Shown here: positions 1 to 64,000 of the stretch, one piece after another
Position numbering within the stretch: position 1 is the stretch's first letter
Layout of the letters: each line of letters opens with the position of its first letter
Assembly: GCA_023898605.1 (NCBI GenBank)
Contig: CP060230.1
Coordinates: 67,944-131,943 of the forward strand
Origin: Candidatus Nomurabacteria bacterium
GTDB taxonomy: Bacteria > Patescibacteriota > Minisyncoccia > Phycocordibacterales > UBA9973
Direction: 5' to 3'
Length of the DNA stretch: 64,000 nt
Translations under genes and position numbers: made by a program
Notes under the pieces: model-generated
The model's input: only the letters and a program-made list of their open reading frames with translations
Databases searched by the model: none
Told to the model about the DNA's origin: nothing

Positions 1-1
1 A

Positions 2-508
2 AGAGATAGTCTAGATAATTCTCTAGGAACTCTTCTCAAGAAACTAGATACTCCTTCTGAAAAAAAACCTGATTTCAAAAAATCCAAAAAACCTTCTTTT
101 GTTTTAAAGAGCGATATTCAGAAAGGGCTGGACGAAAAGATAATTATAGAAAAAAAAGAAGAGAAACATATGAGTCTCGGTTCTCTAAAACAAAGACCTC
201 CAGAAGTAAAGTCTCCGAGTATAAAGTTTGATCCAAGCAAAGACGCTTCAGACGAGAAAAGAAATGCTCTCAAAGAAGCTCTTTCCAAGGTTTCTATAAC
301 TTCCAAGGTTTTTGTAGATAAAAAAGAGGAGAAGAAAGAAGAAATCCCAGAAGCAAAGAAAAAGACTATAGAGGATTTCAACAAAAGTATAAGTAGTATC
401 AAAGAAGACGAGCCTACTAGAGTCATAGAAAAACCAAAAGAAACAAAGAAAGAACCAGAAAAAAACAAAATTTCACCTGAAGAATTATTAAAAATTTTTG
501 ATGAATAA
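2..508 (+). CDS. Lys/Glu-rich hypothetical protein, C-terminal part (5' end outside window)
   Basis: Frame 2 is open from the window edge to the TAA at 506-508. Composition is low-complexity KE-rich. The ATG at 170 listed in the ORF track is internal to this open frame. Confidence 0.5.
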   Translation, partial: RDSLDNSLGTLLKKLDTPSEKKPDFKKSKKPSFVLKSDIQKGLDEKIIIEKKEEKHMSLGSLKQRPPEVKSPSIKFDPSKDASDEKRNALKEALSKVSITSKVFVDKKEEKKEEIPEAKKKTIEDFNKSISSIKEDEPTRVIEKPKETKKEPEKNKISPEELLKIFDE

Positions 509-1970
509 AGTAGGCAAGATCACAATATTTGTTTTTATATTTTTGTTTTTTACACAAAGGGCGAGTGCGCTCGTTATAAACGAGGTCATGTATGATCTAG
601 ATGGAACTGACACAGATAGAGAGTGGATAGAGATTTACAATGACGGAGGTTCTAGCTTGGACATAGAGGGATACAAGTTTTTTGAAGCAAACAGTAATCA
701 TACTCTTACAATATATTCTGGTAGTTATGTTTTGCCAGCAGGGTCTTATGCTGTGATTTGTCAAAAACCAGAAACTTTTCTTTCTGATTGGCCGGGTTTT
801 ACTGGTACTCTTATAGATTCTAGTTTCTCTCTTTCCAACGAGTCTGGAGAGTATCTAGAGATAAGAGATTCCAACCTCGCTACGGTTGCAACTCTTTCTT
901 ATGATCCAAGTATTGGTGCCGCTGGTGATGGTAATTCGCTTAACCGCAATGGTTCGTCTTGGATAGCGGCTTCTCCGTCTCCTGGGTCTAGCAACAATAC
1001 TTCTTCTAATTCTAGTAACGACAATACTGACAACACAACTACTACCACAACTACAACAGCTTCTTCTAGCTCCGGATCACCGACTTCTTCTGGAGAAACT
1101 GTACAGAAGCAATCTTCTTGGTCTATCACTTTTTCTATGCCGAGTTCCGGATATGTGGGTGACGAAATAGAGATAGAAGGGATTGTAAAAAATCTTTTTC
1201 TAGAAAGAATACGGTCAGGGTTTTTTTTCTGGAATATGGGAGATGGATCTGTGTATGAAGGAGAAAAACTTTCTGAGATAACACACACTTATAAATATCC
1301 AGGAGATTATATAATCGTTTTGGAGTATTGGAGAAATGGATCTTTTGAACCAGAAGTTATTGCTAGAAAAAATATAACTATAGAAAATAGTAGTATCAAG
1401 ATTTCTCCAATTTCTTCACCAAACGGAACAAGTATCAAGATAGAAAACTCTGGCAAGGGCGAGATAGATCTTGGTGGTTGGGAAGTTATGCTTGTCGGAA
1501 GTTCGTATATCTTGCCTAAGAATACTATAATCTTGCCATCAAAAACTATAACTCTTATGCCAGAGCAGACAGGATTTACCTTTGTCGGAAACTCTCTTTC
1601 TCTCATGGCGCCTGACCATACACTAGCTTCAACTTACAGTACTCAGCCCGTTACGAGTTATGCTTATAGTTCCGGGGGTGGGTCTACTGGGATTTCTAGA
1701 GCAGTTTCTTATGGTGGTGATAGTGATGTCGATGTGCTTCCTAGGGCATCATTTACCGATGAAGAATCTAGTAATCTTTCTGCAAACGTTATAGATTCTG
1801 GCATTTCTAAAAATACTTCCGTGTATGCGTTTTTTGTAATATTTCTTTTCTTGGTTTCTCTAGGATATTTGTATATAAGAAGAACGAGCTTTGCCAAAGC
1901 CGGAGAAGATATAGAAGACACGGCTCCAGAAGAAGAGGAAGACGGCTATGATTTCAAACTTCTAGAGTAA
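501..1970 (+). CDS. Secreted/surface protein with lamin-tail-domain (LTD) repeats, Thr/Ser-rich linker, C-terminal TM helix and acidic tail
   Basis: N-terminal signal peptide (KITIFVFIFLFF..ASA). The motif INEVMYDL..DREWIEIYN is LTD-like, and a second LTD-like block is GGWEVMLVGSSYILP. There is a poly-T/S linker and a C-terminal hydrophobic helix followed by EEEEDGYD. The first ATG is at 501; the track start at 498 is TTG. Confidence 0.6.
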   Translation: MNKVGKITIFVFIFLFFTQRASALVINEVMYDLDGTDTDREWIEIYNDGGSSLDIEGYKFFEANSNHTLTIYSGSYVLPAGSYAVICQKPETFLSDWPGFTGTLIDSSFSLSNESGEYLEIRDSNLATVATLSYDPSIGAAGDGNSLNRNGSSWIAASPSPGSSNNTSSNSSNDNTDNTTTTTTTTASSSSGSPTSSGETVQKQSSWSITFSMPSSGYVGDEIEIEGIVKNLFLERIRSGFFFWNMGDGSVYEGEKLSEITHTYKYPGDYIIVLEYWRNGSFEPEVIARKNITIENSSIKISPISSPNGTSIKIENSGKGEIDLGGWEVMLVGSSYILPKNTIILPSKTITLMPEQTGFTFVGNSLSLMAPDHTLASTYSTQPVTSYAYSSGGGSTGISRAVSYGGDSDVDVLPRASFTDEESSNLSANVIDSGISKNTSVYAFFVIFLFLVSLGYLYIRRTSFAKAGEDIEDTAPEEEEDGYDFKLLE

Positions 1971-1972
1971 AT

Positions 1973-2542
1973 CTAATTAGAAATTTTCTTCAATATAAGC
2001 GGTACTTTTTTGAAATCATTTATTAGAGTTTCTCTCATTCCTCCGTTATATAGTGCGGCTGCGGGGTGGTAAAGTGGCAAGAAATATTCTGTTTGTATAT
2101 TTTTGAATTTTTTGTGTATTAGTTTACCGTGAGCTTCCGATATTTTTAGTTCAGGAAAAAAGTCATTCATAGAGTGCCTCCCGAGAAAAATTATAAGTTT
2201 TGGTTTTATAAAGTTTAGCTCTCCCAGAAGCCACTCTCTGCACGCATCTTTTTCTTCTGGTAGAGGGTCGCGGTTATCTGGTGGGCGATACTTTACTATG
2301 TTTGTTATGTAGATATCTTCTCTTTTTAGTTTTGTCGTTTCTAGCATTTCTGACAAGAATTTGCCGGCAGCTCCTATAAAAGGCCTACCTTCCTGGTCTT
2401 CTTTTTTGCCAGGTGCTTCACCAATAAATACTATATCGGATTTCGGGTTTCCGTCTCCAAACACGGGCCTAGTTGCTGACTTTTTCAATTCACATTTTGA
2501 AGATTCGTGCCATTTTTGTTGGAGTTCTGATAGATTCGCCAT
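1973..2542 (-). CDS. Uracil-DNA glycosylase, family 4
   Basis: Motif GEAPGKKEDQEGRPFIGAAGKFL matches the family-4 UDG GEAPG..E..G.PF.G.AG.LL signature. Length of about 190 aa is typical. Confidence 0.8.
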   Translation of the reverse strand: MANLSELQQKWHESSKCELKKSATRPVFGDGNPKSDIVFIGEAPGKKEDQEGRPFIGAAGKFLSEMLETTKLKREDIYITNIVKYRPPDNRDPLPEEKDACREWLLGELNFIKPKLIIFLGRHSMNDFFPELKISEAHGKLIHKKFKNIQTEYFLPLYHPAAALYNGGMRETLINDFKKVPLILKKISN

Positions 2543-2583
2543 GCTTTTATTATACTTGTTTTTCTGATATAGTGCAGAGTGCT

Positions 2584-2883
2584 ATGTCAATCAAGAAATT
2601 TATAATGAAAAACGCCCTTAGGGCAAAAGGTGTTTCAAAAGAAGATGCTGAGAATTTTGCAAGCAAGATAGAGGGTAACCCAGAACTGATCGCCTCTATG
2701 AAAAAACTAGAAGAAAACAAAGAAGTAAAAGCACTTTTTGAGAAAATACAAAAAGAAATAGAAGAAAAGAAAAAAACCATGCCCGAGATGTATGCAACTG
2801 TTCAGGTTATGGGTAAATACAAACAAGAAGTCATGAAGCACAGAGATGAGCTCATGCCACTTTTTGAAATGATGAACAAGTAA
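2584..2883 (+). CDS. Hypothetical small Lys-rich helical protein
   Basis: ORF-track entry 2473..2883 overlaps the UDG gene by 70 bp. The internal ATG at 2584 (MSIKKFIMKN...) removes the overlap. No recognisable domain. Confidence 0.4.
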   Translation: MSIKKFIMKNALRAKGVSKEDAENFASKIEGNPELIASMKKLEENKEVKALFEKIQKEIEEKKKTMPEMYATVQVMGKYKQEVMKHRDELMPLFEMMNK

Positions 2884-2900
2884 AAAAGTCAAAAATCATA

Positions 2901-3272
2901 ATGCAAAACTCAAAAGTTAAATTCAAAACAGACTTAATTGAAAGAGCGTATGATTTTGGTTTAAAAGTTATATTTCTTTGTGACAAGTTACCGCAAAAAA
3001 GAAGTTCTTGGGTTATATCAGATCAAATAATAAGATCTGGCACATCTATCGGAGCAAACCTTGTTGAAGCAAAGTCCTCAAGTTCTAGATTGGAATTTAA
3101 AAGGTTTTACGAAATAGCCTTGAAAAGTGGGAACGAGTCTGTTTATTGGCTTAGACTTTTATTTGATGCAAGTTTAATAAACAAAAAAGATTTTGATTCA
3201 TTAAAAGAAGAGTTAGATGAAATAAATAAAATGGTCGCTAAAAGTGTTATTAGTTTGAAGAAAAAGTTATAA
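2901..3272 (+). CDS. Four-helix-bundle protein (23S rRNA intervening-sequence protein family)
   Basis: Sequence IIRSGTSIGANLVEAKSSSSRLEFKRFYEIALKSGNESVYWLRL matches the family hallmark GANIAEG..R.S..EF..FL.IA.GS..E.. Confidence 0.8.
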   Translation: MQNSKVKFKTDLIERAYDFGLKVIFLCDKLPQKRSSWVISDQIIRSGTSIGANLVEAKSSSSRLEFKRFYEIALKSGNESVYWLRLLFDASLINKKDFDSLKEELDEINKMVAKSVISLKKKL

Positions 3273-3321
3273 GTCATATTTGTACTTTTGACTTTTAAAT
3301 TTTAATTTTTAAATTATTATT

Positions 3322-4449
3322 ATGCTCAAGATAGGAATTGTTGGACTTCCCAATGTAGGTAAATCAACGCTTTTCAATGCGCTTACAAAAAAGTGTGTTC
3401 CGGCTGAGAATTATCCGTTTTGTACTATAGACCCATCTGTGGGTATTGTTCCTGTGCCAGATGAAAGAGTAGAACTACTTTCAAAGTTTTCTAATTCCGA
3501 GAAGTCTATACCGGCAGCGATAGAGTTTGTCGATATAGCAGGACTCGTAGAAGGTGCAAGCAAGGGAGAGGGCTTGGGAAATAAATTCCTGTCTCATATA
3601 AGAGAAGTAGATGCGATACTAGAAATGGTTAGACTTTTTCCCGCCTCCGCCAAGGCTACAGGCGGGCAAGCCCCTTCTGGCGATATTGTTCATGTCTATG
3701 GGAATATAGACCCACTCAGAGATATCAAGGTTATAAATCTAGAACTTATACTTGCTGATCTAGAAGTTGCAGAAAAAAGAATCGGAACTCTAGCAAGAGA
3801 TGTGAGAAGTGGCAACAAGGAAGCGATACTAGAAGAATCTATTTTGAAAAAAATAATCCCCGCTCTAGAATCAGAAAAGATGATAAACGAAATCGAGTTT
3901 GATGAGAAAGAGGCTGCAAAACTAAAAAGCATGAACTTTCTAACTTCCAAAAAGATAATTTATGGCCTCAACAAGAAAGCCGGTGCCAAAAACTTTGATG
4001 AGTCTGATCCAGAAAAGTTCAAAGAGTTTTGTGATTATATCGAGTCTTCAGGTGCTGGTTGGGTTCTACTCGATGCCAAGATAGAAGATGAACTCAAGGA
4101 TTTCGAGGGTTCAGAAAAAAACGAGATGAGAGAAGCTATGGGCGGAGATGATGATGGTGTGGACCATCTCATAAAAAGGTCTTATGAAATTCTAGGATTA
4201 GAAACATATCTAACAACTGGTCCAGATGAAACTCGTGCGTGGACTATCAAGAAGGGTAGTACTGCACCAGTTGCTGGTATGGCTATACATACAGATTTCA
4301 AAGACAAATTTATCCGTGCAGAAGTTGTCTTCTGGAAAGATCTACTTGATGCAGGTTCTTATGCTGAAGCTAGAGCAAAGGGAAAAGTTAGGACGGAAGG
4401 GAAAGACTATATCGTAAAAGACGGAGATGTGATTGAATTTAAAATATAA
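3322..4449 (+). CDS. ychF: Ribosome-binding ATPase YchF (Obg-like ATPase)
   Basis: N-terminus MLKIGIVGLPNVGKSTLFNALT with a P-loop, and a C-terminal TGS-like region. Confidence 0.9.
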   Translation: MLKIGIVGLPNVGKSTLFNALTKKCVPAENYPFCTIDPSVGIVPVPDERVELLSKFSNSEKSIPAAIEFVDIAGLVEGASKGEGLGNKFLSHIREVDAILEMVRLFPASAKATGGQAPSGDIVHVYGNIDPLRDIKVINLELILADLEVAEKRIGTLARDVRSGNKEAILEESILKKIIPALESEKMINEIEFDEKEAAKLKSMNFLTSKKIIYGLNKKAGAKNFDESDPEKFKEFCDYIESSGAGWVLLDAKIEDELKDFEGSEKNEMREAMGGDDDGVDHLIKRSYEILGLETYLTTGPDETRAWTIKKGSTAPVAGMAIHTDFKDKFIRAEVVFWKDLLDAGSYAEARAKGKVRTEGKDYIVKDGDVIEFKI

Positions 4450-4513
4450 AAATATTTTAAATTCAATCATCCTGAGCTTGTCGAATGGGTAATAGAATTC
4501 AAAATATAATTAA

Positions 4514-4543
4514 TTTGACATTAATACAATATTGTGTTAGTAT
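4514..4543 (+). promoter_or_regulatory. Sigma-70-like promoter TTGACA-N17-TAGTAT
   Basis: TTGACA at about 4515-4520, a 17-nt spacer and TAGTAT, about 60 nt upstream of the small ORF at 4604. The same -35/-10 pair recurs at 36810-36838. Confidence 0.45.
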
Positions 4544-4603
4544 GTAGAGAAACTAGGATTTTATTCTAACGCTGTCTAGTACAATCAAAAAAAAGGAGGC
4601 AAT

Positions 4604-4741
4604 ATGTTTTGGCATACTATTGGTCAATACCAGTACGAACATGATGCAAATGGGTACACGGGATGGTACCGTTGCGTCGGAGGTAAAATGGCCAACGGCC
4701 ACTGGCCCGAGTGGAATAACAGAACTGGAGCCACGCGGTAA
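4604..4741 (+). CDS. Small protein, 45 aa, aromatic/Gly/Asn-rich (MFWHTIGQYQYEHDANGYTGWYRCVGGKMANGHWPEWNNRTGATR)
   Basis: A perfect Shine-Dalgarno AAAGGAGG lies 7 nt upstream of the ATG. This is exceptional here, since other genes lack SD sequences. A promoter is upstream and two hairpin terminators are downstream. It is absent from the ORF track because it is shorter than 60 aa. Confidence 0.5.
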   Translation: MFWHTIGQYQYEHDANGYTGWYRCVGGKMANGHWPEWNNRTGATR

Positions 4742-4836
4742 AATCGCAAAAAATCAACACCCCATCTAGTAGCGAAAGCGAACGATGGGGTTTTGAACTT
4801 ATTAAGGTGGCAAGGTCATAGAATTCAAAATATAAT

Positions 4837-4863
4837 AAAACCCCGTTTTCACGGGGCTTTTTC
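4837..4863 (+). terminator. Rho-independent terminator
   Basis: CCCCG-TTTTCA-CGGGG stem-loop followed by CTTTTT. Confidence 0.6.
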
Positions 4864-4899
4864 TGTATTTGTTTTGTTTTTTTGATATAATGGAAATAC

Positions 4900-5202
4900 A
4901 TGCAAAAGTACGTAAAATATTCTCTTAAATTAGCATATAGTTTTGTTTTGTCAGTCGTATTTTCTTTTTGTTTATCTGCAAGTATACCTATGATCTTTGG
5001 TGACAATTTAAGAGATTTTTTTGATTTTCAGGATAAACCATATGGATATGTAGGATTGTTTCTGCTTACTATATCTAGTATTTTATTTTTTGTGTTATAC
5101 GAAAAAAATAATAGTATCTTTAGGTCATTTGAAAGAATAACAATACTTCTTATTTATTTTGTCATTTTATCCTCATTTTTTACAGCGAGTGTGCAATATT
5201 AA
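4900..5202 (+). CDS. Hypothetical small membrane protein
   Basis: Three predicted hydrophobic helices. No recognisable domain. Confidence 0.4.
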   Translation: MQKYVKYSLKLAYSFVLSVVFSFCLSASIPMIFGDNLRDFFDFQDKPYGYVGLFLLTISSILFFVLYEKNNSIFRSFERITILLIYFVILSSFFTASVQY

Positions 5203-5206
5203 ATAT

Positions 5207-5488
5207 ATGAAAACTATAGAAAAGATATACAAATTTATATACTCAGTCTTTCTTTCTCTACCAATTATTTTACTTATAAATGTAACTTTTATTCTTTTTT
5301 TTAAGAGAGCCTCTTTTTTTCATAGTTTTGCCACTATTGGCATAGCTATAGTTCTCTCTATACCTTTTACATTTTTGATATTCAGATCAGTTTTAAGAGA
5401 GCGAAGATTTATTTTGGTTGTAGAAAGGTCTATTATAGTTTTAGTATTCTTTTTTATTGCATTTATTTTTTCAAGATTAATTTTCTAG
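5207..5488 (+). CDS. Hypothetical small membrane protein
   Basis: Internal ATG (MKTIEKIYKF...) chosen to avoid overlap with the previous ORF. The product is hydrophobic. Confidence 0.35.
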   Translation: MKTIEKIYKFIYSVFLSLPIILLINVTFILFFKRASFFHSFATIGIAIVLSIPFTFLIFRSVLRERRFILVVERSIIVLVFFFIAFIFSRLIF

Positions 5489-5527
5489 ACAAAAATTAAT
5501 CTTTGTTTTATATAAATCAGTATCTCT

Positions 5528-5725
5528 TTACTCTTCAAAAATTCGGGGGATTTTTACTACAATTGATAGACATGGATCATCGAAATTATGGATAAGAAAT
5601 GGCGGAGACGCTCTCCCTTCACTTCTTTTGACAACGATACTCATATCATCATTTTTTTCAGGGATGAAAATCGTTGCCCCAGTCGGACAGGTATAGCATT
5701 TCTGCTTTTTGTTTTTTTCTGACAT
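5528..5725 (-). CDS. Small Cys-containing protein (CYTCPTGA motif), possibly ferredoxin-like
   Basis: 65 aa with three Cys. CPTGAI resembles the terminal motif of mono-cluster ferredoxins. Weak. Confidence 0.25.
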   Translation of the reverse strand: MSEKNKKQKCYTCPTGATIFIPEKNDDMSIVVKRSEGRASPPFLIHNFDDPCLSIVVKIPRIFEE

Positions 5726-5806
5726 AAGAAAGATCCAATTTAGTTATCACCATATTACATCATATAAACTATAGTGTCAAGTTGTAATATTTATCGAAAA
5801 ATATAC

Positions 5807-5822
5807 GTTTTTTTGCTATAAT
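5807..5822 (+). promoter_or_regulatory. Extended -10 promoter (TGCTATAAT) for the leuS leader
   Basis: TGnTATAAT at about 5812-5820, roughly 150 nt upstream of leuS. Confidence 0.35.
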
Positions 5823-5831
5823 CGAGGGACA

Positions 5832-5954
5832 ATGGAGGGGAAATATGACCATAAAAACATAGAAAAAAATGGCCCTCCTTCGCTTCTTCTTCGCCAAGTC
5901 TACGAAGAACAAGGCAAGGCTACGGCGGGCGCACAGATATATGCACTAAGGTGA
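5832..5954 (+). CDS. Candidate 40-aa leader peptide upstream of leuS containing Leu-Leu-Leu (CTT CTT CTT)
   Basis: ORF is MEGKYDHKNIEKNGPPSLLLRQVYEEQGKATAGAQIYALR and ends 17 nt before the leuS ATG. The triple-Leu codons sit inside a TTCTTCG/CGAAGAA hairpin. Confidence 0.25.
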   Translation: MEGKYDHKNIEKNGPPSLLLRQVYEEQGKATAGAQIYALR

Positions 5955-5970
5955 AATATTTAATTTAAGT

Positions 5971-8900
5971 ATGAATAACTATGATCACAAAGGAATAGAA
6001 CGTAAGTGGCAAGAGAGGTGGGAGAAAGACGGTATTTATACTGTTTCGGACAAGGAAGAAAACAAAGATAATTTCTATACTCTAGTAGAATTTACATATC
6101 CATCTGGAGATTTGCATGTTGGCCACTGGTACGCGTTTGCAGTGCCAGATATTTTCGCACGATATAAAAGGATGCAAGGATACAACTCACTTTATCCTAT
6201 GGGATTTGATGCGTTTGGACTACCAGCAGAAAATGCAGCGATAAAACTAGGCGCAGATCCAAAGGTTTGGACATATGAGCAGATGGACAAGATGCGTGGG
6301 CAATTCAAAACAATGGGAGCAAGTTTCGACTGGGATAGAGAGGTAGTTTCTTGCGACCCGAATTATTACAAATGGACACAGTGGATGTTCAACCAATTTC
6401 TAAAAAATGATTTGGTTTATCGCGATACTACCAAGGTAAACTGGTGTCCCAAAGACAAGACAGTTCTTGCCAATGAACAAGTTGTAGACGGCAAATGCGA
6501 GCGATGTGGAAGTGAAGTAGAGCAGAAGAACCAGGATCAGTGGATGATTCGTATTACAAAATATGCCGATAGATTGATAGACGATCTGGATATTCTAGAT
6601 TGGCCAGATGCGATAAAAGATGCACAAAAAGCATGGATAGGAAGAAGCGAAGGAAGTGAGATAAGTTTTTCTCTAAATTATGAAAAAGAAAAAGTAAAAA
6701 ATGAATATTTCAAGTTTAGACCAGAACTTGTTGAATTAATTGAAAAAGGTTTGAAGACAGCAACCTTTAGAATGGAAGCTAAAAATGTTTCTGTTGGCGA
6801 TATTGTTAGTTTGATTAATTGGTCAGATGGCAAAGAAAGTAATCAAAAAGAGTTTGATAAAGCTAAAATAATAAAAGTCTCGGAACATAAATTAGGAGAT
6901 TTGCCACTTGATTATCCTGGTCACGAAAAAGATTCTTCAGTAGAAAAAAGACTTGCAAGGTATCAAGAATACTATGGCGACCACATAACAAACGATTCAA
7001 CTGTTTATATATATGAATTTCTTCCTCTTTCAATTCGTGTTTTCACCACTCGCGCAGACACACTATTTGGCGTGACATATGTTGTACTTGCTCCAGAACA
7101 CCCACTAGTAAATAAACTTCTTGATCAAGTAGAGAACAAAGAAGAAGTAGAAAAGTATATAGAAGAAACAAAGAAAAAGTCAGAACTAGAAAGACAAATT
7201 GGTTCAAAAGATCCTTCGACTGGCTCAGGACTAGGAAAAACTGGCGTAGAATTAAAAGGTATAACTGCAATAAACCCAGCAAATGGTGAAGAAGTGCCAG
7301 TTTGGATTGCAGACTATGTGCTTGCTGGGTATGGTACAGGTGCTGTTATGGCGGTACCTGCTCACGATGAGCGAGATTTTGAATTTGCAAAGAAATATGG
7401 ATTAGATTCTAAAATAGTTATTGTGAATTCGACCGGAGAGTGTACAGACGATGCTATTTCAAGAAATGTTGTTAAATCTTTTATAGAAAAGGACGGAAAT
7501 GTATATTTAGTAAGAGATATAGGTCCAAGCGGAAAGTCTTACTGGTCACTTCCTGGTGGTGGATATGAAGATGCAGAAGACGATATCTCTGCACTTACAA
7601 GAGAAATCATGGAAGAAACTCCATTTCGAAATATAAAAATTGGACAATTCATAGGGGCATCAAGACATTGCTATGATTTCAAAGCTATAAAAAATTCACG
7701 TTTAACAAAAATATTTTACGCAAGTTATGATATTGAGAATAAAAATTCAAACCCTCAAGTTCCTGGAAACTGGTTTCCAAAAGATGAGGCAATAAGGATG
7801 CTTTTGGAAGATGGAATAATAATAGAAGGAAACATACTAAGTAACTACTTTGAAGGAAAAATTAATACAGATAATGGAATTTTGATAAATTCTGGAAATT
7901 TTAATGAAATAACTTCAGAAGAAGCTAAGAAAAAAATCACAGAATTTGTTGGAGGAAAAATGGTAAAGACTTACAGACTTCGTGACTGGGGAATAAGCCG
8001 CCAGAGATATTGGGGTTGTCCTATACCTATAGTTTACGATCCGGAAGGAAAAGCTCACGCGATCCCAGACGAACATTTGCCATGGATATTGCCGACAGAT
8101 GTAGATCATACTCCAGACGGAACACCACCTCTTGCAAGAAGCAAAGAGCTTTTTGAACGAACAGAAAAAATATTTGGCGAAGGTTGGAAGCCAGAAGTAG
8201 AAACAATGGATACATTTGTAGATTCTTCTTGGTATTTCTATAGATACTTAGATAACAAAAACGAAAAAGAATTTGCATCGATAGATAGTATGGATGCATG
8301 GATGCCGATAGATATGTACATGGGAGGAGCAGAGCATACAACTATGCACTTACTATATTCACGATTCTGGACAAAAGCTCTTTATGATCTCGGACTAGTA
8401 AAAGATAACGAGGCATATAAGATGAGACGAAACAGAGGGCTTATACTTGGTCCAGATGGAAACAAGATGAGTAAATCAAAAGGAAACGTCATAAATCCAG
8501 ACGAAGTTGTAGATAGGCTTGGTGCAGATACGGTGCGATTGTACCTTTGTTTTATGGGGCCATACGGAGTGACTGTAAACTATCCGTGGGATCCAAACGG
8601 GGTTGTAGGTGTGAGAAGATTTCTAGAAAGAGTTTGGAAATTGAAAGAAAAAATAGATCCAGAGAAAAAAGTTTGTCGTACAGACCCACTTGTACACAAA
8701 ACAATCAAAGGCGTCACGAGTGACATGGAAGAGTTCAAGTTTAACACTGCTATATCCAAGATGATGATACTATCCAACGCTTTGGAAGGAGAGGATAAGA
8801 TAGTAGAAGCTTCTTATAAAGCCCTGCTTCGTCTTCTTTCACCATTTGCACCACACATAACAGAAGAGTTATGGCAATCTTTTGGACATTCTTCGTCAGG

Positions 8901-9159
8901 CTCAGAACAAGGAACAGAAAGTATCCACCTTTCTTCTTGGCCAGAATACGATGAGAGCATGACAAAAGACGAGACCGTTATGATTGGTATTCAGATTAAC
9001 GGCAAGGTTCGTGGTGAAGTAGAGGTTGGAGACGAAGATACAGAAGAATCAGTGAGAGAGAAGGTTATGTCTATAGACAAGATAAAACCATGGTTAGAAG
9101 GAAAAGAAATCAAGAAATTTATCTACGTAAGCAAGAAGATTGTTAACATTGTCGTATGA
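5971..9159 (+). CDS. leuS: Leucyl-tRNA synthetase with inserted ASCH-like and Nudix domains
   Basis: HVGH (HIGH) motif, [23 protein letters not shown], editing-domain motif [20 protein letters not shown] and KMSKS. Two extra blocks are present relative to canonical LeuS. One is [20 protein letters not shown] (ASCH-like). The other is [26 protein letters not shown] (Nudix box). Total length is 1062 aa. Confidence 0.9.
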   Translation: [1062 protein letters not shown]

Positions 9160-9196
9160 CAAAAGAGTTAGTTTTGTTTATACTTTAGTTTAGATT

Positions 9197-11473
9197 ATGC
9201 TAAAAAAAATCTCTAGAAAAATAACGAGAGGAGATAGACTGCTATTTTTGTTCTTGTCTTTGGGTATGTTTTTGTCTATGACATTTTTCTTACCCGACAC
9301 TTCTCTTATAGATTCTGCTTCAAAAGGTTTTTTCTACTCACTATTTGCATTGGTTATATTTATAGCAACTGTCTCACTTGTTTTATTTAGAAACAGATTT
9401 TCCTTTTCTAGCAGGCCGTTTCTTTATAGTGTTATTTTATTGGTTGTACCACTATCGTTACTTTTGTTTTTGACAAACTCTTTTTCTAGATCTTTTTTGG
9501 GAAGCGATTTTAGTCCAAACACGTATATATTTCTTTTTTCTAGTATTGTATATATTTCTTCAGCGCCATTTTTTGTAAATTCAGAAAGGAGGATAACGAC
9601 ACTACTATTTTTGCCACTCATTGTCTTTCTTATTGCAGCTAGCCTTTCTTTCTTGCAGGTTTCTGGAGTAGATATATTTTCTGGTGAGTTTATAAATCCT
9701 GTAGGTTCATGGGCGGCACTTTCTGTATTGGCTGGACTTATGTTTGTGTTTGTTATGGTTTCGCTCGAGTTTTTCAAACTAAACAAAACAGAAAAAGTTT
9801 TATCTTATATATTGGCAATTTTGTCACTACTTATTTTTACCCTTGTTAGAAACGAGGCGATACTTGTAGCTGTGGGACTTACTTCACTATCGGTTATCTC
9901 TCTCAAGACACTTCTTCCTGGACACAGAGAAGCTAGAGCGCCATTTTACGCGTTCTTTTCGATCATACTTGTAGCACTACTTCTTTTCGTGGGCGGATAC
10001 TTCAGTAATTTCTTGGGGAACACTTTTGGACTTTCTTTTGTAGATATAAGACCATCTTTTAGTTCAACTACTTCTGTCATAAAAAGTAGTTGGGGTGGTG
10101 AGGGATTCCTTGTCGGTTCTGGTATAAACAGCTTCTCTAATTCTTGGAATTTGTATAGACCAGAAGCAGTTATTTCTTCCGATATTGCGTTCTCGAGTTT
10201 TTCAAATGGTTTTGGTTATATAATGACTCTTTTTGGAGAACTTGGTCTTATTGTCGGAGTTGCTTTGACGATATTTTTGATTCATGGATTAATCATGGCT
10301 TGTCGAGTTTCTATGATGGTGGTTAGTGACAAGAGTGAAAATAGAAAAAATATCTTTTTGATTCTTCCACCTATCATGATGCTTTATAGTTTTGCAATAC
10401 TACTACTTTATTCTGGTTCTGTACCAACGGTTGCTTTGTTTGTTTTGAGCTACGCACTTGTACTTGCGTCACAGAGATTCCTTGGCATCGGAAAAACTTT
10501 TAGAATAGATATTTCCAAGGATCCAAGACTTGCATTTGTTTCTATGATTTTTGGCATATTCCTTTCTATATTTGCAGTCTTTTCTATAGCAGGTGTTTCT
10601 TCTCGGATGACTGGAAACTTCTTTTATCAAAAAGCTATAAATAGTGCTAGGGCAGGGAACCTAGATTCATACTACTTATTTACAGACAAGGCATCGAGAT
10701 CGAATCCCGCAGATTTTGCCCTTATAGAGAGAGCAAGAGCAGAAATTTCTATACTCGGTAGAGCGCAAGCTGACGGAACACAGATAGACGAAAATCGTGC
10801 TAGTAATATTTTCTCTAGTGCAGAGAGTTATGCTCTTCGGGCAATAGAGTATGACGCAAGAAACGCAGACAATTGGGCGTTCCTAGGCAACTTATACAAA
10901 AACTTTATTTCAAAAGACAACGAACAGTTTTACCAAAACTCTATAGTCGCCTTTGACAAAGCTCTAGAGTTCCGACCAAACGATCCGTCTATATATCTTT
11001 TCGAAGGAGAAGCTGCTCTTAGAAAAGATGATGTGGCTCTTGCAAGATCTATGGGAGAAAAAGCACTTTCTATAAAAAACAATTATGGAGATGCATTTGT
11101 TTTCTTGATATCACTAGAAAGTAGTATAGAGAACTACAAAGATGCTGTTAGACTTGCTGAAGCAATGGTGGAGAATATACCGAGCATAACTTCTTTCCAG
11201 ATTTTGGGAGAAGTATATGATTTGTCTGGTGACAAAACAAAAGCTAGGAGTGCATACGAAACAGCATACTTGCTTTCTGGTAGAAGCTTTGAGCTTTCAA
11301 ATGTCCTTGCTAGCTTTTATTCAAAATATGGTATAAATGATGGTCTAGATATGCTTATAAGTGACGAGAATTCACTGAGAGGAAATATAGACTATATAAA
11401 CTATCTTCTTGGTCTCAAGAGTAAGCCTGTCGTAGAAGAGACTTCTCCAGAAGAAGAATCTTCCGAAGAGTAA
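9197..11473 (+). CDS. Polytopic membrane protein (O-antigen-ligase-like) with C-terminal TPR repeats
   Basis: About 11 TM helices in the first 480 aa. TPR-like repeats follow (AFLGNLYKNF..AFDKALEFRPNDPSIYLFEGEAAL). Confidence 0.5.
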   Translation: MLKKISRKITRGDRLLFLFLSLGMFLSMTFFLPDTSLIDSASKGFFYSLFALVIFIATVSLVLFRNRFSFSSRPFLYSVILLVVPLSLLLFLTNSFSRSFLGSDFSPNTYIFLFSSIVYISSAPFFVNSERRITTLLFLPLIVFLIAASLSFLQVSGVDIFSGEFINPVGSWAALSVLAGLMFVFVMVSLEFFKLNKTEKVLSYILAILSLLIFTLVRNEAILVAVGLTSLSVISLKTLLPGHREARAPFYAFFSIILVALLLFVGGYFSNFLGNTFGLSFVDIRPSFSSTTSVIKSSWGGEGFLVGSGINSFSNSWNLYRPEAVISSDIAFSSFSNGFGYIMTLFGELGLIVGVALTIFLIHGLIMACRVSMMVVSDKSENRKNIFLILPPIMMLYSFAILLLYSGSVPTVALFVLSYALVLASQRFLGIGKTFRIDISKDPRLAFVSMIFGIFLSIFAVFSIAGVSSRMTGNFFYQKAINSARAGNLDSYYLFTDKASRSNPADFALIERARAEISILGRAQADGTQIDENRASNIFSSAESYALRAIEYDARNADNWAFLGNLYKNFISKDNEQFYQNSIVAFDKALEFRPNDPSIYLFEGEAALRKDDVALARSMGEKALSIKNNYGDAFVFLISLESSIENYKDAVRLAEAMVENIPSITSFQILGEVYDLSGDKTKARSAYETAYLLSGRSFELSNVLASFYSKYGINDGLDMLISDENSLRGNIDYINYLLGLKSKPVVEETSPEEESSEE

Positions 11474-11476
11474 TTT

Positions 11477-13165
11477 ATGGTTGAGAGGATTGTACACGTA
11501 CTTAGCAAAGAATTTAGTACCACTAGTAAGGCAGCACTTATACTGGGTCTTTTTTCTTTTTTGTCACAAATTTTTGGTCTTGTTCGAGACAAACTACTCG
11601 CTTTCTATATAGGACCCTCTGAAACGCTCGACATATACTACGCTGCATTTAGAATGCCAGATCTTCTTTTTGTAACGATGGCGTCTATTACTTCTGTTAC
11701 GATACTTCTTCCTTTTCTGGTAGAGATGAGAGGTGATACAAAAGGCGTTGGTAATTCTAGAAAACTCATAAACAGTGTTACAACAACTTTTTTCTTTATA
11801 ATGACGATTTCTATTGCGATCGTCTTTTTGTTTGCTCCACTTATTTCAAAGGCTTTGGTTCCAGGTTTCGATGAAGAAGCAAGAGAGTTGTACGTAACCA
11901 TAACTAGGATCATGCTGTTTTCTCCACTGTTTCTAGGTATTTCAAACTTGTTTGGTTCTATAACGCAGATGTTCAACAAGTTTATGCCTTATGCTCTGGC
12001 CCCAGTTTTTTATAACCTAGGTATAATTGTCGGAGTATTTTTGTATGTACCTATGGGCATAGAAGGTCTAGCACTCGGAGTTGTTATAGGATCACTTATG
12101 CATGCCTTTGTTCAGCTTCCAGTTGTTTTCAAGTATAAAGCTGTACCCAAAATAACTTTCGATATTGACTGGCCACTCGTTAGGAGGGTTGGTAAGGTTA
12201 CGATACCTAGAACTTTGGCTCTTTCTCTAAACAACGTTTCTCTTATTGTTATCGTTTTGTTTGCTTCTAAACTAAGCGAGGGTTCTATCTCTATCTACAA
12301 CTTTTCTATGCACATACAAGCTGTACCACTCGGAATAATAGGTATATCGTATGCTGTTGCAACTTTCCCGATTCTGACAAAATCTTTCCAAGATAAAAAG
12401 ATAGATGAATTTTTGAGTAGCATTGTTTCTTCTATGAGACAGGTTGTTTTCTGGTCTATTCCGATAGCGGTTCTTTTCATCGTTCTGCGAGCTCAGATTG
12501 TTAGAGTCATACTTGGATCAGGACAGTTCGATTGGGGCGATACGAGACTAACTGCTGCGTCGTTTGCACTTTTTGCAGTTTCTATTGTTTCTCAAAGTGC
12601 GATTGTTCTACTTGTACGAGGTTTTTATGCTGCATCAAATACAAAAATCCCTCTTGTTATAAATCTCATATCTTCTACGATTATAGTTGTTCTCGTTCCA
12701 GTTCTTCTTCAGTTTTATCATGTGTATCCATACTTCCGAGAATTTATAGAAGTAACTCTCAAGGTCAAAGATGTTCCGGGCGGTGAAGTTCTGATGCTGC
12801 CTATGGCTTACTCTATAGGTACGATACTAAATAGTGTTCTTCTTTGGATGTTCTTCAAAAAGAAATATATGAAAGGTTTGAGATATTCGTTTAATCGAAC
12901 ACTTGTACACTCTGTTTCGTCTGCTTTGTTTGGAGGTATATTTGCTTATATGTTCCTCATGGTTTCTTCTTCTTTGTTTGAGATAGATCGATTCTATGAA
13001 ATATTTATACAAGGATTCCTTTCTGGGGTTATCGGTATAATCGCAACCGCTACATCTCTCCAGATTCTAAAAAACGAAGAATACTTCCATATCATGAAGT
13101 CTATAAAGAGCAAACTAAACGTCAAAAAACAACTAGTATTCTACGATACAGAAGAGTTAAATTAG
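11477..13165 (+). CDS. murJ: Lipid II flippase MurJ/MviN
   Basis: N-terminus ...LGLVRDKLLAFYIGPSETLDIYYAAFRMPDLLF matches the canonical MurJ N-terminus. About 14 TM helices. Confidence 0.85.
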   Translation: MVERIVHVLSKEFSTTSKAALILGLFSFLSQIFGLVRDKLLAFYIGPSETLDIYYAAFRMPDLLFVTMASITSVTILLPFLVEMRGDTKGVGNSRKLINSVTTTFFFIMTISIAIVFLFAPLISKALVPGFDEEARELYVTITRIMLFSPLFLGISNLFGSITQMFNKFMPYALAPVFYNLGIIVGVFLYVPMGIEGLALGVVIGSLMHAFVQLPVVFKYKAVPKITFDIDWPLVRRVGKVTIPRTLALSLNNVSLIVIVLFASKLSEGSISIYNFSMHIQAVPLGIIGISYAVATFPILTKSFQDKKIDEFLSSIVSSMRQVVFWSIPIAVLFIVLRAQIVRVILGSGQFDWGDTRLTAASFALFAVSIVSQSAIVLLVRGFYAASNTKIPLVINLISSTIIVVLVPVLLQFYHVYPYFREFIEVTLKVKDVPGGEVLMLPMAYSIGTILNSVLLWMFFKKKYMKGLRYSFNRTLVHSVSSALFGGIFAYMFLMVSSSLFEIDRFYEIFIQGFLSGVIGIIATATSLQILKNEEYFHIMKSIKSKLNVKKQLVFYDTEELN

Positions 13166-13204
13166 TTTTCAAAAAAGGCTTTTTCTGGTAGTATCGACTT
13201 GTTT

Positions 13205-15004
13205 ATGGATATAAATAACATAAGAAATTTCTCTATAATAGCCCACATAGATCACGGTAAATCCACTCTGGCAGACCGGTTTCTTGAAGTTACTGGTACT
13301 GTAGAAAAAAGAAAGATGAAAGACCAGGTTCTAGATTCGATGGAACTAGAAAGAGAGAGGGGAATCACGATCAAGATGCAGCCAGCCAGGATGGAATACA
13401 AACTTGGCAAAGATAAATACATTCTCAATCTTATAGACACTCCTGGACACATAGACTTCTCATATGAGGTTTCTAGGGCTATGAAGGCTGTAGAGGGTGC
13501 GATATTACTCGTAGACTCCACTCAGGGCGTTCAGGCGCAAACTATGACCACTCTAGAGATGGCCAAGAAGGCTGGGCTTGTTATAATCCCAGCTATTTCC
13601 AAGGTTGATTCGCCACTTTCTAGACCAGAAGAGGTTTCTTCTGAAATTGCAAAACTTCTAGATTGCGATCCAAAAGAGGTTATGAAGGTTTCTGGTAAAA
13701 CTGGTGAGGGCGTAGAAGATCTTCTAAGAAAGATAGTCGATACAGTACCAGCTCCTAAAAAGAGCGATACAGATATGCTCCAATCTCTAGTTTTTGATTT
13801 TAGTTACTCTAGTCACAGGGGTATCGTTGTATACATGAGAGTTTTCAGCGGTTCGGTCAAAAAGGGCGATACGCTTACATTTCTTGCTTCAAACGAGTCT
13901 TTTATCGTAAATGAAGTTGGAGTAACAAAACCAGAAGAACTACCTGTTTCTTCACTAGGTTCAGGAGAAATAGGTTATATAGTCACTGGTATCAAAAAAC
14001 CAAAGATCGCATCAGTTGGAGACACGCTTACACTAACAAAACAAAAAGCAAAACCACTTTCTGGTTACGAAAAACCAAACCCTGTTGTTTGGGCATCTAT
14101 TTTTCCGGAGAGCCAAGATGATTTTACAATACTAAGACAAGCTCTAGAGAGACTACAACTTTCTGATTCTTCACTTACTTTCGAAGAAGAATCTTCTGGA
14201 GTTTTGGGTAGAGGTTTTAGAATAGGTGTTTTGGGTATGCTTCACCTTGAAATAGTAACAGAAAGACTAAAGCGAGAGTTCAAGCTCGATCTTGTTATCA
14301 CGACTCCGTCTATAACTTATAACGTTATCAAGAAAAACGGTGAAAGCGAGATAGTTTATTCTCCTCACAAATTTCCAGATGACGGTTCTGTCAAAGAAGT
14401 TCATGAGCCTTGGGCTGATATCGTTATAATCTCTCCAGACAAATATCTGGGAACTATCTCGAGTCTACTTTTTGAACACGAAGGAGATATAACTCACACC
14501 GAAACCATGAGCGGTGGAAACGCCAAACTTTCTGTTTCTATGCCACTAAGAGAGCTTATGAGAAACTTTTTCGACAAACTAAAAAGCGCGACTCAGGGCT
14601 ACGCCTCTATATCTTATGAAATAGTTGGAGACCTGCCTGCAGACGTTGTGAGACTAGACATACTTATAAACGAAGACGTTGTTCCTGCTTTTTCTTCGGT
14701 TGTTTCTAGAAGAAGAGCATACGAAGAAGCCGAAGAAGCTGTAGAGACACTAGAGAAAATTCTTCCAAGACAACAAGTTGCCATAAAGATACAAGGTAGA
14801 GCTTTGGGTAGAATAGTTGCTTCTAGGAAGCTTTCAGCTTTCAGAAAGGACGTTACTCAGCACATGTATGGTGGAGATATCACTCGAAAAATGAAACTTA
14901 GAGAAAAACAGAAGAAAGGTAAGAAGAAAATGCAGGAAGGTGCAAAGGTAAACATACCTCACGACGTTTTCCTGAAGATGATGAGAAGGGGAGGAGATAA
15001 GTAG
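13205..15004 (+). CDS. lepA: Elongation factor 4 (LepA)
   Basis: Motifs IRNFSIIAHIDHGKSTLADR and DTPGHIDF, and a LepA C-terminal domain. ATG at 13205; the track start at 13199 is TTG. Confidence 0.9.
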   Translation: MDINNIRNFSIIAHIDHGKSTLADRFLEVTGTVEKRKMKDQVLDSMELERERGITIKMQPARMEYKLGKDKYILNLIDTPGHIDFSYEVSRAMKAVEGAILLVDSTQGVQAQTMTTLEMAKKAGLVIIPAISKVDSPLSRPEEVSSEIAKLLDCDPKEVMKVSGKTGEGVEDLLRKIVDTVPAPKKSDTDMLQSLVFDFSYSSHRGIVVYMRVFSGSVKKGDTLTFLASNESFIVNEVGVTKPEELPVSSLGSGEIGYIVTGIKKPKIASVGDTLTLTKQKAKPLSGYEKPNPVVWASIFPESQDDFTILRQALERLQLSDSSLTFEEESSGVLGRGFRIGVLGMLHLEIVTERLKREFKLDLVITTPSITYNVIKKNGESEIVYSPHKFPDDGSVKEVHEPWADIVIISPDKYLGTISSLLFEHEGDITHTETMSGGNAKLSVSMPLRELMRNFFDKLKSATQGYASISYEIVGDLPADVVRLDILINEDVVPAFSSVVSRRRAYEEAEEAVETLEKILPRQQVAIKIQGRALGRIVASRKLSAFRKDVTQHMYGGDITRKMKLREKQKKGKKKMQEGAKVNIPHDVFLKMMRRGGDK

Positions 15005-15159
15005 ATTTATCCTCTCAAGCTAGGCATAAATAGCATTATCATAGAAATTATGACAAGAATGCTTATTATTCCCCAAATTCTTATTATTATTTTTCTGTGC
15101 TTTTGTTTAAACATAGTCTTTTATGATATAGTTTTCTATATAAGAAGATTACCAGTCTA

Positions 15160-15525
15160 ATGAAAAAATATCAAGAATCAAAAAAGGGTAGCTTTTGGGG
15201 ATCGAAGGTCTGTTTTTTTCTCCTTTGTTTTTTTTGTTTTTTTATATTTTTGGGAGTTTTTAGGAGCTTGGAGAGTTATAAAATAGCAAAAGGTAAGTAT
15301 ATACAAGCAGTTCAAGAAAACGAGCTTGTAAACAAGTCCAAAGATAAAATAGAAGACTCTATAATCTCTTTTGATAGCCCTCTCGAAAAAGAAAGAATAA
15401 TAAGAGAAAATTATAATGTTTCTAGAGATGGTGAAGGAGTTATAGTGGTAGTAGATAAAGAAGAAGAAGTAGAAGAAAAGACTACTTTTGGATTTATAAA
15501 AAACCTGTTCTCCAAAGAAGATTAG
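15160..15525 (+). CDS. Septum-formation-initiator-like (FtsB/DivIC family) membrane protein
   Basis: N-terminal TM helix, a coiled-coil segment, and a C-terminal EKERIIRENYNVSRDGEGVIVV resembling the FtsB/DivIC E..AR..L.....GE.V block. Confidence 0.4.
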   Translation: MKKYQESKKGSFWGSKVCFFLLCFFCFFIFLGVFRSLESYKIAKGKYIQAVQENELVNKSKDKIEDSIISFDSPLEKERIIRENYNVSRDGEGVIVVVDKEEEVEEKTTFGFIKNLFSKED

Positions 15526-15615
15526 ATAAACTTGACAGAGGTGATATAATATAAGAGTAAAGATAAAAGTATCTTGTTTATAAGTATTAAGTAGCATGGC
15601 TAGGCTTGTAACAAA

Positions 15616-15849
15616 ATGAAATCAGTAACTATATATTCAACACCGTCATGTCACTTTTGTCATATGGCAAAAGAATTTTTAGGAGAAAAAAACATCGAAT
15701 TTACAGATTACGATGTATCTTCTGATGCAGCAAAAAGACAAGAAATGGTTGAAATGACTGGACAACTTGGTGTACCTGTAATCAAGATAGGAGATGACAT
15801 AATGGTTGGATTCCATCAGGGGAAAATCGAAGAACTTCTAGGGCTTTAA
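15616..15849 (+). CDS. Glutaredoxin/NrdH-like redoxin
   Basis: 77 aa with a CHFC active-site motif after the first beta strand. GVPVI and a Gly-Gly-like C-terminal region fit the thioredoxin fold. Confidence 0.75.
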   Translation: MKSVTIYSTPSCHFCHMAKEFLGEKNIEFTDYDVSSDAAKRQEMVEMTGQLGVPVIKIGDDIMVGFHQGKIEELLGL

Positions 15850-15877
15850 AAAACTTATAAATTAATGTAGAATCAGA

Positions 15878-15901
15878 AAACCGGTTTATGCCGGTTTTTT
15901 G
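15878..15901 (+). terminator. Rho-independent terminator
   Basis: AAACCGG-TTTATG-CCGGTTT hairpin followed by TTTT. Confidence 0.6.
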
Positions 15902-15904
15902 ATT

Positions 15905-16040
15905 GAGAGAAACGCCCCCGTAGCCCCGACGCTATGGTCGGGGTCCATACAACTTCACTCGTCGGGATTAAATGGACCCCAGTTGTAGAGCAAAGCTCAC
16001 AACGGGGCACAGTAGAACAGTTCCGCGCGCCCCGTATCAT
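15905..16040. repeat. GC-rich nested-palindrome element upstream of tRNA-Arg; contains a 27-nt repeat also found at 16641
   Basis: GTAGCCCCGACGCTATGGTCGGGGTCC occurs at 15920-15946 and 16640-16666. Stems CCCCGAC/GTCGGGG, GGGGTCCAT/ATGGACCCC and CCCCAGTTGTAGAGC/GCTCACAACGGGG are present. The element is GC-rich within an AT-rich genome. Confidence 0.5.
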
Positions 16041-16112
16041 GTCTCCGTAGTTAAATGGATATAACAGCTCCGTCCTAAGGAGTAGTTGTGGGTTCGATTC
16101 CTGCCGGAGACA
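16041..16112 (+). tRNA. tRNA-Arg (anticodon CCT)
   Basis: Acceptor stem GTCTCCG/CGGAGAC. D-arm GTTA..TAAC. Anticodon stem GCTCC/GGAGT with loop GTCCTAA. T-arm GTGGG-TTCGATT-CCTGC. Discriminator A. No CCA is encoded. Confidence 0.8.
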
Positions 16113-16189
16113 CAAATTGTTAGAGACATTGATATCGGGGGGGGTTCTACTTTGTCCTTCGAAACTTTAGTGAAGAAGGAAGGAATAGT

Positions 16190-16230
16190 TCTGGGCTTGC
16201 CCTGTCTGAAATAGGCGGGGTGAAATTCCT
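16190..16230 (+). repeat. Remnant of GIY-YIG-gene 3'-end hairpin motif
   Basis: GCTTGCCCTGTCTGAAATAGGCGGGGTGAA closely matches the minus-strand 3' end of the GIY-YIG gene at 25723, which reads GCTTGCCCCGCCTGAAATAGGCGGGGTGAA. No ORF body remains. Confidence 0.45.
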
Positions 16231-16283
16231 GGCGGGGGCACAAAATCTATCTACTAAACTTTATTTTTGATATAATTTAATGG

Positions 16284-16616
16284 ATGGAAATAGACAATAA
16301 TAAAAAAATTGATGAGATCTTGGAGCTTTTGGAGGAGAATAACAAAATGCTTAGACACATAAGAGGCTCACAGAGAAGATCTCAGATTTTTAGGTTGCTT
16401 TATATTGTGGTTATCATAGCTCTTACAGCCGGTGCTTACTACTATATAAATCCATATATAAGTCAGGTTATGGACGCCTATTCTGGAATTCAAGATACTC
16501 TGGGCGGTATAGGTGAAATACCATCCAACATTTCCAATACAAATCAAGAGGCTGGAAATTTGTTAAAAGGCGGAAATTTTGATATAAATTCTTTACTAGA
16601 AGGACTAGGGCAGTAG
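16284..16616 (+). CDS. Hypothetical small membrane protein
   Basis: An extended -10 (TGATATAAT) lies at 16268-16276, with the ATG 8 nt downstream, so the mRNA looks leaderless. One TM helix. Confidence 0.4.
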   Translation: MEIDNNKKIDEILELLEENNKMLRHIRGSQRRSQIFRLLYIVVIIALTAGAYYYINPYISQVMDAYSGIQDTLGGIGEIPSNISNTNQEAGNLLKGGNFDINSLLEGLGQ

Positions 16617-16702
16617 CCCTTTCTTTCTTAGATGCTCAGGTAGCCCCGACGCTATGGTCGGGGTCCCGTACTTCTACAAAGTAGAACGTCGGGGCTCAGA
16701 AT

Positions 16703-16963
16703 ATGGCGTGGGTGTATATATTAAAAACTAAATCTGGTAAGTTTTATATTGGTAGCACTATCAATTTAGAGCAAAGATTAAAACACCATAAAGGTGGGAA
16801 TACTCCTTCGACATATAGGTTGAAGTTTGATAGTCTTTTATTGTCTCAAGAATATGATACTTTGAAAGATGCCAGGAGTGTTGAATCAAAATTGAAAAAA
16901 CTCAAACGAAAAGATTATTTACAAAAAATTGTTGAAGATGGTTTTATTAAAATAAAACCCTAA
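16703..16963 (+). CDS. GIY-YIG nuclease family small protein
   Basis: N-terminus WVYILKTKSGKFYIGSTINLEQRLKHHKGG carries the GIY...YIG and R..H motifs. Confidence 0.8.
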   Translation: MAWVYILKTKSGKFYIGSTINLEQRLKHHKGGNTPSTYRLKFDSLLLSQEYDTLKDARSVESKLKKLKRKDYLQKIVEDGFIKIKP

Positions 16964-16992
16964 CGTTGAAAATAAAAATTTGTTTACAAAGT

Positions 16993-17066
16993 GCTCGGGT
17001 AGCTCAGTTGGTTAGAGCACTCGCCTGAAGAGCGAGGTGTCGGCAGTTCGAGTCTGCCCCCGAGCA
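16993..17066 (+). tRNA. tRNA-Phe (anticodon GAA)
   Basis: Acceptor stem GCTCGGG/CCCGAGC. D-arm GCTC-AGTTGGTTA-GAGC. Anticodon loop CTGAAGA. T-arm GGCAG-TTCGAGT-CTGCC. Flanking ACAAAGT/ACTTTGT extends the acceptor helix to 14 bp. Confidence 0.85.
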
Positions 17067-17092
17067 CTTTGTAAATAAGATTAGATGTGTAT

Positions 17093-17215
17093 GCTCAGTA
17101 CCGACGTCCCGACATGTGGTCGTCGGGAGCACGGAGAGCCGACAGAATCGTCGGCTTTGGTTAGAGCACTCGCCTGAAGAGCGAGGTGTCGGCAGTTCGA
17201 GTCTGCCCCCGAGCA
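17093..17215 (+). pseudogene. Second tRNA-Phe copy lacking a 5' acceptor strand, with a 59-nt double-hairpin insertion in the D-loop after GCTCAG
   Basis: Positions 17158-17215 are identical to the 3' 58 nt of tRNA-Phe (TGGTTAGAGC...CCCGAGCA). GCTCAG lies at 17093-17098. The insert at 17099-17157 is built from CCGACG/CGTCGG and GCCGAC/GTCGGC hairpins. Confidence 0.6.
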
Positions 17216-17345
17216 CAAGATATAACCTAGTCAATTCTAATTTTAAAAAATGGTACACTACACTTACATTTTAAAAAGCTTAAAGGATGGCAAGTATTAT
17301 ATAGGGTCAACCTCCGATTTGGGCTAGCTTCACCCCAAAGATGTT

Positions 17346-17376
17346 CTTGACATAAAAGTATTATTATACTATAATG
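17346..17376 (+). promoter_or_regulatory. Sigma-70-like promoter TTGACA-N17-TATAAT
   Basis: TTGACA at 17347-17352, a 17-nt spacer, and TATAAT at 17370-17375. Confidence 0.5.
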
Positions 17377-17389
17377 TTAGAGATAGTTT

Positions 17390-17914
17390 ATGATCTTTAA
17401 CTTAAAATACTTTATCATGTCGAATAATAATGAAACAGTTGAAAACCCTACCACTTCTGTAGATAAAGTGGTAATTTCAATCTCTAAACGATCGATCTGG
17501 TCATTTATTGGACTGCTTGTGGTAGCTGGCTTCAGCTATCTCCAATGGATAGGCTATTTATTGCCAACCTTTAAGCAGATATTTATTTTGATTGAGGAAG
17601 CAGATGCTTCAATTTTAAGCGTAAGCCAAATAGGGTTGATGTGGGTGCCCGTAATATCGTACGCCCTAGTGGCGTTAAATATCTGTCTTTTTTTTAATAT
17701 ATTTAAGGAATTAAAGAAAGAGAAAGGTCTCATTGCGGGTCTCATTGTGGGTCTCATTTGGGGTCTTTGGGGTCTCATTGCGGGTCTCATTGCGGGTCTC
17801 ACTGCGGGTCTCATTGTGGGTCTCATTTGGGGTCTCACTTGGGGTCTCACTTGGGGTCTCACTGCGGGTCTCATTATGGGTCTCATTATGGGTCTCAAAA
17901 ATGAGTACTCATGA
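17390..17914 (+). CDS. Membrane protein with C-terminal (G-L-I/T-x)n repeat array
   Basis: TM helices, then about 15 tandem 12-bp repeats (GGTCTCATTGCG variants) encoding GLIAGLIVGLIWGL... An alternative start at 17417 (MSNNNET) is possible. Confidence 0.5.
   Translation: MIFNLKYFIMSNNNETVENPTTSVDKVVISISKRSIWSFIGLLVVAGFSYLQWIGYLLPTFKQIFILIEEADASILSVSQIGLMWVPVISYALVALNICLFFNIFKELKKEKGLIAGLIVGLIWGLWGLIAGLIAGLTAGLIVGLIWGLTWGLTWGLTAGLIMGLIMGLKNEYS
17727..17895 (+). repeat. 12-bp tandem repeat array (about 15 copies) inside the CDS
   Basis: Repeat units are GGTCTCATTGCG, GGTCTCATTGTG, GGTCTCATTTGG, GGTCTCACTTGG and similar. The array is in frame because the period is a multiple of 3. Confidence 0.8.
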
Positions 17915-17992
17915 AAATACAAAAGAGCTTGTCTTGGATGAGCTCTTTTTTAATTTTTATAAATTAATATTCGAATATCAAAGACATAACAA

Positions 17993-18019
17993 AACCACCC
18001 GTATATGGGTGGTTTTTTA
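17993..18019. terminator. Bidirectional hairpin terminator
   Basis: CCACCC-GTATAT-GGGTGG flanked by A-runs and T-runs, between convergent genes. Confidence 0.6.
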
Positions 18020-18020
18020 T

Positions 18021-18551
18021 TTATAGTGATTTTACCTTGATAGTTGTTTGTTTGTCTTTGTCTATCTTTGGAAGTCTTATTGTTAGAAGTCCGTGTTTTT
18101 CTATCGCTTCGGCTCTTTCTGGTTCGATTTCTTGTGGGAGAATTATAGTTCTAGAGAATGCACCCCAATATAGTTCCTTTGTGAAATAATCTTGTTCTGG
18201 TATGGCACGATTTTCTTCTCTTCGTCCTTTTATAACAATTGAGTCTCTAGTTATGCTTATACCCAAGTCTTCTGGCCTCACTCCAGCCACCATTGTTTGT
18301 ACTATTATTTCTCCTGGTGTTTGGTATACGTCTACAGTTAGTTGACCCTCTTCTTCTTGCCACGCGTCTTCTTCTTCTACCACAATTTGAGATTGTGGGC
18401 TTTGGGATTTAACCTTGAGTGTTCTTACGTCTTTTTGTGCTAGAGGTTTTTCTTCTTCCTGTGCGAACACATCATCGTCTTCCATCAAGTCTTCGTCAAA
18501 GCGAATACTTCCTGTCAGTCTTTCGAAGAGAGATTTTCTTTTTTTTATCAT
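18021..18551 (-). CDS. Hsp20/alpha-crystallin small heat-shock protein
   Basis: Alpha-crystallin-domain motifs LTVDVYQTPGEIIV, GVRPEDLGISITRDSIVIKG and HGLLTIRLPK. Confidence 0.8.
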   Translation of the reverse strand: MIKKRKSLFERLTGSIRFDEDLMEDDDVFAQEEEKPLAQKDVRTLKVKSQSPQSQIVVEEEDAWQEEEGQLTVDVYQTPGEIIVQTMVAGVRPEDLGISITRDSIVIKGRREENRAIPEQDYFTKELYWGAFSRTIILPQEIEPERAEAIEKHGLLTIRLPKIDKDKQTTIKVKSL

Positions 18552-18556
18552 AATAA

Positions 18557-19285
18557 TTAATTTATTGTCGGCTGAATGTTTTCTTTGTAATAAATAGCGT
18601 CAGATATTCTTCTAAGTCTTTCGAAGAATAGCATACTAACAATTGCGAGAACCCATAGAACGCCATAAAGTCTCCAGAATTGTTCTCCTGTATCATTAAT
18701 TATAAGGAAATTAAACGTTCCGTGCAATAAAATTGCCACCATAATCCCCACAATACTATAAAAGACTCTGACTATTTTTAGATATCTAAACCCTAGTCCC
18801 ATGCCTATACCTATTGCTGCACTCGATATAGTGTGCAGGATTGATGCACCCAAGAATCTGAGTCCGCCTGTAAGAAGACTAACTGTAGTGTCTTGTGTTG
18901 TTATCGGATCAAACAAGAACATAGAGTTTTCTAGCGCAGAAAATCCAAGAGCAATCGTTATAAAATAGATAGGGAAGTCTATAGGTTCGTCTGCCTTGCC
19001 ACTAGGCAAGATTATTATTATGAACATCAAGAATTTTAGGATTTCTTCTGATGCTGCAGCAAGTCCGACAAATGTTTTGTCGTCGATAGAAATACTGCTC
19101 AAAAACTCCTGTATAGGCAAGACAAGTGGTACAGCTATCATTCCTCCTAGGAATGCCAAAAACAAAAGACCTTTTGGTTCGGGTCTTTTGTCATCTTCTT
19201 TGAGCCAAAACCATAGCCAGACTAGAGCTGGAATGATTCCACTTGCTATAGCAACCAATATATTGTTTATGCTTTGATACTCCAT
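18557..19285 (-). CDS. PrsW-family intramembrane protease-like membrane protein
   Basis: Polytopic with an EEILKF (EExxK) motif and HGTFNF (H..F/N) motif in TM segments, as in PrsW/CAAX-like proteases. Confidence 0.5.
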   Translation of the reverse strand: MEYQSINNILVAIASGIIPALVWLWFWLKEDDKRPEPKGLLFLAFLGGMIAVPLVLPIQEFLSSISIDDKTFVGLAAASEEILKFLMFIIIILPSGKADEPIDFPIYFITIALGFSALENSMFLFDPITTQDTTVSLLTGGLRFLGASILHTISSAAIGIGMGLGFRYLKIVRVFYSIVGIMVAILLHGTFNFLIINDTGEQFWRLYGVLWVLAIVSMLFFERLRRISDAIYYKENIQPTIN

Positions 19286-21456
19286 TTCTCTACCATAAGA
19301 GGACTATCGTGTCCCAAGAGTGACCATATTTCTTCTGTTACAAATGGCATGAATGGATGAAGCGCTTTGATCTGTTCTTTTAGTAGATACAGAAGCGTAT
19401 ATTTTGCAGAGTCATTCATGTCTTTTTTACACTCTTCTATTATGATATCAGCAAATCTGTGCCAGAAGAAGTGGTAAAGCTTCTCGCCGACTAGGTATAA
19501 CTTGTATTCTGTCATTTCTTTTGTAATTTCTTCCAAAAGTTTTTGCCACTCGTCTATATATTCTTGGTGAGAAGGATCTAGTTTTGGAGTAATAGAAGTA
19601 TCGAAGTCAGAAGTATTTTCTAAAACAAATCTTGTAGCGTTCCATATCTTGTTACCAAACTTTTTGTAAGCTTTGATTTTTTCTTCGCTCAAGTTGTTGT
19701 CTCCTCCTGGTCCTATGCCAACGATTAGACCCATACGTAGCGCGTCAGCACCGTAGTCTTTTATAACATCTACTGGGTCTAGTGTGTTTCCTAGAGATTT
19801 ACTCATCTTTCTTCCTTGTTTGTCACGAACGAGCCCGTGTAGATATACGTTCTTGAACGGTATTTCTCCTATTAGGTATTTTGTCATAAGAACCATTCTT
19901 GCAACCCAGAAAAAAATTATGTCATAACCAGTTTCGAGAACAGTTGTTGGGTGGTATATGCTATCTTTCGAATTCGCGAGCCATTTCTTGAGATCTATAT
20001 CATAAACTTCTTTGTCTAGAAGCGTAGAGAATGTCCAAAGACCGGAAGAAAACCAAGTGTCTAGTGTATCTTCGTCTTGTACCCAGCCGTCTCCAGGAGA
20101 AGTTTTTGAAACTTCTATTTTTCCGTCTTTGTGCCAAGCTGGAACTCTGTGCCCATACCATATTTGTCTAGAGATATTCCAGTCACGCAAGTTTTCTATC
20201 CAGTTTGTATAAACTCTCTCATATCTTTCTGGCATTATGTTTATTTCGCTCTCTTTTACAACATCTAACATTAGATCTTTGAGACTTTTTCCTGTTTCGT
20301 TTTTCTTGTTTACATCAACCCACCATTGCATTTTAGGTAGTGGTTCTATAATCCCGCCAGTACGTTCTGCTGTTGCAACGCTTTGCACAACCTCTTCTTC
20401 ATTTATTAGAAGGTTTTCTTTTCGTAGCCACTCAACAACAGCTTCTCGCGCTGCTTCAACTTTTGTATCTTTTACTCCTTCCATACCAACTGTCATCTTG
20501 GCGTATTCGTTTATAACTTGTTTCATTGGTAGGTTGTGTCTTTCCGCGATTTCCCAGTCTGTTTGACTATGCGCTGGAGTAACACCAAGAGCGCCAACTC
20601 CAAACTCTGGATCGACTTCTTCGTCGGCAATTATTTTTACAGTTACAGTTTCGCCTGCAAACTCGAAAGAATATTCTTTGCCTACGTATTCTTTATATCT
20701 AGCATCATCTGGGTGTACAGCAACTGCAGTATCTCCAAGTTTTGTTTCTGGTCTTGTTGTTGCTATAGGGAAGGGGAAGTCGTTAGAGTATTTGAAAGTG
20801 TACATTTTACTTTTTCTTTCTTCTCTAACTATTTCGTCATCGGAAATAGTCGTTTGACCTTTTGGATCCCAGTTTACTATTCTTTCTTTTCTGTATATAA
20901 GTCCGTCGTCATACATCTTTTTAAACGCAGAGAAGACAGCTTCATGTCTTGTTTCGTCTAGTGTGTAAGCTTCTCGTGACCAGTCGAGTGATGCACCCAT
21001 CTTTATACATTGAGAAATGATAGTGTCGTGAGAGTCCTGTGCGAACTTCTCAACTCTTTTCAAGAATTCTTCACGTCCCAAATCTTGTTTTCTAATTTTT
21101 TCTTTTGCCAACTCTTTTTCTACTTTTGACTGTGTTGCTATGGCTGCATGATCTGTTCCTGGTATCCAAAGTGTCCTGAGTCCTCGCATTCTAGCGAAAC
21201 GAACCATTATGTCTTCTATTGCGAGCATAGAAGCGTGTCCTGTGTGCAGTGTTCCTGTTACGTTTGGAGGAGGGAGAACAATAGAGAAAATCTCGGCGTC
21301 TTTGTCTGTAAAACCTTTTTCTATACAAATATCTGGATTAAAAAGTCCGCTTTTTTGCCACATATCATATATGCGATCTTCTGTGTCTATGTGGTCGTAT
21401 GGAGACAAGAATTTCTCCGGTATGCTTGTCCCGTTAGATTTTTCATTTGAATTCAT
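19267..21456 (-). CDS. valS: Valyl-tRNA synthetase (compact, 729 aa)
   Basis: Motifs PPPNVTGTLHTGHA (HIGH) and RKMSKSLGN (KMSKS), plus an editing domain. No C-terminal coiled coil. Confidence 0.9.
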   Translation of the reverse strand: MNSNEKSNGTSIPEKFLSPYDHIDTEDRIYDMWQKSGLFNPDICIEKGFTDKDAEIFSIVLPPPNVTGTLHTGHASMLAIEDIMVRFARMRGLRTLWIPGTDHAAIATQSKVEKELAKEKIRKQDLGREEFLKRVEKFAQDSHDTIISQCIKMGASLDWSREAYTLDETRHEAVFSAFKKMYDDGLIYRKERIVNWDPKGQTTISDDEIVREERKSKMYTFKYSNDFPFPIATTRPETKLGDTAVAVHPDDARYKEYVGKEYSFEFAGETVTVKIIADEEVDPEFGVGALGVTPAHSQTDWEIAERHNLPMKQVINEYAKMTVGMEGVKDTKVEAAREAVVEWLRKENLLINEEEVVQSVATAERTGGIIEPLPKMQWWVDVNKKNETGKSLKDLMLDVVKESEINIMPERYERVYTNWIENLRDWNISRQIWYGHRVPAWHKDGKIEVSKTSPGDGWVQDEDTLDTWFSSGLWTFSTLLDKEVYDIDLKKWLANSKDSIYHPTTVLETGYDIIFFWVARMVLMTKYLIGEIPFKNVYLHGLVRDKQGRKMSKSLGNTLDPVDVIKDYGADALRMGLIVGIGPGGDNNLSEEKIKAYKKFGNKIWNATRFVLENTSDFDTSITPKLDPSHQEYIDEWQKLLEEITKEMTEYKLYLVGEKLYHFFWHRFADIIIEECKKDMNDSAKYTLLYLLKEQIKALHPFMPFVTEEIWSLLGHDSPLMVEKWSIKA

Positions 21457-21789
21457 AATTTTCTCTTTATTTTAAGATCGAAAGCCTATATTTGTCTCAT
21501 AAAAATAAAACAAAATCTGTTCGGGATTTCTCTCTGACATGAAAAAAATATAGCATTTTATAGCCTTTTTTTCCAGGAATCATTACTATAGATTGAGTAT
21601 TGACTAGATACAATAATTATTATATAATAATATTACCTCTAAAGATTGAGGTTATATGGCAATGACAATGTCATTAATGGCGCTGATGCAAGGTTATAGA
21701 GACCAATCCGTCTTTGTTTGTTGTGGCGTTTACAACAAACTAGTCGATACCTTTCAAGGAAGGGAGACGATAAATAGCAGTTCTTTATT

Positions 21790-22386
21790 ATGAAAAATAT
21801 CATTGTTGGTCTTTTCTTGGTGATCGTATGTGTTTGGATTACTTACGTAATTTCATTCATTTGGTTCTTCGATAAATACAAGGAAACCAAAGATCCTGGT
21901 TACCCGTTTGTCTTTTTTACACTTATTGTTTTGTTGGGTTTTGCCCATGTTGAGCTTTACACTGGCATTCAAAAGCGTTTTGCTGATATTGCAAACAAAG
22001 CAACAAACACAAACAAGCATCAACCTAAGAAAAGGAAAACCTTGCGGGATTATCTGCGAGAAACCAGTTTCACTTTTGATCTGGAAGATGAAAATCGATT
22101 GATTTCAAAAAATAATCCAGGCCTTGTTATAAGGGTTAGTAAGGGACATTCAATTGACGATGTGAATATTTACACAAATCGTCCACATGAATTAAATGAG
22201 GAAGATGAGATTTGTGTGACAAACCAGATTCTTTTCATCCGTAATTTTTTTTACCATATGGGAAGTCACGAAATCAATATCTACAAAAGTCCAGCGGCTA
22301 AGTGGGAAGATTTCTCTCAGGAACTGATTGAAACAATCTTTAATCTGTATGAAGGAAAGTATCAGGTTGAAGAACACGAAGCTTAA
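21790..22386 (+). CDS. Hypothetical membrane-anchored protein
   Basis: Two N-terminal TM helices and a soluble C-terminal domain. No recognisable motif. Confidence 0.4.
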   Translation: MKNIIVGLFLVIVCVWITYVISFIWFFDKYKETKDPGYPFVFFTLIVLLGFAHVELYTGIQKRFADIANKATNTNKHQPKKRKTLRDYLRETSFTFDLEDENRLISKNNPGLVIRVSKGHSIDDVNIYTNRPHELNEEDEICVTNQILFIRNFFYHMGSHEINIYKSPAAKWEDFSQELIETIFNLYEGKYQVEEHEA

Positions 22387-22397
22387 AGTTCTTTACC

Positions 22398-22433
22398 ATG
22401 CGCGGCAAGTAATTACTTGCCGCGCATTTTTTA
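22398..22433. terminator. Strong bidirectional terminator
   Basis: Stem ATGCGCGGCAAGTAA / TTACTTGCCGCGCAT (about 14 bp) followed by TTTTTT, between convergent genes. Confidence 0.7.
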
Positions 22434-23585
22434 TCCTTCGATTCGGAGATTTCCTTCGGCACGGATTTCATCCACCGGTATACTTTGACCGAAATAAAAC
22501 GAAGCTATCGCAACCATGAGAGCGTTGTCTCCAGACAGATCACTTCTCGGATAGAATATTTTTGTATCAGATAGTTCTTTTATGAGTCTTTCTTTTAGGT
22601 AAGAGTTAGCAGCTACTCCACCACCAACAACAAGCATGTTTGATCCAAACTCTTTCATGGCATCCACAGTTTTCTTTACTAGTACATCTACAGCTGCATC
22701 TTCGAACGCTCTCGCTACTTCAGACTTGTCCATGTCATCTTGGTTTTTCTCGACATAGTATCTAACTGCTGTCTTGAGTCCAGAAAAAGAAAAATCATAA
22801 CTTTTTTCGTGCATCATAGGTCGTGGAAAGCCAATTTCTTCTTTTTCGTGTATCTTTCTATGCTTGTCGGCTATTTTAGATATTTCTGGTCCGCCAGGAT
22901 ATGGGAGTCCGAGCATTCTTGCTACTTTGTCAAAAGCTTCACCTACAGCGTCGTCTTTGGTTTCGCCAAGTATTTTGTACATGCCCCAGCCATCTACTTT
23001 TACAAGTTCTGAGTGTCCTCCGGAAACTAGTAGTGATATAAATGGAAACATATCTTCTCTTATTGTGAAGTTTTTGTTTCCGTCTTCTGCAAATACAGAA
23101 AATATATGACCTTCCATGTGGTTTATAGGTATAAGAGGTATATCCCACAACACTGATAGTGCTTTTGCAAAGTTTATACCAACCCACAATGTCGGCTCTA
23201 GTCCTGGTCCTCTTGTAACCGCTAGCTGATCTACTCCCTTGATATCGTATTTTTTTGCAAAGACTAGTAGATCTTCGTATAGTCCAGTTTCTCTTTCTAG
23301 TATTTCTTTGGCTTTTTCTAATCTTGTTTTGTCTACTTCTCCAGACTTTTCTTGTATCATTCCTGCTTCACGAAGTGCGAGTTCTAGTATGGGAACGAGT
23401 GCTTTGGCGTGTTCTCTTTTTGCGACAGCAGGGAAAACACCACCGTATTTGGCGTGGATCTGCGCTTGTGATGCTATGCAATTAGAAAGTATCTCGAAGT
23501 GTGTTTCTTCGTCGCTATCTTTTTGTGTACTAAGTATCGCTATGGCTGTTTCGTCACAAGATGTTTCTATCCCCAAAATTTTCAT
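22431..23585 (-). CDS. tsaD: tRNA N6-adenosine threonylcarbamoyltransferase TsaD (Kae1/Gcp)
   Basis: N-terminus MKILGIETSCDETAIAIL and the HMEGH metal-binding motif. Confidence 0.85.
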   Translation of the reverse strand: MKILGIETSCDETAIAILSTQKDSDEETHFEILSNCIASQAQIHAKYGGVFPAVAKREHAKALVPILELALREAGMIQEKSGEVDKTRLEKAKEILERETGLYEDLLVFAKKYDIKGVDQLAVTRGPGLEPTLWVGINFAKALSVLWDIPLIPINHMEGHIFSVFAEDGNKNFTIREDMFPFISLLVSGGHSELVKVDGWGMYKILGETKDDAVGEAFDKVARMLGLPYPGGPEISKIADKHRKIHEKEEIGFPRPMMHEKSYDFSFSGLKTAVRYYVEKNQDDMDKSEVARAFEDAAVDVLVKKTVDAMKEFGSNMLVVGGGVAANSYLKERLIKELSDTKIFYPRSDLSGDNALMVAIASFYFGQSIPVDEIRAEGNLRIEG

Positions 23586-23634
23586 GTCTATATATTATAC
23601 AAGATTTTTGTTTGATGCGTGTTATATTGTTGTT

Positions 23635-24600
23635 ATGTTTTCAGAAGACGAAGAAAAAAGTGAAAAATTAACAAAGATTTTAGATCAAAATGGTTTTACC
23701 AAAAAGGAAATCGGTATAGCCATTATTGACTTGAAAGAACCTGAGCCAAAGATTTTTGGGTATAATTTTGAGCACTTTATATATCCTGCCTCTGTTTACA
23801 AAGTCTTTATTGGCGCGGAAGCATTGCGTAGAATTGAGTCCGGTGATTTTTCACTAGAGCAAGTTATTGAAGTAAAGTATCCAAATGATGTAGATAAAGA
23901 TGCAAAGATTTTTCCAGGAGATAACAGAAATCTTTTAAAATCTGGCGATAGAGTAACTATAGATTATTTGCTTGATCTTATGTTTACTCGTAGCGACAAT
24001 ACAGCATCCAATTGTCTTATAGATTTAGTGGAAAGAGAAAGTATAACTAAAAATATAATATACAAATATAACTGGCAGGGAAGTGAAGTAACAAGAAAGT
24101 TTTTGGATAGAACAAAAGAAGATAAACCATATAGATATTCGGATACTACTATGACATGCGCAAGACATGTTGCAGAATTTTTTTACCTTGTTGAAAAAGA
24201 AGAACTTGTGTCCCCGTGGGTGTCTAAAAATTTAAAAGAATATATGCTCCGATGGAATACTGGGGGGAGAAAGGGTTTATCATTATCTGATTATATTTCT
24301 TATTATAGAAAGGGTGGATATTTGGAAAACAATTTGTATCTTCCGTTTTATCGTGAATATTACAAAAAGGCAGGCTTTGCGCTAGACTATGCAGCTATCG
24401 GTGTATTTAGACTCATAAAAACAATTGTCACAAAAGGTTGGGCATTTATACGTTGGGTAAACGATGCAGGAGTAGTAACAGGAAAAAATTCACACTATGT
24501 TATATCTTTCTTTTCAGTAAACAAACAAATAAATCCTTACAAAAAATTTAATTCAGAAAAATTAGCGAAACTCATATTTGAGTTTATGGAAAATAGATAA
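23635..24600 (+). CDS. Serine hydrolase, class-A beta-lactamase-like
   Basis: S-x-x-K (PASVYK), SDN (RSDNTASN) and KGG (YRKGGY) motifs appear in class-A order. The start was moved from 23239 to the ATG at 23635 to avoid a long antisense overlap with tsaD. Confidence 0.55.
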   Translation: MFSEDEEKSEKLTKILDQNGFTKKEIGIAIIDLKEPEPKIFGYNFEHFIYPASVYKVFIGAEALRRIESGDFSLEQVIEVKYPNDVDKDAKIFPGDNRNLLKSGDRVTIDYLLDLMFTRSDNTASNCLIDLVERESITKNIIYKYNWQGSEVTRKFLDRTKEDKPYRYSDTTMTCARHVAEFFYLVEKEELVSPWVSKNLKEYMLRWNTGGRKGLSLSDYISYYRKGGYLENNLYLPFYREYYKKAGFALDYAAIGVFRLIKTIVTKGWAFIRWVNDAGVVTGKNSHYVISFFSVNKQINPYKKFNSEKLAKLIFEFMENR

Positions 24601-24861
24601 TTTTTTGGTATCTTTATACTACCACACTCGAACATTTTTCCGAAAGAAATGAATACTTTTTGTTCAGGTTTAAAAATGCAAGCAAGCGCTGCTTTTCCGA
24701 TTCGCGAAATACTTTTCATTTTTAAAAGAATTTTACCGCAACGTGCGATGCCGAGATGATTTGTTTTCTTTTGACATTCTGCGAGTTTCTCCGTTCTCGT
24801 TATATCTACTAATTCAAGTAGGAAGTAGATTAACCTAGGAGCAGTATAGCATAACTGCTTG

Positions 24862-24890
24862 ACAAAACCAAATGCTTATGCTATGATATT
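24862..24890 (+). promoter_or_regulatory. Sigma-70-like promoter TTGACA-N17-TATGAT
   Basis: Lies upstream of the 25007 gene. Confidence 0.4.
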
Positions 24891-24928
24891 GGTAATTCTT
24901 TAAAAAATATTGATTTTTAGGGTTTATT

Positions 24929-24978
24929 TTGAAAGTTATCAGAACTGCCAGAAACTTGGCTTGTCTGATAACTTTCAA
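24929..24978 (+). promoter_or_regulatory. 15-bp perfect inverted repeat in the 5' leader (TTGAAAGTTATCAGA-N20-TCTGATAACTTTCAA)
   Basis: Seen directly in the sequence. Lies between the promoter and the ATG at 25007. No T-run follows. Confidence 0.4.
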
Positions 24979-25006
24979 AATTCATAAAAAATTAAAAATC
25001 AATAAA

Positions 25007-25519
25007 ATGGAAAAATCAAAGAAAGGCTCTCGTGCTATGAGTACTGCTGCAATTTTCGCAATCATTATTTCTGTCGTTGGCTCTTTAATTTTAAGAGTTA
25101 ATACAGAAAATATGGTAATGGATGTTTTACTCGGACTTTTTGTCTTTGGAAAATTTGCCATGACCATGATGTTTACCCAAGGGTGGAAAGTGTTCAACCA
25201 CAAAACAATTCTCGGAATGCCACGCCTTTTGTTTGTTTTTTATATCATTGTTGGAACTCTTTTGGTTTCAATTTTTGTAACAAGCAGACAATTCGGTCCT
25301 GACTTAGCTTCTTCTGCAAAAAACATTCTCGGTTTCGTAATTTCAGCTTCGGCTGGATTGATCGGAACTTTGTATATGTGGTATGCCGGAGTTAATGAAT
25401 GGATGGCAGGTGGTAGTGAATATGATGCACGGATGCAATTCAAAAGTAAAGGTGATTCAGATGAAGTAACCGAGGAAAAAGTTATTAAACTGAAAAACCT
25501 TGGCGTTATTCCATCTTAA
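25007..25519 (+). CDS. Hypothetical polytopic membrane protein
   Basis: Four to five TM helices. ATG at 25007 (MEKSKKG...). Confidence 0.45.
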   Translation: MEKSKKGSRAMSTAAIFAIIISVVGSLILRVNTENMVMDVLLGLFVFGKFAMTMMFTQGWKVFNHKTILGMPRLLFVFYIIVGTLLVSIFVTSRQFGPDLASSAKNILGFVISASAGLIGTLYMWYAGVNEWMAGGSEYDARMQFKSKGDSDEVTEEKVIKLKNLGVIPS

Positions 25520-25540
25520 TATCTTTGCCAGAAAAAATTC

Positions 25541-25572
25541 GAGCTTCACTAATTTTTTAGTGAAGCTCTTTT
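25541..25572 (+). terminator. Rho-independent terminator
   Basis: Stem GAGCTTCACTAA / TTAGTGAAGCTC followed by TTTTGTTTTT. Confidence 0.6.
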
Positions 25573-25644
25573 GTTTTTCTATTTGCCCGCCCCGCCAAAA
25601 AACAAATTCGTCCGCTTTATTTATTTTGAAAACAGGTTCCATTT

Positions 25645-25712
25645 TGGTGGGCGATACAGGACTCGAACCTGTGGCCTTTTCAACGTCATCCCGCCTATTT
25701 AGGACGGGATAA
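25645..25712 (-). pseudogene. 3' portion of a split tRNA (acceptor 3' strand ATCGCCC plus encoded CCA; T-arm ACAGG-TTCGAGT-CCTGT)
   Basis: Minus strand reads ...ATCCCGTCCTAAATAGGCGGGATGACGTTGAAAAGGCCACAGGTTCGAGTCCTGTATCGCCCACCA. The matching 5' strand GGGCGATTAGCTCAG lies about 800 bp away at 26461-26475. Confidence 0.5.
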
Positions 25713-25722
25713 AATGAACGCT

Positions 25723-25992
25723 CTAGTTCACCCCGCCTATTTCAGGCGGGGCAAGCTGAGCTAATTTTTCTTTGTAATCTTTATTTTTCTTTTTTAGCCA
25801 CTTTTCGTGTTTTCTGGCTAGCTCATAATTTTTATATTCTTTGGTGTAAACTAAAACATATGGTTTTAGTTTAGAGGAGGTTTTTAATTTACCACTATTG
25901 TGTTCTTTTAATCGCCTAGTTGGATTATCAGAAATACCCACATAAAAACTTTGGTTTATTTTACTTTTTATAAGATAAACAAAGCAAGACAT
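25723..25992 (-). CDS. GIY-YIG nuclease family small protein
   Basis: N-terminus FVYLIKSKINQSFYVGISDNPTRRLKEHNSG. The start codon abuts the tRNA-Val 3' end. The last 12 codons are encoded by the ATTAGCTCAG plus CCCCGCC/GGCGGGG hairpin motif. The printed sequence near 25981 appears 1 nt out of register with the ORF track, so coordinates may be off by 1. Confidence 0.75.
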   Translation of the reverse strand: MSCFVYLIKSKINQSFYVGISDNPTRRLKEHNSGKLKTSSKLKPYVLVYTKEYKNYELARKHEKWLKKKNKDYKEKLAQLAPPEIGGVN

Positions 25993-26066
25993 GTGAGCGA
26001 TAGAGGATTCGAACCTCTGACCTTTCCCACGTCAAGGGAACGCTCTACCGACTGAGCTAATCGCTC
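25993..26066 (-). tRNA. tRNA-Val (anticodon GAC)
   Basis: Minus strand: acceptor GAGCGAT/ATCGCTC. D-arm GCTC-AGTCGGTA-GAGC. Anticodon stem TTCCC/GGGAA with loop TTGACGT. T-arm AGAGG-TTCGAAT-CCTCT. Discriminator A. No CCA is encoded. Confidence 0.8.
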
Positions 26067-26475
26067 GCTCAAATAAAATTACTACAGTACAAATTGTATC
26101 AATAAAAAATAAAATATGCTCTACTTCACCCCGCCTATTTCAGGCGGGGCAAGCTGAGCTAATCGCTCGCTCAAATAAAATTACTACAGTACAAATTGTA
26201 TCAATAAAAAATAAAATATGCTCTACTTCACCCCGCCTATTTCAGGCGGGGCAAGCTGAGCTAATCGCTCGCTCAAATAAAATTACTACAGTACAAATTG
26301 TATCAATAAAAAATAAAATATGCTCTACTTCACCCCGCCTATTTCAGGCGGGGCAAGCTGAGCTAATCGCTCGCTCAAATAAAATTACTACAGTACAAAT
26401 TGTATCAATAAAAAATAAAATATGCTCTACTTCACCCCGCCTATTTCAGGCGGGGCAAGCTGAGCTAATCGCCCT
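26052..26475. repeat. Four tandem 102-bp repeats plus a partial unit; each unit fuses a tRNA-Val 5' fragment to the GIY-YIG 3'-end hairpin
   Basis: Units start at 26052, 26154, 26256 and 26358 and are near identical. On the minus strand each reads GAGCGATTAGCTCAG, then CTTGCCCCGCCTGAAATAGGCGGGGTGAAGTAGAGC, then about 55 nt of AT-rich sequence. The distal partial unit ends GGGCGATTAGCTCAG, which is the 5' strand of the split tRNA. Confidence 0.85.
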
Positions 26476-26574
26476 AGTGGGTTATAGAATATAACAATTG
26501 AGATCAAAAGTCGAATGGTTGCCTTGCCTTGGTTTGTGTTATAGTATCATCCTAAATAAATTTAAGTTTTTTAT

Positions 26575-27243
26575 ATGAGAAGAAGAGATATCAAAGCACC
26601 CGAAGGAAACAGAGTCCTTGTTTTTGCTTCTGGCTCCAAGGATGGAGGCGGTAGTGGTTTCGAGGCTATGGTTACTAGTCCCTACGGACTCAATGTTGTT
26701 GCCGTGGTTTCAAATCATGAAAACGGTGGAGTGAGACAAAGAGCTGATAGGTTGGGAGTACCTTTTATTTTTTTCGACGGACCTTTTACAGAAGAAGGTT
26801 ACAATTCGATTTTAGAAAAAGTTGGAGAAGTTGATCTCATCTTTTTGTCTGGTTGGCTCAAGCTTGCAAAAGGTCTTGATCCGACAAAGACTCTGAACAT
26901 ACACCCTGGTCCACTTCCTCGTTTTGGAGGAAGGGGAATGTATGGGCACCATGTTCACGAGGCTGTGATGGAGGCATACAGGAAGTTCGAGATTGCAACT
27001 TCCGAAGTCAACATTCACTTTGTTACCGACGAGTATGATCGAGGTCCGGTTGTATTCAAAAAGCAGGTATCTATCTATCCGTTTTATACGGTTGATATGC
27101 TTGCAACTGAGGTCAACAAGGTGGAACATCAATTCCAGTCAGAAGTTGCGGCAGCATTTCTGATGGGAAAGATCAGCTGGAGTGGAAAAATGGAGGACTC
27201 TCCAACAACATTTCCAAATTATCTAGGAGTCGCCCCTATGTAG
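26575..27243 (+). CDS. Formyltransferase, PurN-like (GAR transformylase family)
   Basis: Sequence LNIHPGPLPRFGG...HEA...NIHFVTDEYDRGPVV matches PurN NIHPSLLP...SVHFVTDELDGGPV. Confidence 0.6.
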   Translation: MRRRDIKAPEGNRVLVFASGSKDGGGSGFEAMVTSPYGLNVVAVVSNHENGGVRQRADRLGVPFIFFDGPFTEEGYNSILEKVGEVDLIFLSGWLKLAKGLDPTKTLNIHPGPLPRFGGRGMYGHHVHEAVMEAYRKFEIATSEVNIHFVTDEYDRGPVVFKKQVSIYPFYTVDMLATEVNKVEHQFQSEVAAAFLMGKISWSGKMEDSPTTFPNYLGVAPM

Positions 27244-27257
27244 GGCGACTTTTTTAT
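27229..27257 (+). terminator. Rho-independent terminator
   Basis: AGTCGCCC-CTATGTA-GGGCGACT followed by TTTTTT. Confidence 0.65.
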
Positions 27258-27314
27258 TTTTGACAAAAAAGGCAATATGGGTGTATATTCAGAAATGAAT
27301 CAAACCCTCGCACC

Positions 27315-27857
27315 ATGCAAAACCCAAACTTGATTATTCGGTACATTTTTCCATTGATTAATTCAAATGGAATTGACTCTAGTATTGGATTTTTGACCGA
27401 CACAGAGATACAGGGTTGTAATATACACTTTGTATCCAATTTCTTCTGGAATGAATTTTATCCCACTAAGTATAGTGGAATGGAGATTCTAGAAGAGTGC
27501 ATCAATCAGTCACTCATGGAAAATCCACGAGAAATTTTTTTGTTTCTTGTTCAGATGAAGCAGGCAGACAAACTGATTTCGCGTGAGAAAATACCCATGC
27601 CATGCATTCACCCCAAAGACATGATTCTCGGAAACACTGTTCTGGAAATTCAAAACATTTCAGAACTAAAAAAGATGAGAGGTGGAGTACCTGCTTCGAT
27701 TTCGGATATACCTTATATCGAGGTTGGCTCAAAGAGGAGAGATCATGTCATCTATCCGTTTACCTTTGAGTTCGACATTGATCCAAAAGAAGTCGGAAGG
27801 CCATTTTTTGGAATCGACAGCGTCGAATTTCCAAACCACAAAAAACAGATATCTTAA
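27315..27857 (+). CDS. Hypothetical protein, paralog A of tandem pair
   Basis: Shares blocks FFWNEFYPTKYSGMEILE and IPMPCIHP with the next gene. Unknown family. Confidence 0.5.
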   Translation: MQNPNLIIRYIFPLINSNGIDSSIGFLTDTEIQGCNIHFVSNFFWNEFYPTKYSGMEILEECINQSLMENPREIFLFLVQMKQADKLISREKIPMPCIHPKDMILGNTVLEIQNISELKKMRGGVPASISDIPYIEVGSKRRDHVIYPFTFEFDIDPKEVGRPFFGIDSVEFPNHKKQIS

Positions 27858-27865
27858 ATCACAAG

Positions 27866-27892
27866 CACCCCACGTCGGGGTGCTTTTCTTTG
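27866..27892 (+). terminator. Terminator GCACCCC-ACGTC-GGGGTGC + TTTTC (copy 1)
   Basis: Near-identical copy at 28510-28538. Confidence 0.65.
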
Positions 27893-27943
27893 ACAAGAAA
27901 TATTATATGGGTGTATATTCAGAAATGAATAAAACCCTCAGTT

Positions 27944-28504
27944 ATGAAAGAAACATATCTCATTTTGAGACAACTGTACTTTACCAGTATAGGAGAACCT
28001 TATATCTTCGTAAGCGAAGATGAACTTTTCCACGGAAGGAATTTTAACACCAGGGTTGAAGAAATTTATATTGTTTCTGAATACTTTTGGAAACAAAACC
28101 CTCATAAGTACTTTGGAATGGAAAAATTAGAATCTTTAATTTCTGAACGCGTTGAAGATCATAGGTCTGCACGTATTATTTTTTTCTTTATGGAGAAAAA
28201 TTATCTTGATAAAATTATCAAGAGATCTTGTATTCCTATGCCAATGATTCCTCCCGGGTGTATTGCCTACGGTATTGATATTCGCCCCATGCTTTTTTAT
28301 TCTATAGAAATCGATAAAAATCTTCGCATCGGACATATCGGAGACAAAGAAGCACCCATTGTGTGGACAGATGAGGAAAAACCAAGACCTTTGGTTGGAT
28401 CAGTATTTTTCAATTATGATTCCATGTTAAAATATCCGGACGGCATAATACCTTTGTATATAGCTGGTCCAGGCTTCAATGACGCTCGCTTTAAGGTTAT
28501 CTGA
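27944..28504 (+). CDS. Hypothetical protein, paralog B of tandem pair
   Basis: Motifs YFWKQNPHKYFGMEKLE and IPMPMIPP align with paralog A. Preceded by the same promoter-like sequence (TTGACA..ATATGGGTGTATATTCAGAAATGAAT.AAACCCTC). Confidence 0.5.
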   Translation: MKETYLILRQLYFTSIGEPYIFVSEDELFHGRNFNTRVEEIYIVSEYFWKQNPHKYFGMEKLESLISERVEDHRSARIIFFFMEKNYLDKIIKRSCIPMPMIPPGCIAYGIDIRPMLFYSIEIDKNLRIGHIGDKEAPIVWTDEEKPRPLVGSVFFNYDSMLKYPDGIIPLYIAGPGFNDARFKVI

Positions 28505-28509
28505 AATAG

Positions 28510-28538
28510 TGCACCCCGCGTCGGGGTGCTTTTCTTTT
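28510..28538 (+). terminator. Terminator GCACCCC-GCGTC-GGGGTGC + TTTTC (copy 2)
   Basis: Duplicate of the terminator at 27866. Confidence 0.65.
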
Positions 28539-28574
28539 GACAAAATCTGATTTTTGATGTAATTTAACAAAAAA

Positions 28575-29135
28575 TTGAAAACTATGGTTAAGAAATATTT
28601 ATTTCCCAGGAACAGACTCGTTTTGACATTCAGGGGTTTAAGATTCACAATTGCTTTTGGATACGACAAAAACTGTTTTGGAGGGAAGAATAATATATTT
28701 TTTTCTTCTCTACTTTATTCTCAGGTCTATTTCTTTTTGGAGGTCCCCAATGACCTGGGCGGTATCGAAGCTTTTCATAGAATCCAGCCATCTTCTGGTA
28801 AAAAAGTGTATGCCGAAGGTGCTGGGGGACCGTTTTTCTACCCAAGTGAATTTTTTGATTTCATGGTTTCGGATATTTCTGAAGCAATTATGAATAATAA
28901 ATCACAGCAAGCAGAAGAATGGAAAAGGTTTATGAATAGCATCGTCGTTATAACCGTTGGTCCCCAGAAAAATATCGTGGGTTTCTGGTTCGAGGATGAT
29001 GTGATTCATGAGATTGGTGGAGCAGTTCTCACCAAAAGGTTCGAAGATCTCCAGCACGTGTTTGAATCTTTTCCAAGACGTATGGTTTTGGCTGCTGTAA
29101 AAAAAAGGGCGGGAAACAACAAAGGAAAAAGATAA
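28575..29135 (+). CDS. Hypothetical protein
   Basis: 186 aa with no recognisable domain. Has its own promoter-like TTGACA-N17-TAATTT. Confidence 0.4.
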   Translation: MKTMVKKYLFPRNRLVLTFRGLRFTIAFGYDKNCFGGKNNIFFSSLLYSQVYFFLEVPNDLGGIEAFHRIQPSSGKKVYAEGAGGPFFYPSEFFDFMVSDISEAIMNNKSQQAEEWKRFMNSIVVITVGPQKNIVGFWFEDDVIHEIGGAVLTKRFEDLQHVFESFPRRMVLAAVKKRAGNNKGKR

Positions 29136-29142
29136 CTCAAAA

Positions 29143-29164
29143 AGCGCCACTTGGCGCTTTTTAT
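29143..29164 (+). terminator. Rho-independent terminator
   Basis: AGCGCCA-CT-TGGCGCT followed by TTTTT. Confidence 0.65.
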
Positions 29165-29184
29165 TTTTGTGAAGTTTTGCCACC

Positions 29185-29287
29185 CTCCCGTTCGTGTGTG
29201 CGTAAAACCCCGCTCGTAAGGACGAGAGGGGGAGGTGCGAGCGGGGCTCCCTAAAAACAAAACCACTCATATTATAAGTGGTTTTGG
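29185..29287 (+). ncRNA. Candidate small structured RNA: GC-rich pseudoknot-capable element followed by a hairpin terminator
   Basis: CCCTCCC (29194-29200) pairs with GGGGGAGG (29236-29243). It interleaves with CCCCGCTCG (29216-29224) pairing with CGAGCGGGG (29246-29254). CCCCGCTCG can alternatively pair with the nearby CGAGAGGGG. The terminator hairpin AAACCACT..AGTGGTTTT follows. Confidence 0.3.
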
Positions 29288-29568
29288 AGCAAGGTATACT
29301 CATCTGTCGCTATCTAAGTTACCAGTTCTTATACAACTGCTCATCAAGCTCTAAAGATATTGATAACTATTGCTCAGTCTGACCTTTATTTTCCGCGTCG
29401 TTGGCGCAAAGCACTTGCGGCAACAGATTTTTCTTTTTTTCGAGGGAGGTCCTTTCTCAAAAGTTTTGATGCAAGTTTGCCAACTTTTTTACTAGTTTTT
29501 GCCATAAAATTATATAAATTAATTATTAATATCGACCAATATAGAAATATGTGGAAAACTGTACATTG

Positions 29569-29595
29569 AAAACTTTCTATATATTTTCTATAATA
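29569..29595 (+). promoter_or_regulatory. Promoter TTGAAA-N17-TATAAT overlapping direct repeats GAAAACT x2; ATG 6 nt after the -10, so the mRNA looks leaderless
   Basis: GGAAAACTGTACATTGAAAACTTTCTATATATTTTCTATAAT lies upstream of the LexA-MTase ATG at 29602. Confidence 0.4.
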
Positions 29596-29601
29596 TCATA
29601 C

Positions 29602-31050
29602 ATGATTACAAAAAAGCAAAAAAATGTGCTGGATTTTATAAAAAATTTTCAGCAAAAAAATGCTATATCCCCATCATTAGAAGAAATTAAGAAAAAATTT
29701 GGTTTAGCTTCCGTTTCTACAGCTTCTTATTATGTTGAAAAACTAGAAAGCAAAGGATATTTAAAAAAAGACGACAAACAACACAGAGGAATATCGGTTT
29801 TTGAAAACGAAAGCATGGTAAAAATACCTTTACTTGGCGTAATTGCTGCTGGAGAACCAATACAATCCATAGAAAACCGTGAAGAGATTGCACTTCCAAA
29901 GAGTAGGATAGGCAACAACAATAATGTTTTTGCATTGAGGGTCTCAGGAGACAGTATGATCGACGAAAATATACAAGACGGTGATGTGGTTGTTGTAAGA
30001 GAAACTAAAAACCCCACAAACGGTGATAAGGTTGTCGCATTAATAGATCGAGAGAATGTTACTTTAAAAACTTTTTATAAGGAAAAAAAACAAATTTTAC
30101 TTAAACCAGCAAATAAAAAATATGACTCGATTGTCATAGATAAAAATAGAGAATTTGAAATTCAAGGAGTGATGATTGATATTGTAAAACAATCATTTAA
30201 CAATCCTGTAGATATTATATTTCCAGAAAAGGCGCAGAAACGAAAAACGACTATTCCTCTAAATAAAGTAGTGTGTGGAGATTGTGTTGATGTGATGAAA
30301 AATATACCAGACAACTCCGTTGACATGGTCGTTACTTCTCCACCTTATGATGATGTAAGAAACTATAATGGTTTTAGTTTTAACCTACACGACACAGGTA
30401 AAGAAATCTTTAGAATTTTAAAAGACGGTGGTGTTGTAGCTATGGTTATCCAAGATCAAACAAAAAATTTTGGTAAAAGTTTAACATCTTTTAGAACTAT
30501 CGTTGATTGGGTGGATAATATAGGTTTTAAATTATTTGAAACAGTAATTTATAGAAAACATGGTACCGAGGGGGCATGGTGGAAATATCGTTTTAGGGTA
30601 GATCATGAATATATGCCAATTTTTATTAAAGGAGAAAGACCCAGCTATTTTAATAAAGAAAATCTTAAGATACCCTCAAAGCATGGTGGAAAAGTAATGA
30701 CTGGTAGTGGAAATAGAAAGACTGATGGAACAACAACAAAAACAGTTACAAGACCTATAAATTTAAATAAATGCCGTGGAACTATTTGGGATTATTTGAA
30801 TGCAGGTGATAAGAATCCATTAAAAAGAAAACATCCAGCTGTATTCCCAGATCAAATTCCTGTGGATTTTATAGATTGTTTTTGTCCGCCTAAAGGCATA
30901 GTCCTTGATCCGTTTGTAGGTTCAGGATCAACACTAGTTGCCGCTAAAAAGCTCGGGAGAAATTATATTGGGATTGATATCTCACAAGAGTATTGTGATC
31001 TAACAGAGGAAAGATTAAAAAAGGATATACCAAACACCTTATTTAAATAG
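29602..31050 (+). CDS. Fusion protein: full-length LexA-like repressor (HTH + S24 peptidase) fused in frame to a beta-class N4/N6 DNA methyltransferase
   Basis: Residues 1-205 align along their length with LexA. Matching blocks are MITKKQKNVLDFI, IPLLGVIAAGEPI (Ala-Gly cleavage site), LRVSGDSMIDENIQDGDVVVV (Ser) and VTLKTFYK..LLKPAN (Lys). The remainder has PDNSVDMVVTSPPYDD (motif IV, SPPY) followed by DPFVGSGSTLVAAKKLGRNYIGIDI (motif I). The ATG at 29602 was chosen; the track's GTG at 29551 is less likely. Confidence 0.8.
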   Translation: MITKKQKNVLDFIKNFQQKNAISPSLEEIKKKFGLASVSTASYYVEKLESKGYLKKDDKQHRGISVFENESMVKIPLLGVIAAGEPIQSIENREEIALPKSRIGNNNNVFALRVSGDSMIDENIQDGDVVVVRETKNPTNGDKVVALIDRENVTLKTFYKEKKQILLKPANKKYDSIVIDKNREFEIQGVMIDIVKQSFNNPVDIIFPEKAQKRKTTIPLNKVVCGDCVDVMKNIPDNSVDMVVTSPPYDDVRNYNGFSFNLHDTGKEIFRILKDGGVVAMVIQDQTKNFGKSLTSFRTIVDWVDNIGFKLFETVIYRKHGTEGAWWKYRFRVDHEYMPIFIKGERPSYFNKENLKIPSKHGGKVMTGSGNRKTDGTTTKTVTRPINLNKCRGTIWDYLNAGDKNPLKRKHPAVFPDQIPVDFIDCFCPPKGIVLDPFVGSGSTLVAAKKLGRNYIGIDISQEYCDLTEERLKKDIPNTLFK

Positions 31051-31053
31051 ATT

Positions 31054-32079
31054 TTATTCCATCTTATCAGGAGTTTCTAAGGTGTATTCTATATTTATTC
31101 CACTTGTCATTGCCCAAGATAATGGGTTTTTATCAAAAAACGCCTTGAAATTAACATTTGTTAATGTTTTTCCGTCTTTTTCGAAACTGCTTTTTGTAAA
31201 TTTATACAATTTAAATCCATTCCATCTCCACGAATTTTTCTTGTATTCCCACTTAGTTAAAGAGCCAAGCAATGTTAAGAATTTTTCAATTCTCTCCACT
31301 GCACCTTGATTAATTTTATAGCTAGTTCCATCTTCCTCAGTATTGTAATGTTCGCCATCTTTAGTTGATATTTTTAATCTATCACCCCTTTCGTGAGGAA
31401 TACTTATTTTATCCCTTTCTCTAAAGAAATTATCCATCTCTCTCATCAAGTTTATAATTGTTGTATATTTTTCATTTTCAAAAATTACATTTAAAGGGCT
31501 ATTTTTTTTATCAGCATCAAGATAATTTAACCAATTTAAAACATTCTCCGGATAACTAAATAAAACATTGAAAACACCATCTGTGAAATATAGTGGCGGT
31601 ATAGAATCCTCATCCAAAGCGACACGAGTGTGTTCGTTTACTATTCCCATAAGAATATGAATTGTTGCCAGTGGATATTTAAGACGAAAGTCATGTTTTC
31701 CGTCATACTCTCTTAAATTATTTGGCTGGATACAGTTTTTAAATTTTTCATCCCAATTTGCAGGTTTATTATTTTTATTTAAAAGCAACATATGGTGACC
31801 CAAACTACGAATATCGCCTCTGGAGATTTCCATGTCTAAAAAGATACAATCTTTTGGTTTAATTCCATCCTTTAAAACCATAACCTTCCCATCATAAAAA
31901 CCTTCTATAGTCCAATCAAAATAATGAGACATGAACAGCCCACATAGCAAACCGTCACTATCCGGACTAAGAATTGCTTTATGATTTCTCTCAACGATCC
32001 AAGGATATTTTTTGATTAAATCTTTATAATCAATTTTATCATTGTGTCTATTTTCTAATAATCTCTGTATATTTGACAT
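31054..32079 (-). CDS. Putative Type II restriction endonuclease (by context)
   Basis: 341 aa with no confident catalytic motif by eye. It ends 3 nt from the convergent MTase stop and is directly preceded by a C-protein gene. This is the classic C-R arrangement. Confidence 0.4.
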   Translation of the reverse strand: MSNIQRLLENRHNDKIDYKDLIKKYPWIVERNHKAILSPDSDGLLCGLFMSHYFDWTIEGFYDGKVMVLKDGIKPKDCIFLDMEISRGDIRSLGHHMLLLNKNNKPANWDEKFKNCIQPNNLREYDGKHDFRLKYPLATIHILMGIVNEHTRVALDEDSIPPLYFTDGVFNVLFSYPENVLNWLNYLDADKKNSPLNVIFENEKYTTIINLMREMDNFFRERDKISIPHERGDRLKISTKDGEHYNTEEDGTSYKINQGAVERIEKFLTLLGSLTKWEYKKNSWRWNGFKLYKFTKSSFEKDGKTLTNVNFKAFFDKNPLSWAMTSGINIEYTLETPDKME

Positions 32080-32083
32080 AAAT

Positions 32084-32305
32084 TTATTTAACGAAAAAAT
32101 CTAGCGATTTTTTATAAAGTTTTGCAAACTCTTTGAGTTGCAAAACATCAAAGCGTCTTTGTCCAGATTCTATCTTTGAGACATAAGATTGAGTTCTGCC
32201 AAGTTTTTCAGAGACTCCAATCTGACTTAAACCAGCTTCAAGACGCGCTTTTTTCAAGCGTTCTACTATTTTCTTATGGTCGTCTTGATAAATCGCTCTT
32301 GGCAT
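32084..32305 (-). CDS. Controller (C) protein, XRE-family HTH
   Basis: 73 aa. The HTH is EAGLSQIGVSEKLGRTQSYVSKIESGQ. Positioned immediately upstream of the putative REase, as in PvuII, BamHI and Esp1396I systems. Confidence 0.65.
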   Translation of the reverse strand: MPRAIYQDDHKKIVERLKKARLEAGLSQIGVSEKLGRTQSYVSKIESGQRRFDVLQLKEFAKLYKKSLDFFVK

Positions 32306-32544
32306 ATATCTATATAATAGTATTCCATTGTGTATTATTCCAAATTGCCATATAATTTATATAGACCCGCCCGAAGCCCCATCGCCATACCTTTTCAAAA
32401 AGAATCCCTTCGCGAAAAAGAAAAAGAATGGAGATGCGGAACGGGGCGAGGGCGGAGCGCCGAGGTACAAGGTGCTAGTCGGCATGATTAGTAGTTTTCG
32501 AAAAAAGTTCGCGCATTGGTTATAATTTCATCACAAAGTACACA

Positions 32545-32570
32545 AAAATCCCACGCAGGTGGGATTTTTG
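32545..32570 (+). terminator. Hairpin terminator
   Basis: ATCCCAC-GCAG-GTGGGAT followed by TTTTT. Confidence 0.5.
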
Positions 32571-32707
32571 GTCTTTGTGACCCTAGTCGTGGTGCGACCA
32601 TACGATTCGTTGCTCCCACAATGCTTTTTTGGCTTTTTCTATTATATCAAGTCGACCCTTGTCGAGCGACAAAAAGTGACAAAAGTGACACAGGTTTAAA
32701 TAAAAAG

Positions 32708-32733
32708 GTTACAGCAATCTGTAACCTTTTTGC
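32708..32733. terminator. Bidirectional terminator downstream of aspS
   Basis: GGTTACAG-CAAT-CTGTAACC flanked by A-runs and T-runs. Confidence 0.6.
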
Positions 32734-32737
32734 TACT

Positions 32738-34030
32738 TTATGGATTTAATCGCTTAACATCTCTTGGGAGATAAGTCGCCTCGCGAACATTTGGCAGGTC
32801 GAGGATTTTCATAATGAATCGTCCAGGACCAATACCTGCACCTCCATGTGGAGAGCATCCCCATCGGAAAAAGTTGAGATAATCTTTTAATTCTTCAAGA
32901 GACATACCTTTCTCTTTTGCTTGTTTCTCAAGTATCTCAATGCGGTGCTCACGTTGTGCAAGAGTCGTTACTTCAATACCTTTAAACAAAAGGTCTGCGC
33001 GCTTGCCCCGACCTTCTTCGTTGCGCATATGATAAAAGGCACTTTTTGATACATGGTATTCAGTAATGAAGACGAAGTCGTGATTGTGCTTTTCTCGTAC
33101 GTATTCACTGATAGCGCGCTCTTCTTCTGGAGAGAGATCGTGTTCTTCTCCGCTTGCCACACCACGCTCTGCAAGTATCTTTTTTGCTTCAACCATCGTA
33201 ATCTGCGGAAAAGGCATACTAGGGATTTCTAGTTGGAGCTCTGGAAACTTTTCTTTTAATCGGGTAAATCCAGAAACTATCATATTTTCCTCGGCAACAA
33301 TGATGTCCTGATGAGATTCAATGTAGGCCATTTCAAAATCCCAACCAGTAAATTCTGTAAGGTGTCGGGTTGTAAATGAAAGCTCTGCTCGAAATACAGG
33401 ACCTGTCATAAACACTCTTTCAAAACCACTTGCAATAGCCATTTGTTTATAGAACTGTGGTGACTGTGCAAGATATGCCTTGCGGTCAAAGTAGTTAACT
33501 TCAAAGACTTCAGCACCAGTTTCGCTTGGCGTTGACATGAATGAGGGTGTATAGATTTGAATAAAATTATTTTTATCCCAGTAGTCACGGAAGCCTTTTT
33601 CAAGTTCCGTCCATACCTTGAAAATCTTTAGATGATCTGGTTTACGAAGATCAATCCAGCGATAGTCGAAACGTATAGGTGCTTCAGTTTCTTCTCCACC
33701 CTTCTTTTCAATAATTGGTATCGGTAGCTGTGCATCGGCAGCTGAAAGTACTTCGATTGAAGTAGCTTCTATTTCATAACCACAAGGTGCCTGAGCTGCC
33801 TCTTTCACAAGGCCTACAACTTTAACCACTGATTCTGTAGTAAGTTCCTTGGCAATTTGAAAAGCCTCGGCCTGTTCAATGGTAACGACTGTTTGCAAGA
33901 TACCAGTTACATCCCGAACAATAAGGAATGCGATTTTACTTTGCGCACGTATAGTATGAGCAAAGCCTACGACAGTAGTCTCTTTCCCTGAATACTCAGG
34001 AATGTCTTTAATATAGGTTCTTATAATCAT
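32738..34030 (-). CDS. aspS: Aspartyl-tRNA synthetase, archaeal/eukaryal type (class IIb, 430 aa)
   Basis: Motif 2 is FRAELSFTTRHLTEF. The C-terminus PHGGAGIGPGRFIMKILDLPNVREATYLPRDVKRLNP resembles archaeal AspRS ...PRDRKRLTP. AsnRS is not fully excluded. Confidence 0.75.
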   Translation of the reverse strand: MIIRTYIKDIPEYSGKETTVVGFAHTIRAQSKIAFLIVRDVTGILQTVVTIEQAEAFQIAKELTTESVVKVVGLVKEAAQAPCGYEIEATSIEVLSAADAQLPIPIIEKKGGEETEAPIRFDYRWIDLRKPDHLKIFKVWTELEKGFRDYWDKNNFIQIYTPSFMSTPSETGAEVFEVNYFDRKAYLAQSPQFYKQMAIASGFERVFMTGPVFRAELSFTTRHLTEFTGWDFEMAYIESHQDIIVAEENMIVSGFTRLKEKFPELQLEIPSMPFPQITMVEAKKILAERGVASGEEHDLSPEEERAISEYVREKHNHDFVFITEYHVSKSAFYHMRNEEGRGKRADLLFKGIEVTTLAQREHRIEILEKQAKEKGMSLEELKDYLNFFRWGCSPHGGAGIGPGRFIMKILDLPNVREATYLPRDVKRLNP

Positions 34031-34310
34031 ATTTATTAGAGATGAAGGAACAAAAATGCCCCTTCGAACTTATGTTGATAAGCTCGCAGGGGCGATAGTA
34101 TATCGCGGTGCCACCCTACTTTTTTCTCTGGCTCCGTATCGTTGCCTCCCCGTTGTCAGTGGTTCAAAGGCTTCGATATGCAGTAACGCTACTATATCAC
34201 AAACACATACTTAAGTAAAGCGGTAGCGAAAAGCTTTTCGCAAGTATGCTATGTATTTCTAGTCCTGCATAGTCTTAGCAAACATAGTGAACTCTGTCAT
34301 CAATATATAC

Positions 34311-35594
34311 ATGACAGAAATAATAAAAGACAATTTAAAGTATTGTTTGTACGCCCGCAAATCAACCGAAGCAGAAGAAAAACAAGCTCTTTCTATTGAT
34401 TCCCAAATCAAAGAAATGAAGCAAATAGCTGATCGTGAAGGGTTAAATATTGTTGAGATTCGTCGTGAATCTCATAGTGCAAAAGAATCAGGTCAACGAC
34501 CAGTATTTGAAGAAATACTAAAGGATATAGACGACGGCATATTTAACGCCATTATCACTTGGGCACCAGATAGATTAAGTCGTAATGCAGGAGACCTAGG
34601 AAAACTGGTTGATCGTATAGATCAAAAGAAACTAACTCAAATCAAAACTTTTGGTCAGACATTTACAAACTCACCAAGTGACAAATTTCTTCTTATGATT
34701 TTGTGTTCTCAAGCAAAACTTGAGAATGACAACAAGAGTATTAATGTGAAGCGAGGTATGAGAGCACGGTGTGAAATGGGATTATGGCCAGTACAGCCAC
34801 CAACTGGATATAGAAAGCCAAATGAGAGATTGTCTAAATGTGAAGTAGAGATTGATCCAGAAAGAGCACCGGTTATCAAACAAATTTTTGAAAAGATTGC
34901 ATACGAACGATGGAGCGGAATGAGAGTATATTCGTGGTTGCGATATGAATTAAATTTTAAAACACACAAAGGATTCTATTTAAGTGTCGGAAATGTATTT
35001 AAGATAATCAACAACACCTTTTATTACGGACGATTTGAATTTCCACAAGGAAGTGGAAACTGGTATGACGGAAAACACACACCAATAATCAGTAAAGAAC
35101 TTTTTGATGATTGTCGATCTGCAATTAAAACACAGGTCATAAAAACCCATGGAAAAGAGTTTGCGTTTACTCGAATGGTGAAATGTGGATCGTGCGGATC
35201 GGGGATTACTGCTGATGAGAAGTTCAAGAAGTTGCTAAACGGAGGAGTAAATAGACATGTCTATTATAGGTGTACGAAGTCGAAAGATAGAAAATGTACG
35301 AATCCTGCAATAAACGAAGACGATCTATTAAAAGAATTTCAGAAAATGGCAGGAACTTTGGAACTTAATGAAGTACAACTTAATGAGAAATTAAATCTTG
35401 AAATTAAGAAATTCAAAAAACTTCAAGCGATGTTTTTAGGAAAGGACAACCCAGCAGATATACAGAAAGTTGATCTCAGAAATTACATGAAATTCGTTTT
35501 GAAAGACGGAACAATTTTAGAAAAACGATCGGTTCTTGATTGTATAAAAAACGATCTAGTTTTGAAAAATAAGATCATAATAGTTAAAGAGTAA
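34311..35594 (+). CDS. Large serine recombinase (resolvase-domain + recombinase domain + zinc-ribbon)
   Basis: N-terminus CLYARKSTEAEEKQALSIDSQ carries the catalytic Ser. A zinc-ribbon Cys cluster follows (CGSCGS...YYRCTKSKDRKC). ATG at 34311. Confidence 0.8.
   Translation: MTEIIKDNLKYCLYARKSTEAEEKQALSIDSQIKEMKQIADREGLNIVEIRRESHSAKESGQRPVFEEILKDIDDGIFNAIITWAPDRLSRNAGDLGKLVDRIDQKKLTQIKTFGQTFTNSPSDKFLLMILCSQAKLENDNKSINVKRGMRARCEMGLWPVQPPTGYRKPNERLSKCEVEIDPERAPVIKQIFEKIAYERWSGMRVYSWLRYELNFKTHKGFYLSVGNVFKIINNTFYYGRFEFPQGSGNWYDGKHTPIISKELFDDCRSAIKTQVIKTHGKEFAFTRMVKCGSCGSGITADEKFKKLLNGGVNRHVYYRCTKSKDRKCTNPAINEDDLLKEFQKMAGTLELNEVQLNEKLNLEIKKFKKLQAMFLGKDNPADIQKVDLRNYMKFVLKDGTILEKRSVLDCIKNDLVLKNKIIIVKE
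34311..35594 (+). mobile_element. Serine-recombinase gene marking a probable integrated element (extent undefined)
   Basis: Followed by a perfect 11-bp hairpin (35614-35648), a 10-bp hairpin (35683-35708) and tRNA-Glu. Downstream are two sigma factors and the repeat-flanked cassette. Confidence 0.4.
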
Positions 35595-35710
35595 AACTAA
35601 CTTTTTAAACAAAAATACCTAACGAGATCATCGTTAGGTATTTTTGTTATTCTTTATAGCAAGGGTATTTAGTGACCCTTGTCGAGTGCTCGAACTAGCA
35701 CTCGACTCTG

Positions 35711-35782
35711 TGACCCTACGGGGAATCGAACCCCGATTACCGGCTTGAAAAGCCGATGTCCTAACCGTTAGACGATAGGGCC
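35711..35782 (-). tRNA. tRNA-Glu (anticodon TTC)
   Basis: Minus strand: acceptor GGCCCTA/TAGGGTC (one G-U pair). D-arm GTCT-AACGGTTA-AGAC. Anticodon stem TCGGC/GCCGG with loop TTTTCAA. T-arm CGGGG-TTCGATT-CCCCG. Confidence 0.75.
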
Positions 35783-36061
35783 ATTTGGTGGAAAGATTAT
35801 AACACAAGAAAATGATAAAGCAAACGGTATTTCCTTGTCAGATATATGTTTTGTGGTAAGATTTGTTTAAGCGTTTTTTCTGAAAAATCGGGGGAATAAT
35901 GGTGGGTTTTTGGCGTCGTCATTATAGTACGTCTGATTCCGTGGTTGTTTTCTGCCACCCCCGATTTTTTCCAAGTTCTTTACAATGGAAAACCCAGCGA
36001 CCGTCTGGTACGCCTCCATTATACGATTTTCTCGTTAAGTGTGTTTGATTTTTTTGAATTC

Positions 36062-36090
36062 CGACCCCCGTGCTTGCACGGGGGTTTTAT
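36062..36090 (+). terminator. Rho-independent terminator
   Basis: CCCCCGTGC-TT-GCACGGGGG followed by TTTTAT. It closes a structured region that begins at about 35885 and contains the inverted pair AAAATCGGGGG...CCCCCGATTTT. Confidence 0.6.
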
Positions 36091-36140
36091 ATTTGTAATA
36101 GATAAATTTCTATGTATAATCAAAAAAAACCCCTGCACCT

Positions 36141-36710
36141 ATGAAAAATATGCAAACCCTCTCCGACCATCAATTGGTCCAAATGTTCATGAGTGATGGA
36201 AATGAACAAGCTTTTGGTGAAATCTATCTTCGGTACGAAAATCCCGTGAGAGATTTTATTAAAAAATTGTTTTACGGCAGTAAAATGCCAAACTGTCAGG
36301 ACGAAGATGATATCGTTCAAGAAACCTTCCTGAATGTACATAGTGCCTTGAAAAGAGGCCTGTACAAGAATGAAGGGAGAATGAAGGCATGGATCTTTAC
36401 TGTCGCAAAGAATCTTTTTCTGACAATTTTCCAAAAAAACAAAAGGAAGCCAGTGTCGGAACTCAATGATTGGTATTCTAAAATGGTGTTTTTGCCAGAT
36501 ATAGAGAACAGAATGTTCTCCGAAAGGGCTTTCGAATTTCTACTAAAAAGCGGTAGAGATTATGATTGTTTGTTTTTGTATGCGATTGGTTTGAAATACA
36601 ACCAAATTGCAGAAGTCATGAATATCTCCAAAAACACCGTAGGGGCAAAAATATTTAAACAAAGAAAATCTTTGGAAGAGGTTTTTGCCCCAGAGAGATC
36701 AGAACGTTGA
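36141..36710 (+). CDS. ECF-type RNA polymerase sigma factor (sigma-70 family, regions 2 and 4)
   Basis: Region 2 is DIVQETFLNVHSAL. The region-4 HTH is YNQIAEVMNISKNTVGAKIFKQRKSL. A promoter TTGTAA-N16-TATAAT lies upstream. Confidence 0.75.
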   Translation: MKNMQTLSDHQLVQMFMSDGNEQAFGEIYLRYENPVRDFIKKLFYGSKMPNCQDEDDIVQETFLNVHSALKRGLYKNEGRMKAWIFTVAKNLFLTIFQKNKRKPVSELNDWYSKMVFLPDIENRMFSERAFEFLLKSGRDYDCLFLYAIGLKYNQIAEVMNISKNTVGAKIFKQRKSLEEVFAPERSER

Positions 36711-36809
36711 AAACAACAACTGCGTGCCCCGTGCTGCGCAGTTTTTTTGTGATAAAATATTCTGGTTAATCATTTAACTAAAAAATAAAAAAATATAAAA
36801 ATCGGCACT

Positions 36810-36838
36810 TTGACATAAGTGTCGATTTTATGTAGTAT
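36810..36838 (+). promoter_or_regulatory. Promoter TTGACA-N17-TAGTAT
   Basis: Same hexamer pair as at 4515. Confidence 0.45.
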
Positions 36839-36857
36839 CGAAAAAAAGCACATTCAT

Positions 36858-37904
36858 ATGTCCAATAAAAAACCAGAAATGACCATAGACTATTCTAAGG
36901 CAGAAGAGGTTTTCGGAACATTGTATGATGCTTTCGAAAACAAAACTTTTCCTTTTGACCAAGTCGTTTTACCTCAAAGGAGGGATAACATGCCTGACTC
37001 GATAGAGTGGGGTGGTCGCGATCACGCACTTTTTCTGTTTACTCTATGCTACTACATGAGAGGTCAGATAAAGAGTGAAACTGCTGTAAAAAATCTCAAG
37101 AAAATATGGGAAGACAACAAAGATTTGTTCGACCCAGATTACTTGAAATTTGCGGACCACGAAACAGTTTCCAAGATTATCGAAGACAAGTTGTTTTTTA
37201 ACGGCCTCGGATTCGGATCAAAGTCCATTGCACCCCAATGGTGTCTCAACAAAGTCAAAATAGCCAATCATTGGTCAAGTGATCCACGTAAACTGTTTGA
37301 AAATGTTTCCGGATATGAAGACGCTCTAAAGGTCGTAGCAAACAAGGGTAAATGGAAAGCCGAGAAGCCAAACGGTTTCTATGGTTTCCAAGAGAAAATG
37401 GTTTCCATGCTCGCATATTTTTATGTTGATGCAGGAATTATTTCACCCCTGAGATTCCCGCCACCAATAGATTTTCATATCTTGAGAGTTCTGGTTTCAA
37501 ACGAAGTTTTGAAGATCAGTAACTTCTATCCCGGAATGAGTTTCTATTATGGTAAGACCACCGATATGGCAAGAGAGGTGACAAATTGGTGGTTGGAGAA
37601 ACATTCTAAAGATCCGATGATACTTTCCAACGTTCTGTGGCTTATGTCTCGGGACAACTGTGAAAGATCCCCAACAAACGGATCAATCATTGGAGAGTAC
37701 AAAGCAAGGAGTACTAAGGTGAATCCAAAAAATCTTTCTTTCAAGATGGCCACTAAAAGGTTCGAGAATACCTGCTTCAGGTGTCCGATCAAAGATAGTT
37801 GTAGGTATGATATACCATCGGCTTCTTATTATACACACGGAAAACTCGAAGTAAGGCAAGAGAAGAAAAAGGACTATCTGGTACAACTAAGGTTGAAACT
37901 ATAA
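36858..37904 (+). CDS. Hypothetical protein with C-terminal Cys cluster (CFRCPIKDSCRY)
   Basis: 349 aa from the ATG at 36858 (MSNKKPEM). No recognisable domain by eye. Confidence 0.45.
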   Translation: MSNKKPEMTIDYSKAEEVFGTLYDAFENKTFPFDQVVLPQRRDNMPDSIEWGGRDHALFLFTLCYYMRGQIKSETAVKNLKKIWEDNKDLFDPDYLKFADHETVSKIIEDKLFFNGLGFGSKSIAPQWCLNKVKIANHWSSDPRKLFENVSGYEDALKVVANKGKWKAEKPNGFYGFQEKMVSMLAYFYVDAGIISPLRFPPPIDFHILRVLVSNEVLKISNFYPGMSFYYGKTTDMAREVTNWWLEKHSKDPMILSNVLWLMSRDNCERSPTNGSIIGEYKARSTKVNPKNLSFKMATKRFENTCFRCPIKDSCRYDIPSASYYTHGKLEVRQEKKKDYLVQLRLKL

Positions 37905-37978
37905 GCGTTTGATTTGAATTTTCAGTCAAACGCTTTTTCTTTTTGCATAAAGTGGGGGATAGGAATATAATTTACATT

Positions 37979-38581
37979 ATGATAAAAGTTGACTACAAAG
38001 AAGCTTTTTTGGGGATACTAGGTGCGGTTCTTGTAATTGTTGCTATCGGAGTTGCACCACTGGAAAAAATCAAAAATTCTTCTACAAACAAAGGTGAGGT
38101 CGGTGTTTCTGATTATGAAAAAACTGTAAACGAAATACTGTCTGTTATTGCTCTATCTTCGGAAGTAAACGAGCCGGTGGGGTCTTTGTTTGAAGAATAC
38201 TACTCAACACATTCTTCTTCTGATATGAGTGTTGCAGAAAAGAATCTACTTGATCAAGCAAGACGAAGACTAGATGGGGCAGGGGTTTCACTCAGGATAC
38301 CAACTGTCGAAGGTGTGAATTTATACTCTATGCAAGGAGGTGACGGATACGGTGGATATTTCTGGGTCCTGTGGCTTTCTGAAGAAAGAAGAGCTGGACT
38401 AGTAGGTAATCCAGATATAACAATAAACTTCCCAGTAGAAGATCCGAGCGTGCTTATGGTCAGAACAGAAAAGTTTATGGTAGACGGAGAAGACCAGCCA
38501 TTAGTCAGGGGTTATCTTATAGAAAATGGTTTTGCAAACCCAACAGTCGGACCGTCTCCAGTGTTTGTAGAATATAAATAA
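37979..38581 (+). CDS. Hypothetical membrane-anchored protein
   Basis: A single N-terminal TM helix (ATG at 37979, MIKVDYKEAFLGILG...) followed by a soluble domain. Confidence 0.4.
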   Translation: MIKVDYKEAFLGILGAVLVIVAIGVAPLEKIKNSSTNKGEVGVSDYEKTVNEILSVIALSSEVNEPVGSLFEEYYSTHSSSDMSVAEKNLLDQARRRLDGAGVSLRIPTVEGVNLYSMQGGDGYGGYFWVLWLSEERRAGLVGNPDITINFPVEDPSVLMVRTEKFMVDGEDQPLVRGYLIENGFANPTVGPSPVFVEYK

Positions 38582-38583
38582 AA

Positions 38584-38610
38584 ATCTCCGCACAAAGCGG
38601 AGTTTTTTTA
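38584..38610 (+). terminator. Rho-independent terminator
   Basis: CTCCGC-ACAAA-GCGGAG followed by TTTTTTT. The T-run is the first part of the 52-bp repeat. Confidence 0.6.
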
Positions 38611-38654
38611 TTCTCTATCTACTCTCTCATCGAGAAGTACTGGCTCTATGTCGC
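38603..38654. repeat. 52-bp perfect direct repeat, copy 1 (duplicate of rmuC 3' end)
   Basis: TTTTTTTATTCTCTATCTACTCTCTCATCGAGAAGTACTGGCTCTATGTCGC is identical to 39673-39724. Confidence 0.9.
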
Positions 38655-38723
38655 CAAAACTTTTTATATTTATATTTGACTTATATATATTTATATAGTA
38701 TAATATAAAAAAATAACAACAAA

Positions 38724-39668
38724 ATGCACCTTAACAAAAGCCAACAAAAAGAAGTACAAAAATTTCTACAGATGGTAGGTGCTAAAAAGCCACTTACCTT
38801 AGAAGAAGAAAAAAGACTCTTTGAAAAGAGTCTTTCAAAAGACCAAATTAAAAAATTATTGATTTCGCACAATGCTCGTTATATTGTGCATGTAGTGAAA
38901 GAACACCTTTACGAAGGTGTTGAAATAGCTGACCTTCTACAAGAAGGATTGGTAGCGACTTATGTCGCTGCCGATAAATTTGACCATACTCGTGGTTTTA
39001 AATTTATCAGCTACGCTACTCATTACATGAAAGCGTATATTTTGAAATTTTGTTCAGAGGAGATTAATTTTAGCCTAAGTGAGATGCTAAAACACATTAA
39101 GGTAAAAAAAATTTCTTCAATTTTTGAACAAAAGTTTGGGATATACCCTCTAATTCAAGATATTGCCTTTGACGAGGAGGTGATGGAATACCTTGGAATT
39201 AGTAGTGGGAATCTTAAAAAAATTTTTTACAAAATAGAGGTTCTTTCCTTGGAAGCTACTTACAAGGAAAGAAGGGATGGAGAATCCTATACCTCAAGTG
39301 TTTCACCAATCGATGTGTTGATTGATGAAACCTTCGCGATCGATCCTGAGATGGAGAAGGAGTCCTTCAGGATGGACTTAAAAGAGTTTTTCAAAATCTT
39401 AAATATCCGTCTAAGGACGGACTTGTCCTTTCTTATCTTCAATATAGGTTCGCAAGAGCTTATAAAAGATTCGAAGGACAATCTCGTCCAAGAATTGATG
39501 GAAGAATATCCATCAGGATATGAAGTTGACTTGGAAACCCTGGGACTCGTCTTGGGGATTAGCAAGGAAAGGGTAAGGCAAAGGATTCATAAGAGCATCT
39601 CTGAGCTAAGAAAAAGGGAGAAGCTTGTGAGTCTGTTTTTTGAAAAACATAGAAGCCTTCTTAATTGA
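38724..39668 (+). CDS. Sigma-70-family RNA polymerase sigma factor (314 aa)
   Basis: Region 2 is DLLQEGLVATYVAADKFDHTRGFKFISYATHYMKAYI. The region-4 HTH is LETLGLVLGISKERVRQRIHKSISELRK. It has its own promoter, TTGACT-N17-TATAAT. Confidence 0.75.
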   Translation: MHLNKSQQKEVQKFLQMVGAKKPLTLEEEKRLFEKSLSKDQIKKLLISHNARYIVHVVKEHLYEGVEIADLLQEGLVATYVAADKFDHTRGFKFISYATHYMKAYILKFCSEEINFSLSEMLKHIKVKKISSIFEQKFGIYPLIQDIAFDEEVMEYLGISSGNLKKIFYKIEVLSLEATYKERRDGESYTSSVSPIDVLIDETFAIDPEMEKESFRMDLKEFFKILNIRLRTDLSFLIFNIGSQELIKDSKDNLVQELMEEYPSGYEVDLETLGLVLGISKERVRQRIHKSISELRKREKLVSLFFEKHRSLLN

Positions 39669-39672
39669 AGGC

Positions 39673-39724
39673 TTTTTTTATTCTCTATCTACTCTCTCAT
39701 CGAGAAGTACTGGCTCTATGTCGC
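39673..39724. repeat. 52-bp perfect direct repeat, copy 2 (native rmuC 3' end; encodes EPVLLDERVDRE-stop on the minus strand)
   Basis: Identical to 38603-38654. Confidence 0.9.
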
Positions 39725-40718
39725 TAGATGCTCCAGCGATACGCAAGACGTCTTTGTCGACTTTCTTGAGTTCTTTTCCAGAAGAGTTATAGTGATTTAC
39801 TGCAGTCGATAAGGTGTTGCCGAGTTTGTTATGATAATCCTCATAAGCTTTCAAGTGTTTACCTAGATCTTCAACTCTTTTGATTATTTCTTGTGCGCGT
39901 TCTTCTATCTCTAGAGCTTTGAGCCCTTGGAGAACAGTTTGGAGGAATGCTAGGAATGAAGTAGGAGAGACTATGATAACTTTTTTTTCTTTGAACGCAT
40001 AGTCTATGAGGTCACGAGTGTTGACCTTGATACCGCCGACTTGAGCAACAAGAAGATCATAATATATAGCTTCGTGAGGTATGAACATAAACGCAAAGTC
40101 CATAGTTCCTTCGCTTGGTTTTACGTATTTACTTGTTTCGTCGATACGAAGCTTGAGATCGTTCTTGAACTGCTTCTCCAACTCTTCTCTTCGAGACTTA
40201 TCTTTTTCTTCGACAAGACGGTTGTAGTTTTCTAGAGAAAACTTGGAGTCTATCGGTATAATCTTGTCTTTGACGAAAACAACTGCATCGACAATAGTAC
40301 CGTCTTTGAAACCATACTGTACTTGGTATGAGCTTGGAGGAAGAACATTTTTCAAAACTGTTTCTAGATAATATTCGCCCAAGATACCTCTTTGTTTTGG
40401 ATTCTTGAGTATGTCCTGGAGACTTTCTAGCTGTTCGGCGAAACCTACAACTTGTTTTCCGGTTTCTTTGACTTCAGTAAGTTCGCGAGTTATTTCTCGT
40501 ATTATTTTTTGTGATTCTCCCGCTTGGTATCGTATAGATTCGTTGACTTGTCTTTCTGTTTCGCGGAGTTTCTGATCGAGAGTATTGGAGAGGTTGTTTA
40601 GTTGCTGTAGTAGTAGGGAAGAGTCGCCATCTTTTGGAGAAGAGTTCTTGTTTTTGGAAAGATAAAAAATAATCCCCAAAAGCATGATGACTATAATTCC
40701 AAAAAAGATGTTTTCCAT
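39678..40718 (-). CDS. rmuC: DNA recombination protein RmuC
   Basis: N-terminal TM helix, a coiled coil, then GILGEYYLETVL, IPIDSKF and MFIPHEAIYYDLL blocks typical of RmuC. Confidence 0.8.
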   Translation of the reverse strand: MENIFFGIIVIMLLGIIFYLSKNKNSSPKDGDSSLLLQQLNNLSNTLDQKLRETERQVNESIRYQAGESQKIIREITRELTEVKETGKQVVGFAEQLESLQDILKNPKQRGILGEYYLETVLKNVLPPSSYQVQYGFKDGTIVDAVVFVKDKIIPIDSKFSLENYNRLVEEKDKSRREELEKQFKNDLKLRIDETSKYVKPSEGTMDFAFMFIPHEAIYYDLLVAQVGGIKVNTRDLIDYAFKEKKVIIVSPTSFLAFLQTVLQGLKALEIEERAQEIIKRVEDLGKHLKAYEDYHNKLGNTLSTAVNHYNSSGKELKKVDKDVLRIAGASSDIEPVLLDERVDRE

Positions 40719-40799
40719 ATCGGTTAATTATATCAGATTTTGAGTATTAAAAAATTTGACTTTTGACTGATAATGTTTAATATCGGTTTTGAATAAAGC

Positions 40800-40960
40800 A
40801 CATATAGATGAAAGAAAAAAATATACAAAAAGTGCCCATTGTCTGGGCACCAGGGCATCATGTATCTGTAAAAACTATGGACCAGTTGCCTAGCCACAAC
40901 TACGAAACACCGGACTATTTAGTTCGGAAATGACCCAAGGCCGCGTTTGCGGCCTTTTTT
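40800..40960 (+). ncRNA. Candidate sRNA (three hairpins + intrinsic terminator), orphan in an intergenic region between two minus-strand genes
   Basis: Hairpins are GTGCCCA-TTGTC-TGGGCAC and CCGGACTA-TTT-AGTTCGG. A terminator GGCCGCGTTTGCGGCC followed by TTTTTT is on the plus strand. Confidence 0.25.
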
Positions 40961-41708
40961 ATTGTTCGAGGAAATATTTGAGAGTATATAGCCAGTCTTC
41001 TTCTCCATCAGGGTTTTTTAGTTTTTCGTTGTACATCCACTCTAGATAACCTCTATCCATTTTGGCAACGTCTTCTACTTTTTGTCCGTTATATTTTCCA
41101 AAACCAAAAACTCTCATTATAGAAGGCTTGCTAGAGATTTCTATCATTTCTTTTATTGCTTCTTCTTCGTCGCCATTGTTTTTGTCTAGAAACTTTTTGT
41201 AGAGTCTTTCAAATAGTTTTCCCAGAACCAAAACATCACCCTTGGCATCATGAGCTTGAGCATCTACATCCATATCTAGAAAGTATCTTAGGTACTGCAA
41301 GTTGTATCTCGGTATTTTGGAGTCTTTGTCCATATGGCGTACGAGTCTCAGTGTGCAGATAAAGTCACCGATGTTTATGTCTTCTTTTGAAAACATATTT
41401 ATATCGAAAGGTGCGTTGTGTGCTACTGGTATATTATCTCTATCTTCAAAAAGTTTTTTGATTTTTTCATAATCAGAACTTTTTTTGAAAGCTTCTTTTC
41501 CTTCTACCATTTTGTTTGAGATATGATGAACTGCACTTGCTTCTGGTGGTATGGGTTTTCCAGGATTGTACAACTCTACAAAAATCTCACCATCTTCAAA
41601 GCTTGTGTCACCACGCTCTTTCTTGGCATAAGCTATTTGGCATAGTACATCTTCTTCTGTGTTTCCAGTAGTTTCTGTATCAAAAAATATAAAATTCTTC
41701 ATAGCCAT
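40959..41708 (-). CDS. DEDDh 3'-5' exonuclease (DnaQ-like) with ExoX-like C-terminal domain
   Basis: Exo I is FFDTETTG, Exo II is VAHNAPFDINM and Exo III is HDAKGDV. The C-terminus FGKYNGQKVEDVAKMDRGYLEWM matches the ExoX-like C-terminal block. ATG at 41708 (MAMKNF). Confidence 0.7.
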   Translation of the reverse strand: MAMKNFIFFDTETTGNTEEDVLCQIAYAKKERGDTSFEDGEIFVELYNPGKPIPPEASAVHHISNKMVEGKEAFKKSSDYEKIKKLFEDRDNIPVAHNAPFDINMFSKEDINIGDFICTLRLVRHMDKDSKIPRYNLQYLRYFLDMDVDAQAHDAKGDVLVLGKLFERLYKKFLDKNNGDEEEAIKEMIEISSKPSIMRVFGFGKYNGQKVEDVAKMDRGYLEWMYNEKLKNPDGEEDWLYTLKYFLEQ

Positions 41709-41738
41709 ACTATACAACTTTTGATATAATCTTTCTAT

Positions 41739-42191
41739 ATGAGTTTGCAAACAGACATAAAAGAAAAAATAAAAGAAGCAATGTTGGCAAAGGACCAAGT
41801 AAGGCTTGGTGTTATGAGGATGCTAACTAGTGCGTTTACAAATGAGCTTGTAGCCAAGGGTAAAAAGCCGACAGAAGAACTTTCTGACGACGAGGCATTG
41901 GCCGTGATTGCAAGGCTTGCAAAACAGAGAAAAGACTCAATAAGTCAGTTCGAAGCCGGTGGAAGAATGGATCTTGTAGAAGAAGAGAAGGGTCAGCTAA
42001 CTATTCTAGAAGAATTTTTACCAGAAATGATGGGAGAAGATGAAGTTAGAAGTTTTGTTTCTACAAAGAAAACAGAGCTCGGAGTAGATGATCCAAAAGA
42101 CAAAGGAAAGCTTATGTCAGAAGTTATGAAAGAATTAAAAGGTCGAGCCGATGGAGGCATTGTAAAAAGTGTAGTAGATAGTTTGTTTTAA
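41739..42191 (+). CDS. GatB/YqeY domain protein
   Basis: Sequence ...QVRLGVMRMLTSAFTNE...DEALAVIARLAKQRKDSISQFEAGGR is typical of the GatB_Yqey family. Confidence 0.75.
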   Translation: MSLQTDIKEKIKEAMLAKDQVRLGVMRMLTSAFTNELVAKGKKPTEELSDDEALAVIARLAKQRKDSISQFEAGGRMDLVEEEKGQLTILEEFLPEMMGEDEVRSFVSTKKTELGVDDPKDKGKLMSEVMKELKGRADGGIVKSVVDSLF

Positions 42192-42208
42192 ATTTTTTAA
42201 TTATGAAT

Positions 42209-42482
42209 CCCGTTAGAGATTAATCATGTTTTATGTTTACGTATTACAGAGTAAAAAAGACGGGAAAATGTATACAGGAAGTACCAAAGATCTTCGGAAG
42301 CGCTTTTTGCAACACGAAAAAGGATTATCAACTTGGACAAAAGGAAGAGGTCCATTTATAATGGTTTATTATGAAGCATGTCTCAATGAGCAAGATGCTC
42401 GGTCGCGTGAGACATATTTAAAATCAGGTATGGGAAAGCGTTATCTAAAAAATAGACTTAAGCGCTTCCTATCTCTAACGGG
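42209..42482 (+). mobile_element. 274-bp miniature TIR element carrying a GIY-YIG ORF; 12-14-bp perfect terminal inverted repeats; putative 5-bp target duplication ATGAA
   Basis: Left end is (AT)CCCGTTAGAGAT at 42207-42220. Right end is ATCTCTAACGGG(AT) at 42471-42484. Flanks read ..ATGAAT|..|ATGAAA.. The downstream gene's ATG lies in the right-hand ATGAA copy. Confidence 0.6.
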
Positions 42483-42486
42483 ATGA
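42226..42486 (+). CDS. GIY-YIG nuclease family small protein
   Basis: N-terminus FYVYVLQSKKDGKMYTGSTKDLRKRFLQHEKG carries GIY-YIG. The stop codon TGA is supplied by the flanking ATGAA. Confidence 0.8.
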   Translation: MFYVYVLQSKKDGKMYTGSTKDLRKRFLQHEKGLSTWTKGRGPFIMVYYEACLNEQDARSRETYLKSGMGKRYLKNRLKRFLSLTG

Positions 42487-42821
42487 AAATTATAGTTCAT
42501 TGGCTTATCCTAACTCTAGCGGTATTTGCTGTACCATATTTTGTTGGAGGTATATCAGTAGATAGTGTAGTTGTGGCGATTATTGTCGGTGCGTGTCTTG
42601 CGTTTATAAATATGGTTGTAAAACCTGTTATATCTATCCTAACTCTACCCATAAACATAATTACTCTAGGACTTTTCTCTTTAGTTATAAATGCGGGGCT
42701 TTTCTACCTAGTTTCGACAGTCGTCGAAGGTTTTAGTGTAGATGGGTTCATGCCGGCACTTTGGGGATCTCTGGTTGTTTCAATAATAAACTGGTTTTCT
42801 GGTAAAGTCGTAAGAGATTAA
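42483..42821 (+). CDS. Phage-holin-family / DUF360-like small membrane protein
   Basis: Four TM helices. Motifs VVKPVISILTLP and GLFSLVINAGLFYL resemble the holin-4 superfamily. Confidence 0.45.
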   Translation: MKIIVHWLILTLAVFAVPYFVGGISVDSVVVAIIVGACLAFINMVVKPVISILTLPINIITLGLFSLVINAGLFYLVSTVVEGFSVDGFMPALWGSLVVSIINWFSGKVVRD

Positions 42822-42822
42822 G

Positions 42823-43737
42823 GTGATAAAATTTTTCCAAAAAAGAAAAACTATAGTTACTCATGACTCGTCTTTTCACGCGGACGATCTTTTTGCTTGT
42901 GCAACGCTAAAAATCTTGTATCCAAATGCAAAAATAATAAGAACTAGAGACGAGAAGATAATCCAAAAGGGAGATATTGTTCTAGATGTTGGTGAAATAT
43001 ATGACGAAGATAAAAAAAGGTTTGATCACCACCAAAAAGAGGGTGCAGGTTTTCACGATATAGATACTTCTATTCCATATGCGTCTTTTGGGTTGATATG
43101 GAAAAATTTTGGATTAGAGATTTGTGGTGGCGACAAAGATGTATGGAGAAAAATAGAAAAAAATATTGTTCTGCCTATAGATGCGACAGACAACGGAGTA
43201 AGTACGATAAACCTCATAGGTAATGTTTCGCCATATTTTGCGCCCGAAACTTTTTTGGCGTTTTCTCCTTCGTGGAAAGAAGATAAATCAAATATAGATA
43301 AAATATTTCTTGAACAAGTTGAGAAAGTAAAGACACTGCTTTTACGAGAAATAAAAGTAGCCAAAGATGACATAGACGGAGAGAGACTTCTAGAAAAAGC
43401 ATATCAGGATGCAGAGGACAAAAGATTTTTGATTGTAGATGTAAATATGCCGAGACCTCTTTATCAGGGATATCTTCCGGTAAAAAGCGAAGTTTGCTTT
43501 CTTATATATCCATCTAGTGACAAAAAGAGTTGGAAAGCAGAATCTATAAGAGCTGATTTTGGGACAATGAACTCTAGAAGATATTTCCCTCAAAACTGGA
43601 GAGGGTTAGGAGAAGAAAAACTTCGAGAAGTTACTGGAATAGATGACGCTATCTTCTGTCACAGGGCTGGATTTCTAGTTATGGCTGAGACTTTCGAAAG
43701 TGTAAAAAAAATGGTAGAAATAGCACTACAAAACTAA
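42823..43737 (+). CDS. MYG1/UPF0160 family metal-dependent hydrolase
   Basis: N-terminus VTHDSSFHADDLFACATL matches the MYG1 signature THxGxFHADE. Confidence 0.65.
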   Translation: MIKFFQKRKTIVTHDSSFHADDLFACATLKILYPNAKIIRTRDEKIIQKGDIVLDVGEIYDEDKKRFDHHQKEGAGFHDIDTSIPYASFGLIWKNFGLEICGGDKDVWRKIEKNIVLPIDATDNGVSTINLIGNVSPYFAPETFLAFSPSWKEDKSNIDKIFLEQVEKVKTLLLREIKVAKDDIDGERLLEKAYQDAEDKRFLIVDVNMPRPLYQGYLPVKSEVCFLIYPSSDKKSWKAESIRADFGTMNSRRYFPQNWRGLGEEKLREVTGIDDAIFCHRAGFLVMAETFESVKKMVEIALQN

Positions 43738-43738
43738 T

Positions 43739-44713
43739 ATGCATTTAGTAGATGAAGTAAAAATAAAAGCAGTAGCCGGAAAGGGGGGTGACGGCGTCAT
43801 ACGTTGGCGTCATGAGAAATTCGAACCCAAAGGGGGTCCTGCTGGTGGAGATGGTGGACGCGGAGGAAGCGTTTATTTTGAGGCGGTCAGAGATCCGTTT
43901 TTACTTGCTAGTTATACTGACAAAAAGGTCTACAAGGCAGAAAATGGTATGCCAGGAAGTGACGGCAAGAAGAAAGGTAAAGACGGTGAAGATCTTGTTA
44001 TCAAGGTTCCAGTTGGATCAAAAATAATAAACCTTTCGACAGACGAAGAAGCAGAACTTCTAGAAGAAGGACAAAAAGTAAAAATGCTTTCTGGAGGAGA
44101 AGGTGGACTCGGAAATGATAGATTCAAGTCTTCTAGAGAAACAACTCCATATATAGCAACGCCGGGAAAGATTGGTGAAGAATCAGAGTTTTTGATAGAG
44201 CTATCTCTTCTTGCTGATATAGGACTTGTCGGTTTTCCAAATGCAGGAAAAAGCTCTCTTCTAAACTCTATAACAAACGCAAATGCAAAAGTTGGAGAGT
44301 ACGAGTTCACAACACTAGAACCAAACCTTGGAGACATGCACGGATTTGTTATTGCAGATATTCCGGGTCTTATAGAGGGTGCAAGCGAGGGTAGGGGACT
44401 TGGGAGTAAGTTTCTAAAACACATTTCTCATACAAGACTTATAGCTCACCTCGTATCTTGTGAGGCCGGTATGAATATGATGAAGGCCTACAAAGAAATA
44501 AGAAAAGAACTAGAATCATACGGTAGAGGTCTTTCAGAAAAGGACGAGATAATCATACTTTCTAAAACAGATGCCTTTACTGATAACAAAGAAATAGAAA
44601 AGAAAGTGGCTGATTTCAAGAAGCTCGGAAAACCAGTTTTTGCAGTATCTTTGTTTGACGAAGAATCTATCAAAAATCTAAAAGACGGTCTCGTAAAAAT
44701 ACTAGAGAAATAA
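43739..44713 (+). CDS. obg: GTPase Obg
   Basis: Obg-fold N-domain VAGKGGDGVIRWRHEKFEPKGGPAGGDGGRGGSVY. G1 motif GLVGFPNAGKSSLLN. Confidence 0.9.
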   Translation: MHLVDEVKIKAVAGKGGDGVIRWRHEKFEPKGGPAGGDGGRGGSVYFEAVRDPFLLASYTDKKVYKAENGMPGSDGKKKGKDGEDLVIKVPVGSKIINLSTDEEAELLEEGQKVKMLSGGEGGLGNDRFKSSRETTPYIATPGKIGEESEFLIELSLLADIGLVGFPNAGKSSLLNSITNANAKVGEYEFTTLEPNLGDMHGFVIADIPGLIEGASEGRGLGSKFLKHISHTRLIAHLVSCEAGMNMMKAYKEIRKELESYGRGLSEKDEIIILSKTDAFTDNKEIEKKVADFKKLGKPVFAVSLFDEESIKNLKDGLVKILEK

Positions 44714-44775
44714 AACCTTGATAATAGTGGATTTTGCTAGAGGCTTTATTTATGTATAATTGAATCTATATAAAT

Positions 44776-45831
44776 ATGCCACTAGACTTCATAAAAATCT
44801 TCTTGCCATCAACACTTTCTTTTCTGGTAGGTATTTTGGTAACTCCTAGACTTACGTATTATTTCTACAAATACAAAATGTGGAAGAGAGTGTCTAGAAA
44901 AGACAACTTTGTTGAAATGAGTGAAGAGTGGAAGAAAATCCACAATGAGAAAGAAGAAGTTTCTACTCCTAGAGTTGGTGGTATTGTGATCTGGCTATCT
45001 GTTTTTTTGATAACAGCTATACTCTGGGTTCTTTCTAGGGTTTCTTCTGGAGAAATAATAGAGAGATTTGATTATGTTAGTAGAAGTCAGACATGGCTTC
45101 CGTTTTTTGCACTACTTGTTGGAGGAATAGTTGGTCTTATAGAGGATTCACTAGAGATTTTTACAAGCAAAACTAAAACTCTTTCTCATGGACTCGACAA
45201 AAGAGTTCTTATATCGATTATCGTTGCGATAGGACTTTTCTTTGGATGGTGGTTCTTTGCAAAGCTCGGAGTTAGTACTGTTCATATACCGTTTGATGGC
45301 GATGTAAATCTCGGGATTTTGTTTATACCGTTTTTTATATTAGTTACACTCGGAATATTTTCTTCTAGAGTTATCGACGGTATAGACGGTCTTTCTGGTG
45401 GAGTTTTGGCGATTATATTTGCATCGTATTCACTTATAGCATTTTTCAATAATCAGATAGACCTGGCTACTTTTTCTGGAGTAGTTGCAGGAGCGATACT
45501 TGCGTTTCTTTGGTTCAATATACCACCAGCAAGATTCTATATGGGAGAAACGGGAATGCTGGCTCTTGCACTATCGCTTTCTATAGTTGTGTTTATGACA
45601 GGAGAAGTTTTGATGCTTATATTGATCGGTCTTCCTCTGGTTATTACTTCTATTTCTTCTGCACTACAGATTTTTTCAAAAAAATATTTTGGTAAAAAGG
45701 TTTTCAAGATCGCACCTCTACACCACCACTTTGAAGCACTAGGTTGGTCTAGACCCAAGATAGTTATGCGTTATTGGATTGTGTCGCTTGTTTGTGGGTT
45801 TTTGGGAGTCATAATCTCTATTGTTAGTTAA
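44776..45831 (+). CDS. mraY: Phospho-N-acetylmuramoyl-pentapeptide transferase MraY
   Basis: Motif APLHHHFEALGWSRPKIVMRYW. Ten TM helices. Confidence 0.85.
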   Translation: MPLDFIKIFLPSTLSFLVGILVTPRLTYYFYKYKMWKRVSRKDNFVEMSEEWKKIHNEKEEVSTPRVGGIVIWLSVFLITAILWVLSRVSSGEIIERFDYVSRSQTWLPFFALLVGGIVGLIEDSLEIFTSKTKTLSHGLDKRVLISIIVAIGLFFGWWFFAKLGVSTVHIPFDGDVNLGILFIPFFILVTLGIFSSRVIDGIDGLSGGVLAIIFASYSLIAFFNNQIDLATFSGVVAGAILAFLWFNIPPARFYMGETGMLALALSLSIVVFMTGEVLMLILIGLPLVITSISSALQIFSKKYFGKKVFKIAPLHHHFEALGWSRPKIVMRYWIVSLVCGFLGVIISIVS

Positions 45832-45845
45832 ACATAAAAATAGCT

Positions 45846-46964
45846 ATGTACACTTCGAAGAAAGGAGAAATAGATAAATTCTTTCTTTACACGACAATGG
45901 TGTTGGTTGGTTTTGGAGTACTAGCGTTTATTTCTGCGGCCTTTGGTATATATGCAAAAAGCCAGGAAAAGTTTTTTTCTATACTTTTTAGTCAGCTAGT
46001 TTTGGGACTTGGACTCGGACTTCTGGTTGCTTATTTTACATCGAAAGTAAATTACAAATTTTGGAGAAAACACTCACTAGTTTTTTTTATAATTTCTATC
46101 GTGGCGTGTCTTTTGGTTTTTGTTCCCGGAATAGGTGTTTTGTATAACGGAGCAAGGCGTTGGATATCGATAGGACCCATATCTTTCCAGCCTGCAGAGT
46201 TTTTGAAAATTGCAGTTATATTATATCTTTCTGCATGGCTTTCTTTTGTAAGGAACAAGCCAAAAAATTTCTGGTGGAGTTTGGTCCCGCTAGTTGCGAT
46301 TTTAGGAGTGGCGGGAATTATTCTTGGTTTTCAACCAGACACAAAGAGTTTTATTCTCATAGTTGCTGCATCTCTTGTCATGATTTTTGTTTCCGGAGTT
46401 AGTTTCAAGTATATAGGTATAGCTCTTGCGCTTATCGCAGTAACTTTGACACTTATGATACTTTTTAGGCCATATGTTGCTACTAGAATAAAAACATATG
46501 TTGACCCTAGTTCTGACCCTCTCGGTTCTTCGTGGCAGATAGATAACTCAATGATCGCTATTGGTTCGGGGGGATTTTTTGGTAGAGGTTATGGCCAGAG
46601 TATCCAAAAGTTCACATATCTTCCAGAACCACACGGAGACTCTATATTTGCAGTAATAGGGGAGGAAATGGGATTTTTGGGGACAACATTTTTGGTTTTG
46701 CTGTACGCAGCTTTTGGTTTGAGAGGTTTCAAGATAGCCATGATGGCACCAGACACGTATAGTCGATTTTTGGTTGTTGGTATAATCGGACTACTTTTGT
46801 CTCAGTCCTTTCTCAATATTCTTTCTATGACCGGACTTTTCCCACTAACGGGAGTACCTCTTGTTTTTGTAAGTCACGGCGGTACATCTCTGCTTTTCTC
46901 ATTTTTTGCTGTCGGTATAGTTATGAACGTATCTAGATACACCAAAATAACATCTTTGGTATAA
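45846..46964 (+). CDS. ftsW: SEDS-family peptidoglycan glycosyltransferase FtsW/RodA
   Basis: Blocks PAEFLKI, PEPHGDSIFAVIGEEMGFLG and GVPLVFVSHGGTSLL. Confidence 0.85.
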   Translation: MYTSKKGEIDKFFLYTTMVLVGFGVLAFISAAFGIYAKSQEKFFSILFSQLVLGLGLGLLVAYFTSKVNYKFWRKHSLVFFIISIVACLLVFVPGIGVLYNGARRWISIGPISFQPAEFLKIAVILYLSAWLSFVRNKPKNFWWSLVPLVAILGVAGIILGFQPDTKSFILIVAASLVMIFVSGVSFKYIGIALALIAVTLTLMILFRPYVATRIKTYVDPSSDPLGSSWQIDNSMIAIGSGGFFGRGYGQSIQKFTYLPEPHGDSIFAVIGEEMGFLGTTFLVLLYAAFGLRGFKIAMMAPDTYSRFLVVGIIGLLLSQSFLNILSMTGLFPLTGVPLVFVSHGGTSLLFSFFAVGIVMNVSRYTKITSLV

Positions 46965-46973
46965 TATAGTCCT

Positions 46974-48110
46974 ATGAGAATACTTTTTGCTGGAGGAGGC
47001 ACAGGAGGACATTTTTACCCGATAATCGCTGTTGCCGAGGAATTAAACGCACTTGCTGACAAAGAAAAAATAATAGAACTAAAACTTCACTACGCCTCTA
47101 CAGAACCGTATGACAATGCGGCGCTTCTTAGAAACGGGATCAAGTTTGAACAAATATATGCTGGAAAAGTTAGAATATATTTTTCTCCAAAAAACATTAT
47201 AGATATATTCAAAACTTTTGTTGGTTTTATCAAAGCCCTAGGGATGGTCTATAGACTTTATCCAGATGTTGTTTTCTCCAAGGGTGGTTACGCGAGTGTC
47301 CCTACTGTTTTGGCGGCGAGAATTTTAGGTATACCTGTTATCATTCACGATTCAGATTCAGTTCCCGGAAGGGCGAATCTTTTTGCTGGTAAGTTTGCAA
47401 AACGAATCGCGCTTTCTTTTGAGTCTGCAGCGAGTTATTTCAAACACAAAGATAGGATTGCCATAACAGGACAACCAGTAAGACGTGACTTGCGCGAGGC
47501 GACTAGAGAGGGTGCATATGAGCATTTTGATCTTGATCCAACCAAAAAGACAATACTTATATTTTGCGGTTCACAAGGTGCACAAAAAATAAACGATATA
47601 GTTTTGGATACACTGCCACATATCTTGAAAGAGTATCAGGTTATACATCAAACTGGAGACAAGAACAAAGATATAGTTATGAAAGAGGCAAAAGTAATCC
47701 TAGGAAAAGATTACGAAACCCTTTCAAAAAATTACAAAGTTTTTGGTTTTCTAAACACACTTTCTACAAAACTTGCTGGTGGGATTGCTGATGTTTCGAT
47801 AGCTAGAGCGGGATCTTCTATTTTTGAACTTTCACTTTGGGGCGTGCCGTCTATATTGATACCAATAACAAGTTCGAATGGTGATCACCAAAGAAAGAAT
47901 GCATATGCAGTAGCTAGAACTGGCGGGGCAGTGGTTATAGAAGAAGCAAACATGAAAGATACAATAATAATCTCCGAAATAGAAAGAATACTCAAAAATG
48001 AGACACTTCATGATCAAATGTCTAGAGATATAAAACATTTTGCTACACCCGACTCAGCGGGAATAATAGCGGGGGAGATATTGCGTGTTGCTCTAGATCA
48101 CGAAAAATAA
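46974..48110 (+). CDS. murG: UDP-GlcNAc:undecaprenyl-PP-MurNAc-pentapeptide GlcNAc transferase MurG
   Basis: N-terminus MRILFAGGGTGGHFYP. GT-B glycosyltransferase, GT28 family. Confidence 0.85.
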   Translation: MRILFAGGGTGGHFYPIIAVAEELNALADKEKIIELKLHYASTEPYDNAALLRNGIKFEQIYAGKVRIYFSPKNIIDIFKTFVGFIKALGMVYRLYPDVVFSKGGYASVPTVLAARILGIPVIIHDSDSVPGRANLFAGKFAKRIALSFESAASYFKHKDRIAITGQPVRRDLREATREGAYEHFDLDPTKKTILIFCGSQGAQKINDIVLDTLPHILKEYQVIHQTGDKNKDIVMKEAKVILGKDYETLSKNYKVFGFLNTLSTKLAGGIADVSIARAGSSIFELSLWGVPSILIPITSSNGDHQRKNAYAVARTGGAVVIEEANMKDTIIISEIERILKNETLHDQMSRDIKHFATPDSAGIIAGEILRVALDHEK

Positions 48111-48150
48111 AAAAGATGAAAATATAAGGATTTTTTGCTAGAATGGTGGC

Positions 48151-49491
48151 ATGAAAGAAAATGGAGTAGTAACAAGATTTGCACCGTCTCCCACTGGGAG
48201 ATTTCATGTTGGAGGAGTCAGAACAGCTCTTTATAACTACCTTTTTGCAAGACATACTGGTGGCAAGTTTATTCTAAGAATAGAAGATACAGACAAAGAA
48301 AGATCTAAGAAAGAATATGAAGACGAAATCATGGATCTTTTCTCATGGCTTGGACTAGAGCATGACGAATTCTATAGACAGTCTGATAGAACTTCTACAT
48401 ACAGGAAATATCTTGAGAAGATGATAGAAGAGGGAACTGCTTATGTCTCAAAAGAAGAAAATCCAAAAGAAGGACAAAGAGATGAAGTTATAAGATTTAA
48501 AAATCCAAACAAAGAAGTTACTTTCAAAGACGAGATTTTGGGAGAAATAACGTTTGATACAACAGAGCTTGCAGATTTCGTTATTGCTAGAGATTTGGAC
48601 AACCCTGTTTATCACTTTACTGTTGTGGTAGATGATTTTGAGATGGGCGTTACACATATCATAAGAGGACAAGAACATATTTCAAATACACCAAGACAAC
48701 TACTTCTTCAAGAAGCTATCGGAGCGACACGTCCTTTGTATGCTCATATACCACTTATACTTTCGAAAGATAAAACAAAACTTTCAAAAAGAGATCCATC
48801 TGTTGTACCTGCGATTGAATATAGAGATTTGGGTTATCTTCCAGAAGCACTACTGAACTTTTTAGCGCTTATTGGATGGAACCCCGGTGGAGACAAAGAA
48901 GTTTTTTCAAAAGATGAACTTGTAAAAATGTTTGATATATCCAAGGTCCAAAAGAGTGGGGGAGTTTTCAATAATGAAAAACTAGAATGGTTTAATCGTG
49001 AGCATATAAAACTTCTAAGCCAGGAAGAAAAGATAGATGCAATAGTAAAAAACCTAACAGATGAATTCAAAAATGACCCAAATTTTTCTGAAGAAAAGAT
49101 AGGGAAGGGGGTAGAGGCCATCCTAGAGAGAATATCCGTTTTTGGTGAAATAAGCTCTCTGTGCGCCTCTGGAGAGCTAAATTGGCTTATAAAACAGCCT
49201 GTTTATGACGGAAAAATGCTCCTGTGGAAAACTTCTACAGCCGATTCTACCAAAAACCATCTTAATAAGGTTTTGTCAATAGTTCAAGATTTGGACTCTA
49301 ATGGCGACGCTTCTTACTGGAAAGAAAACATTTTTCCTTATGCAGATGAAGTTGGTCGTGGTGATGTTCTCTGGCCCCTACGCGTATCTCTATCTGGCTT
49401 AGAAAAATCCCCTGACCCTTTTACACTCATGAGTATTCTTGGCAAAGATGAATCTATTTCTAGGATTAAGTTTGCTATAGGCCTATGCTAA
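48151..49491 (+). CDS. gltX: Glutamyl-tRNA synthetase
   Basis: N-terminus RFAPSPTGRFHVGGVRTALYNYLFAR..RIEDTD and KLSKRD (KMSKS). Confidence 0.85.
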   Translation: MKENGVVTRFAPSPTGRFHVGGVRTALYNYLFARHTGGKFILRIEDTDKERSKKEYEDEIMDLFSWLGLEHDEFYRQSDRTSTYRKYLEKMIEEGTAYVSKEENPKEGQRDEVIRFKNPNKEVTFKDEILGEITFDTTELADFVIARDLDNPVYHFTVVVDDFEMGVTHIIRGQEHISNTPRQLLLQEAIGATRPLYAHIPLILSKDKTKLSKRDPSVVPAIEYRDLGYLPEALLNFLALIGWNPGGDKEVFSKDELVKMFDISKVQKSGGVFNNEKLEWFNREHIKLLSQEEKIDAIVKNLTDEFKNDPNFSEEKIGKGVEAILERISVFGEISSLCASGELNWLIKQPVYDGKMLLWKTSTADSTKNHLNKVLSIVQDLDSNGDASYWKENIFPYADEVGRGDVLWPLRVSLSGLEKSPDPFTLMSILGKDESISRIKFAIGLC

Positions 49492-50786
49492 AGACTTTCT
49501 TTAGATATTTAGCATCTTTTCTTATTTTGTTTTCGATGACGTTTTCTAGCGCTCTCGCTAATAGTGCTGTTACTGATCTTGAAAACAAAATAGAAAGCCA
49601 CCAAACTGAAATAGAAAAACTAAACCAAGAACTAGAGATTTTTCAACGAGAATTGAATAGTCTTTCTCAAGAAAAGAATACTTTATCAAATGAGGTAAAG
49701 AAGCTAGATATCACAAAAAAGAAACTAGAAACAGACATAAGGCTGACTGAAGAAAAGATAACAAAAACAGATCTTTCGATAAAAGAACTCGGTATCGATA
49801 TAACAAACAAAGATGAACTTATAAAAAACAAAAAGACTGCTATAGCAAAGGCTTTGAGACAGCTCTATGATGATTCAGGACAAAACAGTCTCATATTTTA
49901 TATTGCTAGCGGTAAAACTCTAGCTGATACTTGGAGACACGCAGATAGCATACTTAGATTCCAAGAAGAACTAGAACAAGATATAGTAGAACTTTCTGAC
50001 ACAAAACAACTTCTAGAAGCTGATAAGAAAGAAGCTGAGAGCTTAAAAGAAGAGCTTATATCACTCAAGTCAGAACTTGGAGACCAAAAAAAGATAGTTG
50101 TTTCAAACGAAACAGAAAAGAATAATCTTCTTTCTGAAACAAAGAATCAAGAATCTAAATATGCAGCTCTTGTCAAAGAAAAGGAAGCTCTTATTGCTGC
50201 TTTTGAAGCAGAACTTCAGGCTTATGAGTCTGAACTCCAATACATACTTGATCCATCCAAACTTCCGGCACCAGGTTCAGGACCACTTGGTTGGCCGCTT
50301 TCTAGTGTTCTTATAACACAGCAGTTTGGAGTTACCGCAGACTCTGGGAGGCTTTATGCAACTGGTTCGCACTCAGGAGTAGACTTTAGAGCATCTACAG
50401 GAACGCCGGTCTTTGCTATGGCAAACGGTACAGTGGTTGATTATGGAGATACAGATATAGCTTGTAGAGGTGCATCTTTTGGTAAATGGGTTCTTATAAG
50501 GTATTCAAATGGTCTTGCGGCTACATTTGGACACTTATCACTTGTAAAGGTCTCAAAGGGCCAAATGGTGACTCCAAATACGCTCATAGCTTATAGTGGT
50601 AATACAGGTAGATCTACAGCGCCACATCTACACGTAACAGTTTACGCTGGAGATGCGGTCAAAGTTGAAGGTAAAGAATCCTTGGCATGTACTGGTAAGA
50701 TTTTGGTTCAGCCAAGAGCGGCGACAAATGCATATCTTGATCCACTTCTTTATATGCCGAAAACAACTTCCTCAATGTTTAAGTAA
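49485..50786 (+). CDS. M23-family peptidoglycan endopeptidase with N-terminal coiled coil (EnvC-like)
   Basis: Signal peptide and a long coiled coil. M23 motifs HSGVDFRASTGTPV and GNTGRSTAPHLHVTVY. Confidence 0.8.
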   Translation: MLKTFFRYLASFLILFSMTFSSALANSAVTDLENKIESHQTEIEKLNQELEIFQRELNSLSQEKNTLSNEVKKLDITKKKLETDIRLTEEKITKTDLSIKELGIDITNKDELIKNKKTAIAKALRQLYDDSGQNSLIFYIASGKTLADTWRHADSILRFQEELEQDIVELSDTKQLLEADKKEAESLKEELISLKSELGDQKKIVVSNETEKNNLLSETKNQESKYAALVKEKEALIAAFEAELQAYESELQYILDPSKLPAPGSGPLGWPLSSVLITQQFGVTADSGRLYATGSHSGVDFRASTGTPVFAMANGTVVDYGDTDIACRGASFGKWVLIRYSNGLAATFGHLSLVKVSKGQMVTPNTLIAYSGNTGRSTAPHLHVTVYAGDAVKVEGKESLACTGKILVQPRAATNAYLDPLLYMPKTTSSMFK

Positions 50787-51000
50787 TTTATTTTTCTAAA
50801 GCCCGCCAAAACAATAGGCGGGTTTTTGTATGCTAGACACCAGGGATTGAAGAGCCTTTATAAGTAGACTATTTCTCCCTTATATAATGTCGCAAAAGGT
50901 ATATTGTGCGACTATATATTTATTTATGTATATAATATAAAAACAAAATAAGGGTTGCCCCCTATCTCCCGATCTATGACACAACTCTTAAAAAACAACT

Positions 51001-51447
51001 TTAGCTATTTGAACATTCTCTCCAGATTGCTACGAGTTGATTATATTCTGTAATTAATTCTTCAGTTTCTTGATAAAAACTATTGTAGTATTGTGCGTCT
51101 TGGTTATAGTTTTCAACTCGATCTTTGTAACCAGTCTCATATGGCGCATACGGCTTTTCTAGGGATTCTTTTTCTATATCTAAACTAAGCTTTAGATCGT
51201 CTAACTCAAGCCTTCTTTTTTCTATGTCTTCATACATTTCTTTTTCTGGAGGCAAACATATGTCTGATATATCTTTTCCAGTAGTAAAGTATGAGTCAAC
51301 AATAAGAACATTTTTGTCTTCTCCAACCTTATACTTGTAATATGCTTTCTTGATGTCTTCTTTGAGTAGAGTTATTGTAACAACAACAAAAAGTACAACA
51401 AACATATTTATTATTATTCTATTTCTAGCACCTTTAGTTATTGCCAT
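51001..51447 (-). CDS. Hypothetical membrane-anchored protein
   Basis: N-terminal TM helix. Overlaps the upstream gene by 10 nt, so the two form an operon pair. Confidence 0.4.
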   Translation of the reverse strand: MAITKGARNRIIINMFVVLFVVVTITLLKEDIKKAYYKYKVGEDKNVLIVDSYFTTGKDISDICLPPEKEMYEDIEKRRLELDDLKLSLDIEKESLEKPYAPYETGYKDRVENYNQDAQYYNSFYQETEELITEYNQLVAIWRECSNS

Positions 51448-51848
51448 AAGTCATCACAAACTTTTGATTTTTCGTAACCAGCGTCTTCAGCTGATTCTTG
51501 AGTTTCAAAAAATATTTTATTGTCTTCTTTTATACTGTTTGCACCGCTACATCCTACAGAATAGTACTTTTGGCCATTGATAGAGGCTACATAGTTTGAA
51601 GGTCCGTTTGTAGGTCTCGAAACACTGGTATTTTGCCCCAGGACTTCCCCGTCCAGATTTTCAGAATAAGAGTAACCATAAACATAGACATTTTGGTCTT
51701 TTTCTTCGGTTTTTTGCTTGTCTACAGAGAGTCTACCTAGCCCAAATGAGATTATTCCTGTCATGACAAGGACAATAAGCGTAAATACCTCCATTTTATC
51801 AACCCCGGCTCCCCTGCCCTTGATATTTTTGGCTATATTTGTTATCAT
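51438..51848 (-). CDS. Hypothetical membrane-anchored protein with C-terminal Ada-N-like motif (GCSGANSI..N.IFF.T..EA..AGY...C)
   Basis: N-terminal TM helix. The C-terminal 40 aa follow the spacing of the Ada metal-binding domain, but only 2 Cys are present. Confidence 0.35.
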   Translation of the reverse strand: MITNIAKNIKGRGAGVDKMEVFTLIVLVMTGIISFGLGRLSVDKQKTEEKDQNVYVYGYSYSENLDGEVLGQNTSVSRPTNGPSNYVASINGQKYYSVGCSGANSIKEDNKIFFETQESAEDAGYEKSKVCDDLWQ

Positions 51849-51904
51849 ATATCCACCTGATTATAACACATTATAGCAGTAATAACCTTTATTTTTATTG
51901 ATTT

Positions 51905-52183
51905 ATGGCACATAGAAAGGCTGCCGGAACAGCCAAAAACTTAAGAGATTCAAATCCAAAGTACCTAGGTACCAAGCTTTACGATGGACAAGTTGCCAAA
52001 GCTGGTAGTGTTATCGTAAGACAAAGAGGATCAAAAATACTAGCTGGAAACAATGTTTCTATGGGTAAAGATCATACTCTTTTCGCTCTAAAGCCTGGAA
52101 CAGTTAGGTTTGGCTCAAAAAGAAAAACAAACTTTGATGGAAGTGTATCTAGAAAAAAAGTAGTACACGTTGATCAAAAATAA
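51905..52183 (+). CDS. rpmA: Ribosomal protein L27
   Basis: [22 protein letters not shown]...[22 protein letters not shown]. Confidence 0.9.
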
Positions 52184-52186
52184 AAA

Positions 52187-52211
52187 CTCCGCGAATCTCG
52201 CGGAGTTTTTA
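52187..52211. terminator. Bidirectional terminator between rpmA and rplI
   Basis: CTCCGCGA-ATC-TCGCGGAG with a flanking A-run and T-run. Confidence 0.65.
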
Positions 52212-52217
52212 TTTTGT

Positions 52218-52667
52218 TTAATCTTCTTTTCTCGAAACAACTAATTCTAGGTTTTCATCTACACTATCTCTCACAACTCTAACGGTATATATTCCAAGCT
52301 GTTTTATGTGTTCAGCCAGTTTTATGTAGTCTTTTGGTATAGTAATACCAAACGTTTTCTTTATTTCTTCGCTTATTCTTTCTTCGTGTATAACTGAATA
52401 AAGTACGCCTTTTTCGTTTGCCTTTTCTTCTAGATGTATTTTTTGACCTCTGATTTTTTCTAGTTCTTTTTCAAATAGACTTGATTGGATGTCTTTTTCT
52501 GCAACTAGGCTAGCTTTTCTTTTTTGTAATTTATCTACAGATTTTGAATCTGCTGGTATGGCTAATTGTTTTGGTATGAGGTAGTTCTGGGCGTATCCAG
52601 AGTTAACTTCTTTTATTTCGTCTTTTTGTCCTACTTTCGGAACAGATTTCAAGAGTATTACTTTCAT
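52218..52667 (-). CDS. rplI: Ribosomal protein L9
   Basis: N-terminus MKVILLKSVPKVGQKDEIKEVNSGYAQNYLIPK. Confidence 0.85.
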   Translation of the reverse strand: MKVILLKSVPKVGQKDEIKEVNSGYAQNYLIPKQLAIPADSKSVDKLQKRKASLVAEKDIQSSLFEKELEKIRGQKIHLEEKANEKGVLYSVIHEERISEEIKKTFGITIPKDYIKLAEHIKQLGIYTVRVVRDSVDENLELVVSRKED

Positions 52668-52677
52668 ATTCTTTGGG

Positions 52678-53865
52678 TTAATTGTTTAATAATTCGATCG
52701 CTTTTTCCATTTGTGGATCTCTACCGTTTTCTACATCTTCTTTTGTGAACTCGACTTCATAATCTGGAGTTAGTCCTTGTTCACTTATAGATATACCGTT
52801 TGGTGTTAGCCATTTTGCTACAGTTATCTTGATAGAAGAATTTTCGGTTACAGGTATTAGTTCTTGTACTGAACCCTTACCAAATGTTTGCTCTCCGACA
52901 AGAGTTGCTTTTCCATGCTCACTCATAGCTCCAGCCATGATTTCTGAAGCTGAAGCAGAACCCTGGTTTACTAGTATTACTACATCGTATCCAGTCCCAA
53001 ACACATTGTAACCTCTACTTCTATATTCTTTTTTCTCACCTTCTTTTCCTATAGATTCTATAACTACAGTTTTACCACTAGGAAGGAACCAGCTAGTCAT
53101 ATCGATTGCGCTATCTAGGTATCCTCCTGGATTGTCTCGAAGGTCAATAATTAGTTTCTTTGTTCCAGACTTTAGAAACCTATTTAGAGAGTCTCTAAAA
53201 TCTACATGTGAGTTTTGAGAGAAACTGTATATTTGTATAACGTATATATTGTTTTCTGTGTCTTTGTAATCGTGAACATTTGGTACGTTTATGACGGCTC
53301 TTTGTACATTGATATCTAGATATTCCTCGTCTCTTTTTAAACCAAGTTTTACAGTAGTTCCTTCTTCGCCTCTTATCAAACTAACGCCTTCGCTTAGAGA
53401 AAGTCCTAGAGTGCTTATGTCGTCAATAGATATAACTATGTCTCCAGATCTGATACCAGCCTTTTCTGCTGGAGATCCTGGTAGTGGTGCAACGACAACT
53501 ATTGCTCCGTCTTTTTCATCTACTTCCATACCAACCCCACTAAACTTACCATTGACTCCTTCTAGGAATTTTTGGCTTTCTTCAGGTGTAAAAAATTCTG
53601 TGTACGGGTCCCCTACTGATTCAGTAAGGCCTTTTATTGAACCCCAGATCTTTTCTTCGTCTGTAACTTCTTTGATTGATTTTGATTCTATTATATTCCA
53701 AACCTTCCAATAAGATGCAAAGTTTGCTTCGCTTTCTTCTGCTAGTGCTCCCTCCCCTAGGCTTACTTCCAGTTTGTGGCTACCTAAAGATATACCAACA
53801 AAAAAAGACAGAACACAGAAAGTTAGTATTGTAAATAGTCTAAAAAGGTTTGTGTTTTTGTTCAT
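52678..53865 (-). CDS. ctpA: Carboxyl-terminal processing protease (S41 family)
   Basis: PDZ domain GDIVISIDD. S41 blocks IDLRDNPGGYL and VNQGSASASEIMAGA. Confidence 0.85.
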   Translation of the reverse strand: MNKNTNLFRLFTILTFCVLSFFVGISLGSHKLEVSLGEGALAEESEANFASYWKVWNIIESKSIKEVTDEEKIWGSIKGLTESVGDPYTEFFTPEESQKFLEGVNGKFSGVGMEVDEKDGAIVVVAPLPGSPAEKAGIRSGDIVISIDDISTLGLSLSEGVSLIRGEEGTTVKLGLKRDEEYLDINVQRAVINVPNVHDYKDTENNIYVIQIYSFSQNSHVDFRDSLNRFLKSGTKKLIIDLRDNPGGYLDSAIDMTSWFLPSGKTVVIESIGKEGEKKEYRSRGYNVFGTGYDVVILVNQGSASASEIMAGAMSEHGKATLVGEQTFGKGSVQELIPVTENSSIKITVAKWLTPNGISISEQGLTPDYEVEFTKEDVENGRDPQMEKAIELLNN

Positions 53866-53909
53866 ATTATCTGAACATTATCTCAAATATAAGGAGTTTT
53901 TTCAACCAA

Positions 53910-55103
53910 CTAATTTCCTGCTTCAGATGGCTCGAGAGCTTTTTCTGTGTATGTATTTGCAGGGTCCCATATAAGCCATGAATCTATACCCGCATCGTAT
54001 GTTGCTGTGATTTGTGCTCTAACCATGTCTGCTGTATATGTCGCACCGAGATTGAAGTCTTGTATCCAAGGGCGCAAGTTTTCTGCTGACTTTCCTATAG
54101 CTATAGCTCTATCTACAGCACTTTTCATTGCAATATAAACAACATCATAAGGAACTTCGGCTGGTTTTGGGAAGCCATGCCATGTGTCTGGATAATGTGA
54201 TGGATACACCATAGGACATACGTAGTCGAAATTGCGAAGCCCGTCTTCTAGAATTTGTCCTATATTTAGATCATCTGTATTTGTAGTGGTCATACCAAAT
54301 AGATCCGCAGAGCTGGGTATGCCGTCAGCTCTAAGCTTGTCACCAATAAAAGTATAAAAAGAGTTCATGACTTCTGACTTAACTTTGCCTTCGGAAACTG
54401 GATAATATATATCTTTCATATCTCCATCTGATGGGAATCTTATGTAATCAAAGTTTATTTCATCAAAACCAAGGTCATAGGAACCTTTTGCAATCCGGTA
54501 AGTATAATCCCAAACCCTTTCACTTCCTGCATCTATCCAACTTATACCTTTTCTGTCTTTCCAAACAGAATTTTTATCGCTAGCTTTTTTTACTGCTTCT
54601 TCTGGCCAAACTTTTACAATATGCGGATCTTGAAATACTGCGACCCTACCTATAACATAAATATTTTTTGAGTGCAGCTCTTCTATAAGAGACTCTATAT
54701 CTCTTATTCTGTTCTCGGTTGATCCTATTTCTTGTATAACTTCGTCATCTATCTGAAAAGCAACTTTTCCAGTGTAGTCCTTGATATCGATTATTATAGA
54801 GTTAACCTCAGTTCTTTCTACAAGAGAAATAACCGAATTTCTTATAGACGGTGTTCCTGCTACCCAACTAGTCATATAGACAGCCTTCATGCTGTCTGGA
54901 GTTTCTATATGAGAAGCTACTTTTTTGGGTTCTTCTTCTACTTCTACCTTGGCTTCGACATCACTTTCGATTAGAGATGTTTCAGCTTCGCTTTTTTGGT
55001 TTATTGCGATTAGTCCGTCTAGTTTTATATCTGGAGCTTTATAACCGACAAAGGTAAAAACACCTAGTCCGATTATTCCAAATATAAAATGATTAAACTT
55101 CAT
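53910..55103 (-). CDS. Putative glycoside hydrolase, GH-like TIM barrel (DUF4015 type), secreted
   Basis: Signal/TM helix. FDEINFDYIRFPSDG and WIDAGSERVW blocks. Confidence 0.5.
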   Translation of the reverse strand: MKFNHFIFGIIGLGVFTFVGYKAPDIKLDGLIAINQKSEAETSLIESDVEAKVEVEEEPKKVASHIETPDSMKAVYMTSWVAGTPSIRNSVISLVERTEVNSIIIDIKDYTGKVAFQIDDEVIQEIGSTENRIRDIESLIEELHSKNIYVIGRVAVFQDPHIVKVWPEEAVKKASDKNSVWKDRKGISWIDAGSERVWDYTYRIAKGSYDLGFDEINFDYIRFPSDGDMKDIYYPVSEGKVKSEVMNSFYTFIGDKLRADGIPSSADLFGMTTTNTDDLNIGQILEDGLRNFDYVCPMVYPSHYPDTWHGFPKPAEVPYDVVYIAMKSAVDRAIAIGKSAENLRPWIQDFNLGATYTADMVRAQITATYDAGIDSWLIWDPANTYTEKALEPSEAGN

Positions 55104-55467
55104 CTTTTAGATTCAAAACTTCTTTTCTTCTTATTCTTCTTCTTGGTGTTGGTTTTTCTTCTTCACTCATTACTGATATTTCTATCCCACGATCTTCTTC
55201 TGGTTCGTTTTCTGGATCTGAAGACAATTCTTCTTCCTCTTCCATTTCTACAGAAGAATCATCCTCTTCTCCGAAGTTTTCAAATCTAAGAGATCTTTTT
55301 TCTCTTATTAGTTTTGCTCTTCTCTTTTTTCTAAAAGAGTAAGAGAAAAATATGATTACTATACCGGTTATTATATAAAGTATTTTTTTGGTATCAGCTG
55401 GAAATCCAGAAAAAGACAGAACAATATTCCAGATACCAATTATCATCAAGATTCTGTATTTTGCCAT
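55093..55467 (-). CDS. Hypothetical small membrane protein with acidic C-terminal tail
   Basis: Two TM helices followed by an EEEEELSSDPENEPEEDR tail. Confidence 0.35.
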   Translation of the reverse strand: MAKYRILMIIGIWNIVLSFSGFPADTKKILYIITGIVIIFFSYSFRKKRRAKLIREKRSLRFENFGEEDDSSVEMEEEEELSSDPENEPEEDRGIEISVMSEEEKPTPRRRIRRKEVLNLKDEV

Positions 55468-55502
55468 GGTCTAATTTTACTTTAAAGCTATATTTTTGGC
55501 AA

Positions 55503-56207
55503 TTATTCTCCCCTCGGATAAACCACTACGGTTATCTCTCCTTTTACAACGGTTTTTCTTTCTAATTCTTTTATAACTTCTTCTGGGTAGCCGTATATAT
55601 GCTCTTCGTATATTTTTGTCATCTCGCGTGATACTAAAATTTTTCTAGTATTGTCTTCTTTTTTTATTTCAGAAATAGTTTTTATTATTCTGTGAGGAGA
55701 CTCGTAAAATACACACGTGTGTTCTGTCGACAAAATTTCTTTGATTGTGGAGAGCTTTCCTTTTTTTGTTGGCATAAAACCAAAAAAAGTAAATTTGTTT
55801 GAGGGTGCACCACTCACAGACAAAGATGCAATAATCGCACTCGGTCCAGGTATGGTGAAAATATTTATTTCGGGGTGATTGTCACGAATCTCTTTTAGAA
55901 GTTTTGATCCAGGATCAGAAATTGCTGGTGTTCCTGCGTCTGTGACGAGTGCTAAGTTTTTACCTTCTAGTAGTAGATCGATTATTTTTTCTGAAGAAAA
56001 AACGTTGCTTTTTGAATGATAAGAAATATATGAATTTTTTATTCCAAAAGAACTGAGCATGGTACCAGTTTTTCTTGTGTCTTCTGCAATTATATAATCA
56101 ACTTCTCGAAGTGTGTTTAGCGCTCTCTCCCCTATGTCTCCTAGATTCCCTATTGGAGTTGCTACGACGTAGAGTGTGCTTTCTGTTTTTTTATTTTCCT
56201 TTGGCAT
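55503..56207 (-). CDS. rsmI: 16S rRNA (cytidine1402-2'-O)-methyltransferase RsmI
   Basis: N-terminus LYVVATPIGNLGDIGERALNTLREVDYIIAEDTR. Confidence 0.8.
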   Translation of the reverse strand: MPKENKKTESTLYVVATPIGNLGDIGERALNTLREVDYIIAEDTRKTGTMLSSFGIKNSYISYHSKSNVFSSEKIIDLLLEGKNLALVTDAGTPAISDPGSKLLKEIRDNHPEINIFTIPGPSAIIASLSVSGAPSNKFTFFGFMPTKKGKLSTIKEILSTEHTCVFYESPHRIIKTISEIKKEDNTRKILVSREMTKIYEEHIYGYPEEVIKELERKTVVKGEITVVVYPRGE

Positions 56208-56997
56208 AAAAGAGTTTTTTACCTACGTGTAGTGGGATAAGCGCGCTAGTAACTTTCTTATATTCTTCGTATTCTTGATTGCCGGCGTATCTTTTTTCTA
56301 GAAGTGGTATGCCAGAAACTTTTGTTATTAGAATAGTTATAGTTATAGGTCCTATAATTCCAAACATAAAACCTTGAGTACACAAAGTCATAAGCCATAT
56401 TCCCCACCAAAGTGTTACTTCTCCAAAATAGTTTGGATGTCTTGTGTATTTCCACAAACCTTCTTTCATTATTTTCCCCTTATTTTCTTCTTTTTTCAAA
56501 AATCTGGAAAGCTCATAATCTCCAACTGTTTCGTATAGAAATCCAGCTACAAAAACAAGAAATCCAAATATAACAAAAATATTTTTGTAAGTTTCTGGAC
56601 TAGTACTCATGCCGATAGATACAGGTAAAACGATTAGAGAAAGCATAAATCCTTGAAGAAGATAAACTTTCAAGAAAGATTTTATTATAAAATTTTTACC
56701 CCACTTTTCTCTCCACTCTTTATATCGCCAGTCTTCTTTTTTGCTAGTATTTCTTTTTGAGATATGTACAAGTAGTCTCGTTGCCCACAAAAACACAAGT
56801 GCAAGGATTATTATTTTTGGAGTATTGATTTCACTTATATTTGTCAGAAAAAAAGAAATCGTTACAAACAAAAATCCAGGCCCCCAAGCGCTATCGGCTA
56901 TATCATTTCGATTTAGAAGCATGCCAAGCAAAAATATAACTGACATGTAGATAGTCGCAAGAATTATATTTGAGATAAGTATTTCTATTATATTCAT
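56191..56997 (-). CDS. DUF1295 / steroid-5-alpha-reductase-like membrane protein
   Basis: Motif LWKYTRHPNYFGEVTLWWGIW. Polytopic. Confidence 0.6.
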   Translation of the reverse strand: MNIIEILISNIILATIYMSVIFLLGMLLNRNDIADSAWGPGFLFVTISFFLTNISEINTPKIIILALVFLWATRLLVHISKRNTSKKEDWRYKEWREKWGKNFIIKSFLKVYLLQGFMLSLIVLPVSIGMSTSPETYKNIFVIFGFLVFVAGFLYETVGDYELSRFLKKEENKGKIMKEGLWKYTRHPNYFGEVTLWWGIWLMTLCTQGFMFGIIGPITITILITKVSGIPLLEKRYAGNQEYEEYKKVTSALIPLHVGKKLFYAKGK

Positions 56998-57000
56998 AGC

Positions 57001-57495
57001 TTATTTTAGGAATCTATCTAGGGCTATATTTACCCTTTTTCTAAAGTCTTCTTTTTGGCTTTCAAACTCTGAAACAGGCCCTACATATACGTTTTTTGGG
57101 TCTACAAAGCCCTCTAGAGCGTTGACTACGAGTTTTAGGCCTTCTATACCGCGAGCCCCTCCAACTGTCCCAGAAGAGACGCCACAAAATAGCCACTTTT
57201 TTCCACTATAGTTTGGGACCGCTCCGGCGTCTATCAGCATTTTTAGTTCCCCTGGATATCCATGATTGTATTCTGGTGTGACAACTATAAAGTGCGTTGC
57301 AACTGTGATCAGGTCATTCCACTCTTTTGTTTTTTCTGAAGATAGCCCCTCTGTATAATCATGAGCAAAGTCTCTTACATCTACTGTTTTTATTTTTGTA
57401 CTTCTTTCTTTTACTATATTTACCATCTCAGAAAAAACTTGTTCTGACTCTCTCCCCTCTCTTCCTGTTCCAAGTATGATCAAAATATTTTTCAT
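57001..57495 (-). CDS. NAD(P)H-dependent FMN reductase / flavodoxin-like oxidoreductase
   Basis: N-terminus MKNILIILGTGREGRESE...VTPEYNHGYPGELK. Confidence 0.7.
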   Translation of the reverse strand: MKNILIILGTGREGRESEQVFSEMVNIVKERSTKIKTVDVRDFAHDYTEGLSSEKTKEWNDLITVATHFIVVTPEYNHGYPGELKMLIDAGAVPNYSGKKWLFCGVSSGTVGGARGIEGLKLVVNALEGFVDPKNVYVGPVSEFESQKEDFRKRVNIALDRFLK

Positions 57496-57496
57496 A

Positions 57497-58516
57497 TTAT
57501 TTTTTTACGATTATTGTCTGTGTTGGATAAGCAATTTCTATTTTTTCTTTAGTGAATTTTTCGAATATGCTTAGCATTATTTTTTCATTTTTGTTCATAT
57601 AGGTTGCATAGTCACTTGAGTTTACGTAATAAACATTTTCAAAGATTATCGAAGAGTCTCCGAAACTAAGTAGGTTTGATCTATCGAACCTTACATCACT
57701 AACGCTTTCATGTGCAGACTTTATTATTCCAGGTATTTTTTCAAGAACATTTTTTGGTGTGTCATATGATACTCCAACGTTGAAAACTACCCTTCTCTCC
57801 TCCAATCTTTTGAAGTTTTGGATTCTAGAAGATGTTAGGTCACTGTTTGATATAACTATTTGCTCTCCTTGCAAGGCTCTTAATCTCGTTGTTTTTATTC
57901 CTATTTTTTCAACTGTACCCATTTTACCGTCTATCATGATCGTGTCTCCTATTTCAAATGGTTTGTCAAAAAATATAGAAAACGAGCTGAATAGATCAAC
58001 CAATATATTTTGTAAAGCTATCGCGATAGCGATACCACCTATACCAAGTGATGCTGCTAGAGAGGTTATATTTACACCCAAGTTCGACAAAACAAAAAGA
58101 AGTGCGATAACCCATATAACTGCACGTATTATGTTTTGTATAAATAATGCTGCTGACTTGGAGGAATCATTCTCTTCTTTGCCTATATATATTTTTGTAT
58201 AGTGTTTAACTGCAGTATTTATGATTATAACTATTTGTGTTGAAAGAAGTACTAGAAATAACTTGTCTCCCACCGACGAAAGTTTGACTCCTAAATCTTT
58301 TGAGAAAATTAGATAAAACGACAAATAAAGTAGGAACCAGTTTTTAACTGACTTAATCATACTCAATATAAGGTCATCAAACGTATTGGATGTTTTTTTA
58401 GAAAACGACGCAAAACCTTTCTTTATAAGTATGTGTACTATTTTGATTGCCAAAAAAAGTACAGCAAAAATTACAAGATCTCTTATGTATGTATTTTCTA
58501 TAATTTGTTCAAACAT
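57497..58516 (-). CDS. mscS: Mechanosensitive ion channel MscS family
   Basis: Motif ALQNILVDLFSSFSIFFDKPFEIGDTIMIDGKMGTVEKIGIKTTRLR. Confidence 0.8.
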   Translation of the reverse strand: MFEQIIENTYIRDLVIFAVLFLAIKIVHILIKKGFASFSKKTSNTFDDLILSMIKSVKNWFLLYLSFYLIFSKDLGVKLSSVGDKLFLVLLSTQIVIIINTAVKHYTKIYIGKEENDSSKSAALFIQNIIRAVIWVIALLFVLSNLGVNITSLAASLGIGGIAIAIALQNILVDLFSSFSIFFDKPFEIGDTIMIDGKMGTVEKIGIKTTRLRALQGEQIVISNSDLTSSRIQNFKRLEERRVVFNVGVSYDTPKNVLEKIPGIIKSAHESVSDVRFDRSNLLSFGDSSIIFENVYYVNSSDYATYMNKNEKIMLSIFEKFTKEKIEIAYPTQTIIVKK

Positions 58517-58518
58517 TT

Positions 58519-59223
58519 TTATATATTTATTGTGTCGGGTTGCGCTGCTTCTTTCTTGTGCATATTTCTTATTTCTCTATGATGTCTTTGGAATTGGAAT
58601 AGAGAGAAAACAAATATTGCAGAACCAACTATACCTATTATGTTTACGATAAATGTAGCGAGCGCATCTCTAACTAGAAGTAGTTCAAGTGAAGCAATAC
58701 CAACTCCGATACCAGCAAGTGGTGGGATAAGAGATACAGCTATTGCGACTCCCGGCATTGCGCCACCTATTCTAGGGTGAGCTATACCATACGATGCAAT
58801 CAACCCAGAAACTGTTGCAGTTAGGAATGATAGAAATAGATCACTAGAGAAAAATATGAAGTTTTGTTCGCTTACACCCTGTCTTCCAAAAAGAAAGGCA
58901 ACAATTGTAGAGAGTATCAATGCAAAAACTACGGATCTTATAACCATCTTGATAGAACTACTCATGATAACTGGATCATTTATAACAACACCAAGACTTA
59001 TGGTAAGTATCGGATAAAGTATCGGTGCTACGAGCATACTGGCGATAAGAACTGGTATGTTGTCTAGCATTATTGCAAAAGTCGCCAGCATAACTGACGC
59101 TACAACTAGAACGAAAAATTCTTGTTTTGGAGATGAGTTTTTAATCAAGAGAGATAGACTGTCTCGGATCTCTTGGTCCGTTACGCCTTTTGTAAGGCTG
59201 AAAAATTTCTTATTTTCTTCCAT
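58519..59223 (-). CDS. DUF389-family membrane protein
   Basis: Polytopic. Block PRIGGAMPGVAIAVSLIPPLAGIG. Confidence 0.5.
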   Translation of the reverse strand: MEENKKFFSLTKGVTDQEIRDSLSLLIKNSSPKQEFFVLVVASVMLATFAIMLDNIPVLIASMLVAPILYPILTISLGVVINDPVIMSSSIKMVIRSVVFALILSTIVAFLFGRQGVSEQNFIFFSSDLFLSFLTATVSGLIASYGIAHPRIGGAMPGVAIAVSLIPPLAGIGVGIASLELLLVRDALATFIVNIIGIVGSAIFVFSLFQFQRHHREIRNMHKKEAAQPDTINI

Positions 59224-59274
59224 ATGATATATATGCTATCACAAACGTTCTGGGTTATCTATTTGAGAGAAGTT

Positions 59275-59300
59275 TAAGCCCCGGAATAGAATCCCGGGGC
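59275..59300 (-). terminator. Hairpin terminator downstream of the 59312 gene
   Basis: AGCCCCGG-AATAGAAT-CCCGGGGCT. Confidence 0.5.
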
Positions 59301-59311
59301 TGGTTTCAGAT

Positions 59312-59722
59312 TTAGGCCGCTTTTTTGGCCGGCAGTTTTTGCTCATTTCGAAACTCCTTCGATCCTTTTTTTTGCCAGTGTTGGTGGTATTTCACTTCAA
59401 CATTCTTTCCTGTGTACCATGTGATCTTTACATCAAAGCTTCTCTTTGTGTTTCTGCACTTTATAGTGCCGATGGTTTTTTCAGGAAAAACGTGATTGAA
59501 GAATAAAATATCTTCTTCTGGAGCCACGACATATACGAAAAAATTTTCTTCGAAGAACTTTTGGACAGTTTTGGCTAATCCGTATGCATCGTTTTTGTCC
59601 CACCTTTTGTTATGAGTGGTTATTTTTATGTCCTTGCCGTGAACTCGTCTTAGTGCAATTATTTGCTTGCATCCTTTAGAAAGTTTGTGCCTCGAAATGA
59701 ATACTACTTTTTGTTCTCTCAA
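59312..59722 (-). CDS. Hypothetical basic protein
   Basis: 136 aa with no recognisable domain. Confidence 0.4.
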   Translation of the reverse strand: MREQKVVFISRHKLSKGCKQIIALRRVHGKDIKITTHNKRWDKNDAYGLAKTVQKFFEENFFVYVVAPEEDILFFNHVFPEKTIGTIKCRNTKRSFDVKITWYTGKNVEVKYHQHWQKKGSKEFRNEQKLPAKKAA

Positions 59723-59777
59723 ATTTACAAGGGTTTGTTTAACCCAGTTTATAAAAAATAAGAAATTCTGTCAAAAT

Positions 59778-60653
59778 TTACTTTCCAACAGAAAAGAGAT
59801 TGATTCTTTCTTCGATTAGATGTGAGACTGCATCTACTGCAGGTTTTAGAATCTTATACGGAGCGATTTCTTCTGGGTCGTCTTGGAGTGAAAGTTTAAG
59901 GGCGTTTTTATACGCATTTCTTATCTCTGTGTTTATATGAACAACACTTACTCCAGCTTTGATTGCTTCTACGAAATCTTCATCTGTAATTCCAGATCCC
60001 CCATGAAGTACAAGAGGTAGACCAGTAGCTTCTTTGATATCTTTGACTCTTTGTACATCTATTCTAGGATTACCACCTTTTACCATTCCATGTATGTTTC
60101 CTATTGCCGGAGCTAGGATGTGTATACCTGTATCACTGCTATAACTTTTTGCCTCTTCTGGATCTGTCATCGTTATGCCTTCTGGTATTTCTTCTAGATT
60201 CTTTGAAGAGCTACCTATATAGCCTAGCTCTCCTTCTACTAGGACTTCTCTTCCCTCTTTTTCCATAATTTCTTTTGCGTATTCGACACATTGTTTTGTT
60301 AGAGCAACGTTCTCATCATAAGGAAGTTTTGCTCCATCTACGATAACCATGTCGAAACCTGCATCTATAGCAGCTTTTACTTTCTCGAAGCTATAGTGGT
60401 GATCAGCATTTAGAAAAACAGGTATTCCCTCTTTCTCTCTCATGTTTCTGACCATTGCTACTGCTGTGGTTAATCCTACGAAACTTTCTTCTCCTTCTGA
60501 AAGTCCTAGGATTACAGGTTTTCCAGTTTTGCGTGCCGCTGAAATGATTCCGTTAAATATCCCGATTGTTGAGAAGTTGAAGTGTCCTAATGCATAACCC
60601 TCGTCTCTCGCCTCTTGTATGTATTCTTTTAGTGTTTTCATTTTATATTCCAA
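59778..60653 (-). CDS. fba: Class II fructose-bisphosphate aldolase
   Basis: N-terminus GHFNFSTIG, block NADHHYSFE, and LVLHGGSG...HINTE. Confidence 0.8.
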   Translation of the reverse strand: MEYKMKTLKEYIQEARDEGYALGHFNFSTIGIFNGIISAARKTGKPVILGLSEGEESFVGLTTAVAMVRNMREKEGIPVFLNADHHYSFEKVKAAIDAGFDMVIVDGAKLPYDENVALTKQCVEYAKEIMEKEGREVLVEGELGYIGSSSKNLEEIPEGITMTDPEEAKSYSSDTGIHILAPAIGNIHGMVKGGNPRIDVQRVKDIKEATGLPLVLHGGSGITDEDFVEAIKAGVSVVHINTEIRNAYKNALKLSLQDDPEEIAPYKILKPAVDAVSHLIEERINLFSVGK

Positions 60654-60837
60654 AAAATTTTAATAAATAAATAATAAGTAGTGCAATGATAATAAGCTGA
60701 GCGACCTTGTCAAAAGGATCCTCTAATTTTGCTGTTAGTTTGTAGAATATCCCTAGGATTACTACAACCACAAGAAGCGAAGTTAAACTCTCTATCATAT
60801 ATGTAGATTATATAACATTTTATGTAAATAAAAAAAG

Positions 60838-61296
60838 TCACGCATCGCGTGACTCTAAATCTTCCCAAAAATCTTTTGTTCTTGTTAATGCAAGAGCAAG
60901 TCCCTTCATGTTGTCTATGGGATTTTTGACTTTTGGACATAATTCACTTGGAATTTCAATTGGGAAGCAATTATACAAAATAACTTTCATATTCTCCAAA
61001 AAAGGATAGTATATACCATCCTTGCTGGGGTTTATTTTCCAGTTGTATAGTATATTTGCTTCCTCGTCTGATATTCTGATACTTTCTCTGACTCGCGTCC
61101 TAAATAATTCCAAATAAATTCTTGCTTTTTCTTTGATTTTTTCTTTTTGGATGTCTGTTTTTGGAGGGTCAGCAATTAGTTGGTTTTCATAGTGTTGAGA
61201 TTTTCTTTGAATCTTTTTACATAAGGACTCAAGAATGTTTTTTTTGACAACTTTTCTCAACTCTGCGATTAATCTTAGGCAGTCGATGTCGGTCAT
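60838..61296 (-). CDS. Hypothetical protein
   Basis: 152 aa with no recognisable domain. Confidence 0.4.
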   Translation of the reverse strand: MTDIDCLRLIAELRKVVKKNILESLCKKIQRKSQHYENQLIADPPKTDIQKEKIKEKARIYLELFRTRVRESIRISDEEANILYNWKINPSKDGIYYPFLENMKVILYNCFPIEIPSELCPKVKNPIDNMKGLALALTRTKDFWEDLESRDA

Positions 61297-61484
61297 ATTG
61301 TCTTAAGGTGCTTTTCTATATTTATACCATATTTTCCACAGTTTCTCAATAGGTTTTATATGATATAATTTTATAAACAAAGACTAGAATTTCGAGCATC
61401 TCTGATATAACCCCCAAGAAAAATCGCTATATAACCAATATGGCAGGTCTTTTTGTTTTTATTATTTTTAATTTCTAACTAATC

Positions 61485-62486
61485 ATGGGTATTTTTTCAA
61501 AAAAAATTGATTTTCTCGCGATCGGAGACAACGTAACAGACGCTTTTATAAAAATAAGTGATGCAAAAACTCACTGTAAACTAGATCAAACAAACTGCGA
61601 GCTTTGTGTACGTTTTGGTGACAAGGTTCCTTTTGACGATCTTATCGTTGTTCCGGCTGTTGGTAACGGTCCAAATGCTGCGGTTGCTGCTGCAAGGCTT
61701 GGGCTAAGCTCTGCCCTATCGGCTGCAATGGGAAAAGATACTTATGGAAAAGAGTGTCTAGAAGCACTCAAGAAAAATGAAGTCATAACTGACTATATAG
61801 ATATTGATCCAAAACTTCCTACAAACTATCACTTTATATTATGGTATGACGTAGAAAGAACTATACTTGTAAAGCATCAAGCATATGTAAGAAAACTAAA
61901 TCCAAAGATGCCAAAGCCAAGATATATATATCTAACATCTTTGGGAGAGAACACTCTAGATTTTCACAACGAGATCGCTGATTATCTAGAAAAAAACCAA
62001 GATATATTTCTTGCCTTCCAGCCCGGAACATTTCAAATGAAAATGGGTATAGAGAAACTAGGAAGAATCTACTCTAGATCAAACCTGTTTTTCTGCAATG
62101 TAGAAGAAGCACAAAGAATACTCGGAGAAGAATCGAGAGATGTAAGTATGCTTCTAGACAAGATTCATAATCTTGGACCAAAAAATGTTGTTATAACTGA
62201 CGGTATAGAGGGTGCATATGCCAGAGAAGAAAATGGCAAGAAATTCTTCGTGCCTGTTTACCCTCACGAACCATTTGAAAGAACTGGTGCTGGAGACGCT
62301 TTTGCATCTACTGTTACTGCTTACCTTGCAATGGGACTAACTTTCGAAGAAGCTCTGATAAGAGGCCCTATAAACTCTATGTCTGTAGTTCAGAAAATTG
62401 GCGCACAAGAAGGCCTACTTCCTAAAAAAGATCTAGAAGACTACCTAGCAAAAGCTCCTAGTGATTACAAAATCAAGGAGATATAA
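61485..62486 (+). CDS. PfkB-family carbohydrate kinase
   Basis: Ribokinase-like fold. GAGD motif TGAGDAFASTV. Confidence 0.75.
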   Translation: MGIFSKKIDFLAIGDNVTDAFIKISDAKTHCKLDQTNCELCVRFGDKVPFDDLIVVPAVGNGPNAAVAAARLGLSSALSAAMGKDTYGKECLEALKKNEVITDYIDIDPKLPTNYHFILWYDVERTILVKHQAYVRKLNPKMPKPRYIYLTSLGENTLDFHNEIADYLEKNQDIFLAFQPGTFQMKMGIEKLGRIYSRSNLFFCNVEEAQRILGEESRDVSMLLDKIHNLGPKNVVITDGIEGAYAREENGKKFFVPVYPHEPFERTGAGDAFASTVTAYLAMGLTFEEALIRGPINSMSVVQKIGAQEGLLPKKDLEDYLAKAPSDYKIKEI

Positions 62487-62492
62487 AACCAT

Positions 62493-62900
62493 ATGATAAG
62501 AGAAGGATTTTTCGGAAAAGATAATAGTGAAAATAATAAAAGACTAGAGAATCTGGGTGTTCAGTTAGAGTTGGATATATCAGAAGAAAAAAGTCCTGAA
62601 CAAGGACCAAAAGTTTTGAAACTTTCTGAAATACCATCATCAGAACTTTCTGACATTTTGGAAGATATGATAAAAGAATCTAGTCCACTAGATTCATGGT
62701 TAGACTTGAGAGATGAGTTCAAAGCAAAGATACAAGATTATGAAGCAAAAATACAAAACATAGAAAATGATCCAGAGTTAGAAAAGGCTGAAAATAAAAT
62801 AATGAGAAAAGAAGGACTTTTGAAAGAATATCATAGCAGTATTGCGTCTCTTAAATCTAGAGTTGAACTTTGTCAAAGAGAAATAAATAAATACAATTAA
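62493..62900 (+). CDS. Hypothetical coiled-coil protein
   Basis: Acidic, helical. Confidence 0.4.
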   Translation: MIREGFFGKDNSENNKRLENLGVQLELDISEEKSPEQGPKVLKLSEIPSSELSDILEDMIKESSPLDSWLDLRDEFKAKIQDYEAKIQNIENDPELEKAENKIMRKEGLLKEYHSSIASLKSRVELCQREINKYN

Positions 62901-62904
62901 TCTT

Positions 62905-63567
62905 ATGAGAAGATTTGAATTTTTTTCAAAGCCGGAAGATAGAGAAAAAGCAAAAGAAGCTATCAAAAAAATAGACCACAATAACTTCCCTTCTGAGGAT
63001 GCATTTGAGGAAACAAAAAACGAACTAGAAGAATCAAATAGAATCGAAACAATAATAAATTCTGAAAAAGAAAAAGGAGAATTTGGAGAAGTTGGTACAA
63101 ACAAGGCCTTGAGAGAGGCTTATAGTAAGATAGTTTCTTCAGAAGAGTATATAGAAAACTTCGAGACAGATCTAAGTGAAATACTTATATTTTTTGAGTC
63201 TCTTGAACAAAACGAGAAGTTCCCAGATGAAATAAAAGAAGCGTATAGTCGCATACCTATGTTTATAGATGCTTTAGAAAAAAGACTAGCTAATCTTTTT
63301 TCGCTAGAAAATTTCAGTGACAAAAAGTATAAAAGAAGTGAATCATACAAAGAAAGACCGGAAAAAGAAGATTCTCTTGAATATCAAGAAGGTGCAAGAG
63401 TTTTGCTTCAAAGGATCAAAAAAATAGTAGAATCAAAACCTATAGAAGACCTAGACGGAAACGAAATAAGAGAGCTAGAAAGTTTACAAGGAATTCTCAT
63501 AGCATCTTCTTCACAAATAAGACAAATAGCTTACCCAGATCTTGATGAGGGTGCTAGTTTGAACTAG
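62905..63567 (+). CDS. Hypothetical acidic helical protein
   Basis: 220 aa with no recognisable domain. Confidence 0.4.
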   Translation: MRRFEFFSKPEDREKAKEAIKKIDHNNFPSEDAFEETKNELEESNRIETIINSEKEKGEFGEVGTNKALREAYSKIVSSEEYIENFETDLSEILIFFESLEQNEKFPDEIKEAYSRIPMFIDALEKRLANLFSLENFSDKKYKRSESYKERPEKEDSLEYQEGARVLLQRIKKIVESKPIEDLDGNEIRELESLQGILIASSSQIRQIAYPDLDEGASLN

Positions 63568-63570
63568 AAA

Positions 63571-64000
63571 TCTATCTATTTCCTACAAAGTCTAGTATTG
63601 AGTTTTTTATACCTTCTTCGTCTAATCCGTAGAATTTCAATAGTTCTTCTGGCTTTCCACTTTGACCAAATTCGTCGTTTATACCGAGTCTTTTTATACG
63701 AGTCGGAAGCCTTTCTCCTAGTAGTTCGGAAACAGCACTACCAAGTCCACCTGCTATCTGGTGCTCTTCTATCGTAACTATTGCACGTGTTTCTTTTGCC
63801 AGAGTAAGTACTGCTTCTTCGTCTAGTGGTTTTATAGTAGATATGTTTAGTACTTTTGATTTTATGCCTTTTTTTTCTAGAGCCTTGGCTGCAAGAATTG
63901 CATTTCTTACAAGTGATCCTGTTGCGATTATACCGACGTTTGGTAGGCCATCAGATGCAAAAAATATCTCTCCCTTCCCTATTTTGAAAGGAGTTTCTTT
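63571..64000 (-). CDS. Transketolase-family protein, C-terminal part (5' end outside window)
   Basis: Minus-strand translation ends ...AIVTIEEHQIAGGLGSAVSELLGERLPTRIKRLGINDEFGQSGKPEELLKFYGLDEEGIKNSILDFVGNR-stop. The stop lies at 63571-63573. Confidence 0.7.

Follow-up and report, generated by a model that had tools for sequence, protein, structure and literature searches.

A complete LexA repressor fused to a DNA methyltransferase in a Patescibacteria chromosome: a proposed, widespread wiring of restriction-modification systems to the SOS signal

In restriction-modification (R-M) systems methylation must not fall behind restriction, and the known controls of such systems are C-proteins, methyltransferases (MTases) bearing a helix-turn-helix (HTH), antisense RNAs and promoter methylation. 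Why, then, should an MTase carry a whole self-cleaving repressor of the SOS type, and in Patescibacteria, which have tiny genomes and few regulators? The question is raised by a locus at approximately 29.4-32.4 kb of a 64-kb stretch of a Nomurabacteria-like chromosome (the window), in which a sequence-only reading had seen a Type II R-M locus with its MTase fused in frame to a complete LexA, a description that domain assignments, recurrence and gene linkage now support.

The fusion is encoded on the plus strand by a 482-aa open reading frame (ORF; 29602-31050), in which a LexA winged HTH (wHTH) and an S24 autoprotease are followed by a beta-class MTase with an SPPY motif. The LexA module (aa 1-197, 29602-30192) is recognized by Pfam (LexA_DNA_bind, residues 2-63, 2.1e-12; Peptidase_S24, PF00717, residues 76-192, 4.7e-30) and by the NCBIfam lexA equivalog TIGR00498 (residues 2-196), with 172.7 bits against a curated cut-off of 110.95 bits, and the top PDB sequence match of the N-terminal half is LexA itself (3k2z, 1.8e-29). 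The wHTH is of the LexA type (PF01726) and collinear with LexA structures, and its recognition helix, starting at aa 39, reads STASYYV. As read from the sequence, the Ala-Gly cleavage site is A83-G84 (nt 29848-29853), while the catalytic dyad is formed by Ser118 (nt 29953-29955) and Lys156 (nt 30067-30069). The wHTH, cleavage site, Ser and Lys are thus found where the sequence-only reading had placed them, with collinearity to LexA over some 197 residues, and the profile searches that it had proposed as a check bear out both halves, LexA/S24 models matching the N-terminal part and N6_N4_Mtase the C-terminal one. In the AlphaFold2 (AF2) model the LexA module has pLDDT values of 80-91. It is joined to the MTase by a flexible linker (approx. 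aa 198-219, 30193-30258), which is the least conserved stretch of the alignment (0.47) and appears as a disordered connection between two well-folded modules (residues 199-213, pLDDT below 50), and it is at the corresponding point that the bare MTases of this family begin.

The MTase half (aa 220-482, 30259-31050) matches Pfam N6_N4_Mtase (PF01555; residues 240-470, profile positions 1-221, 1.6e-38), PADLOC MTase_II/oMTase and, in the PDB, beta-class/N4-cytosine MTases. Motif IV (SPPY, aa 246-249, nt 30337-30348) precedes motif I (FVGSG, aa 438-442, nt 30913-30927), as had been claimed, which is the beta-class order. The SPPY motif, which we take to point to m4C, suggests that the enzyme is probably N4-cytosine specific; an analysis of palindrome avoidance showed no clear methylation site. 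Many phyla, and also archaea, encode bare MTase homologues with 74-79% identity.

An obvious concern with any such fusion is a frameshift artefact at the junction. This is excluded by the recurrence of the fusion, for which a search of related genomes had been suggested, in at least 120 full-length protein clusters and in about 50 species-level genomes, mostly of Patescibacteria, with the catalytic residues conserved: A83, G84, S118 and K156 are each present in 49 of 50 fusions, and SPPY in all 50. The LexA-MTase fusion is real and conserved, with its catalytic residues intact. It was absent from 40 related viral loci. Related loci form an architectural series: the fusion, an HTH+S24 gene lying 25-30 bp upstream of a bare MTase gene, an HTH-only fusion (locus L057) and the bare MTase.

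Does the S24 part act as a protease at all, or is it a mere dimerization module of an HTH autoregulator, with neither regulated cleavage nor any link to DNA damage? LexA dimerizes through its C-terminal domain, and the HTH-only variant shows that a system can work without the S24 part, a point that counts against the explanation preferred below; moreover, SsoII-type MTases regulate their genes with no protease (PMC3978073). Dimerization alone, however, would not preserve the catalytic residues, and these are retained not only in the fusions but in 67-68 of the 68 members of the wider clade described below, across MTase classes. Unfused S24 repressors, independently recruited to such loci, also keep GDSM/GNSM and K motifs that apparently match the catalytic Ser and Lys. 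A dimerization-only role is, hence, very improbable, and the preferred explanation retains a functional protease.

The fusion gene is accompanied by two genes on the minus strand. A 341-aa ORF (31054-32079), which had been read as an endonuclease gene converging on the MTase, does converge on it, the two stops lying 3 nt apart, and its homologue adjoins the MTase, in convergent or tandem orientation, in nearly every locus with enough flank, in bacteria and archaea. A lasting association of the MTase gene with one partner gene, expected of a Type II R-M system, is thus seen across lineages and phyla. The family numbers approximately 1,019 homologues, all of those with a source name being called hypothetical, and is marked by the invariant residues D40-x-D42, D82/E84, H95-H96 and D167. 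The nuclease part of the claim fared less well. The protein has no sequence match in Pfam, NCBIfam, PADLOC or the PDB, and its confident AF2 model (pLDDT 93.3) shows none of the classical restriction endonuclease folds (PD-(D/E)xK, HNH, GIY-YIG, PLD, half-pipe), so that its putative nuclease role is argued from gene linkage and the conserved Asp/His cluster. Weak fold matches (Z below 8, Foldseek E of 0.015 or more) are found to DHH/RecJ/Cdc45 proteins; however, the DHH phosphoesterases (RecJ, Cdc45/GAN, NrnA) share neither sequence nor profile similarity with the protein and leave its C-terminal half uncovered, and we know of no DHH enzyme acting as a restriction endonuclease. The 341-aa protein is the presumptive endonuclease of the unit.

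The second gene (32084-32305) encodes a 73-aa HTH_3 protein (Pfam, 7.9e-13; weak PADLOC Control_protein matches, 7.5e-5) and stands 4 nt upstream of the partner gene in the same orientation. Its assignment as a controller (C) protein on the basis of this position holds, in that conserved C-boxes are also found. Its promoter, TTGGAA-N18-TATTAT (32314-32352, minus strand), overlies C-box-like operators (ATATGGCAATTTGGAATAATACACAATGGAATA on the minus strand), and partly palindromic boxes (e.g. ATATTCCAATTTGGAATAT) are conserved upstream of C genes in more than 30 loci. About half of the loci, fused and unfused alike, have a C-gene homologue in this place.

The whole set appears to be a transferable unit with tentative bounds at 29428 and 32425. 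An imperfect 37-nt inverted repeat (29428-29464 and 32389-32425, 70% complementary) brackets it, homology to two related loci covers 29500-32401 (L003) and 29370-32363 (L004) with differing flanks beyond, and the GC content is 31-32% within the unit against 37-42% in the flanks. Taken jointly with the mechanism set out below, the locus is probably a horizontally acquired Type II R-M unit in a chromosome of Patescibacteria.

The fusion is not an isolated case. Among the closest relatives of its LexA domain, some are joined to MTases of the beta, Dam-like, gamma and C5 types, and others are encoded by genes of their own that lie upstream of DpnI or Vsr-C5 MTase genes; the promoter architecture is common to many of them. 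Each of the 20 long relatives tested has the order LexA+S24+MTase, with MTases of the N6_N4, D12, gamma/Eco57I/TaqI_C and C5 families. Among the 150 closest LexA representatives (50% clustering), 44 are MTase fusions of at least four unrelated MTase classes, and all 44 fall in one 68-leaf clade of a neighbour-joining tree, which was built from the 150 matches most similar to the query and carries no support values. The short LexAs within this clade adjoin DpnI, Vsr+C5 MTase and HinfI R-M genes, and one LexA-D12 MTase gene is convergent on an EcoRV-family restriction endonuclease gene. The fusion thus belongs to a large clade in which LexA modules are linked to R-M genes of many kinds.

What these modules read is suggested by the promoter of the fusion gene. 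The TTGAAA-N17-TATAAT sequence (29566-29594, plus strand) proposed earlier matches sigma-70 promoters at 11 of 12 positions, better than any other site in 29300-32800, and its layout is kept in related loci; with 7 nt between the end of the -10 hexamer and the ATG, a leaderless mRNA is probable. The GGAAAAC...TGAAAAC repeat put forward as the operator is, instead, not conserved in related loci. A different direct repeat is, namely CTTTCTATATATTTTCTAT (29573-29591, plus strand), with an 11-bp period and the form CTTTCTAT-N3-TTTTCTAT (here CTTTCTAT-ATA-TTTTCTAT), which fills the spacer between the -35 and -10 hexamers, overlaps the latter and recurs upstream of related fusion genes. In all 47 related loci scored, which are phylogenetically non-independent, the half-site core and the central residue of the recognition-helix triad change together: aromatic residues or His go with (T/G)A in 34 of 34, Gln with GGT in 10 of 10 and Glu with GGG in 3 of 3, the pairs being Phe/Tyr/His with CTAT or CGAT, Gln with CGGT and Glu with CGGG. 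The same rule is seen in gamma, C5, D12 and DpnI cassettes. From conservation and covariation we infer that the repeat is the autoregulatory operator of the LexA module.

A further element lies just upstream of the -35 hexamer, where TGTGGAAAA (29550-29558, plus strand) is one mismatch away from TGTGGATAA(C), the DnaA-box consensus. Exact TGTGGATAA is found within 116 nt upstream of 34 of the 50 fusion genes (45 of 50 when up to one mismatch is allowed), against a chance expectation of 0.0074 per 116-nt window, while its frequency elsewhere in the 64 kb is not above chance. It also precedes unfused S24 repressor genes and other LexA-linked R-M cassettes, and a DnaA-box-like TGTGGATAAC element is present at most promoters of LexA-linked R-M genes. 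It would probably be read by a conserved host factor, DnaA being the obvious candidate, which would provide a replication-linked input.

These promoter features bear on whether the fusion could be the housekeeping SOS repressor of the cell, with a genome-wide regulon and a captured MTase, the R-M linkage being secondary (e.g. addiction to an essential regulator). Its score lies above the LexA equivalog cut-off, no other LexA is encoded in the window and sources name it 'transcriptional repressor LexA'; the operators of canonical Patescibacteria lexA genes, moreover, are direct repeats of the same 11-bp geometry as at the fusion promoter, making cross-talk conceivable. However, the only exact match to the operator in the window is the one at the promoter of the fusion itself, and no repair genes with sites were seen there. 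A lexA gene outside the clade stands first in a canonical lexA-IMS operon; canonical lexA controls have a different repeat, TTCAC(C), no TGTGGATAAC box and an adjacent Y-family polymerase gene. The fused module groups with other R-M-linked LexAs and sits in a low-GC cassette found in varied contexts. Furthermore, close relatives differ in their recognition helices, a diversity that one would not expect of a regulator with a fixed regulon. A housekeeping role is, on balance, decidedly unlikely, and a repressor dedicated to the R-M unit is preferred.

The explanation favoured as a whole, and considered rather probable, is that of an R-M unit with a LexA-controlled MTase, a C-controlled partner and a damage-responsive loop. 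The C protein would act through its C-boxes on the 341-aa partner. The fusion would dimerize through its S24 domain, bind the direct repeat and repress its own gene, in the way that SsoII-type MTases use their N-terminal HTH; such autorepression is likely, as is its relief by self-cleavage triggered by activated RecA. RecA filaments formed after DNA damage, including the double-strand breaks of self-restriction, would promote cleavage at Ala83-Gly84, so that the S24-MTase part would lose its DNA-binding domain and the operator would be vacated, with a burst of MTase synthesis. The outcome would be a homeostatic loop that restores methylation during cutting of the host's own DNA, and a programme in which high MTase levels come first when the unit enters a new host. 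An imbalance of R-M activity is a known inducer of SOS (PMC3874152). Counting against the explanation, no recA is found in the window or in any flank.

The direction of the response could also be the opposite. In E. coli the LexA fragments are degraded after cleavage, so that SOS could lower, rather than raise, MTase activity. With the same wiring, cleavage would then destabilize or inactivate the MTase (e.g. through degrons as in those fragments), and damage or phage-induced RecA activation would shift the balance to restriction, with suicide, abortive infection or killing of the post-segregational type as the result. The conserved catalytic residues indicate that cleavage matters, not in which direction; one gamma-class cassette lies within a toxin-antitoxin (TA)/Abi island, and R-M systems can act like TA modules (PMC3874152). 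Nevertheless, the operator overlies the -10 hexamer, and loss of the DNA-binding domain should by default mean derepression and increased synthesis. In the model, moreover, the linker and the MTase are separate from the S24 core, and cleavage would not be expected to affect catalysis directly. This outcome is, therefore, unlikely, and a cleavage-driven rise in MTase synthesis remains the preferred one.

How the locus compares with known systems helps to define it. With LexA proper (TIGR00498; PDB 3k2z, 1jhh, 3jso) the fusion shares some 197 collinear residues, the wHTH, the Ala-Gly site, the Ser-Lys dyad and an operator in its own promoter; it differs in the covalently joined MTase, in a TTTCTAT half-site in place of TTCAC(C), in its association with R-M instead of repair genes and in the TGTGGATAAC element at the promoter. 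Recognition of direct repeats has evolved several times in LexA (PMC7739468). MTases of the SsoII/Ecl18kI/EcoRII/MspI/ScrFIA type have an N-terminal DNA-binding domain, a flexible linker and an operator at the system promoter that controls the MTase gene (PMC3978073, PMC2760811), an arrangement that the fusion resembles, its operator being predicted. Their domains are, however, short HTHs (approximately 70 aa) on C5 MTases, with neither a protease nor a known damage input, whereas the fusion has a whole self-cleaving LexA, portable across at least four MTase classes; given its S24 protease and LexA-type wHTH, it is SsoII-like in working but not an SsoII homologue. The C-protein systems (PvuII, Esp1396I, AhdI, Csp231I) similarly have a small HTH_3 gene upstream of, and co-directional with, the endonuclease gene and C-boxes over the promoter, and in Esp1396I the MTase gene is convergent, as it is here (PMC2691842), but the present MTase gene has a second regulator, the LexA module, and C occurs in only about half of the loci of the family. 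Finally, S24 repressors of mobile elements (lambda CI, SetR of SXT) also tie a mobile unit to RecA activation through self-cleavage, although they have CI-type HTHs and control lysogeny or transfer genes, while the fusion places a LexA-type wHTH on an R-M enzyme that it would also control.

No description of a LexA-MTase fusion was found in the literature searched, R-M reviews included, and the locus is one case of a widespread, apparently undescribed arrangement that would wire R-M systems to the SOS signal. If true, a self-cleaving SOS sensor within an MTase would be a further category of R-M control, in which the signal of failure (DNA breaks and RecA activation) feeds back directly to the protective enzyme. 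A broader proposal, which is tentative and may or may not hold, is that a portable cassette (DnaA-box-like element, direct-repeat operator and self-cleaving LexA) forms a general control layer for R-M systems of any enzymatic class in Patescibacteria and some neighbouring lineages, in which methylase output would answer RecA-sensed damage, including self-restriction, and possibly replication status; the operator/helix pairs would be orthogonal, and the 341-aa partner would be a restriction endonuclease of a previously unrecognized DHH-like fold class. These natural pairs could be used in studies of LexA specificity and in building orthogonal repressors, and further handles are offered by the conserved DnaA-box-like site and by a putative restriction enzyme family of about 1,000 members with no recognizable nuclease fold. 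The fusion proteins are named in their sources either 'transcriptional repressor LexA' or 'adenine methyltransferase', so that reconstructions of SOS regulons in candidate phyla are misled.

The ORF at 29602-31050 (+ strand) encodes a protein of 482 aa in which a complete LexA repressor is joined in frame to a beta-class DNA methyltransferase (MTase); an alternative GTG start 17 codons further 5' would yield 499 aa, but homologues begin at the ATG. Pfam places LexA_DNA_bind at residues 2-63, Peptidase_S24 at 76-192 and N6_N4_Mtase at 240-470, all far above the cut-offs, so that the profile searches proposed for the two halves return the expected LexA families N-terminally and the MTase family C-terminally. 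Residues 2-196 score 172.7 bits against the NCBIfam lexA equivalog TIGR00498 (cut-off 110.95 bits) and are collinear from end to end with LexA structures in the PDB (3k2z, 1.8e-29), while residues 214-478 match beta-class and N4-cytosine MTases among the PDB sequences; the in-frame fusion described in the sequence-only reading is thus upheld. The protein contains Ala83-Gly84, Ser118 and Lys156, and the MTase motifs SPPY (246-249) and FVGSG (438-442), with motif IV preceding motif I. In the AF2 model, the LexA module (pLDDT 80-91) is followed by a disordered linker (199-213), and the MTase is separate.

Related fusions are widespread. Among 5.8 billion proteins searched, at least 120 full-length clusters matched with 61-100% identity, all with the three domains; where named, they come from Nomurabacteria (100% identity, 619-kb contig), Giovannonibacteria, Pacebacteria and the 'Patescibacteria group'. 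A scan of one genome per species found the fusion in about 50-55 loci from many candidate phyla of Patescibacteria. Identity to the window's fusion is, for most of these loci, 40-57% in the LexA part and 67-87% in the MTase part. As the clusters, 120 or more, stem from independent assemblies and keep the linker position, a frameshift or assembly artefact at the junction is ruled out. In an alignment of 50 fusions, A83, G84, S118 and K156 are each retained in 49 and SPPY in all 50, in agreement with the cleavage site and Ser/Lys dyad previously recognized by eye. That the S24 domain serves purely for dimerization is unlikely, precisely because these catalytic residues are kept.

In a literature search covering a minority of subscription journals, no LexA- or S24-type control of restriction-modification (R-M) systems, nor any LexA-MTase fusion, was found, which agrees with the initial impression that the fusion had not been described. 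Reviews of R-M regulation and biology (PMC3874152, PMC12707154) contain neither, and the word LexA is absent from the latter. The proteins themselves are present in public databases under misleading names. MTases autoregulated by their own N-terminal DNA-binding domain are already known (the SsoII type); what appears to be new is an SOS module that cleaves itself and that has spread, as a module, over several classes of MTase. The fusion is not a one-off.

The genes that accompany the MTase are arranged as originally described: a 341-aa ORF (31054-32079, - strand) converges on the fusion with its stop 3 nt from that of the MTase, and a 73-aa HTH_3 ORF (32084-32305, - strand) lies 4 nt 5' of it. 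On its own, the MTase half is matched at 74-79% identity by relatives in Clostridia, Bacteroidota, Planctomycetota, Ignavibacteria, Oligoflexia and DPANN archaea. Almost all loci, fused or unfused, have a homologue of the 341-aa gene next to the MTase, mostly in convergent orientation, and directly downstream and co-directional in Clostridia and Bacteroidia loci. That the two genes stay together across domains of life is the chief reason for regarding the 341-aa protein as the cognate endonuclease. Its family comprises ~1,019 homologues, every named one being called hypothetical; no match was found for the protein in Pfam, NCBIfam, PADLOC or PDB sequences (phmmer, hmmsearch), and a Pfam scan of 64 family members gave no known identity. 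The AF2 model is of high quality (pLDDT 93.3, pTM 0.92), yet Foldseek returned no significant match, the top three being Cdc45/RecJ, and no PD-(D/E)xK, HNH, GIY-YIG or PLD structure was among the fold matches. Invariant D40-x-D42, D82/E84, H95-H96 and D167 are placed after beta-strands in the same succession as DHH motifs I-IV, and a profile comparison of the family with a DHH protein (hhalign) was negative. Considering linkage, fold searches, invariant residues and the negative DHH profile together, the protein is probably a nuclease of an unrecognized family, whose topology is DHH-like only remotely, if at all. The earlier assignment as a putative endonuclease therefore retains the conserved MTase linkage, but the structure prediction gives it no classical nuclease fold.

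About one locus in two has the 73-aa gene, and conserved, partly palindromic boxes precede it and overlap its promoter, as expected of a controller protein; with the Pfam HTH_3 match, these features favour the controller (C) role first suggested by gene position. A search for the recognition site through palindrome avoidance yielded no single outlier (GATC, GAATTC, GGCC, ~0.67; AGNCT, 0.56). Planctomycete MTases (L072, 1770-3014, and L073) are possibly extended at the N-terminus by ~150 aa that match no Pfam family, though the choice of start codon could also produce such an extension artefactually. Forty phage-like contigs (L098-L137) contain the MTase as an orphan (49-70% identity), without LexA or C gene, and in only one of them is there a distant relative of the 341-aa protein. 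These orphans are probably anti-restriction methylases, such copies being expected where a methylase counteracts a real restriction system. A phage origin of the unit was considered and rejected, as the 40 viral loci have the MTase half only.

Within this MTase family the architectures form a series: the LexA-MTase fusion; a bare MTase preceded at 25-30 bp by a separate HTH+S24 gene (L052-55, L059, L080); a fusion with the HTH but no S24 (L057); and the bare MTase, with or without a C gene. The LexA part alone, used as a query in an exhaustive HMMER search of 1.84 billion representatives, gave 213 matches at E <= 1e-30. Almost all of the top ~33 are ~390-830 aa long and have LexA as their residues 1-197; the usual LexAs of ~200 aa come mostly at ~45% identity or lower. 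All 20 long matches examined are LexA+S24 fused to DNA MTases of differing families, namely N6_N4 beta-class (several lengths and a permuted form), D12 (Dam-like), gamma-class N6_Mtase/Eco57I/TaqI_C and C5 DNA_methylase. In a neighbour-joining tree of 139 LexA domains, calculated without support values, all 44 fused representatives fall in one clade of 68 leaves, the other 71 leaves being free-standing LexAs; in neither group do the catalytic residues vary. The gene contexts match this division. Short LexAs inside the clade lie 15 bp upstream of a DpnI-family gene (P0246), at the head of a LexA-Vsr-C5 MTase operon (P0302) and near a HinfI R-M pair (P0274); a D12 fusion (P0391) converges with an EcoRV-family endonuclease, and a gamma-class fusion (P0270), located in a TA/Abi island, with an unknown 302-aa gene. 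A control outside the clade (P0295) is the first gene of a lexA/Y-family polymerase operon.

Upstream of the fusion genes (110 nt aligned, n=50), a direct repeat with an 11-bp period, consensus ACTTTCTATtTATTTTCTATAAT, fills the spacer between the -35 (TTGCAA/TTGAAA) and TATAAT and overlaps the -10. In the window, the predicted operator CTTTCTATATATTTTCTAT (29573-29591, + strand) lies in the promoter TTGAAA-N17-TATAAT (29566-29594, + strand) named in the first reading, which ends 7 nt before the ATG and is the best-scoring one of the region. The GGAAAAC/TGAAAAC repeat initially proposed as operator has to be abandoned: it is not conserved upstream of related fusion genes, its first copy belonging to the TGTGGAAAAC box (see below) and its second overlapping the -35 hexamer. 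The three bases after the TTC/TCC half-site core differ among loci and track the middle residue of the recognition-helix triad, being (T/G)A with an aromatic residue or His (34/34 loci), GGT with Gln (10/10) and GGG with Glu (3/3, two more Glu loci with CTCGGG being left out by the scoring pattern), counts that refer to loci sharing ancestry and are not phylogenetically independent. Since this covariation also holds in cassettes on unrelated enzymes, comparison of the loci provides good evidence for recognition of the repeat by the LexA wHTH.

Two different LexA-MTase fusions are found within 6 kb in one locus (L056, 564-2429 and 4992-6317), and their unlike operators (TTTCGGTT/TTTCGGGT versus TGACACC-N4-TGACACC) suggest orthogonal repressor and operator pairs in one cell. 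Two canonical Patescibacteria lexA promoters, L093 (~3900-4000; lexA then a Y-family polymerase gene) and L091 (~60-125), have instead TTCAC(C) repeats between -35 and -10, with the same 11-bp period. This geometry fits a published remark (PMC7739468), in a passage citing the Patescibacteria study, according to which recognition of direct repeats by LexA arose several times. A LexA heading a Vsr-C5 MTase operon (L089, ~1230-1300) has an apparent palindrome, ACTGT-N12-ACAGT, rather than a direct repeat, and a different helix (GVQQHI).

That the fusion is the global SOS repressor of the cell is unlikely, to the extent that 64 kb of the genome can tell: within them the exact operator sequence is found at its own promoter only. 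Near-matches at other genes are at chance level, including a cluster at 5205-5234 in AT-rich sequence upstream of LeuRS that looks fortuitous, as are canonical TTTCACC-type boxes, and no second lexA or recA was found in the window or in the locus flanks. A degenerate second operator/-10 segment, CTTTTTTGGCTTTTTCTATTATATCA (32624-32649, + strand; ~19/26 positions identical to the MTase promoter), sits between two terminator-like hairpins downstream of AspRS and may be a relic promoter.

The promoters have a second element in common. An exact TGTGGATAA(C), the DnaA-box consensus, is present within 116 nt upstream of 34 of the 50 fusion genes (expected, 0.007), the window copy being TGTGGAAAA (29550-29558). 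This box, also written TGTGGATAAC, is invariant with respect to the recognition helix and variable in position and orientation: most often it lies immediately upstream of the -35, at times within the leader, and at times inverted. It also precedes unfused S24 repressor genes that are only ~30% identical, and the combination of box and direct repeat is common to several R-M-linked LexA cassettes. Box-bearing loci include the L001-L058 upstream regions, L052-55, L059, L080, L085, L087, L094 and L096. A general promoter element can be dismissed, one-mismatch matches in the window being at chance level, and so can an MTase-linked site, the box being absent upstream of ~20 bare MTases outside Patescibacteria; it is absent also from the two canonical lexA promoters. 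Nearly all exact copies in the 798 kb of loci sit at LexA-linked promoters. The box is likely read by a conserved host protein, most simply DnaA.

As for function, the fusion would repress its own promoter, RecA* would trigger cleavage at Ala83-Gly84, and the loss of the DNA-binding domain would derepress the fusion gene. Unbalanced R-M activity induces SOS (PMC3874152), and for this reason the simplest reading is a feedback loop in which methylase output would rise when the chromosome is cut, combined with an M-first programme when a naive host is entered. The opposite outcome, with the cleaved fragment being degraded and restriction prevailing, is less likely.

The unit forms a low-GC patch (31-32% versus 37-42% in the flanks) among housekeeping genes. 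Homology with the closest relatives extends from about 29370-29500 to 32363-32401, with differing flanks outside, and a weak 37-nt inverted repeat roughly brackets the unit. Beyond the C-boxes, a GC-rich segment (32365-32536) is found inverted and on the other side of the unit in a 96%-identical relative (L003, 4681-4856), and many loci have comparable GC-rich, hairpin-like sequence ahead of their C-boxes; the segment may be an element that is repeated or mobile, or else act as an insulating terminator. Directly upstream of the unit are three tandem ORFs of 180-186 aa (27315-29135, + strand) with no Pfam match, the first two of which have common motifs (FW..F/NP.KYxGME) and look paralogous. 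On the far side of AspRS, some 2 kb past the C gene, a large serine recombinase (34287-35594, + strand; Resolvase, Recombinase and Zn_ribbon_recom) adjoins tRNA-Glu (35710-35782, - strand) and may mark a mobile-element edge. Two sigma-70-family genes lie close together at 36141-36710 and 38724-39668 (+ strand), and an RmuC-family gene at 39678-40718 (- strand), downstream of the recombinase region. Rfam found tRNAs only; a partial tRNA-like match (17153-17207, + strand; 31.9 bits, model positions 9-63), 90 nt after tRNA-Phe, may be an integration scar. Finally, the 1062-aa leucyl-tRNA synthetase (5971-9159, + strand) has an unusual architecture, with ASCH (aa 248-352) and NUDIX (aa 506-610) domains around the editing domain.

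Follow-up and report, generated by a model that had tools for sequence, protein, structure and literature searches.

The analyzed window is a 64,000-nucleotide stretch of the genome of a Candidatus Nomurabacteria bacterium, in which a single-gene cassette lies between two convergent genes. One of them is rmuC (39678..40718, minus strand; 346 aa; Pfam RmuC, E 5.9e-55), which is left intact by the arrangement, and the other encodes a hypothetical protein of 212 aa (37943..38581, plus strand; called as 200 aa in the databases). Upstream of the cassette and outside it, in the same orientation, are an ECF sigma gene (36141-36710, plus strand) and a gene for a 361-aa hypothetical protein (36819-37904, plus strand).

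The cassette is bounded by two exact copies of a 52-bp sequence (38603-38654 and 39673-39724), as reported in the first-pass annotation; both are on the plus strand, they differ at no position, and the 52-mer occurs exactly twice. No 52-mer match arose in 100 dinucleotide shuffles, even with three mismatches permitted. The native copy (R2; 39673..39724) forms the genuine 3' terminus of rmuC, comprising the last 44 nt of the coding sequence, the TAA stop codon and five further nucleotides of an A/T run; the translation ends in ...SSDIEPVLLDERVDRE-stop, and the position of R2 is homologous to that of the rmuC ends of relatives. The other copy (R1; 38603..38654) matches it exactly and is, as had been proposed, an orphan: it carries the rmuC 3'-end sequence without the gene body, and its minus strand reads ...GDIEPVLLDERVDRE-stop in a frame that is closed again within a few codons upstream.

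The inter-repeat segment, i.e., the putative insert (38655..39672, plus strand; 1,018 bp), holds only a promoter, a sigma-70-family gene (38724..39668, plus strand; 314 aa) and a terminator hairpin, each of which was confirmed. Its ends, at 38655 and 39672, lack terminal inverted repeats, and in comparisons with related loci the segment shows DNA similarity only to strains of the same species. As a circle the cassette would measure 1,070 bp, with a predicted junction ...TTGAAGGC + 52-mer + CAAAAC..., while the predicted junction of the empty site is ...AAGCGGAG + 52-mer + TAGATGC....

The promoter of the sigma gene (TTGACT-17-TATAAT; 38676..38704, plus strand) is of the sigma-70 type with 11 of 12 matches, and it was the best match in a scan of 8 kb (34000-42000). 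Two bidirectional terminator hairpins, each acting on both strands, flank the gene. T1 (38586..38602; -14.3 kcal/mol, z -6.2) belongs to the 212-aa gene and directly abuts the T-run with which R1 starts. T2 (39651..39676; -13.7 kcal/mol, z -3.3), an intrinsic terminator that serves both rmuC and the sigma gene, directly adjoins the T-run of R2 in the same manner, and the sigma terminator is thus complete only together with the repeat. T1 may formerly have terminated both rmuC and the 212-aa gene. Folding of the repeat gave no significant structure (z about -1), and an Rfam search for an RNA element within it returned nothing meaningful; a sub-threshold Phe_leader match corresponded merely to the terminator.

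The slot 3' of rmuC in related genomes

Homologues of rmuC form a continuum across Patescibacteria (59-81% identity). Homologues of the 212-aa gene (70-72% identity) adjoin rmuC in the sister lineage L091-L096, in every case at most 400 bp from the rmuC end, and in five of these genomes (L091, L092, L093, L094 and L096) only an unrelated ORF of 89-95 aa separates the two genes. The rmuC end is unduplicated there and the sigma gene is missing, so that an rmuC 3' region lacking the cassette, the comparison proposed in the first-pass annotation, does exist in relatives. In L085-L089 the slot is occupied by psd, with or without polymerase-IV-like and UmuD-like genes, and an ECF gene and a 212-like gene are also found downstream of rmuC. 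Among 80 more distant species the genes downstream of rmuC differ again. The position directly 3' of rmuC is a variable slot, whose cargo differs by lineage. Since the sister lineages place the 212-aa homologue beside rmuC, with other cargo and no duplication, the sigma gene represents an insertion into this slot, at the junction of rmuC and its neighbor, in agreement with the earlier proposal.

Sequence homology between lineages stops exactly at the TAA and the five adenines that follow it, and beyond this point every lineage has a different hairpin; the point coincides with the left edge of the repeat. Within the sister lineage the rmuC ends of L091 and L094 differ at 4 of 46 nt. A second copy of the rmuC end was found at none of about 88 related loci, where the scan gave only terminator palindromes. 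A true, highly identical empty site was not recovered; the nearest genomes that lack the sigma gene already diverge by about 25% in DNA. A search for such a site with homologues of the 212-aa gene returned only three clusters (the species itself and the 70-72% sister lineage), and a metagenome scan based on the same homologues was negative.

A separate serine recombinase element

A large serine recombinase, an ECF sigma gene and a tRNA-Glu gene had been noted 3-5 kb upstream of the cassette. All three are present, at distances of about 1.9-4.3 kb. The recombinase gene (34311-35594, plus strand) is part of a separate mobile element of 3,133 bp (32576..35718), located outside the cassette and bounded by a 10-bp direct repeat, TGTGACCCTA (32576-32585 and 35709-35718), the second copy of which forms the 3' end of tRNA-Glu (35710-35782, minus strand). 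The 10-mer occurs only at the two ends of the element and is absent in and near the 52-mer. The sole cargo is a gene for a non-discriminating AspRS (32738-34030, minus strand). The recombinase contains the Resolvase, Recombinase and Zn_ribbon_recom domains, with CcrB as its best NCBIfam match, and the module thus combines the three domains of a large serine recombinase with defined ends, a short repeat and an empty site, as expected of an element mobilized by such an enzyme.

The element is 99.66% identical over 3,211 bp in L091, where its flanks are at most 75% identical, and it is cleanly absent at the empty site in L094; exact copies of the recombinase occur in two genomic contexts. L091 carries the element with neither the sigma gene nor the 52-bp duplication. 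The serine recombinase is independent of the 52-bp repeats, and the link to the cassette drawn in the first-pass annotation, a tempting association, is hereby corrected. The element resembles SCC/Ccr-like elements residing at the 3' ends of genes and tRNAs in its domains, the location of the recombinase gene at one end, the 10-bp repeat, the empty site and the near-identity across divergent hosts; it differs from them in having AspRS as its only cargo, and the 52-mers are not involved. This recently transferred mini-element, composed of a recombinase and an aminoacyl-tRNA synthetase, is probably the more interesting object in the window.

The orphan sigma gene and its alleles

The 314-aa protein contains sigma regions 1.2/2 and 4. 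Its membership in the sigma-70 family is supported by two Pfam domains, both above the cut-off: Sigma70_r2 (PF04542; 40 bits, cut-off 24) and Sigma70_r4 (PF04545; 25.6 bits, cut-off 24.1), as well as by NCBIfam TIGR02937 (57.3 bits, cut-off 42.9). It is not a primary sigma factor (RpoD/SigA), the RpoD, RpoS and RpoH models all scoring far below cut-off. Among 1.84 billion representative proteins, only three near-identical relatives were found, followed by proteins of at most 36% identity; although a sister-lineage genome is a public NCBI assembly, no orthologue exceeding 36% was detected. The gene is therefore a lineage-specific accessory orphan.

Sigma factors of Nomurabacteria (about 312-330 aa; for example KKQ35316.1, P0297) are similar in length, share regions 1.2/2 and 4 and can be aligned over the full length. 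The best full-length distant relative is a 312-aa protein of this group (P0297), which shares only 28% identity with the 314-aa protein but has the same long insertion within region 4. The genomic context of P0297 is of housekeeping type (mnmA to alaS), whereas the 314-aa sigma lacks an orthologue even in the sister lineage. A foreign composition was rejected, as GC content, GC3 and codon distance are all within the host range. The host-like composition, together with a best relative from Nomurabacteria that shares the region 4 insertion, suggests that the donor was a CPR bacterium. Phage origin was not supported, since tblastn against 50,697 phage records gave at most 28% identity; a PHROGs search retrieved only the generic sigma family, and a scan of IMG/VR for a viral relative was negative. 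Membership in a defense system was likewise discarded, PADLOC giving only a weak partial match to MzaA, comparable to that of any sigma factor.

Both exact 52-bp copies are present in three other assemblies (L001, L002 and L004), obtained from other samples and about 99% identical, while a fourth contig ends before R1. Three independent assemblies thus span both copies with identical junctions. The possibility of an assembly artefact, named in the first-pass annotation as a ground for refutation, was examined in this way and dismissed. The sigma-rmuC arrangement with R1 occurs in every sampled assembly that reaches the site. Divergent SNP patches between strains flank the sigma/rmuC junction (39513-39648 and 39746-39819), and in the sigma gene the allelic divergence amounts to 18 SNPs in 136 bp, mostly synonymous. 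Since such patches lie on both sides of the junction, a more divergent lineage probably also carries the sigma gene beside rmuC. The notion of a very recent event is therefore not supported, and the insertion is most likely fixed. The alleles compared differ by 14 synonymous and 9 non-synonymous changes, and the gene is under purifying selection.

Between the two SNP-dense patches lies a 97-bp SNP-free block, composed of T2, R2 and 21 further bp. It could be a hint of constraint or gene conversion; however, the region is SNP-patchy overall, with SNP-free stretches of 680 bp and of several kb nearby, and for this reason the block was not counted as evidence.

Origin of the 52-bp duplication

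We favor, at about an even chance, the explanation that the repeat is a scar left by a single recombination event, of Campbell type or illegitimate, that has since become fixed. From the anatomy of the locus we infer that a self-contained unit (promoter, orphan sigma gene and terminator hairpin) would have been inserted once between the convergent 212-aa gene and rmuC, and that the terminal 52 bp of the rmuC locus would already have been present on the incoming DNA. This donor piece would have extended from the A/T run after the stop codon, where lineage homology ends, to a point 44 nt inside the gene. Two routes are conceivable: a single crossover of a circular molecule (Campbell-type), or homologous recombination within rmuC combined with an illegitimate join at 38654|38655. 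The 52-bp repeat would then be the trace of the insertion itself, with no need for a dedicated recombinase. As an outcome, rmuC would have remained intact and both the 212-aa gene (T1 and its T-run) and the sigma gene (T2 and its T-run) would have retained a working terminator; the latter would now serve as a fixed accessory regulator under purifying selection, and R1 would have no function of its own.

Several features are consistent with such a scar. The repeat consists of target-locus sequence, and its left edge falls at the limit of lineage homology, which is what the joining of two arrangements with nothing but the rmuC end in common would produce. The dependence of the sigma terminator on the repeat fits a donor in which the sigma gene already stood beside an rmuC end, although no genome with this postulated arrangement (sigma gene, T2 and rmuC, without R1) was found. 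At 52 bp, the shared segment would be close to the shortest length at which homologous recombination is efficient, which is counted against this explanation. RecA-mediated and recombinase-mediated single crossovers give an identical product, and the enzyme is therefore not readable from the sequence.

A single crossover of circular DNA with short homology duplicates the homologous segment on both sides of the insert, and homology-facilitated illegitimate recombination (HFIR) joins one homologous and one illegitimate end (PMC3240628). The locus resembles Campbell-type integration (lacZ-end duplications in E. coli; PMC3240628) and HFIR in that the insert is flanked by a duplication as long as the shared homology, that neither a dedicated recombinase nor a transposase nor inverted repeats take part, and that one junction lacks homology. 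It differs from the cited experiment (PMC3240628) in the length of the duplication (52 bp versus 109-950 bp); moreover, the event described here took place in nature, has gone to fixation in a CPR species and brought in an entire regulatory gene from a postulated donor.

The alternative advanced in the first-pass annotation, site-specific integration, appears rather unlikely to us. The 52-mers would be the attL and attR sites of an integrative element targeting the rmuC 3' end, whose recombinase module was later deleted or acts in trans. They are indeed exact direct repeats flanking an insert and identical to the target, the circular form would be self-consistent (T2 being completed by the T-run of the repeat), and elsewhere in the window 60 nt of the tRNA-Phe 3' end are duplicated, which shows that this genome does contain att-like scars. 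Integrative elements are classically recognized by exact direct repeats through which the 3' end of the target gene is restored, and elements of this type located at gene or tRNA 3' ends have recombinase-less derivatives, namely cis-mobilizable elements and pseudo-SCC. The cassette, which would be a comparable recombinase-less remnant, is similar to them in its exact repeats regenerating the 3' end, the cargo between them and the intact gene. Unlike them, it lacks a cognate integrase and a related autonomous element, does not recur at the site in relatives, and is only 1.07 kb long with one gene. The only recombinase nearby is the serine recombinase with its own sites, neither a duplicated end nor an integrase was seen at any of the about 88 related rmuC loci, the 25-nt repeat core has no match in IMG/VR and JGI metagenome contigs, and a viral relative of the sigma gene was not found. 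At least two events would be required, integration followed by an internal deletion sparing both att sites. That the neighboring serine recombinase itself acts on the 52-mers, with the cassette as its cargo or substrate, is highly improbable: in its favor are only proximity (the gene lies 3.0-4.3 kb upstream) and the CcrB match, direct repeats of about 15-18 bp being a possible trace of Ccr-type enzymes, but it is already contradicted by the comparative data described above (the element's own 10-bp repeat at tRNA-Glu, L091 and L094).

It is also very unlikely that the second copy has been retained for a function, for example as the source of an antisense RNA, transcribed by read-through of the ECF operon and directed against the rmuC 3' end, or as a site kept identical by gene conversion. 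Both copies are exact in all strains reaching them, R2 lies within the SNP-free block, and in the sister lineage the end of rmuC shows no special conservation. However, given that the strains are only about 1% apart and multi-kb SNP-free stretches are common, zero differences in 104 bp are to be expected; furthermore, the repeat lacks significant structure, R1 is located downstream of a strong terminator, and nothing comparable occurs in any relative. Transposition with target-site duplication, or an assembly artefact, would likewise place direct repeats around an insert, but their likelihood is close to negligible: the cassette has neither a transposase domain nor terminal inverted repeats, target-site duplications measure about 2-15 bp, and the junctions recur in the three assemblies. 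A 52-bp duplication is far longer than known target-site duplications.

In itself, the finding is of modest importance, an event of an ordinary type in an unusual organism. The CPR/Patescibacteria have tiny genomes, are uncultured, and their gene gain is little understood. The cassette would offer a clean, dated example of a complete regulatory gene, without detectable close relatives, added to a genome of roughly 0.6 Mb at a recurrent insertion slot, in which the scar records the mechanism of joining and the sigma gene has since been kept by selection.

The 60 nt of the tRNA-Phe 3' end represent the second long gene-end duplication in the window; searches of viral contigs for this repeat and its 89-bp spacer were negative. 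This second case could reflect a mechanism that operates systematically rather than an isolated accident. There is a slim chance that the 52-bp repeats, and perhaps the tRNA-Phe duplication too, mark a still-active capture and movement of single-gene cassettes in CPR bacteria, in which the sigma gene would leave the chromosome as a 1,070-bp circle and insert again at the rmuC 3' end by means of a trans-acting recombinase or a host pathway making long staggered duplications. Active movement of this kind, if true, would shuttle regulators between ultra-small genomes.

The duplicated rmuC end and its cassette

The 52-mer TTTTTTTATTCTCTATCTACTCTCTCATCGAGAAGTACTGGCTCTATGTCGC occurs exactly twice in the window, at 38603-38654 (R1) and 39673-39724 (R2), on the forward strand and with no mismatches, and no match was obtained in 100 shuffles. 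R2 comprises the last 44 nt of rmuC (39678-40718, reverse strand; Pfam RmuC), its TAA stop codon and 5 nt beyond, the translated C-terminal end being ...SSDIEPVLLDERVDRE*. R1 is an orphan, with no more than a few open codons of its frame upstream. The first-pass annotation of an exact direct repeat beyond chance, with the true rmuC end as its second copy, was thus confirmed, as was the described content between the copies: (i) a promoter (TTGACT-17-TATAAT; 38676-38704), the top promoter match in the region, (ii) an ORF for a 314-aa sigma-70-family protein (38724-39668, forward), and (iii) a hairpin, T2 (39651-39676). Both copies start at a T-run directly 3' of a stable hairpin scoring as a terminator on both strands: T1 (38586-38602), following a gene for a 212-aa protein (37943-38581, forward), and T2, following the sigma gene. 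The 52-mer has no significant secondary structure, and the insert (38655-39672) has no terminal inverted repeats.

The window derives from a 619-kb contig of a Candidatus Nomurabacteria (CPR/Patescibacteria) MAG. An identical RmuC protein is encoded on four further contigs (one NCBI MAG and three ENA metagenome assemblies), sharing 98.8-99.2% identity with the window. In the three that reach both repeat positions, R1 and R2 are exact and the junctions identical, which rules out the assembly artefact that the first-pass annotation had considered; the fourth stops short of R1.

The sigma gene and the rmuC neighbourhood of related lineages

The sigma protein contains Sigma70_r2 and Sigma70_r4 domains above cut-off, scores far under every cut-off of the RpoD, RpoS, RpoH and FliA equivalog models and lacks an orthologue in the sister lineage (loci L091-L096), which includes a public NCBI assembly; the gene is therefore accessory and not that of the housekeeping sigma factor. 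A word-indexed search of 5.8 billion clusters identified only three near-identical relatives (100, 97 and 97%), the next match being at 31%, and an exhaustive HMMER scan of 1.84 billion representatives gave a single match with E < 1e-30 (its own cluster), followed by one of 36% over the N-terminal half. The best full-length distant relative (28% identity) is a 312-aa sigma-70 protein of another Nomurabacteria genome, which has the long region 4 insertion in common with it and whose gene lies in a housekeeping context. Phage relatives show at most 28% identity, the IMG/VR scan gave no match, and the GC content, GC3 and codon usage of the gene are host-like. The alleles of the window and the other strains differ at 23 positions (14 synonymous and 9 non-synonymous), of which 18, including 12 synonymous, lie within 39513-39648. 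Purifying selection thus acts on the gene, and a considerably more divergent allele is present in the population.

RmuC homologues form a continuum in Patescibacteria (59-81% identity). In 80 species-level loci, the rmuC side facing yqeY/obg is often syntenic while the side past the stop codon is not, and none has any of the sigma, 212-aa and 361-aa (36819-37904, forward) genes beyond that stop. Loci L085-L089 (RmuC 77-80%) have psd after rmuC, either alone or together with polymerase-IV-like and UmuD-like genes, and past this cargo a gene weakly homologous to the 212-aa gene and one for an ECF sigma factor. In L091-L096 (RmuC 76-77%), a homologue of the 212-aa gene (70-72%) lies at most about 400 bp from the rmuC stop, separated from rmuC only by an unrelated ORF of 89-95 aa with its own hairpin; the rmuC end is not duplicated there. 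Since such homologues occur near rmuC in the nearest lineages, the adjacency is ancestral, and the junction is a slot with different cargo in different lineages, here a species-specific sigma gene. The earlier view of the gene as an insertion holds. Among the nearest lineages, homology of the aligned rmuC ends covers the stop codon plus five A residues, reaching exactly to the left edge of the 52-mer, and is followed by a different hairpin in each.

Origin and age of the duplication

A large serine recombinase encoded upstream had been linked to the 52-mers. This enzyme (Resolvase, Recombinase and zinc-ribbon domains; best NCBIfam match CcrB) belongs to a 3.13-kb element (32576-35718) whose insertion point is immediately at the tRNA-Glu 3' end; the junction sequences contain the 10-bp direct repeat TGTGACCCTA (32576-32585 and 35709-35718, its sole occurrences in the window). 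Region 32574-35784 shares 99.66% identity with L091 (element at 12687-15830), whereas the flanking genes reach only 48-76% in protein. Locus L094 of the same lineage, 99.4-100% identical to L091 in the flanks of the insertion site, has an empty site near 11190-11230, the two differing by a clean indel of ~3.13 kb. Exact copies of the recombinase are known in two genomic contexts. The recombinase thus has sites of its own, moves independently and, in L091, is present where both the sigma gene and the 52-bp duplication are lacking; its involvement in cassette insertion was rejected. The cargo is a non-discriminating aspartate-tRNA(Asn) ligase (AspRS; 447 bits, cut-off 353), upstream of whose gene, inside the element, lies a sub-threshold match to a T-box leader (34085-34285, reverse; 27.9 bits against a gathering score of 93). 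An element with an aminoacyl-tRNA synthetase as its only cargo, recently exchanged between CPR lineages, may merit separate study.

With the 52-mer as R and the insert as S, the layout is A-R-S-R-B. The A/R, S/R and R/B junctions each resemble a native terminator/gene-end junction, and the only novel join is R1/S (38654/38655). Two arrangements, 212-aa gene-T1-rmuC and sigma gene-T2-rmuC, would have been combined, with the rmuC end alone in common, either by single-crossover integration of a circular molecule carrying S and 52 bp of the rmuC end, or through one homologous exchange within rmuC and, at the opposite end, an illegitimate join. Each route has documented precedent: in Escherichia coli given DNA with short chromosomal homology, most integrants were single crossovers with the homologous segment (109-950 bp) duplicated either side of the insert, and HFIR by definition joins one end homologously and the other illegitimately (PMC3240628). 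We consider the chances that the duplication is such a non-site-specific scar to be about even. The site-specific att duplication proposed in the first-pass annotation was not borne out: the cassette encodes no recombinase, a second rmuC end was found only in strains of this species and in no other lineage (all fetched loci scanned), and the 25-nt core of the 52-mer had no match in IMG/VR and JGI metagenome contigs. A recombinase-mediated crossover would yield the same product, but it requires extra events and has no supporting evidence. A degenerate att-type element is an improbable origin, and all further readings have a low probability. SNP-dense patches between strains flank the sigma/rmuC junction on both sides, and therefore a divergent lineage in which the sigma gene adjoins rmuC, as the combination model requires, probably exists.

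The arrangement is older than the divergence of the sampled strains and, because different sigma gene alleles occur within it, is not the very recent insertion previously suggested. The persisting identity of R1 and R2 is unremarkable among strains that are ~1% divergent and have SNP-free stretches of several kb. SNPs that separate the window from the other four strains are strongly patchy, with none in 36145-38658 (the first lie 5 nt past R1), 18 in 39513-39648, none in 39649-39745 (97 bp: T2, R2 and 21 more bp) and five in 39746-39819; R may be a preferred crossover point, or homogenised. Gains of a gene that leave the homologous segment duplicated as a scar are a known kind of event, of which this is a new example of modest interest; its setting is unusual, the acquisition of an orphan sigma factor by a tiny CPR genome.

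Other repeats and genes of the window

An exact 60-nt direct repeat (17008-17067 and 17157-17216) consists of the 3' part of tRNA-Phe (16993-17067) and its duplicate 149 bp downstream. Between the copies lies a GC-rich 89-bp spacer with many hairpins, and after them a truncated GIY-YIG-like start (MVHYTYILKSLKDGKYYIGSTSDLG*, from 17250). This duplication is a scar of the att-like or homing type; viral contigs gave no match to either the repeat or its spacer. Adjoining tRNA-Val (25993-26066, reverse), region 25950-26561 contains 4-5 tandem copies of a 102-nt unit, each composed of the first ~18 nt of the tRNA and an upstream region with the hairpin TTCACCCCGCCTATTTCAGGCGGGGCAAGC, which is also found inverted at 16195-16224, directly past tRNA-Arg. 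ORF 17390-17914 contains a 12-nt unit (GGGTCTCATTGC and variants) repeated in tandem about 15 times (17709-17909). A promoter-like 56-nt repeat (27254-27309 and 27884-27939; 86% identical) precedes two of three tandem paralogous genes of ~180-186 aa (27315-29135), whose function is not known. The 499-aa ORF at 29551-31050 (forward) encodes an unusual fusion of LexA DNA-binding, Peptidase_S24 autocleavage and N6/N4 DNA methyltransferase domains, the last classified by PADLOC as orphan or Type II; its neighbours are an HTH_3 gene (32084-32305) and a 341-aa gene without a family match.

Follow-up and report, generated by a model that had tools for sequence, protein, structure and literature searches.

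Single-domain GIY-YIG nucleases that sit beside hairpin repeats have been described as the Ssn family (CDD cd10448), which includes SsnA of Neisseria meningitidis and its NTS/SRM repeats (Chenal et al. 2025, PMC11893778). Ssn enzymes bind the hairpin in single-stranded DNA (ssDNA) only and cut a few nucleotides upstream of it, within the variable flank; they cut one side of the hairpin only, and they also act on a stem assembled from two half-oligonucleotides (PMC11893778). The role shown for them is the restriction of transformation in Neisseria, and the authors noted that the module looks like an insertion sequence (IS), for which mobility was only conjectured (PMC11893778).

Several other systems share features with the locus described here. 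RAYT/REPtron modules and the IS200/IS605 'peel and paste' elements likewise carry a small gene between inverted copies of a hairpin-forming repeat and give rise to short, non-autonomous palindromic derivatives; recognition of folded ssDNA and an expected link to the lagging-strand template would be further points in common. However, they rely on HUH/Y1 enzymes with covalent intermediates and make no target duplication, whereas the element here has no HUH protein and combines a GIY-YIG hydrolase with a 4-bp duplication. Classical ISs and MITEs also have terminal inverted repeats (TIRs), a short target-site duplication (TSD), a preferred target, ORF-less miniatures and clustered or tandem insertions. 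Unlike them, the present element has no DDE, serine or tyrosine transposase, its orientation is fixed relative to a non-palindromic target, and its two ends and an internal helix make up one covarying stem. The smallest known autonomous ISs are approximately 600-700 bp in length, and the element here is less than half that size. The T4 Seg proteins and I-TevI share the GIY-YIG domain and are likewise inserted between genes, with start and stop codons that overlap, but they lack TIRs, TSDs and miniatures, have separate DNA-binding domains and re-use one homologous site. Finally, SLX1, which cuts branched and stem-loop DNA, and the UPF0213 (YhbQ-type) proteins are structure-specific GIY-YIG nucleases and the closest solved relatives; their role is in cellular repair, and neither mobility nor bracketing by cognate repeats is known for them.

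The locus lies within a 64-kb stretch of DNA, the whole of which was analysed and is referred to as the window. Its features are listed in Table 1. A sequence-only reading of the window had proposed a perfect inverted repeat around an 86-aa GIY-YIG ORF that takes its stop codon from a duplicated target, and both proposals are borne out, the two arms being 14 nt long and 250 nt apart. The same reading gave a 274-bp element with a 5-bp duplication. ATGAA does stand on both sides (42203-42207 and 42483-42487), but the duplication proper is the 4 bp TGAA, and the element has to be corrected to 276 bp (42208-42483). Boundaries were set by comparing 81 copies, in which the termini are conserved and the flanks vary, and from empty orthologous sites. 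The base that precedes the right TGAA belongs to the element, because in relatives with C...G ends (L041 and L070) the right junction reads G+TGAA and the left A+TGAA.

Table 1. Positions of the element, its structural features and the flanking host genes within the window.
Feature	Position	Strand	Basis or remark
Upstream host gene, YqeY/GatB-like, 150 aa	41739..42191	+	Pfam YqeY, 8e-41
Former host start codon, ATG	42203-42205	+	now opens the leader mini-ORF; sequence
Leader mini-ORF ATGAATCCCGTTAGAGATTAA, MNPVRD and stop	42203..42223	+	ends 2 nt 5' of the nuclease ATG
Left copy of the 4-bp target-site duplication, TGAA	42204..42207	+	flank comparison, empty sites
Left terminal inverted repeat, 5' arm of helix P1, ATCCCGTTAGAGAT	42207..42220	+	
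Element proper, 276 bp, ends 5'-TCCCG...CGGGA-3'	42208..42483	+	
GIY-YIG nuclease ORF, 86 aa	42226..42486	+	bare catalytic domain and C-terminal helix
Helix P2, 5' arm GGAAGCGCTT	42296..42305	+	codons R24-F27; RNAalifold and covariation
Helix P2, 3' arm AAGCGCTTCC	42460..42469	+	codons K79-L82; separated from the right TIR by 1 nt
Right terminal inverted repeat, 3' arm of helix P1, ATCTCTAACGGGAT	42471..42484	+	
Downstream host gene, PF04020, 112 aa	42483..42821	+	Pfam 1e-30, profile positions 1-105
Right copy of the target-site duplication, TGAA	42484..42487	+	its TGA is the nuclease stop codon

It can be seen that gene and element interlock. The right terminal repeat encodes the conserved C-terminus of the nuclease, SLTG, and the nuclease stop codon (TGA, 42484-42486) overlaps the ATG of the PF04020 'holin-like' gene (42483-42485), which is made up of the last A of the element and the duplicated TG. 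No terminator was found between the YqeY gene and the element, and YqeY, the element and the downstream gene are therefore probably co-transcribed. Matches to the 14-nt arm sequence with up to two mismatches were found 4 times in the 64-kb window against 0.36 expected. The only copy of the element there is the one described, represented by its own two arms; near-matches to the arms at 36241 and 52275 both fall inside coding sequence and were put down to chance. No known RNA family was detected by Rfam at either the gathering or a permissive threshold. The two other GIY-YIG ORFs of the window have local hairpins instead, and no gene-spanning repeats were found around them.

The 86-aa protein scores 58.9 bits against PF01541 (GIY-YIG; cut-off 22.6, E = 6e-16). 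Residues Y5, Y16, R26, H30 and E62 are invariant in 27 sequences and third codon positions are the most variable in the gene, which together indicate that the protein is under purifying selection. An AlphaFold2 model (pLDDT 92; E2-9, E15-20, H23-31, E44-52, H55-66, H68-85) has the three-stranded sheet flanked by helices of the GIY-YIG fold, and Foldseek matched it to UPF0213, SLX1 and I-TevI, with the closest solved structures or sequences being 1zg2 at 4e-15 and SLX1 at 3e-5, TM 0.65. The protein is a single domain with no DNA-binding domain beyond the 86-aa catalytic core. As the sole ORF of the element encodes this nuclease, none of the recognised transposase classes (DDE, DEDD, HUH, Ser, Tyr, Cas1) is represented.

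The nuclease appears to belong to a UPF0213/SLX1-like branch and to resemble the Ssn single-strand nucleases most. These, which have the same catalytic spacing, are probably its closest published relatives; the nearest solved relatives are in UPF0213. Like Ssn proteins, which are single-domain GIY-YIG enzymes of around 90 aa, it is encoded by a gene bracketed by its own cognate inverted repeats (here at about 70 loci), and its Y5, Y16 and E62 correspond to the SsnA residues Y6, Y17 and E64 that have been mutated. In contrast to Ssn, where there is a local hairpin on each side, here the two halves of one stem flank the gene, and a second helix lies partly inside the ORF. The SRM consensus HGTCWY...RNCYNB has no match in the window on either strand. 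The 4-bp duplication, docking on start codons, empty sites and miniatures described below have not been reported for Ssn.

The sequence-only reading had suggested a search for further copies. Many were found; they have CCCGTTAGAGA termini and short flanking repeats that match, and they stand 5' of unrelated genes. Homologues of the nuclease (70-84% amino acid identity) occur between these terminal repeats at approximately 70 loci in many Patescibacteria and in other phyla, and at these loci no gene other than the GIY-YIG gene lies between the ends. The lineages include Nomura-, Terry-, Wolfe-, Giovannoni-, Davies- and Berkelbacteria and Saccharibacteria, and further afield Omnitrophota, Planctomycetes and Desulfobacterota. 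Flanks are identical over at least 4 bp in 46 of the 81 copies, against 16.6 +/- 2.5 by permutation (2000 permutations, with a maximum of 25 matching copies). At loci with a target other than TGAA they match over at least 3 bp in 22/39 cases, where 4.2 would be expected, and the duplications here include TGGA, TGAG, TGCA, TTTA, TTGA, CTAA and TTATGA. The flanking 4-bp repeats thus vary among loci and agree within a locus, with a consensus of T-G/T-A-A that is mostly TGAA. Among copies, conservation is higher in the right-hand duplicate than in the left-hand one; the right-hand TGAA could be a part that moves along with the element, as happens in IS200/IS605, and not a true duplication.

In relatives the PF04020 gene lies directly 3' of the YqeY gene, and about 15 of these orthologous loci are empty. 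There the PF04020 orthologues start ATGAAAAT... directly after YqeY (one empty locus, L094, reads ...TAAatATGAAAATTATCGTTCAT), which is the product that had been predicted for excision, the YqeY stop followed by ATGAAAAT... Two further loci (L099 and L106) carry a 131-nt ORF-less copy on the same start codon, and another, L100, retains a right-end remnant at the same YqeY/PF04020 site. At least 11 MITE-like copies have the same termini and duplication, as the proposed MITE-like architecture would lead one to expect; one of them, in L059, is a clear internal deletion of a full element, and the ORF-less miniatures keep P1 and a P2-like hairpin.

Nothing pointed to recent bursts: the closest pair of elements is 92% identical, and the one comparable pair from the same genome (L047/L058) 90%. 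Nor was a polymorphic site found within a species: all of the 10-plus strain-level contigs, defined as those encoding an identical YqeY or PF04020 protein, are occupied, and empty YqeY/PF04020 sites are confined to more distant relatives. No circle junction or excision intermediate was seen. The viral contigs searched contained no copy of the element, and so give no evidence for carriage by phage, and a plasmid collection returned weak, distant GIY-YIG matches only. Each check that the sequence-only reading had named as a possible refutation supported a mobile element. We conclude from comparison of the loci that the element is mobile, as shown by its presence at many sites, its matching duplications, the empty sites and the ORF-less miniatures.

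Alignment of 70 elements shows that P1, formed by the terminal repeats (14 bp), and the internal P2 (10 bp) make up a conserved, covarying stem in which the helices stack coaxially across a one-base bulge. RNAalifold finds both helices unprompted. In all, 98.4% of the alignment cells are paired and 13 pairs have changes on both sides; 0/500 shuffles reach the observed values, and slid controls pair at 29-48%. Pair 115/280, at two synonymous third positions, is GC in 34 elements and AU in 30, pair 119/276 couples F27L with K79R, and in L010 K79 is replaced by S with pairing kept. An 83-aa subfamily retains the last 30 nt despite a frameshift. Conservation at third codon positions is 0.83 inside the arms, compared with 0.60 elsewhere, and when the window copy is folded alone as ssDNA both P1 and P2 are present (z = -3.6). 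Strong covariation of the terminal repeats and the internal helix, even at synonymous sites, is a new observation.

In 49/81 copies an ORF of 60 aa or more has its start codon at the right junction. In these copies the last base of the element and the duplicated TG restore this codon of the host gene in overlap with the stop of the nuclease (ATGA), so that coupling can still give translation of the host gene. These ORFs match pyrG, secY, atpA, ruvC and others from profile position 1-3, and the gene orders include rplO-element-secY (L032) and atpH-element-atpA (L016). The upstream duplicate retains the ATG of the host and presumably also its ribosome-binding site. This upstream ATG opens a 6-codon leader in the window copy and the nuclease itself in other copies, and homologues have been annotated with MNPVRD... 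N-terminal extensions. A rule by which the left ATG is fused in frame to the nuclease was rejected, since the junction ATG is in frame in 12/37 relatives, no more than chance; a stop lies 4-11 nt before the nuclease ATG in 9/37. In three copies (L051, L062 and L063) there is no canonical ATG at the usual nuclease start, so that the junction ATG is the likely start. Only 7/43 copies have a Shine-Dalgarno-like motif 5' of the left ATG.

Enzymatic specificity for start codons was considered and is not needed to account for this pattern. Of 186 ATGAA sites in the window, 14 are ORF starts and 159 are inside ORFs, which means that about half of the non-disruptive sites are start codons, near the observed 60%. 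Selection alone can explain the bias, because insertions inside genes are lost.

Taken together, the reading that we favour, with a probability of roughly 60%, is that the window copy belongs to a family of miniature, probably autonomous DNA transposons with terminal repeats of 13-14 bp and a GIY-YIG nuclease as their only gene. We infer that the nuclease is the transposase and acts on folded ssDNA. The stem would form when the DNA is single-stranded, for example in the lagging-strand template (here the sense strand), and folding would place the two TGAA copies next to each other at its foot. By analogy with Ssn enzymes at their hairpins, the 86-aa protein would recognise the stem and nick a few nucleotides outside it, and this nick would start excision or copying. 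Host ligase or repair functions may then carry out the final joining, at another T(G/T)AA site. To our knowledge, GIY-YIG enzymes are hydrolytic nucleases with no strand-transfer chemistry, which counts against this reading at the joining step.

An alternative that we regard as unlikely is that the element is mobile but that the stem works in mRNA, with mobilisation independent of it. The stem would then either sequester the leader and host start codon, making host translation depend on ribosomes that finish the nuclease ORF, or provide an RNase III site. The bases it covers do include those just 5' of the nuclease start, the stop codon of the nuclease and the A and T of the host ATG. The ATGA overlap and the end of the leader 2 nt ahead of the nuclease would suit translational coupling, and the genes are probably co-transcribed, with no terminator between YqeY and the element. 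On the sense strand P2 tolerates G-U over A-C (16 against 6), but in P1 the bias is the opposite (1 against 7), so that the two helices disagree as to the folding strand and as to RNA or DNA. Moreover, Ssn relatives bind no RNA (PMC11893778), the leader frame is not systematically coupled to the nuclease, as the counts in 37 relatives given above show, and the ORF-less miniatures keep P1 and the P2-like hairpin with no nuclease translation left to regulate.

Equally improbable, in our estimation, is that a transposase encoded elsewhere moves the element and that the GIY-YIG gene is cargo with, for example, an addiction, defence or repair function. The ORF-less copies show that the ends suffice in cis, TIRs with a 4-bp TSD are the classic pattern of DDE transposases, and we know of no IS family that uses a GIY-YIG enzyme, a literature search having found none. 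However, the GIY-YIG gene is the sole gene of the element at some 70 loci in many phyla, and one arm of P2 lies in its coding sequence and co-evolves with it. The related Ssn nucleases are specific for the repeats on either side of the genes that encode them, and no transposase gene was noted beside elements in the few flanks examined.

Far less probable again is a free-standing homing endonuclease gene, such as T4 seg/mob, copied in by homologous repair of a cut empty allele. The small GIY-YIG ORF recalls such genes in being squeezed between conserved genes, with start and stop codons that overlap, and in its weak matches to the I-TevI catalytic domain. Homing, though, produces neither TIRs nor target duplications and re-uses one homologous site, whereas here the flanks are unrelated genes with matching 4-bp duplications, and miniature derivatives exist; in addition the protein has no DNA-binding domain outside its core and is closer to UPF0213 and SLX1 than to I-TevI. 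The unrelated host genes, TIRs and matching duplications largely refute this explanation.

That the locus is an ordinary, immobile host gene inside a resident regulatory hairpin or an inverted repeat due to chance would fit the single copy in the window and the occupancy of all strain-level contigs, but is refuted by compensatory changes across 70 loci, empty orthologous sites and duplications that differ among loci. The hairpin alternative raised in the sequence-only reading was partly right, as the repeats do form one of the two helices of a conserved structure, although this structure moves with the element. An integron attC cassette was also rejected. The arms hold GTTAGAG and CTCTAAC, like core and inverse-core sites, but the boundaries lie 5 nt outside the G|TT of GTTRRRY and there is neither an array nor an integrase, the copies being solitary in housekeeping operons.

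The transposon family proposed here is widespread and apparently undescribed, a literature search having found no description of such an element. All bacterial transposons known to us rely on DDE/DEDD, HUH, serine, tyrosine or Cas1 enzymes. If the nuclease moves the element, this would be a new enzymatic route to transposition and a new lower size limit for autonomous mobile DNA. That it represents a new class of prokaryotic transposon in full, with an 86-aa GIY-YIG transposase, the smallest autonomous mobile element, a folded-ssDNA intermediate whose ends P1 and P2 bring side by side, and docking on start codons, we put at somewhat below even odds. Such a class would survive by docking on start codons and borrowing host translation signals. 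The whole Ssn/hairpin-repeat family would gain a selfish-element origin, and non-intron GIY-YIG insertions, which have been reported scattered among CPR rRNA genes, would be explained. The duplications, empty sites and miniatures supply comparative evidence of mobility, which the 2025 Ssn paper could only conjecture. Site- and structure-specific ssDNA nucleases with defined stems are of practical interest too, and the overlap of a covarying helix with coding sequence illustrates cleanly how the structure of a nucleic acid can constrain the evolution of a protein. For the hosts, the family shows how a parasite can sit in essential operons (rplO-secY, atpH-atpA, yebC-ruvC) of extremely streamlined genomes without killing them, by way of a rebuilt start codon and coupled translation.

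The GIY-YIG ORF found between inverted repeats in this window (36.7% G+C) belongs to a mobile element with terminal inverted repeats (TIRs) and a target-site duplication (TSD), of which the nuclease is the sole gene. The table shows that the 14-nt repeats noticed around the 86-aa ORF are borne out. The 14-mer has two further near-matches in the window, both within genes and set aside as chance. The nuclease is identical to the NCBI entry 'GIY-YIG nuclease family protein [Candidatus Nomurabacteria bacterium]'.

Positions (nt of the window) of the element, its neighbours and other features
Feature	Position	Strand	Remarks
YqeY gene	41739-42191		upstream gene
Left terminal repeat	42207-42220		ATCCCGTTAGAGAT; exact reverse complement at 42471-42484
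Helix P1	terminal repeats		14 bp
GIY-YIG ORF of element	42226-42486		86 codons; Pfam GIY-YIG E = 6e-16
Helix P2	42296-42305 with 42460-42469		10 bp; one bulged base on 3' strand between P2 and P1
Promoter-like site	42334-42362	+	TGGACA-17-TATAAT (11/12)
PF04020 membrane protein gene	ATG at 42483		downstream gene; overlaps nuclease stop as ATGA
GIY-YIG ORF, 86 aa	16703-16963	+
tRNA-Phe	16993-17067		partial duplicate 17153-17207
GIY-YIG N-terminal fragment	17253-17321	+
Repetitive ORF	17390-17914	+
Hairpin	~25690-25715	-	ATCCCGtCCtaaataGGcGGGATGAc; downstream of 89-aa ORF
GIY-YIG ORF, 89 aa	25723-25992	-
tRNA-Val	25993-26066		abuts GIY-YIG ORF, zero spacer
Tandem array	26052-26472		4.1 copies of 102-nt unit, 100% identity
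Hairpin repeats of side GIY-YIG ORFs	15924, 16644, 17108, 25731, 26129, 26231, 26333, 26435

More than 2800 relatives of the nuclease are detectable; the best 120 of them share 72-84% identity, span many candidate phyla and in most cases have a length of exactly 86 aa. All finish ...RFLSLTG, and for several the annotated protein includes MNPVRD, an N-terminal extension that is the translation of ATGAATCCCGTTAGAGAT. The search for further copies with the same termini proposed in the sequence-only reading covered 80 loci of species-representative genomes, where nearly every copy has the upstream end (A)TCCCGTTAGAGA(T/C) 9-12 nt before the ATG and the downstream end TCTCTAACGGGA at the nuclease stop. 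There was no sign of recent bursts among these copies, the best element pair being 92% identical and the only comparable pair from one genome (L047/L058) 90%.

With the element ends set as 5'-[T/C]CCCG...CGGG[A/G]-3', 46 of 81 non-redundant copies carry the same four bases just outside both ends, compared with 16.6 +/- 2.5 (maximum 25 in 2000 trials) when flanks were re-paired at random. Loci with targets other than TGAA match over at least 3 bp in 22 of 39 cases, against 4.2 expected. Most duplications are TGAA; TGAG, TGGA, TGCA, TTTA, TTGA, CTAA and TTATGA also occur, and the logo of the target, A-T-(G/T)-A-A, carries none outside these positions. An ATGAA duplication had been proposed for the window copy, and ATGAA is indeed present at both flanks, but two copies with C...G ends (L041 and L070) have A+TGAA at the left flank and G+TGAA at the right, indicating that the duplication is 4 bp and that the terminal T/A or C/G is part of the element. 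This terminal pair covaries (UA 50, CG 14).

No empty site was found at strain level, where every contig has the element. The gene order YqeY, PF04020, MYG1 is kept in approximately 20 metagenomic relatives (PF04020 protein 51-65% identical), and in about 15 of these ATGAAAAT... comes 2-43 nt after the YqeY stop; the empty site of one orthologous locus (L094) reads ttcTAAatATGAAAATTATCGTTCAT. This is the window sequence minus the element and one TGAA, exactly the excision product that had been predicted. The shared ends, matching 4-bp flanks and empty orthologous sites support the miniature TIR/TSD reading, and the target site is established.

Insertion rebuilds the host start codon. In 49 of 81 copies, an ORF no shorter than 60 aa opens with the codon made up of the final base of the element and the TG of the duplication; 19 others have a start codon no more than 40 nt away. 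Ten such ORFs align from profile position 1-3 (CTP synthase, SecY, ATP synthase alpha/beta subunit, RuvC, an RNase J-like beta-CASP protein, an ABC-2 permease, methyl- and cytidylyl-transferases, a VWA protein and a T4SS coupling protein); the element stands between rplO and secY in the order rpsE-rplO-secY at L032, and between atpH and atpA at L016. The old host ATG is retained in the upstream duplicate. In the window it opens MNPVRD*, terminating 2 nt short of the nuclease ATG; 12 of 37 relatives have this old ATG in the nuclease's frame. Three loci (L051, L062, L063) have no aligned canonical ATG at the usual nuclease start, so that translation there probably starts from the junction ATG. 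The window holds 186 ATGAA sites, 159 within long ORFs, 14 at ORF starts and 13 intergenic; the start-codon bias need not have an enzymatic cause. The promoter-like site within the nuclease ORF points at the host gene, and its -10 hexamer is not conserved among other elements.

An alignment of 70 full-length elements was analysed with RNAalifold, which gave P1 and P2 unprompted. Standard pairs fill 98.4% of cells, compared with 29-48% in controls that shift the 3' partner by 1-3 columns; 13 pairs and 106 cells are changed on both sides, against 5.7 and 28.4 in shuffles, none of 500 of which attained the observed values. Pair 115/280 (GC 34, AU 30) joins synonymous third positions (K25 AAG/AAA, R80 CGC/CGT), pair 118/277 is CG 56 or UA 10, and pair 119/276 (UA 49, CG 19) links F27L to K79R; in the homologous locus L010, K79 becomes S (AGT), matching CGA-CTT. 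In an 83-aa subfamily a 1-nt deletion shifts the C-terminal frame, yet the last 30 nt are kept. Third-codon-position conservation is 0.83 within the arms and 0.60 elsewhere, but third positions are the most variable overall (0.63 versus 0.83 and 0.88), indicating that the protein is also under selection. The P1+P2 stem is conserved, and folding the window copy by itself as ssDNA recovers P1 as well as P2 (z = -3.6).

At least 11 copies of approximately 80-140 bp lack the ORF and have termini, duplication and start-codon position in common with full elements. One (L059:3032-3172) retains ~75 nt from the start of the nuclease ORF and is thus an internal deletion of a full element; in place of its P2 stands a CCCCGAC...GTCGGGG hairpin that also accompanies the window's other GIY-YIG ORFs. 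A G+C-rich hairpin or stem extension adjoins the right terminal repeat in all miniature copies, on the host-gene side in all nine with readable asymmetry. Two orthologous loci (L099 and L106) carry a 131-nt ORF-less copy on the identical PF04020 start codon, with ATGAA at each side. L106 also has a full 83-aa-type element (45-278, - strand) ~500 nt away on the opposite strand, a possible source of nuclease in trans. Elements stand back to back at L059, L035, L038 and L078. Solo right-end remnants precede host start codons at L100, where only the remnant is found and ...cctatctctaacaggATGAAA (~1470-1500) precedes the PF04020 gene, and at L016 (2950-2990), where it closes the atpH ORF as ...CCTCTAACGGGATGA (IPLTG*) and directly abuts a full element.

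Residues Y5, Y16, G18, R26, H30 and E62 of the nuclease are invariant, and an AlphaFold2 model (pLDDT 92) shows a bare GIY-YIG core with a long basic C-terminal helix. Among solved structures, a profile search places the UPF0213 proteins 1zg2 (4e-15) and 1ywl (1e-11) closest, then the structure-specific nuclease SLX1 (3e-5; TM 0.65, rmsd 1.6 A), with I-TevI further away. Of published systems, the Ssn family comes nearest: ~94-aa single-domain GIY-YIG proteins (cd10448) that need Y6, Y17 and E64 for activity and are encoded between cognate hairpin repeats (PMC11893778). These enzymes bind their hairpin when it is in ssDNA but not in dsDNA or RNA; they cleave within the variable flank, a few nt upstream, and are also active on a stem built from two half-oligos (PMC11893778). 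Its authors noted that NTS-ssnA-NTS, the gene between its hairpin repeats, resembles an insertion sequence and likened it to IS200/IS605 and REP/RAYT, mobility not being demonstrated (PMC11893778). Unlike Ssn, the present family has its stem split around the gene, an internal helix, a 4-bp duplication, docking on start codons and miniature derivatives, and it lacks the published SRM consensus, of which the window contains no match. We found no description of a TIR/TSD GIY-YIG element in the literature searched.

The other GIY-YIG ORFs of the window (26-32% identical to the element's nuclease) and the fragment adjoin tRNA genes; no gene-spanning inverted repeat surrounds them. Short G+C-rich hairpin repeats accompany them (CCCCGACgctatgGTCGGGG, CCCGACatgtggtcGTCGGG, CCCCGCCTatttcAGGCGGGG) in a layout like that of Ssn and its NTS. 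The perfect tandem array begins within the 5' end of tRNA-Val, each unit comprising a tRNA 5' fragment and a CCCCGCCT...AGGCGGGG hairpin. The hairpin downstream of the 89-aa ORF lies within an apparent interrupted tRNA-like sequence, and its outer bases, ATCCCG...CGGGATGA, are those of the element's terminal repeats. The C-terminal half of the repetitive ORF is Gly/Leu/Ile/Trp-rich (GLIAGLIVGLIWGL...), and its repeat leaves long ORFs open in several frames.

We propose that the stem would form in single-stranded DNA, drawing both TGAA copies together, that the nuclease, by analogy with Ssn, would recognise it and nick just outside, and that host functions would do the joining, the chemistry of which is the weakest point of the proposal. 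Positive GC skew at the locus makes the sense strand the lagging-strand template, but the element and its host gene point the same way, so the skew does not count as independent evidence. As to which strand or molecule folds, wobble counts point in opposite directions in the two helices (16 G-U versus 6 A-C in P2, 1 versus 7 in P1). A rival is that the stem acts in mRNA. Another is that an unlinked transposase mobilises the element, whose nuclease would be cargo. A third rival, homing, conflicts with the duplications and with the unrelated flanks. GIY-YIG proteins are among the genes donated to other bacteria in a Patescibacteria gene-exchange study (PMC12455944). The GIY-YIG protein of the present element is its likely, still putative, transposase.
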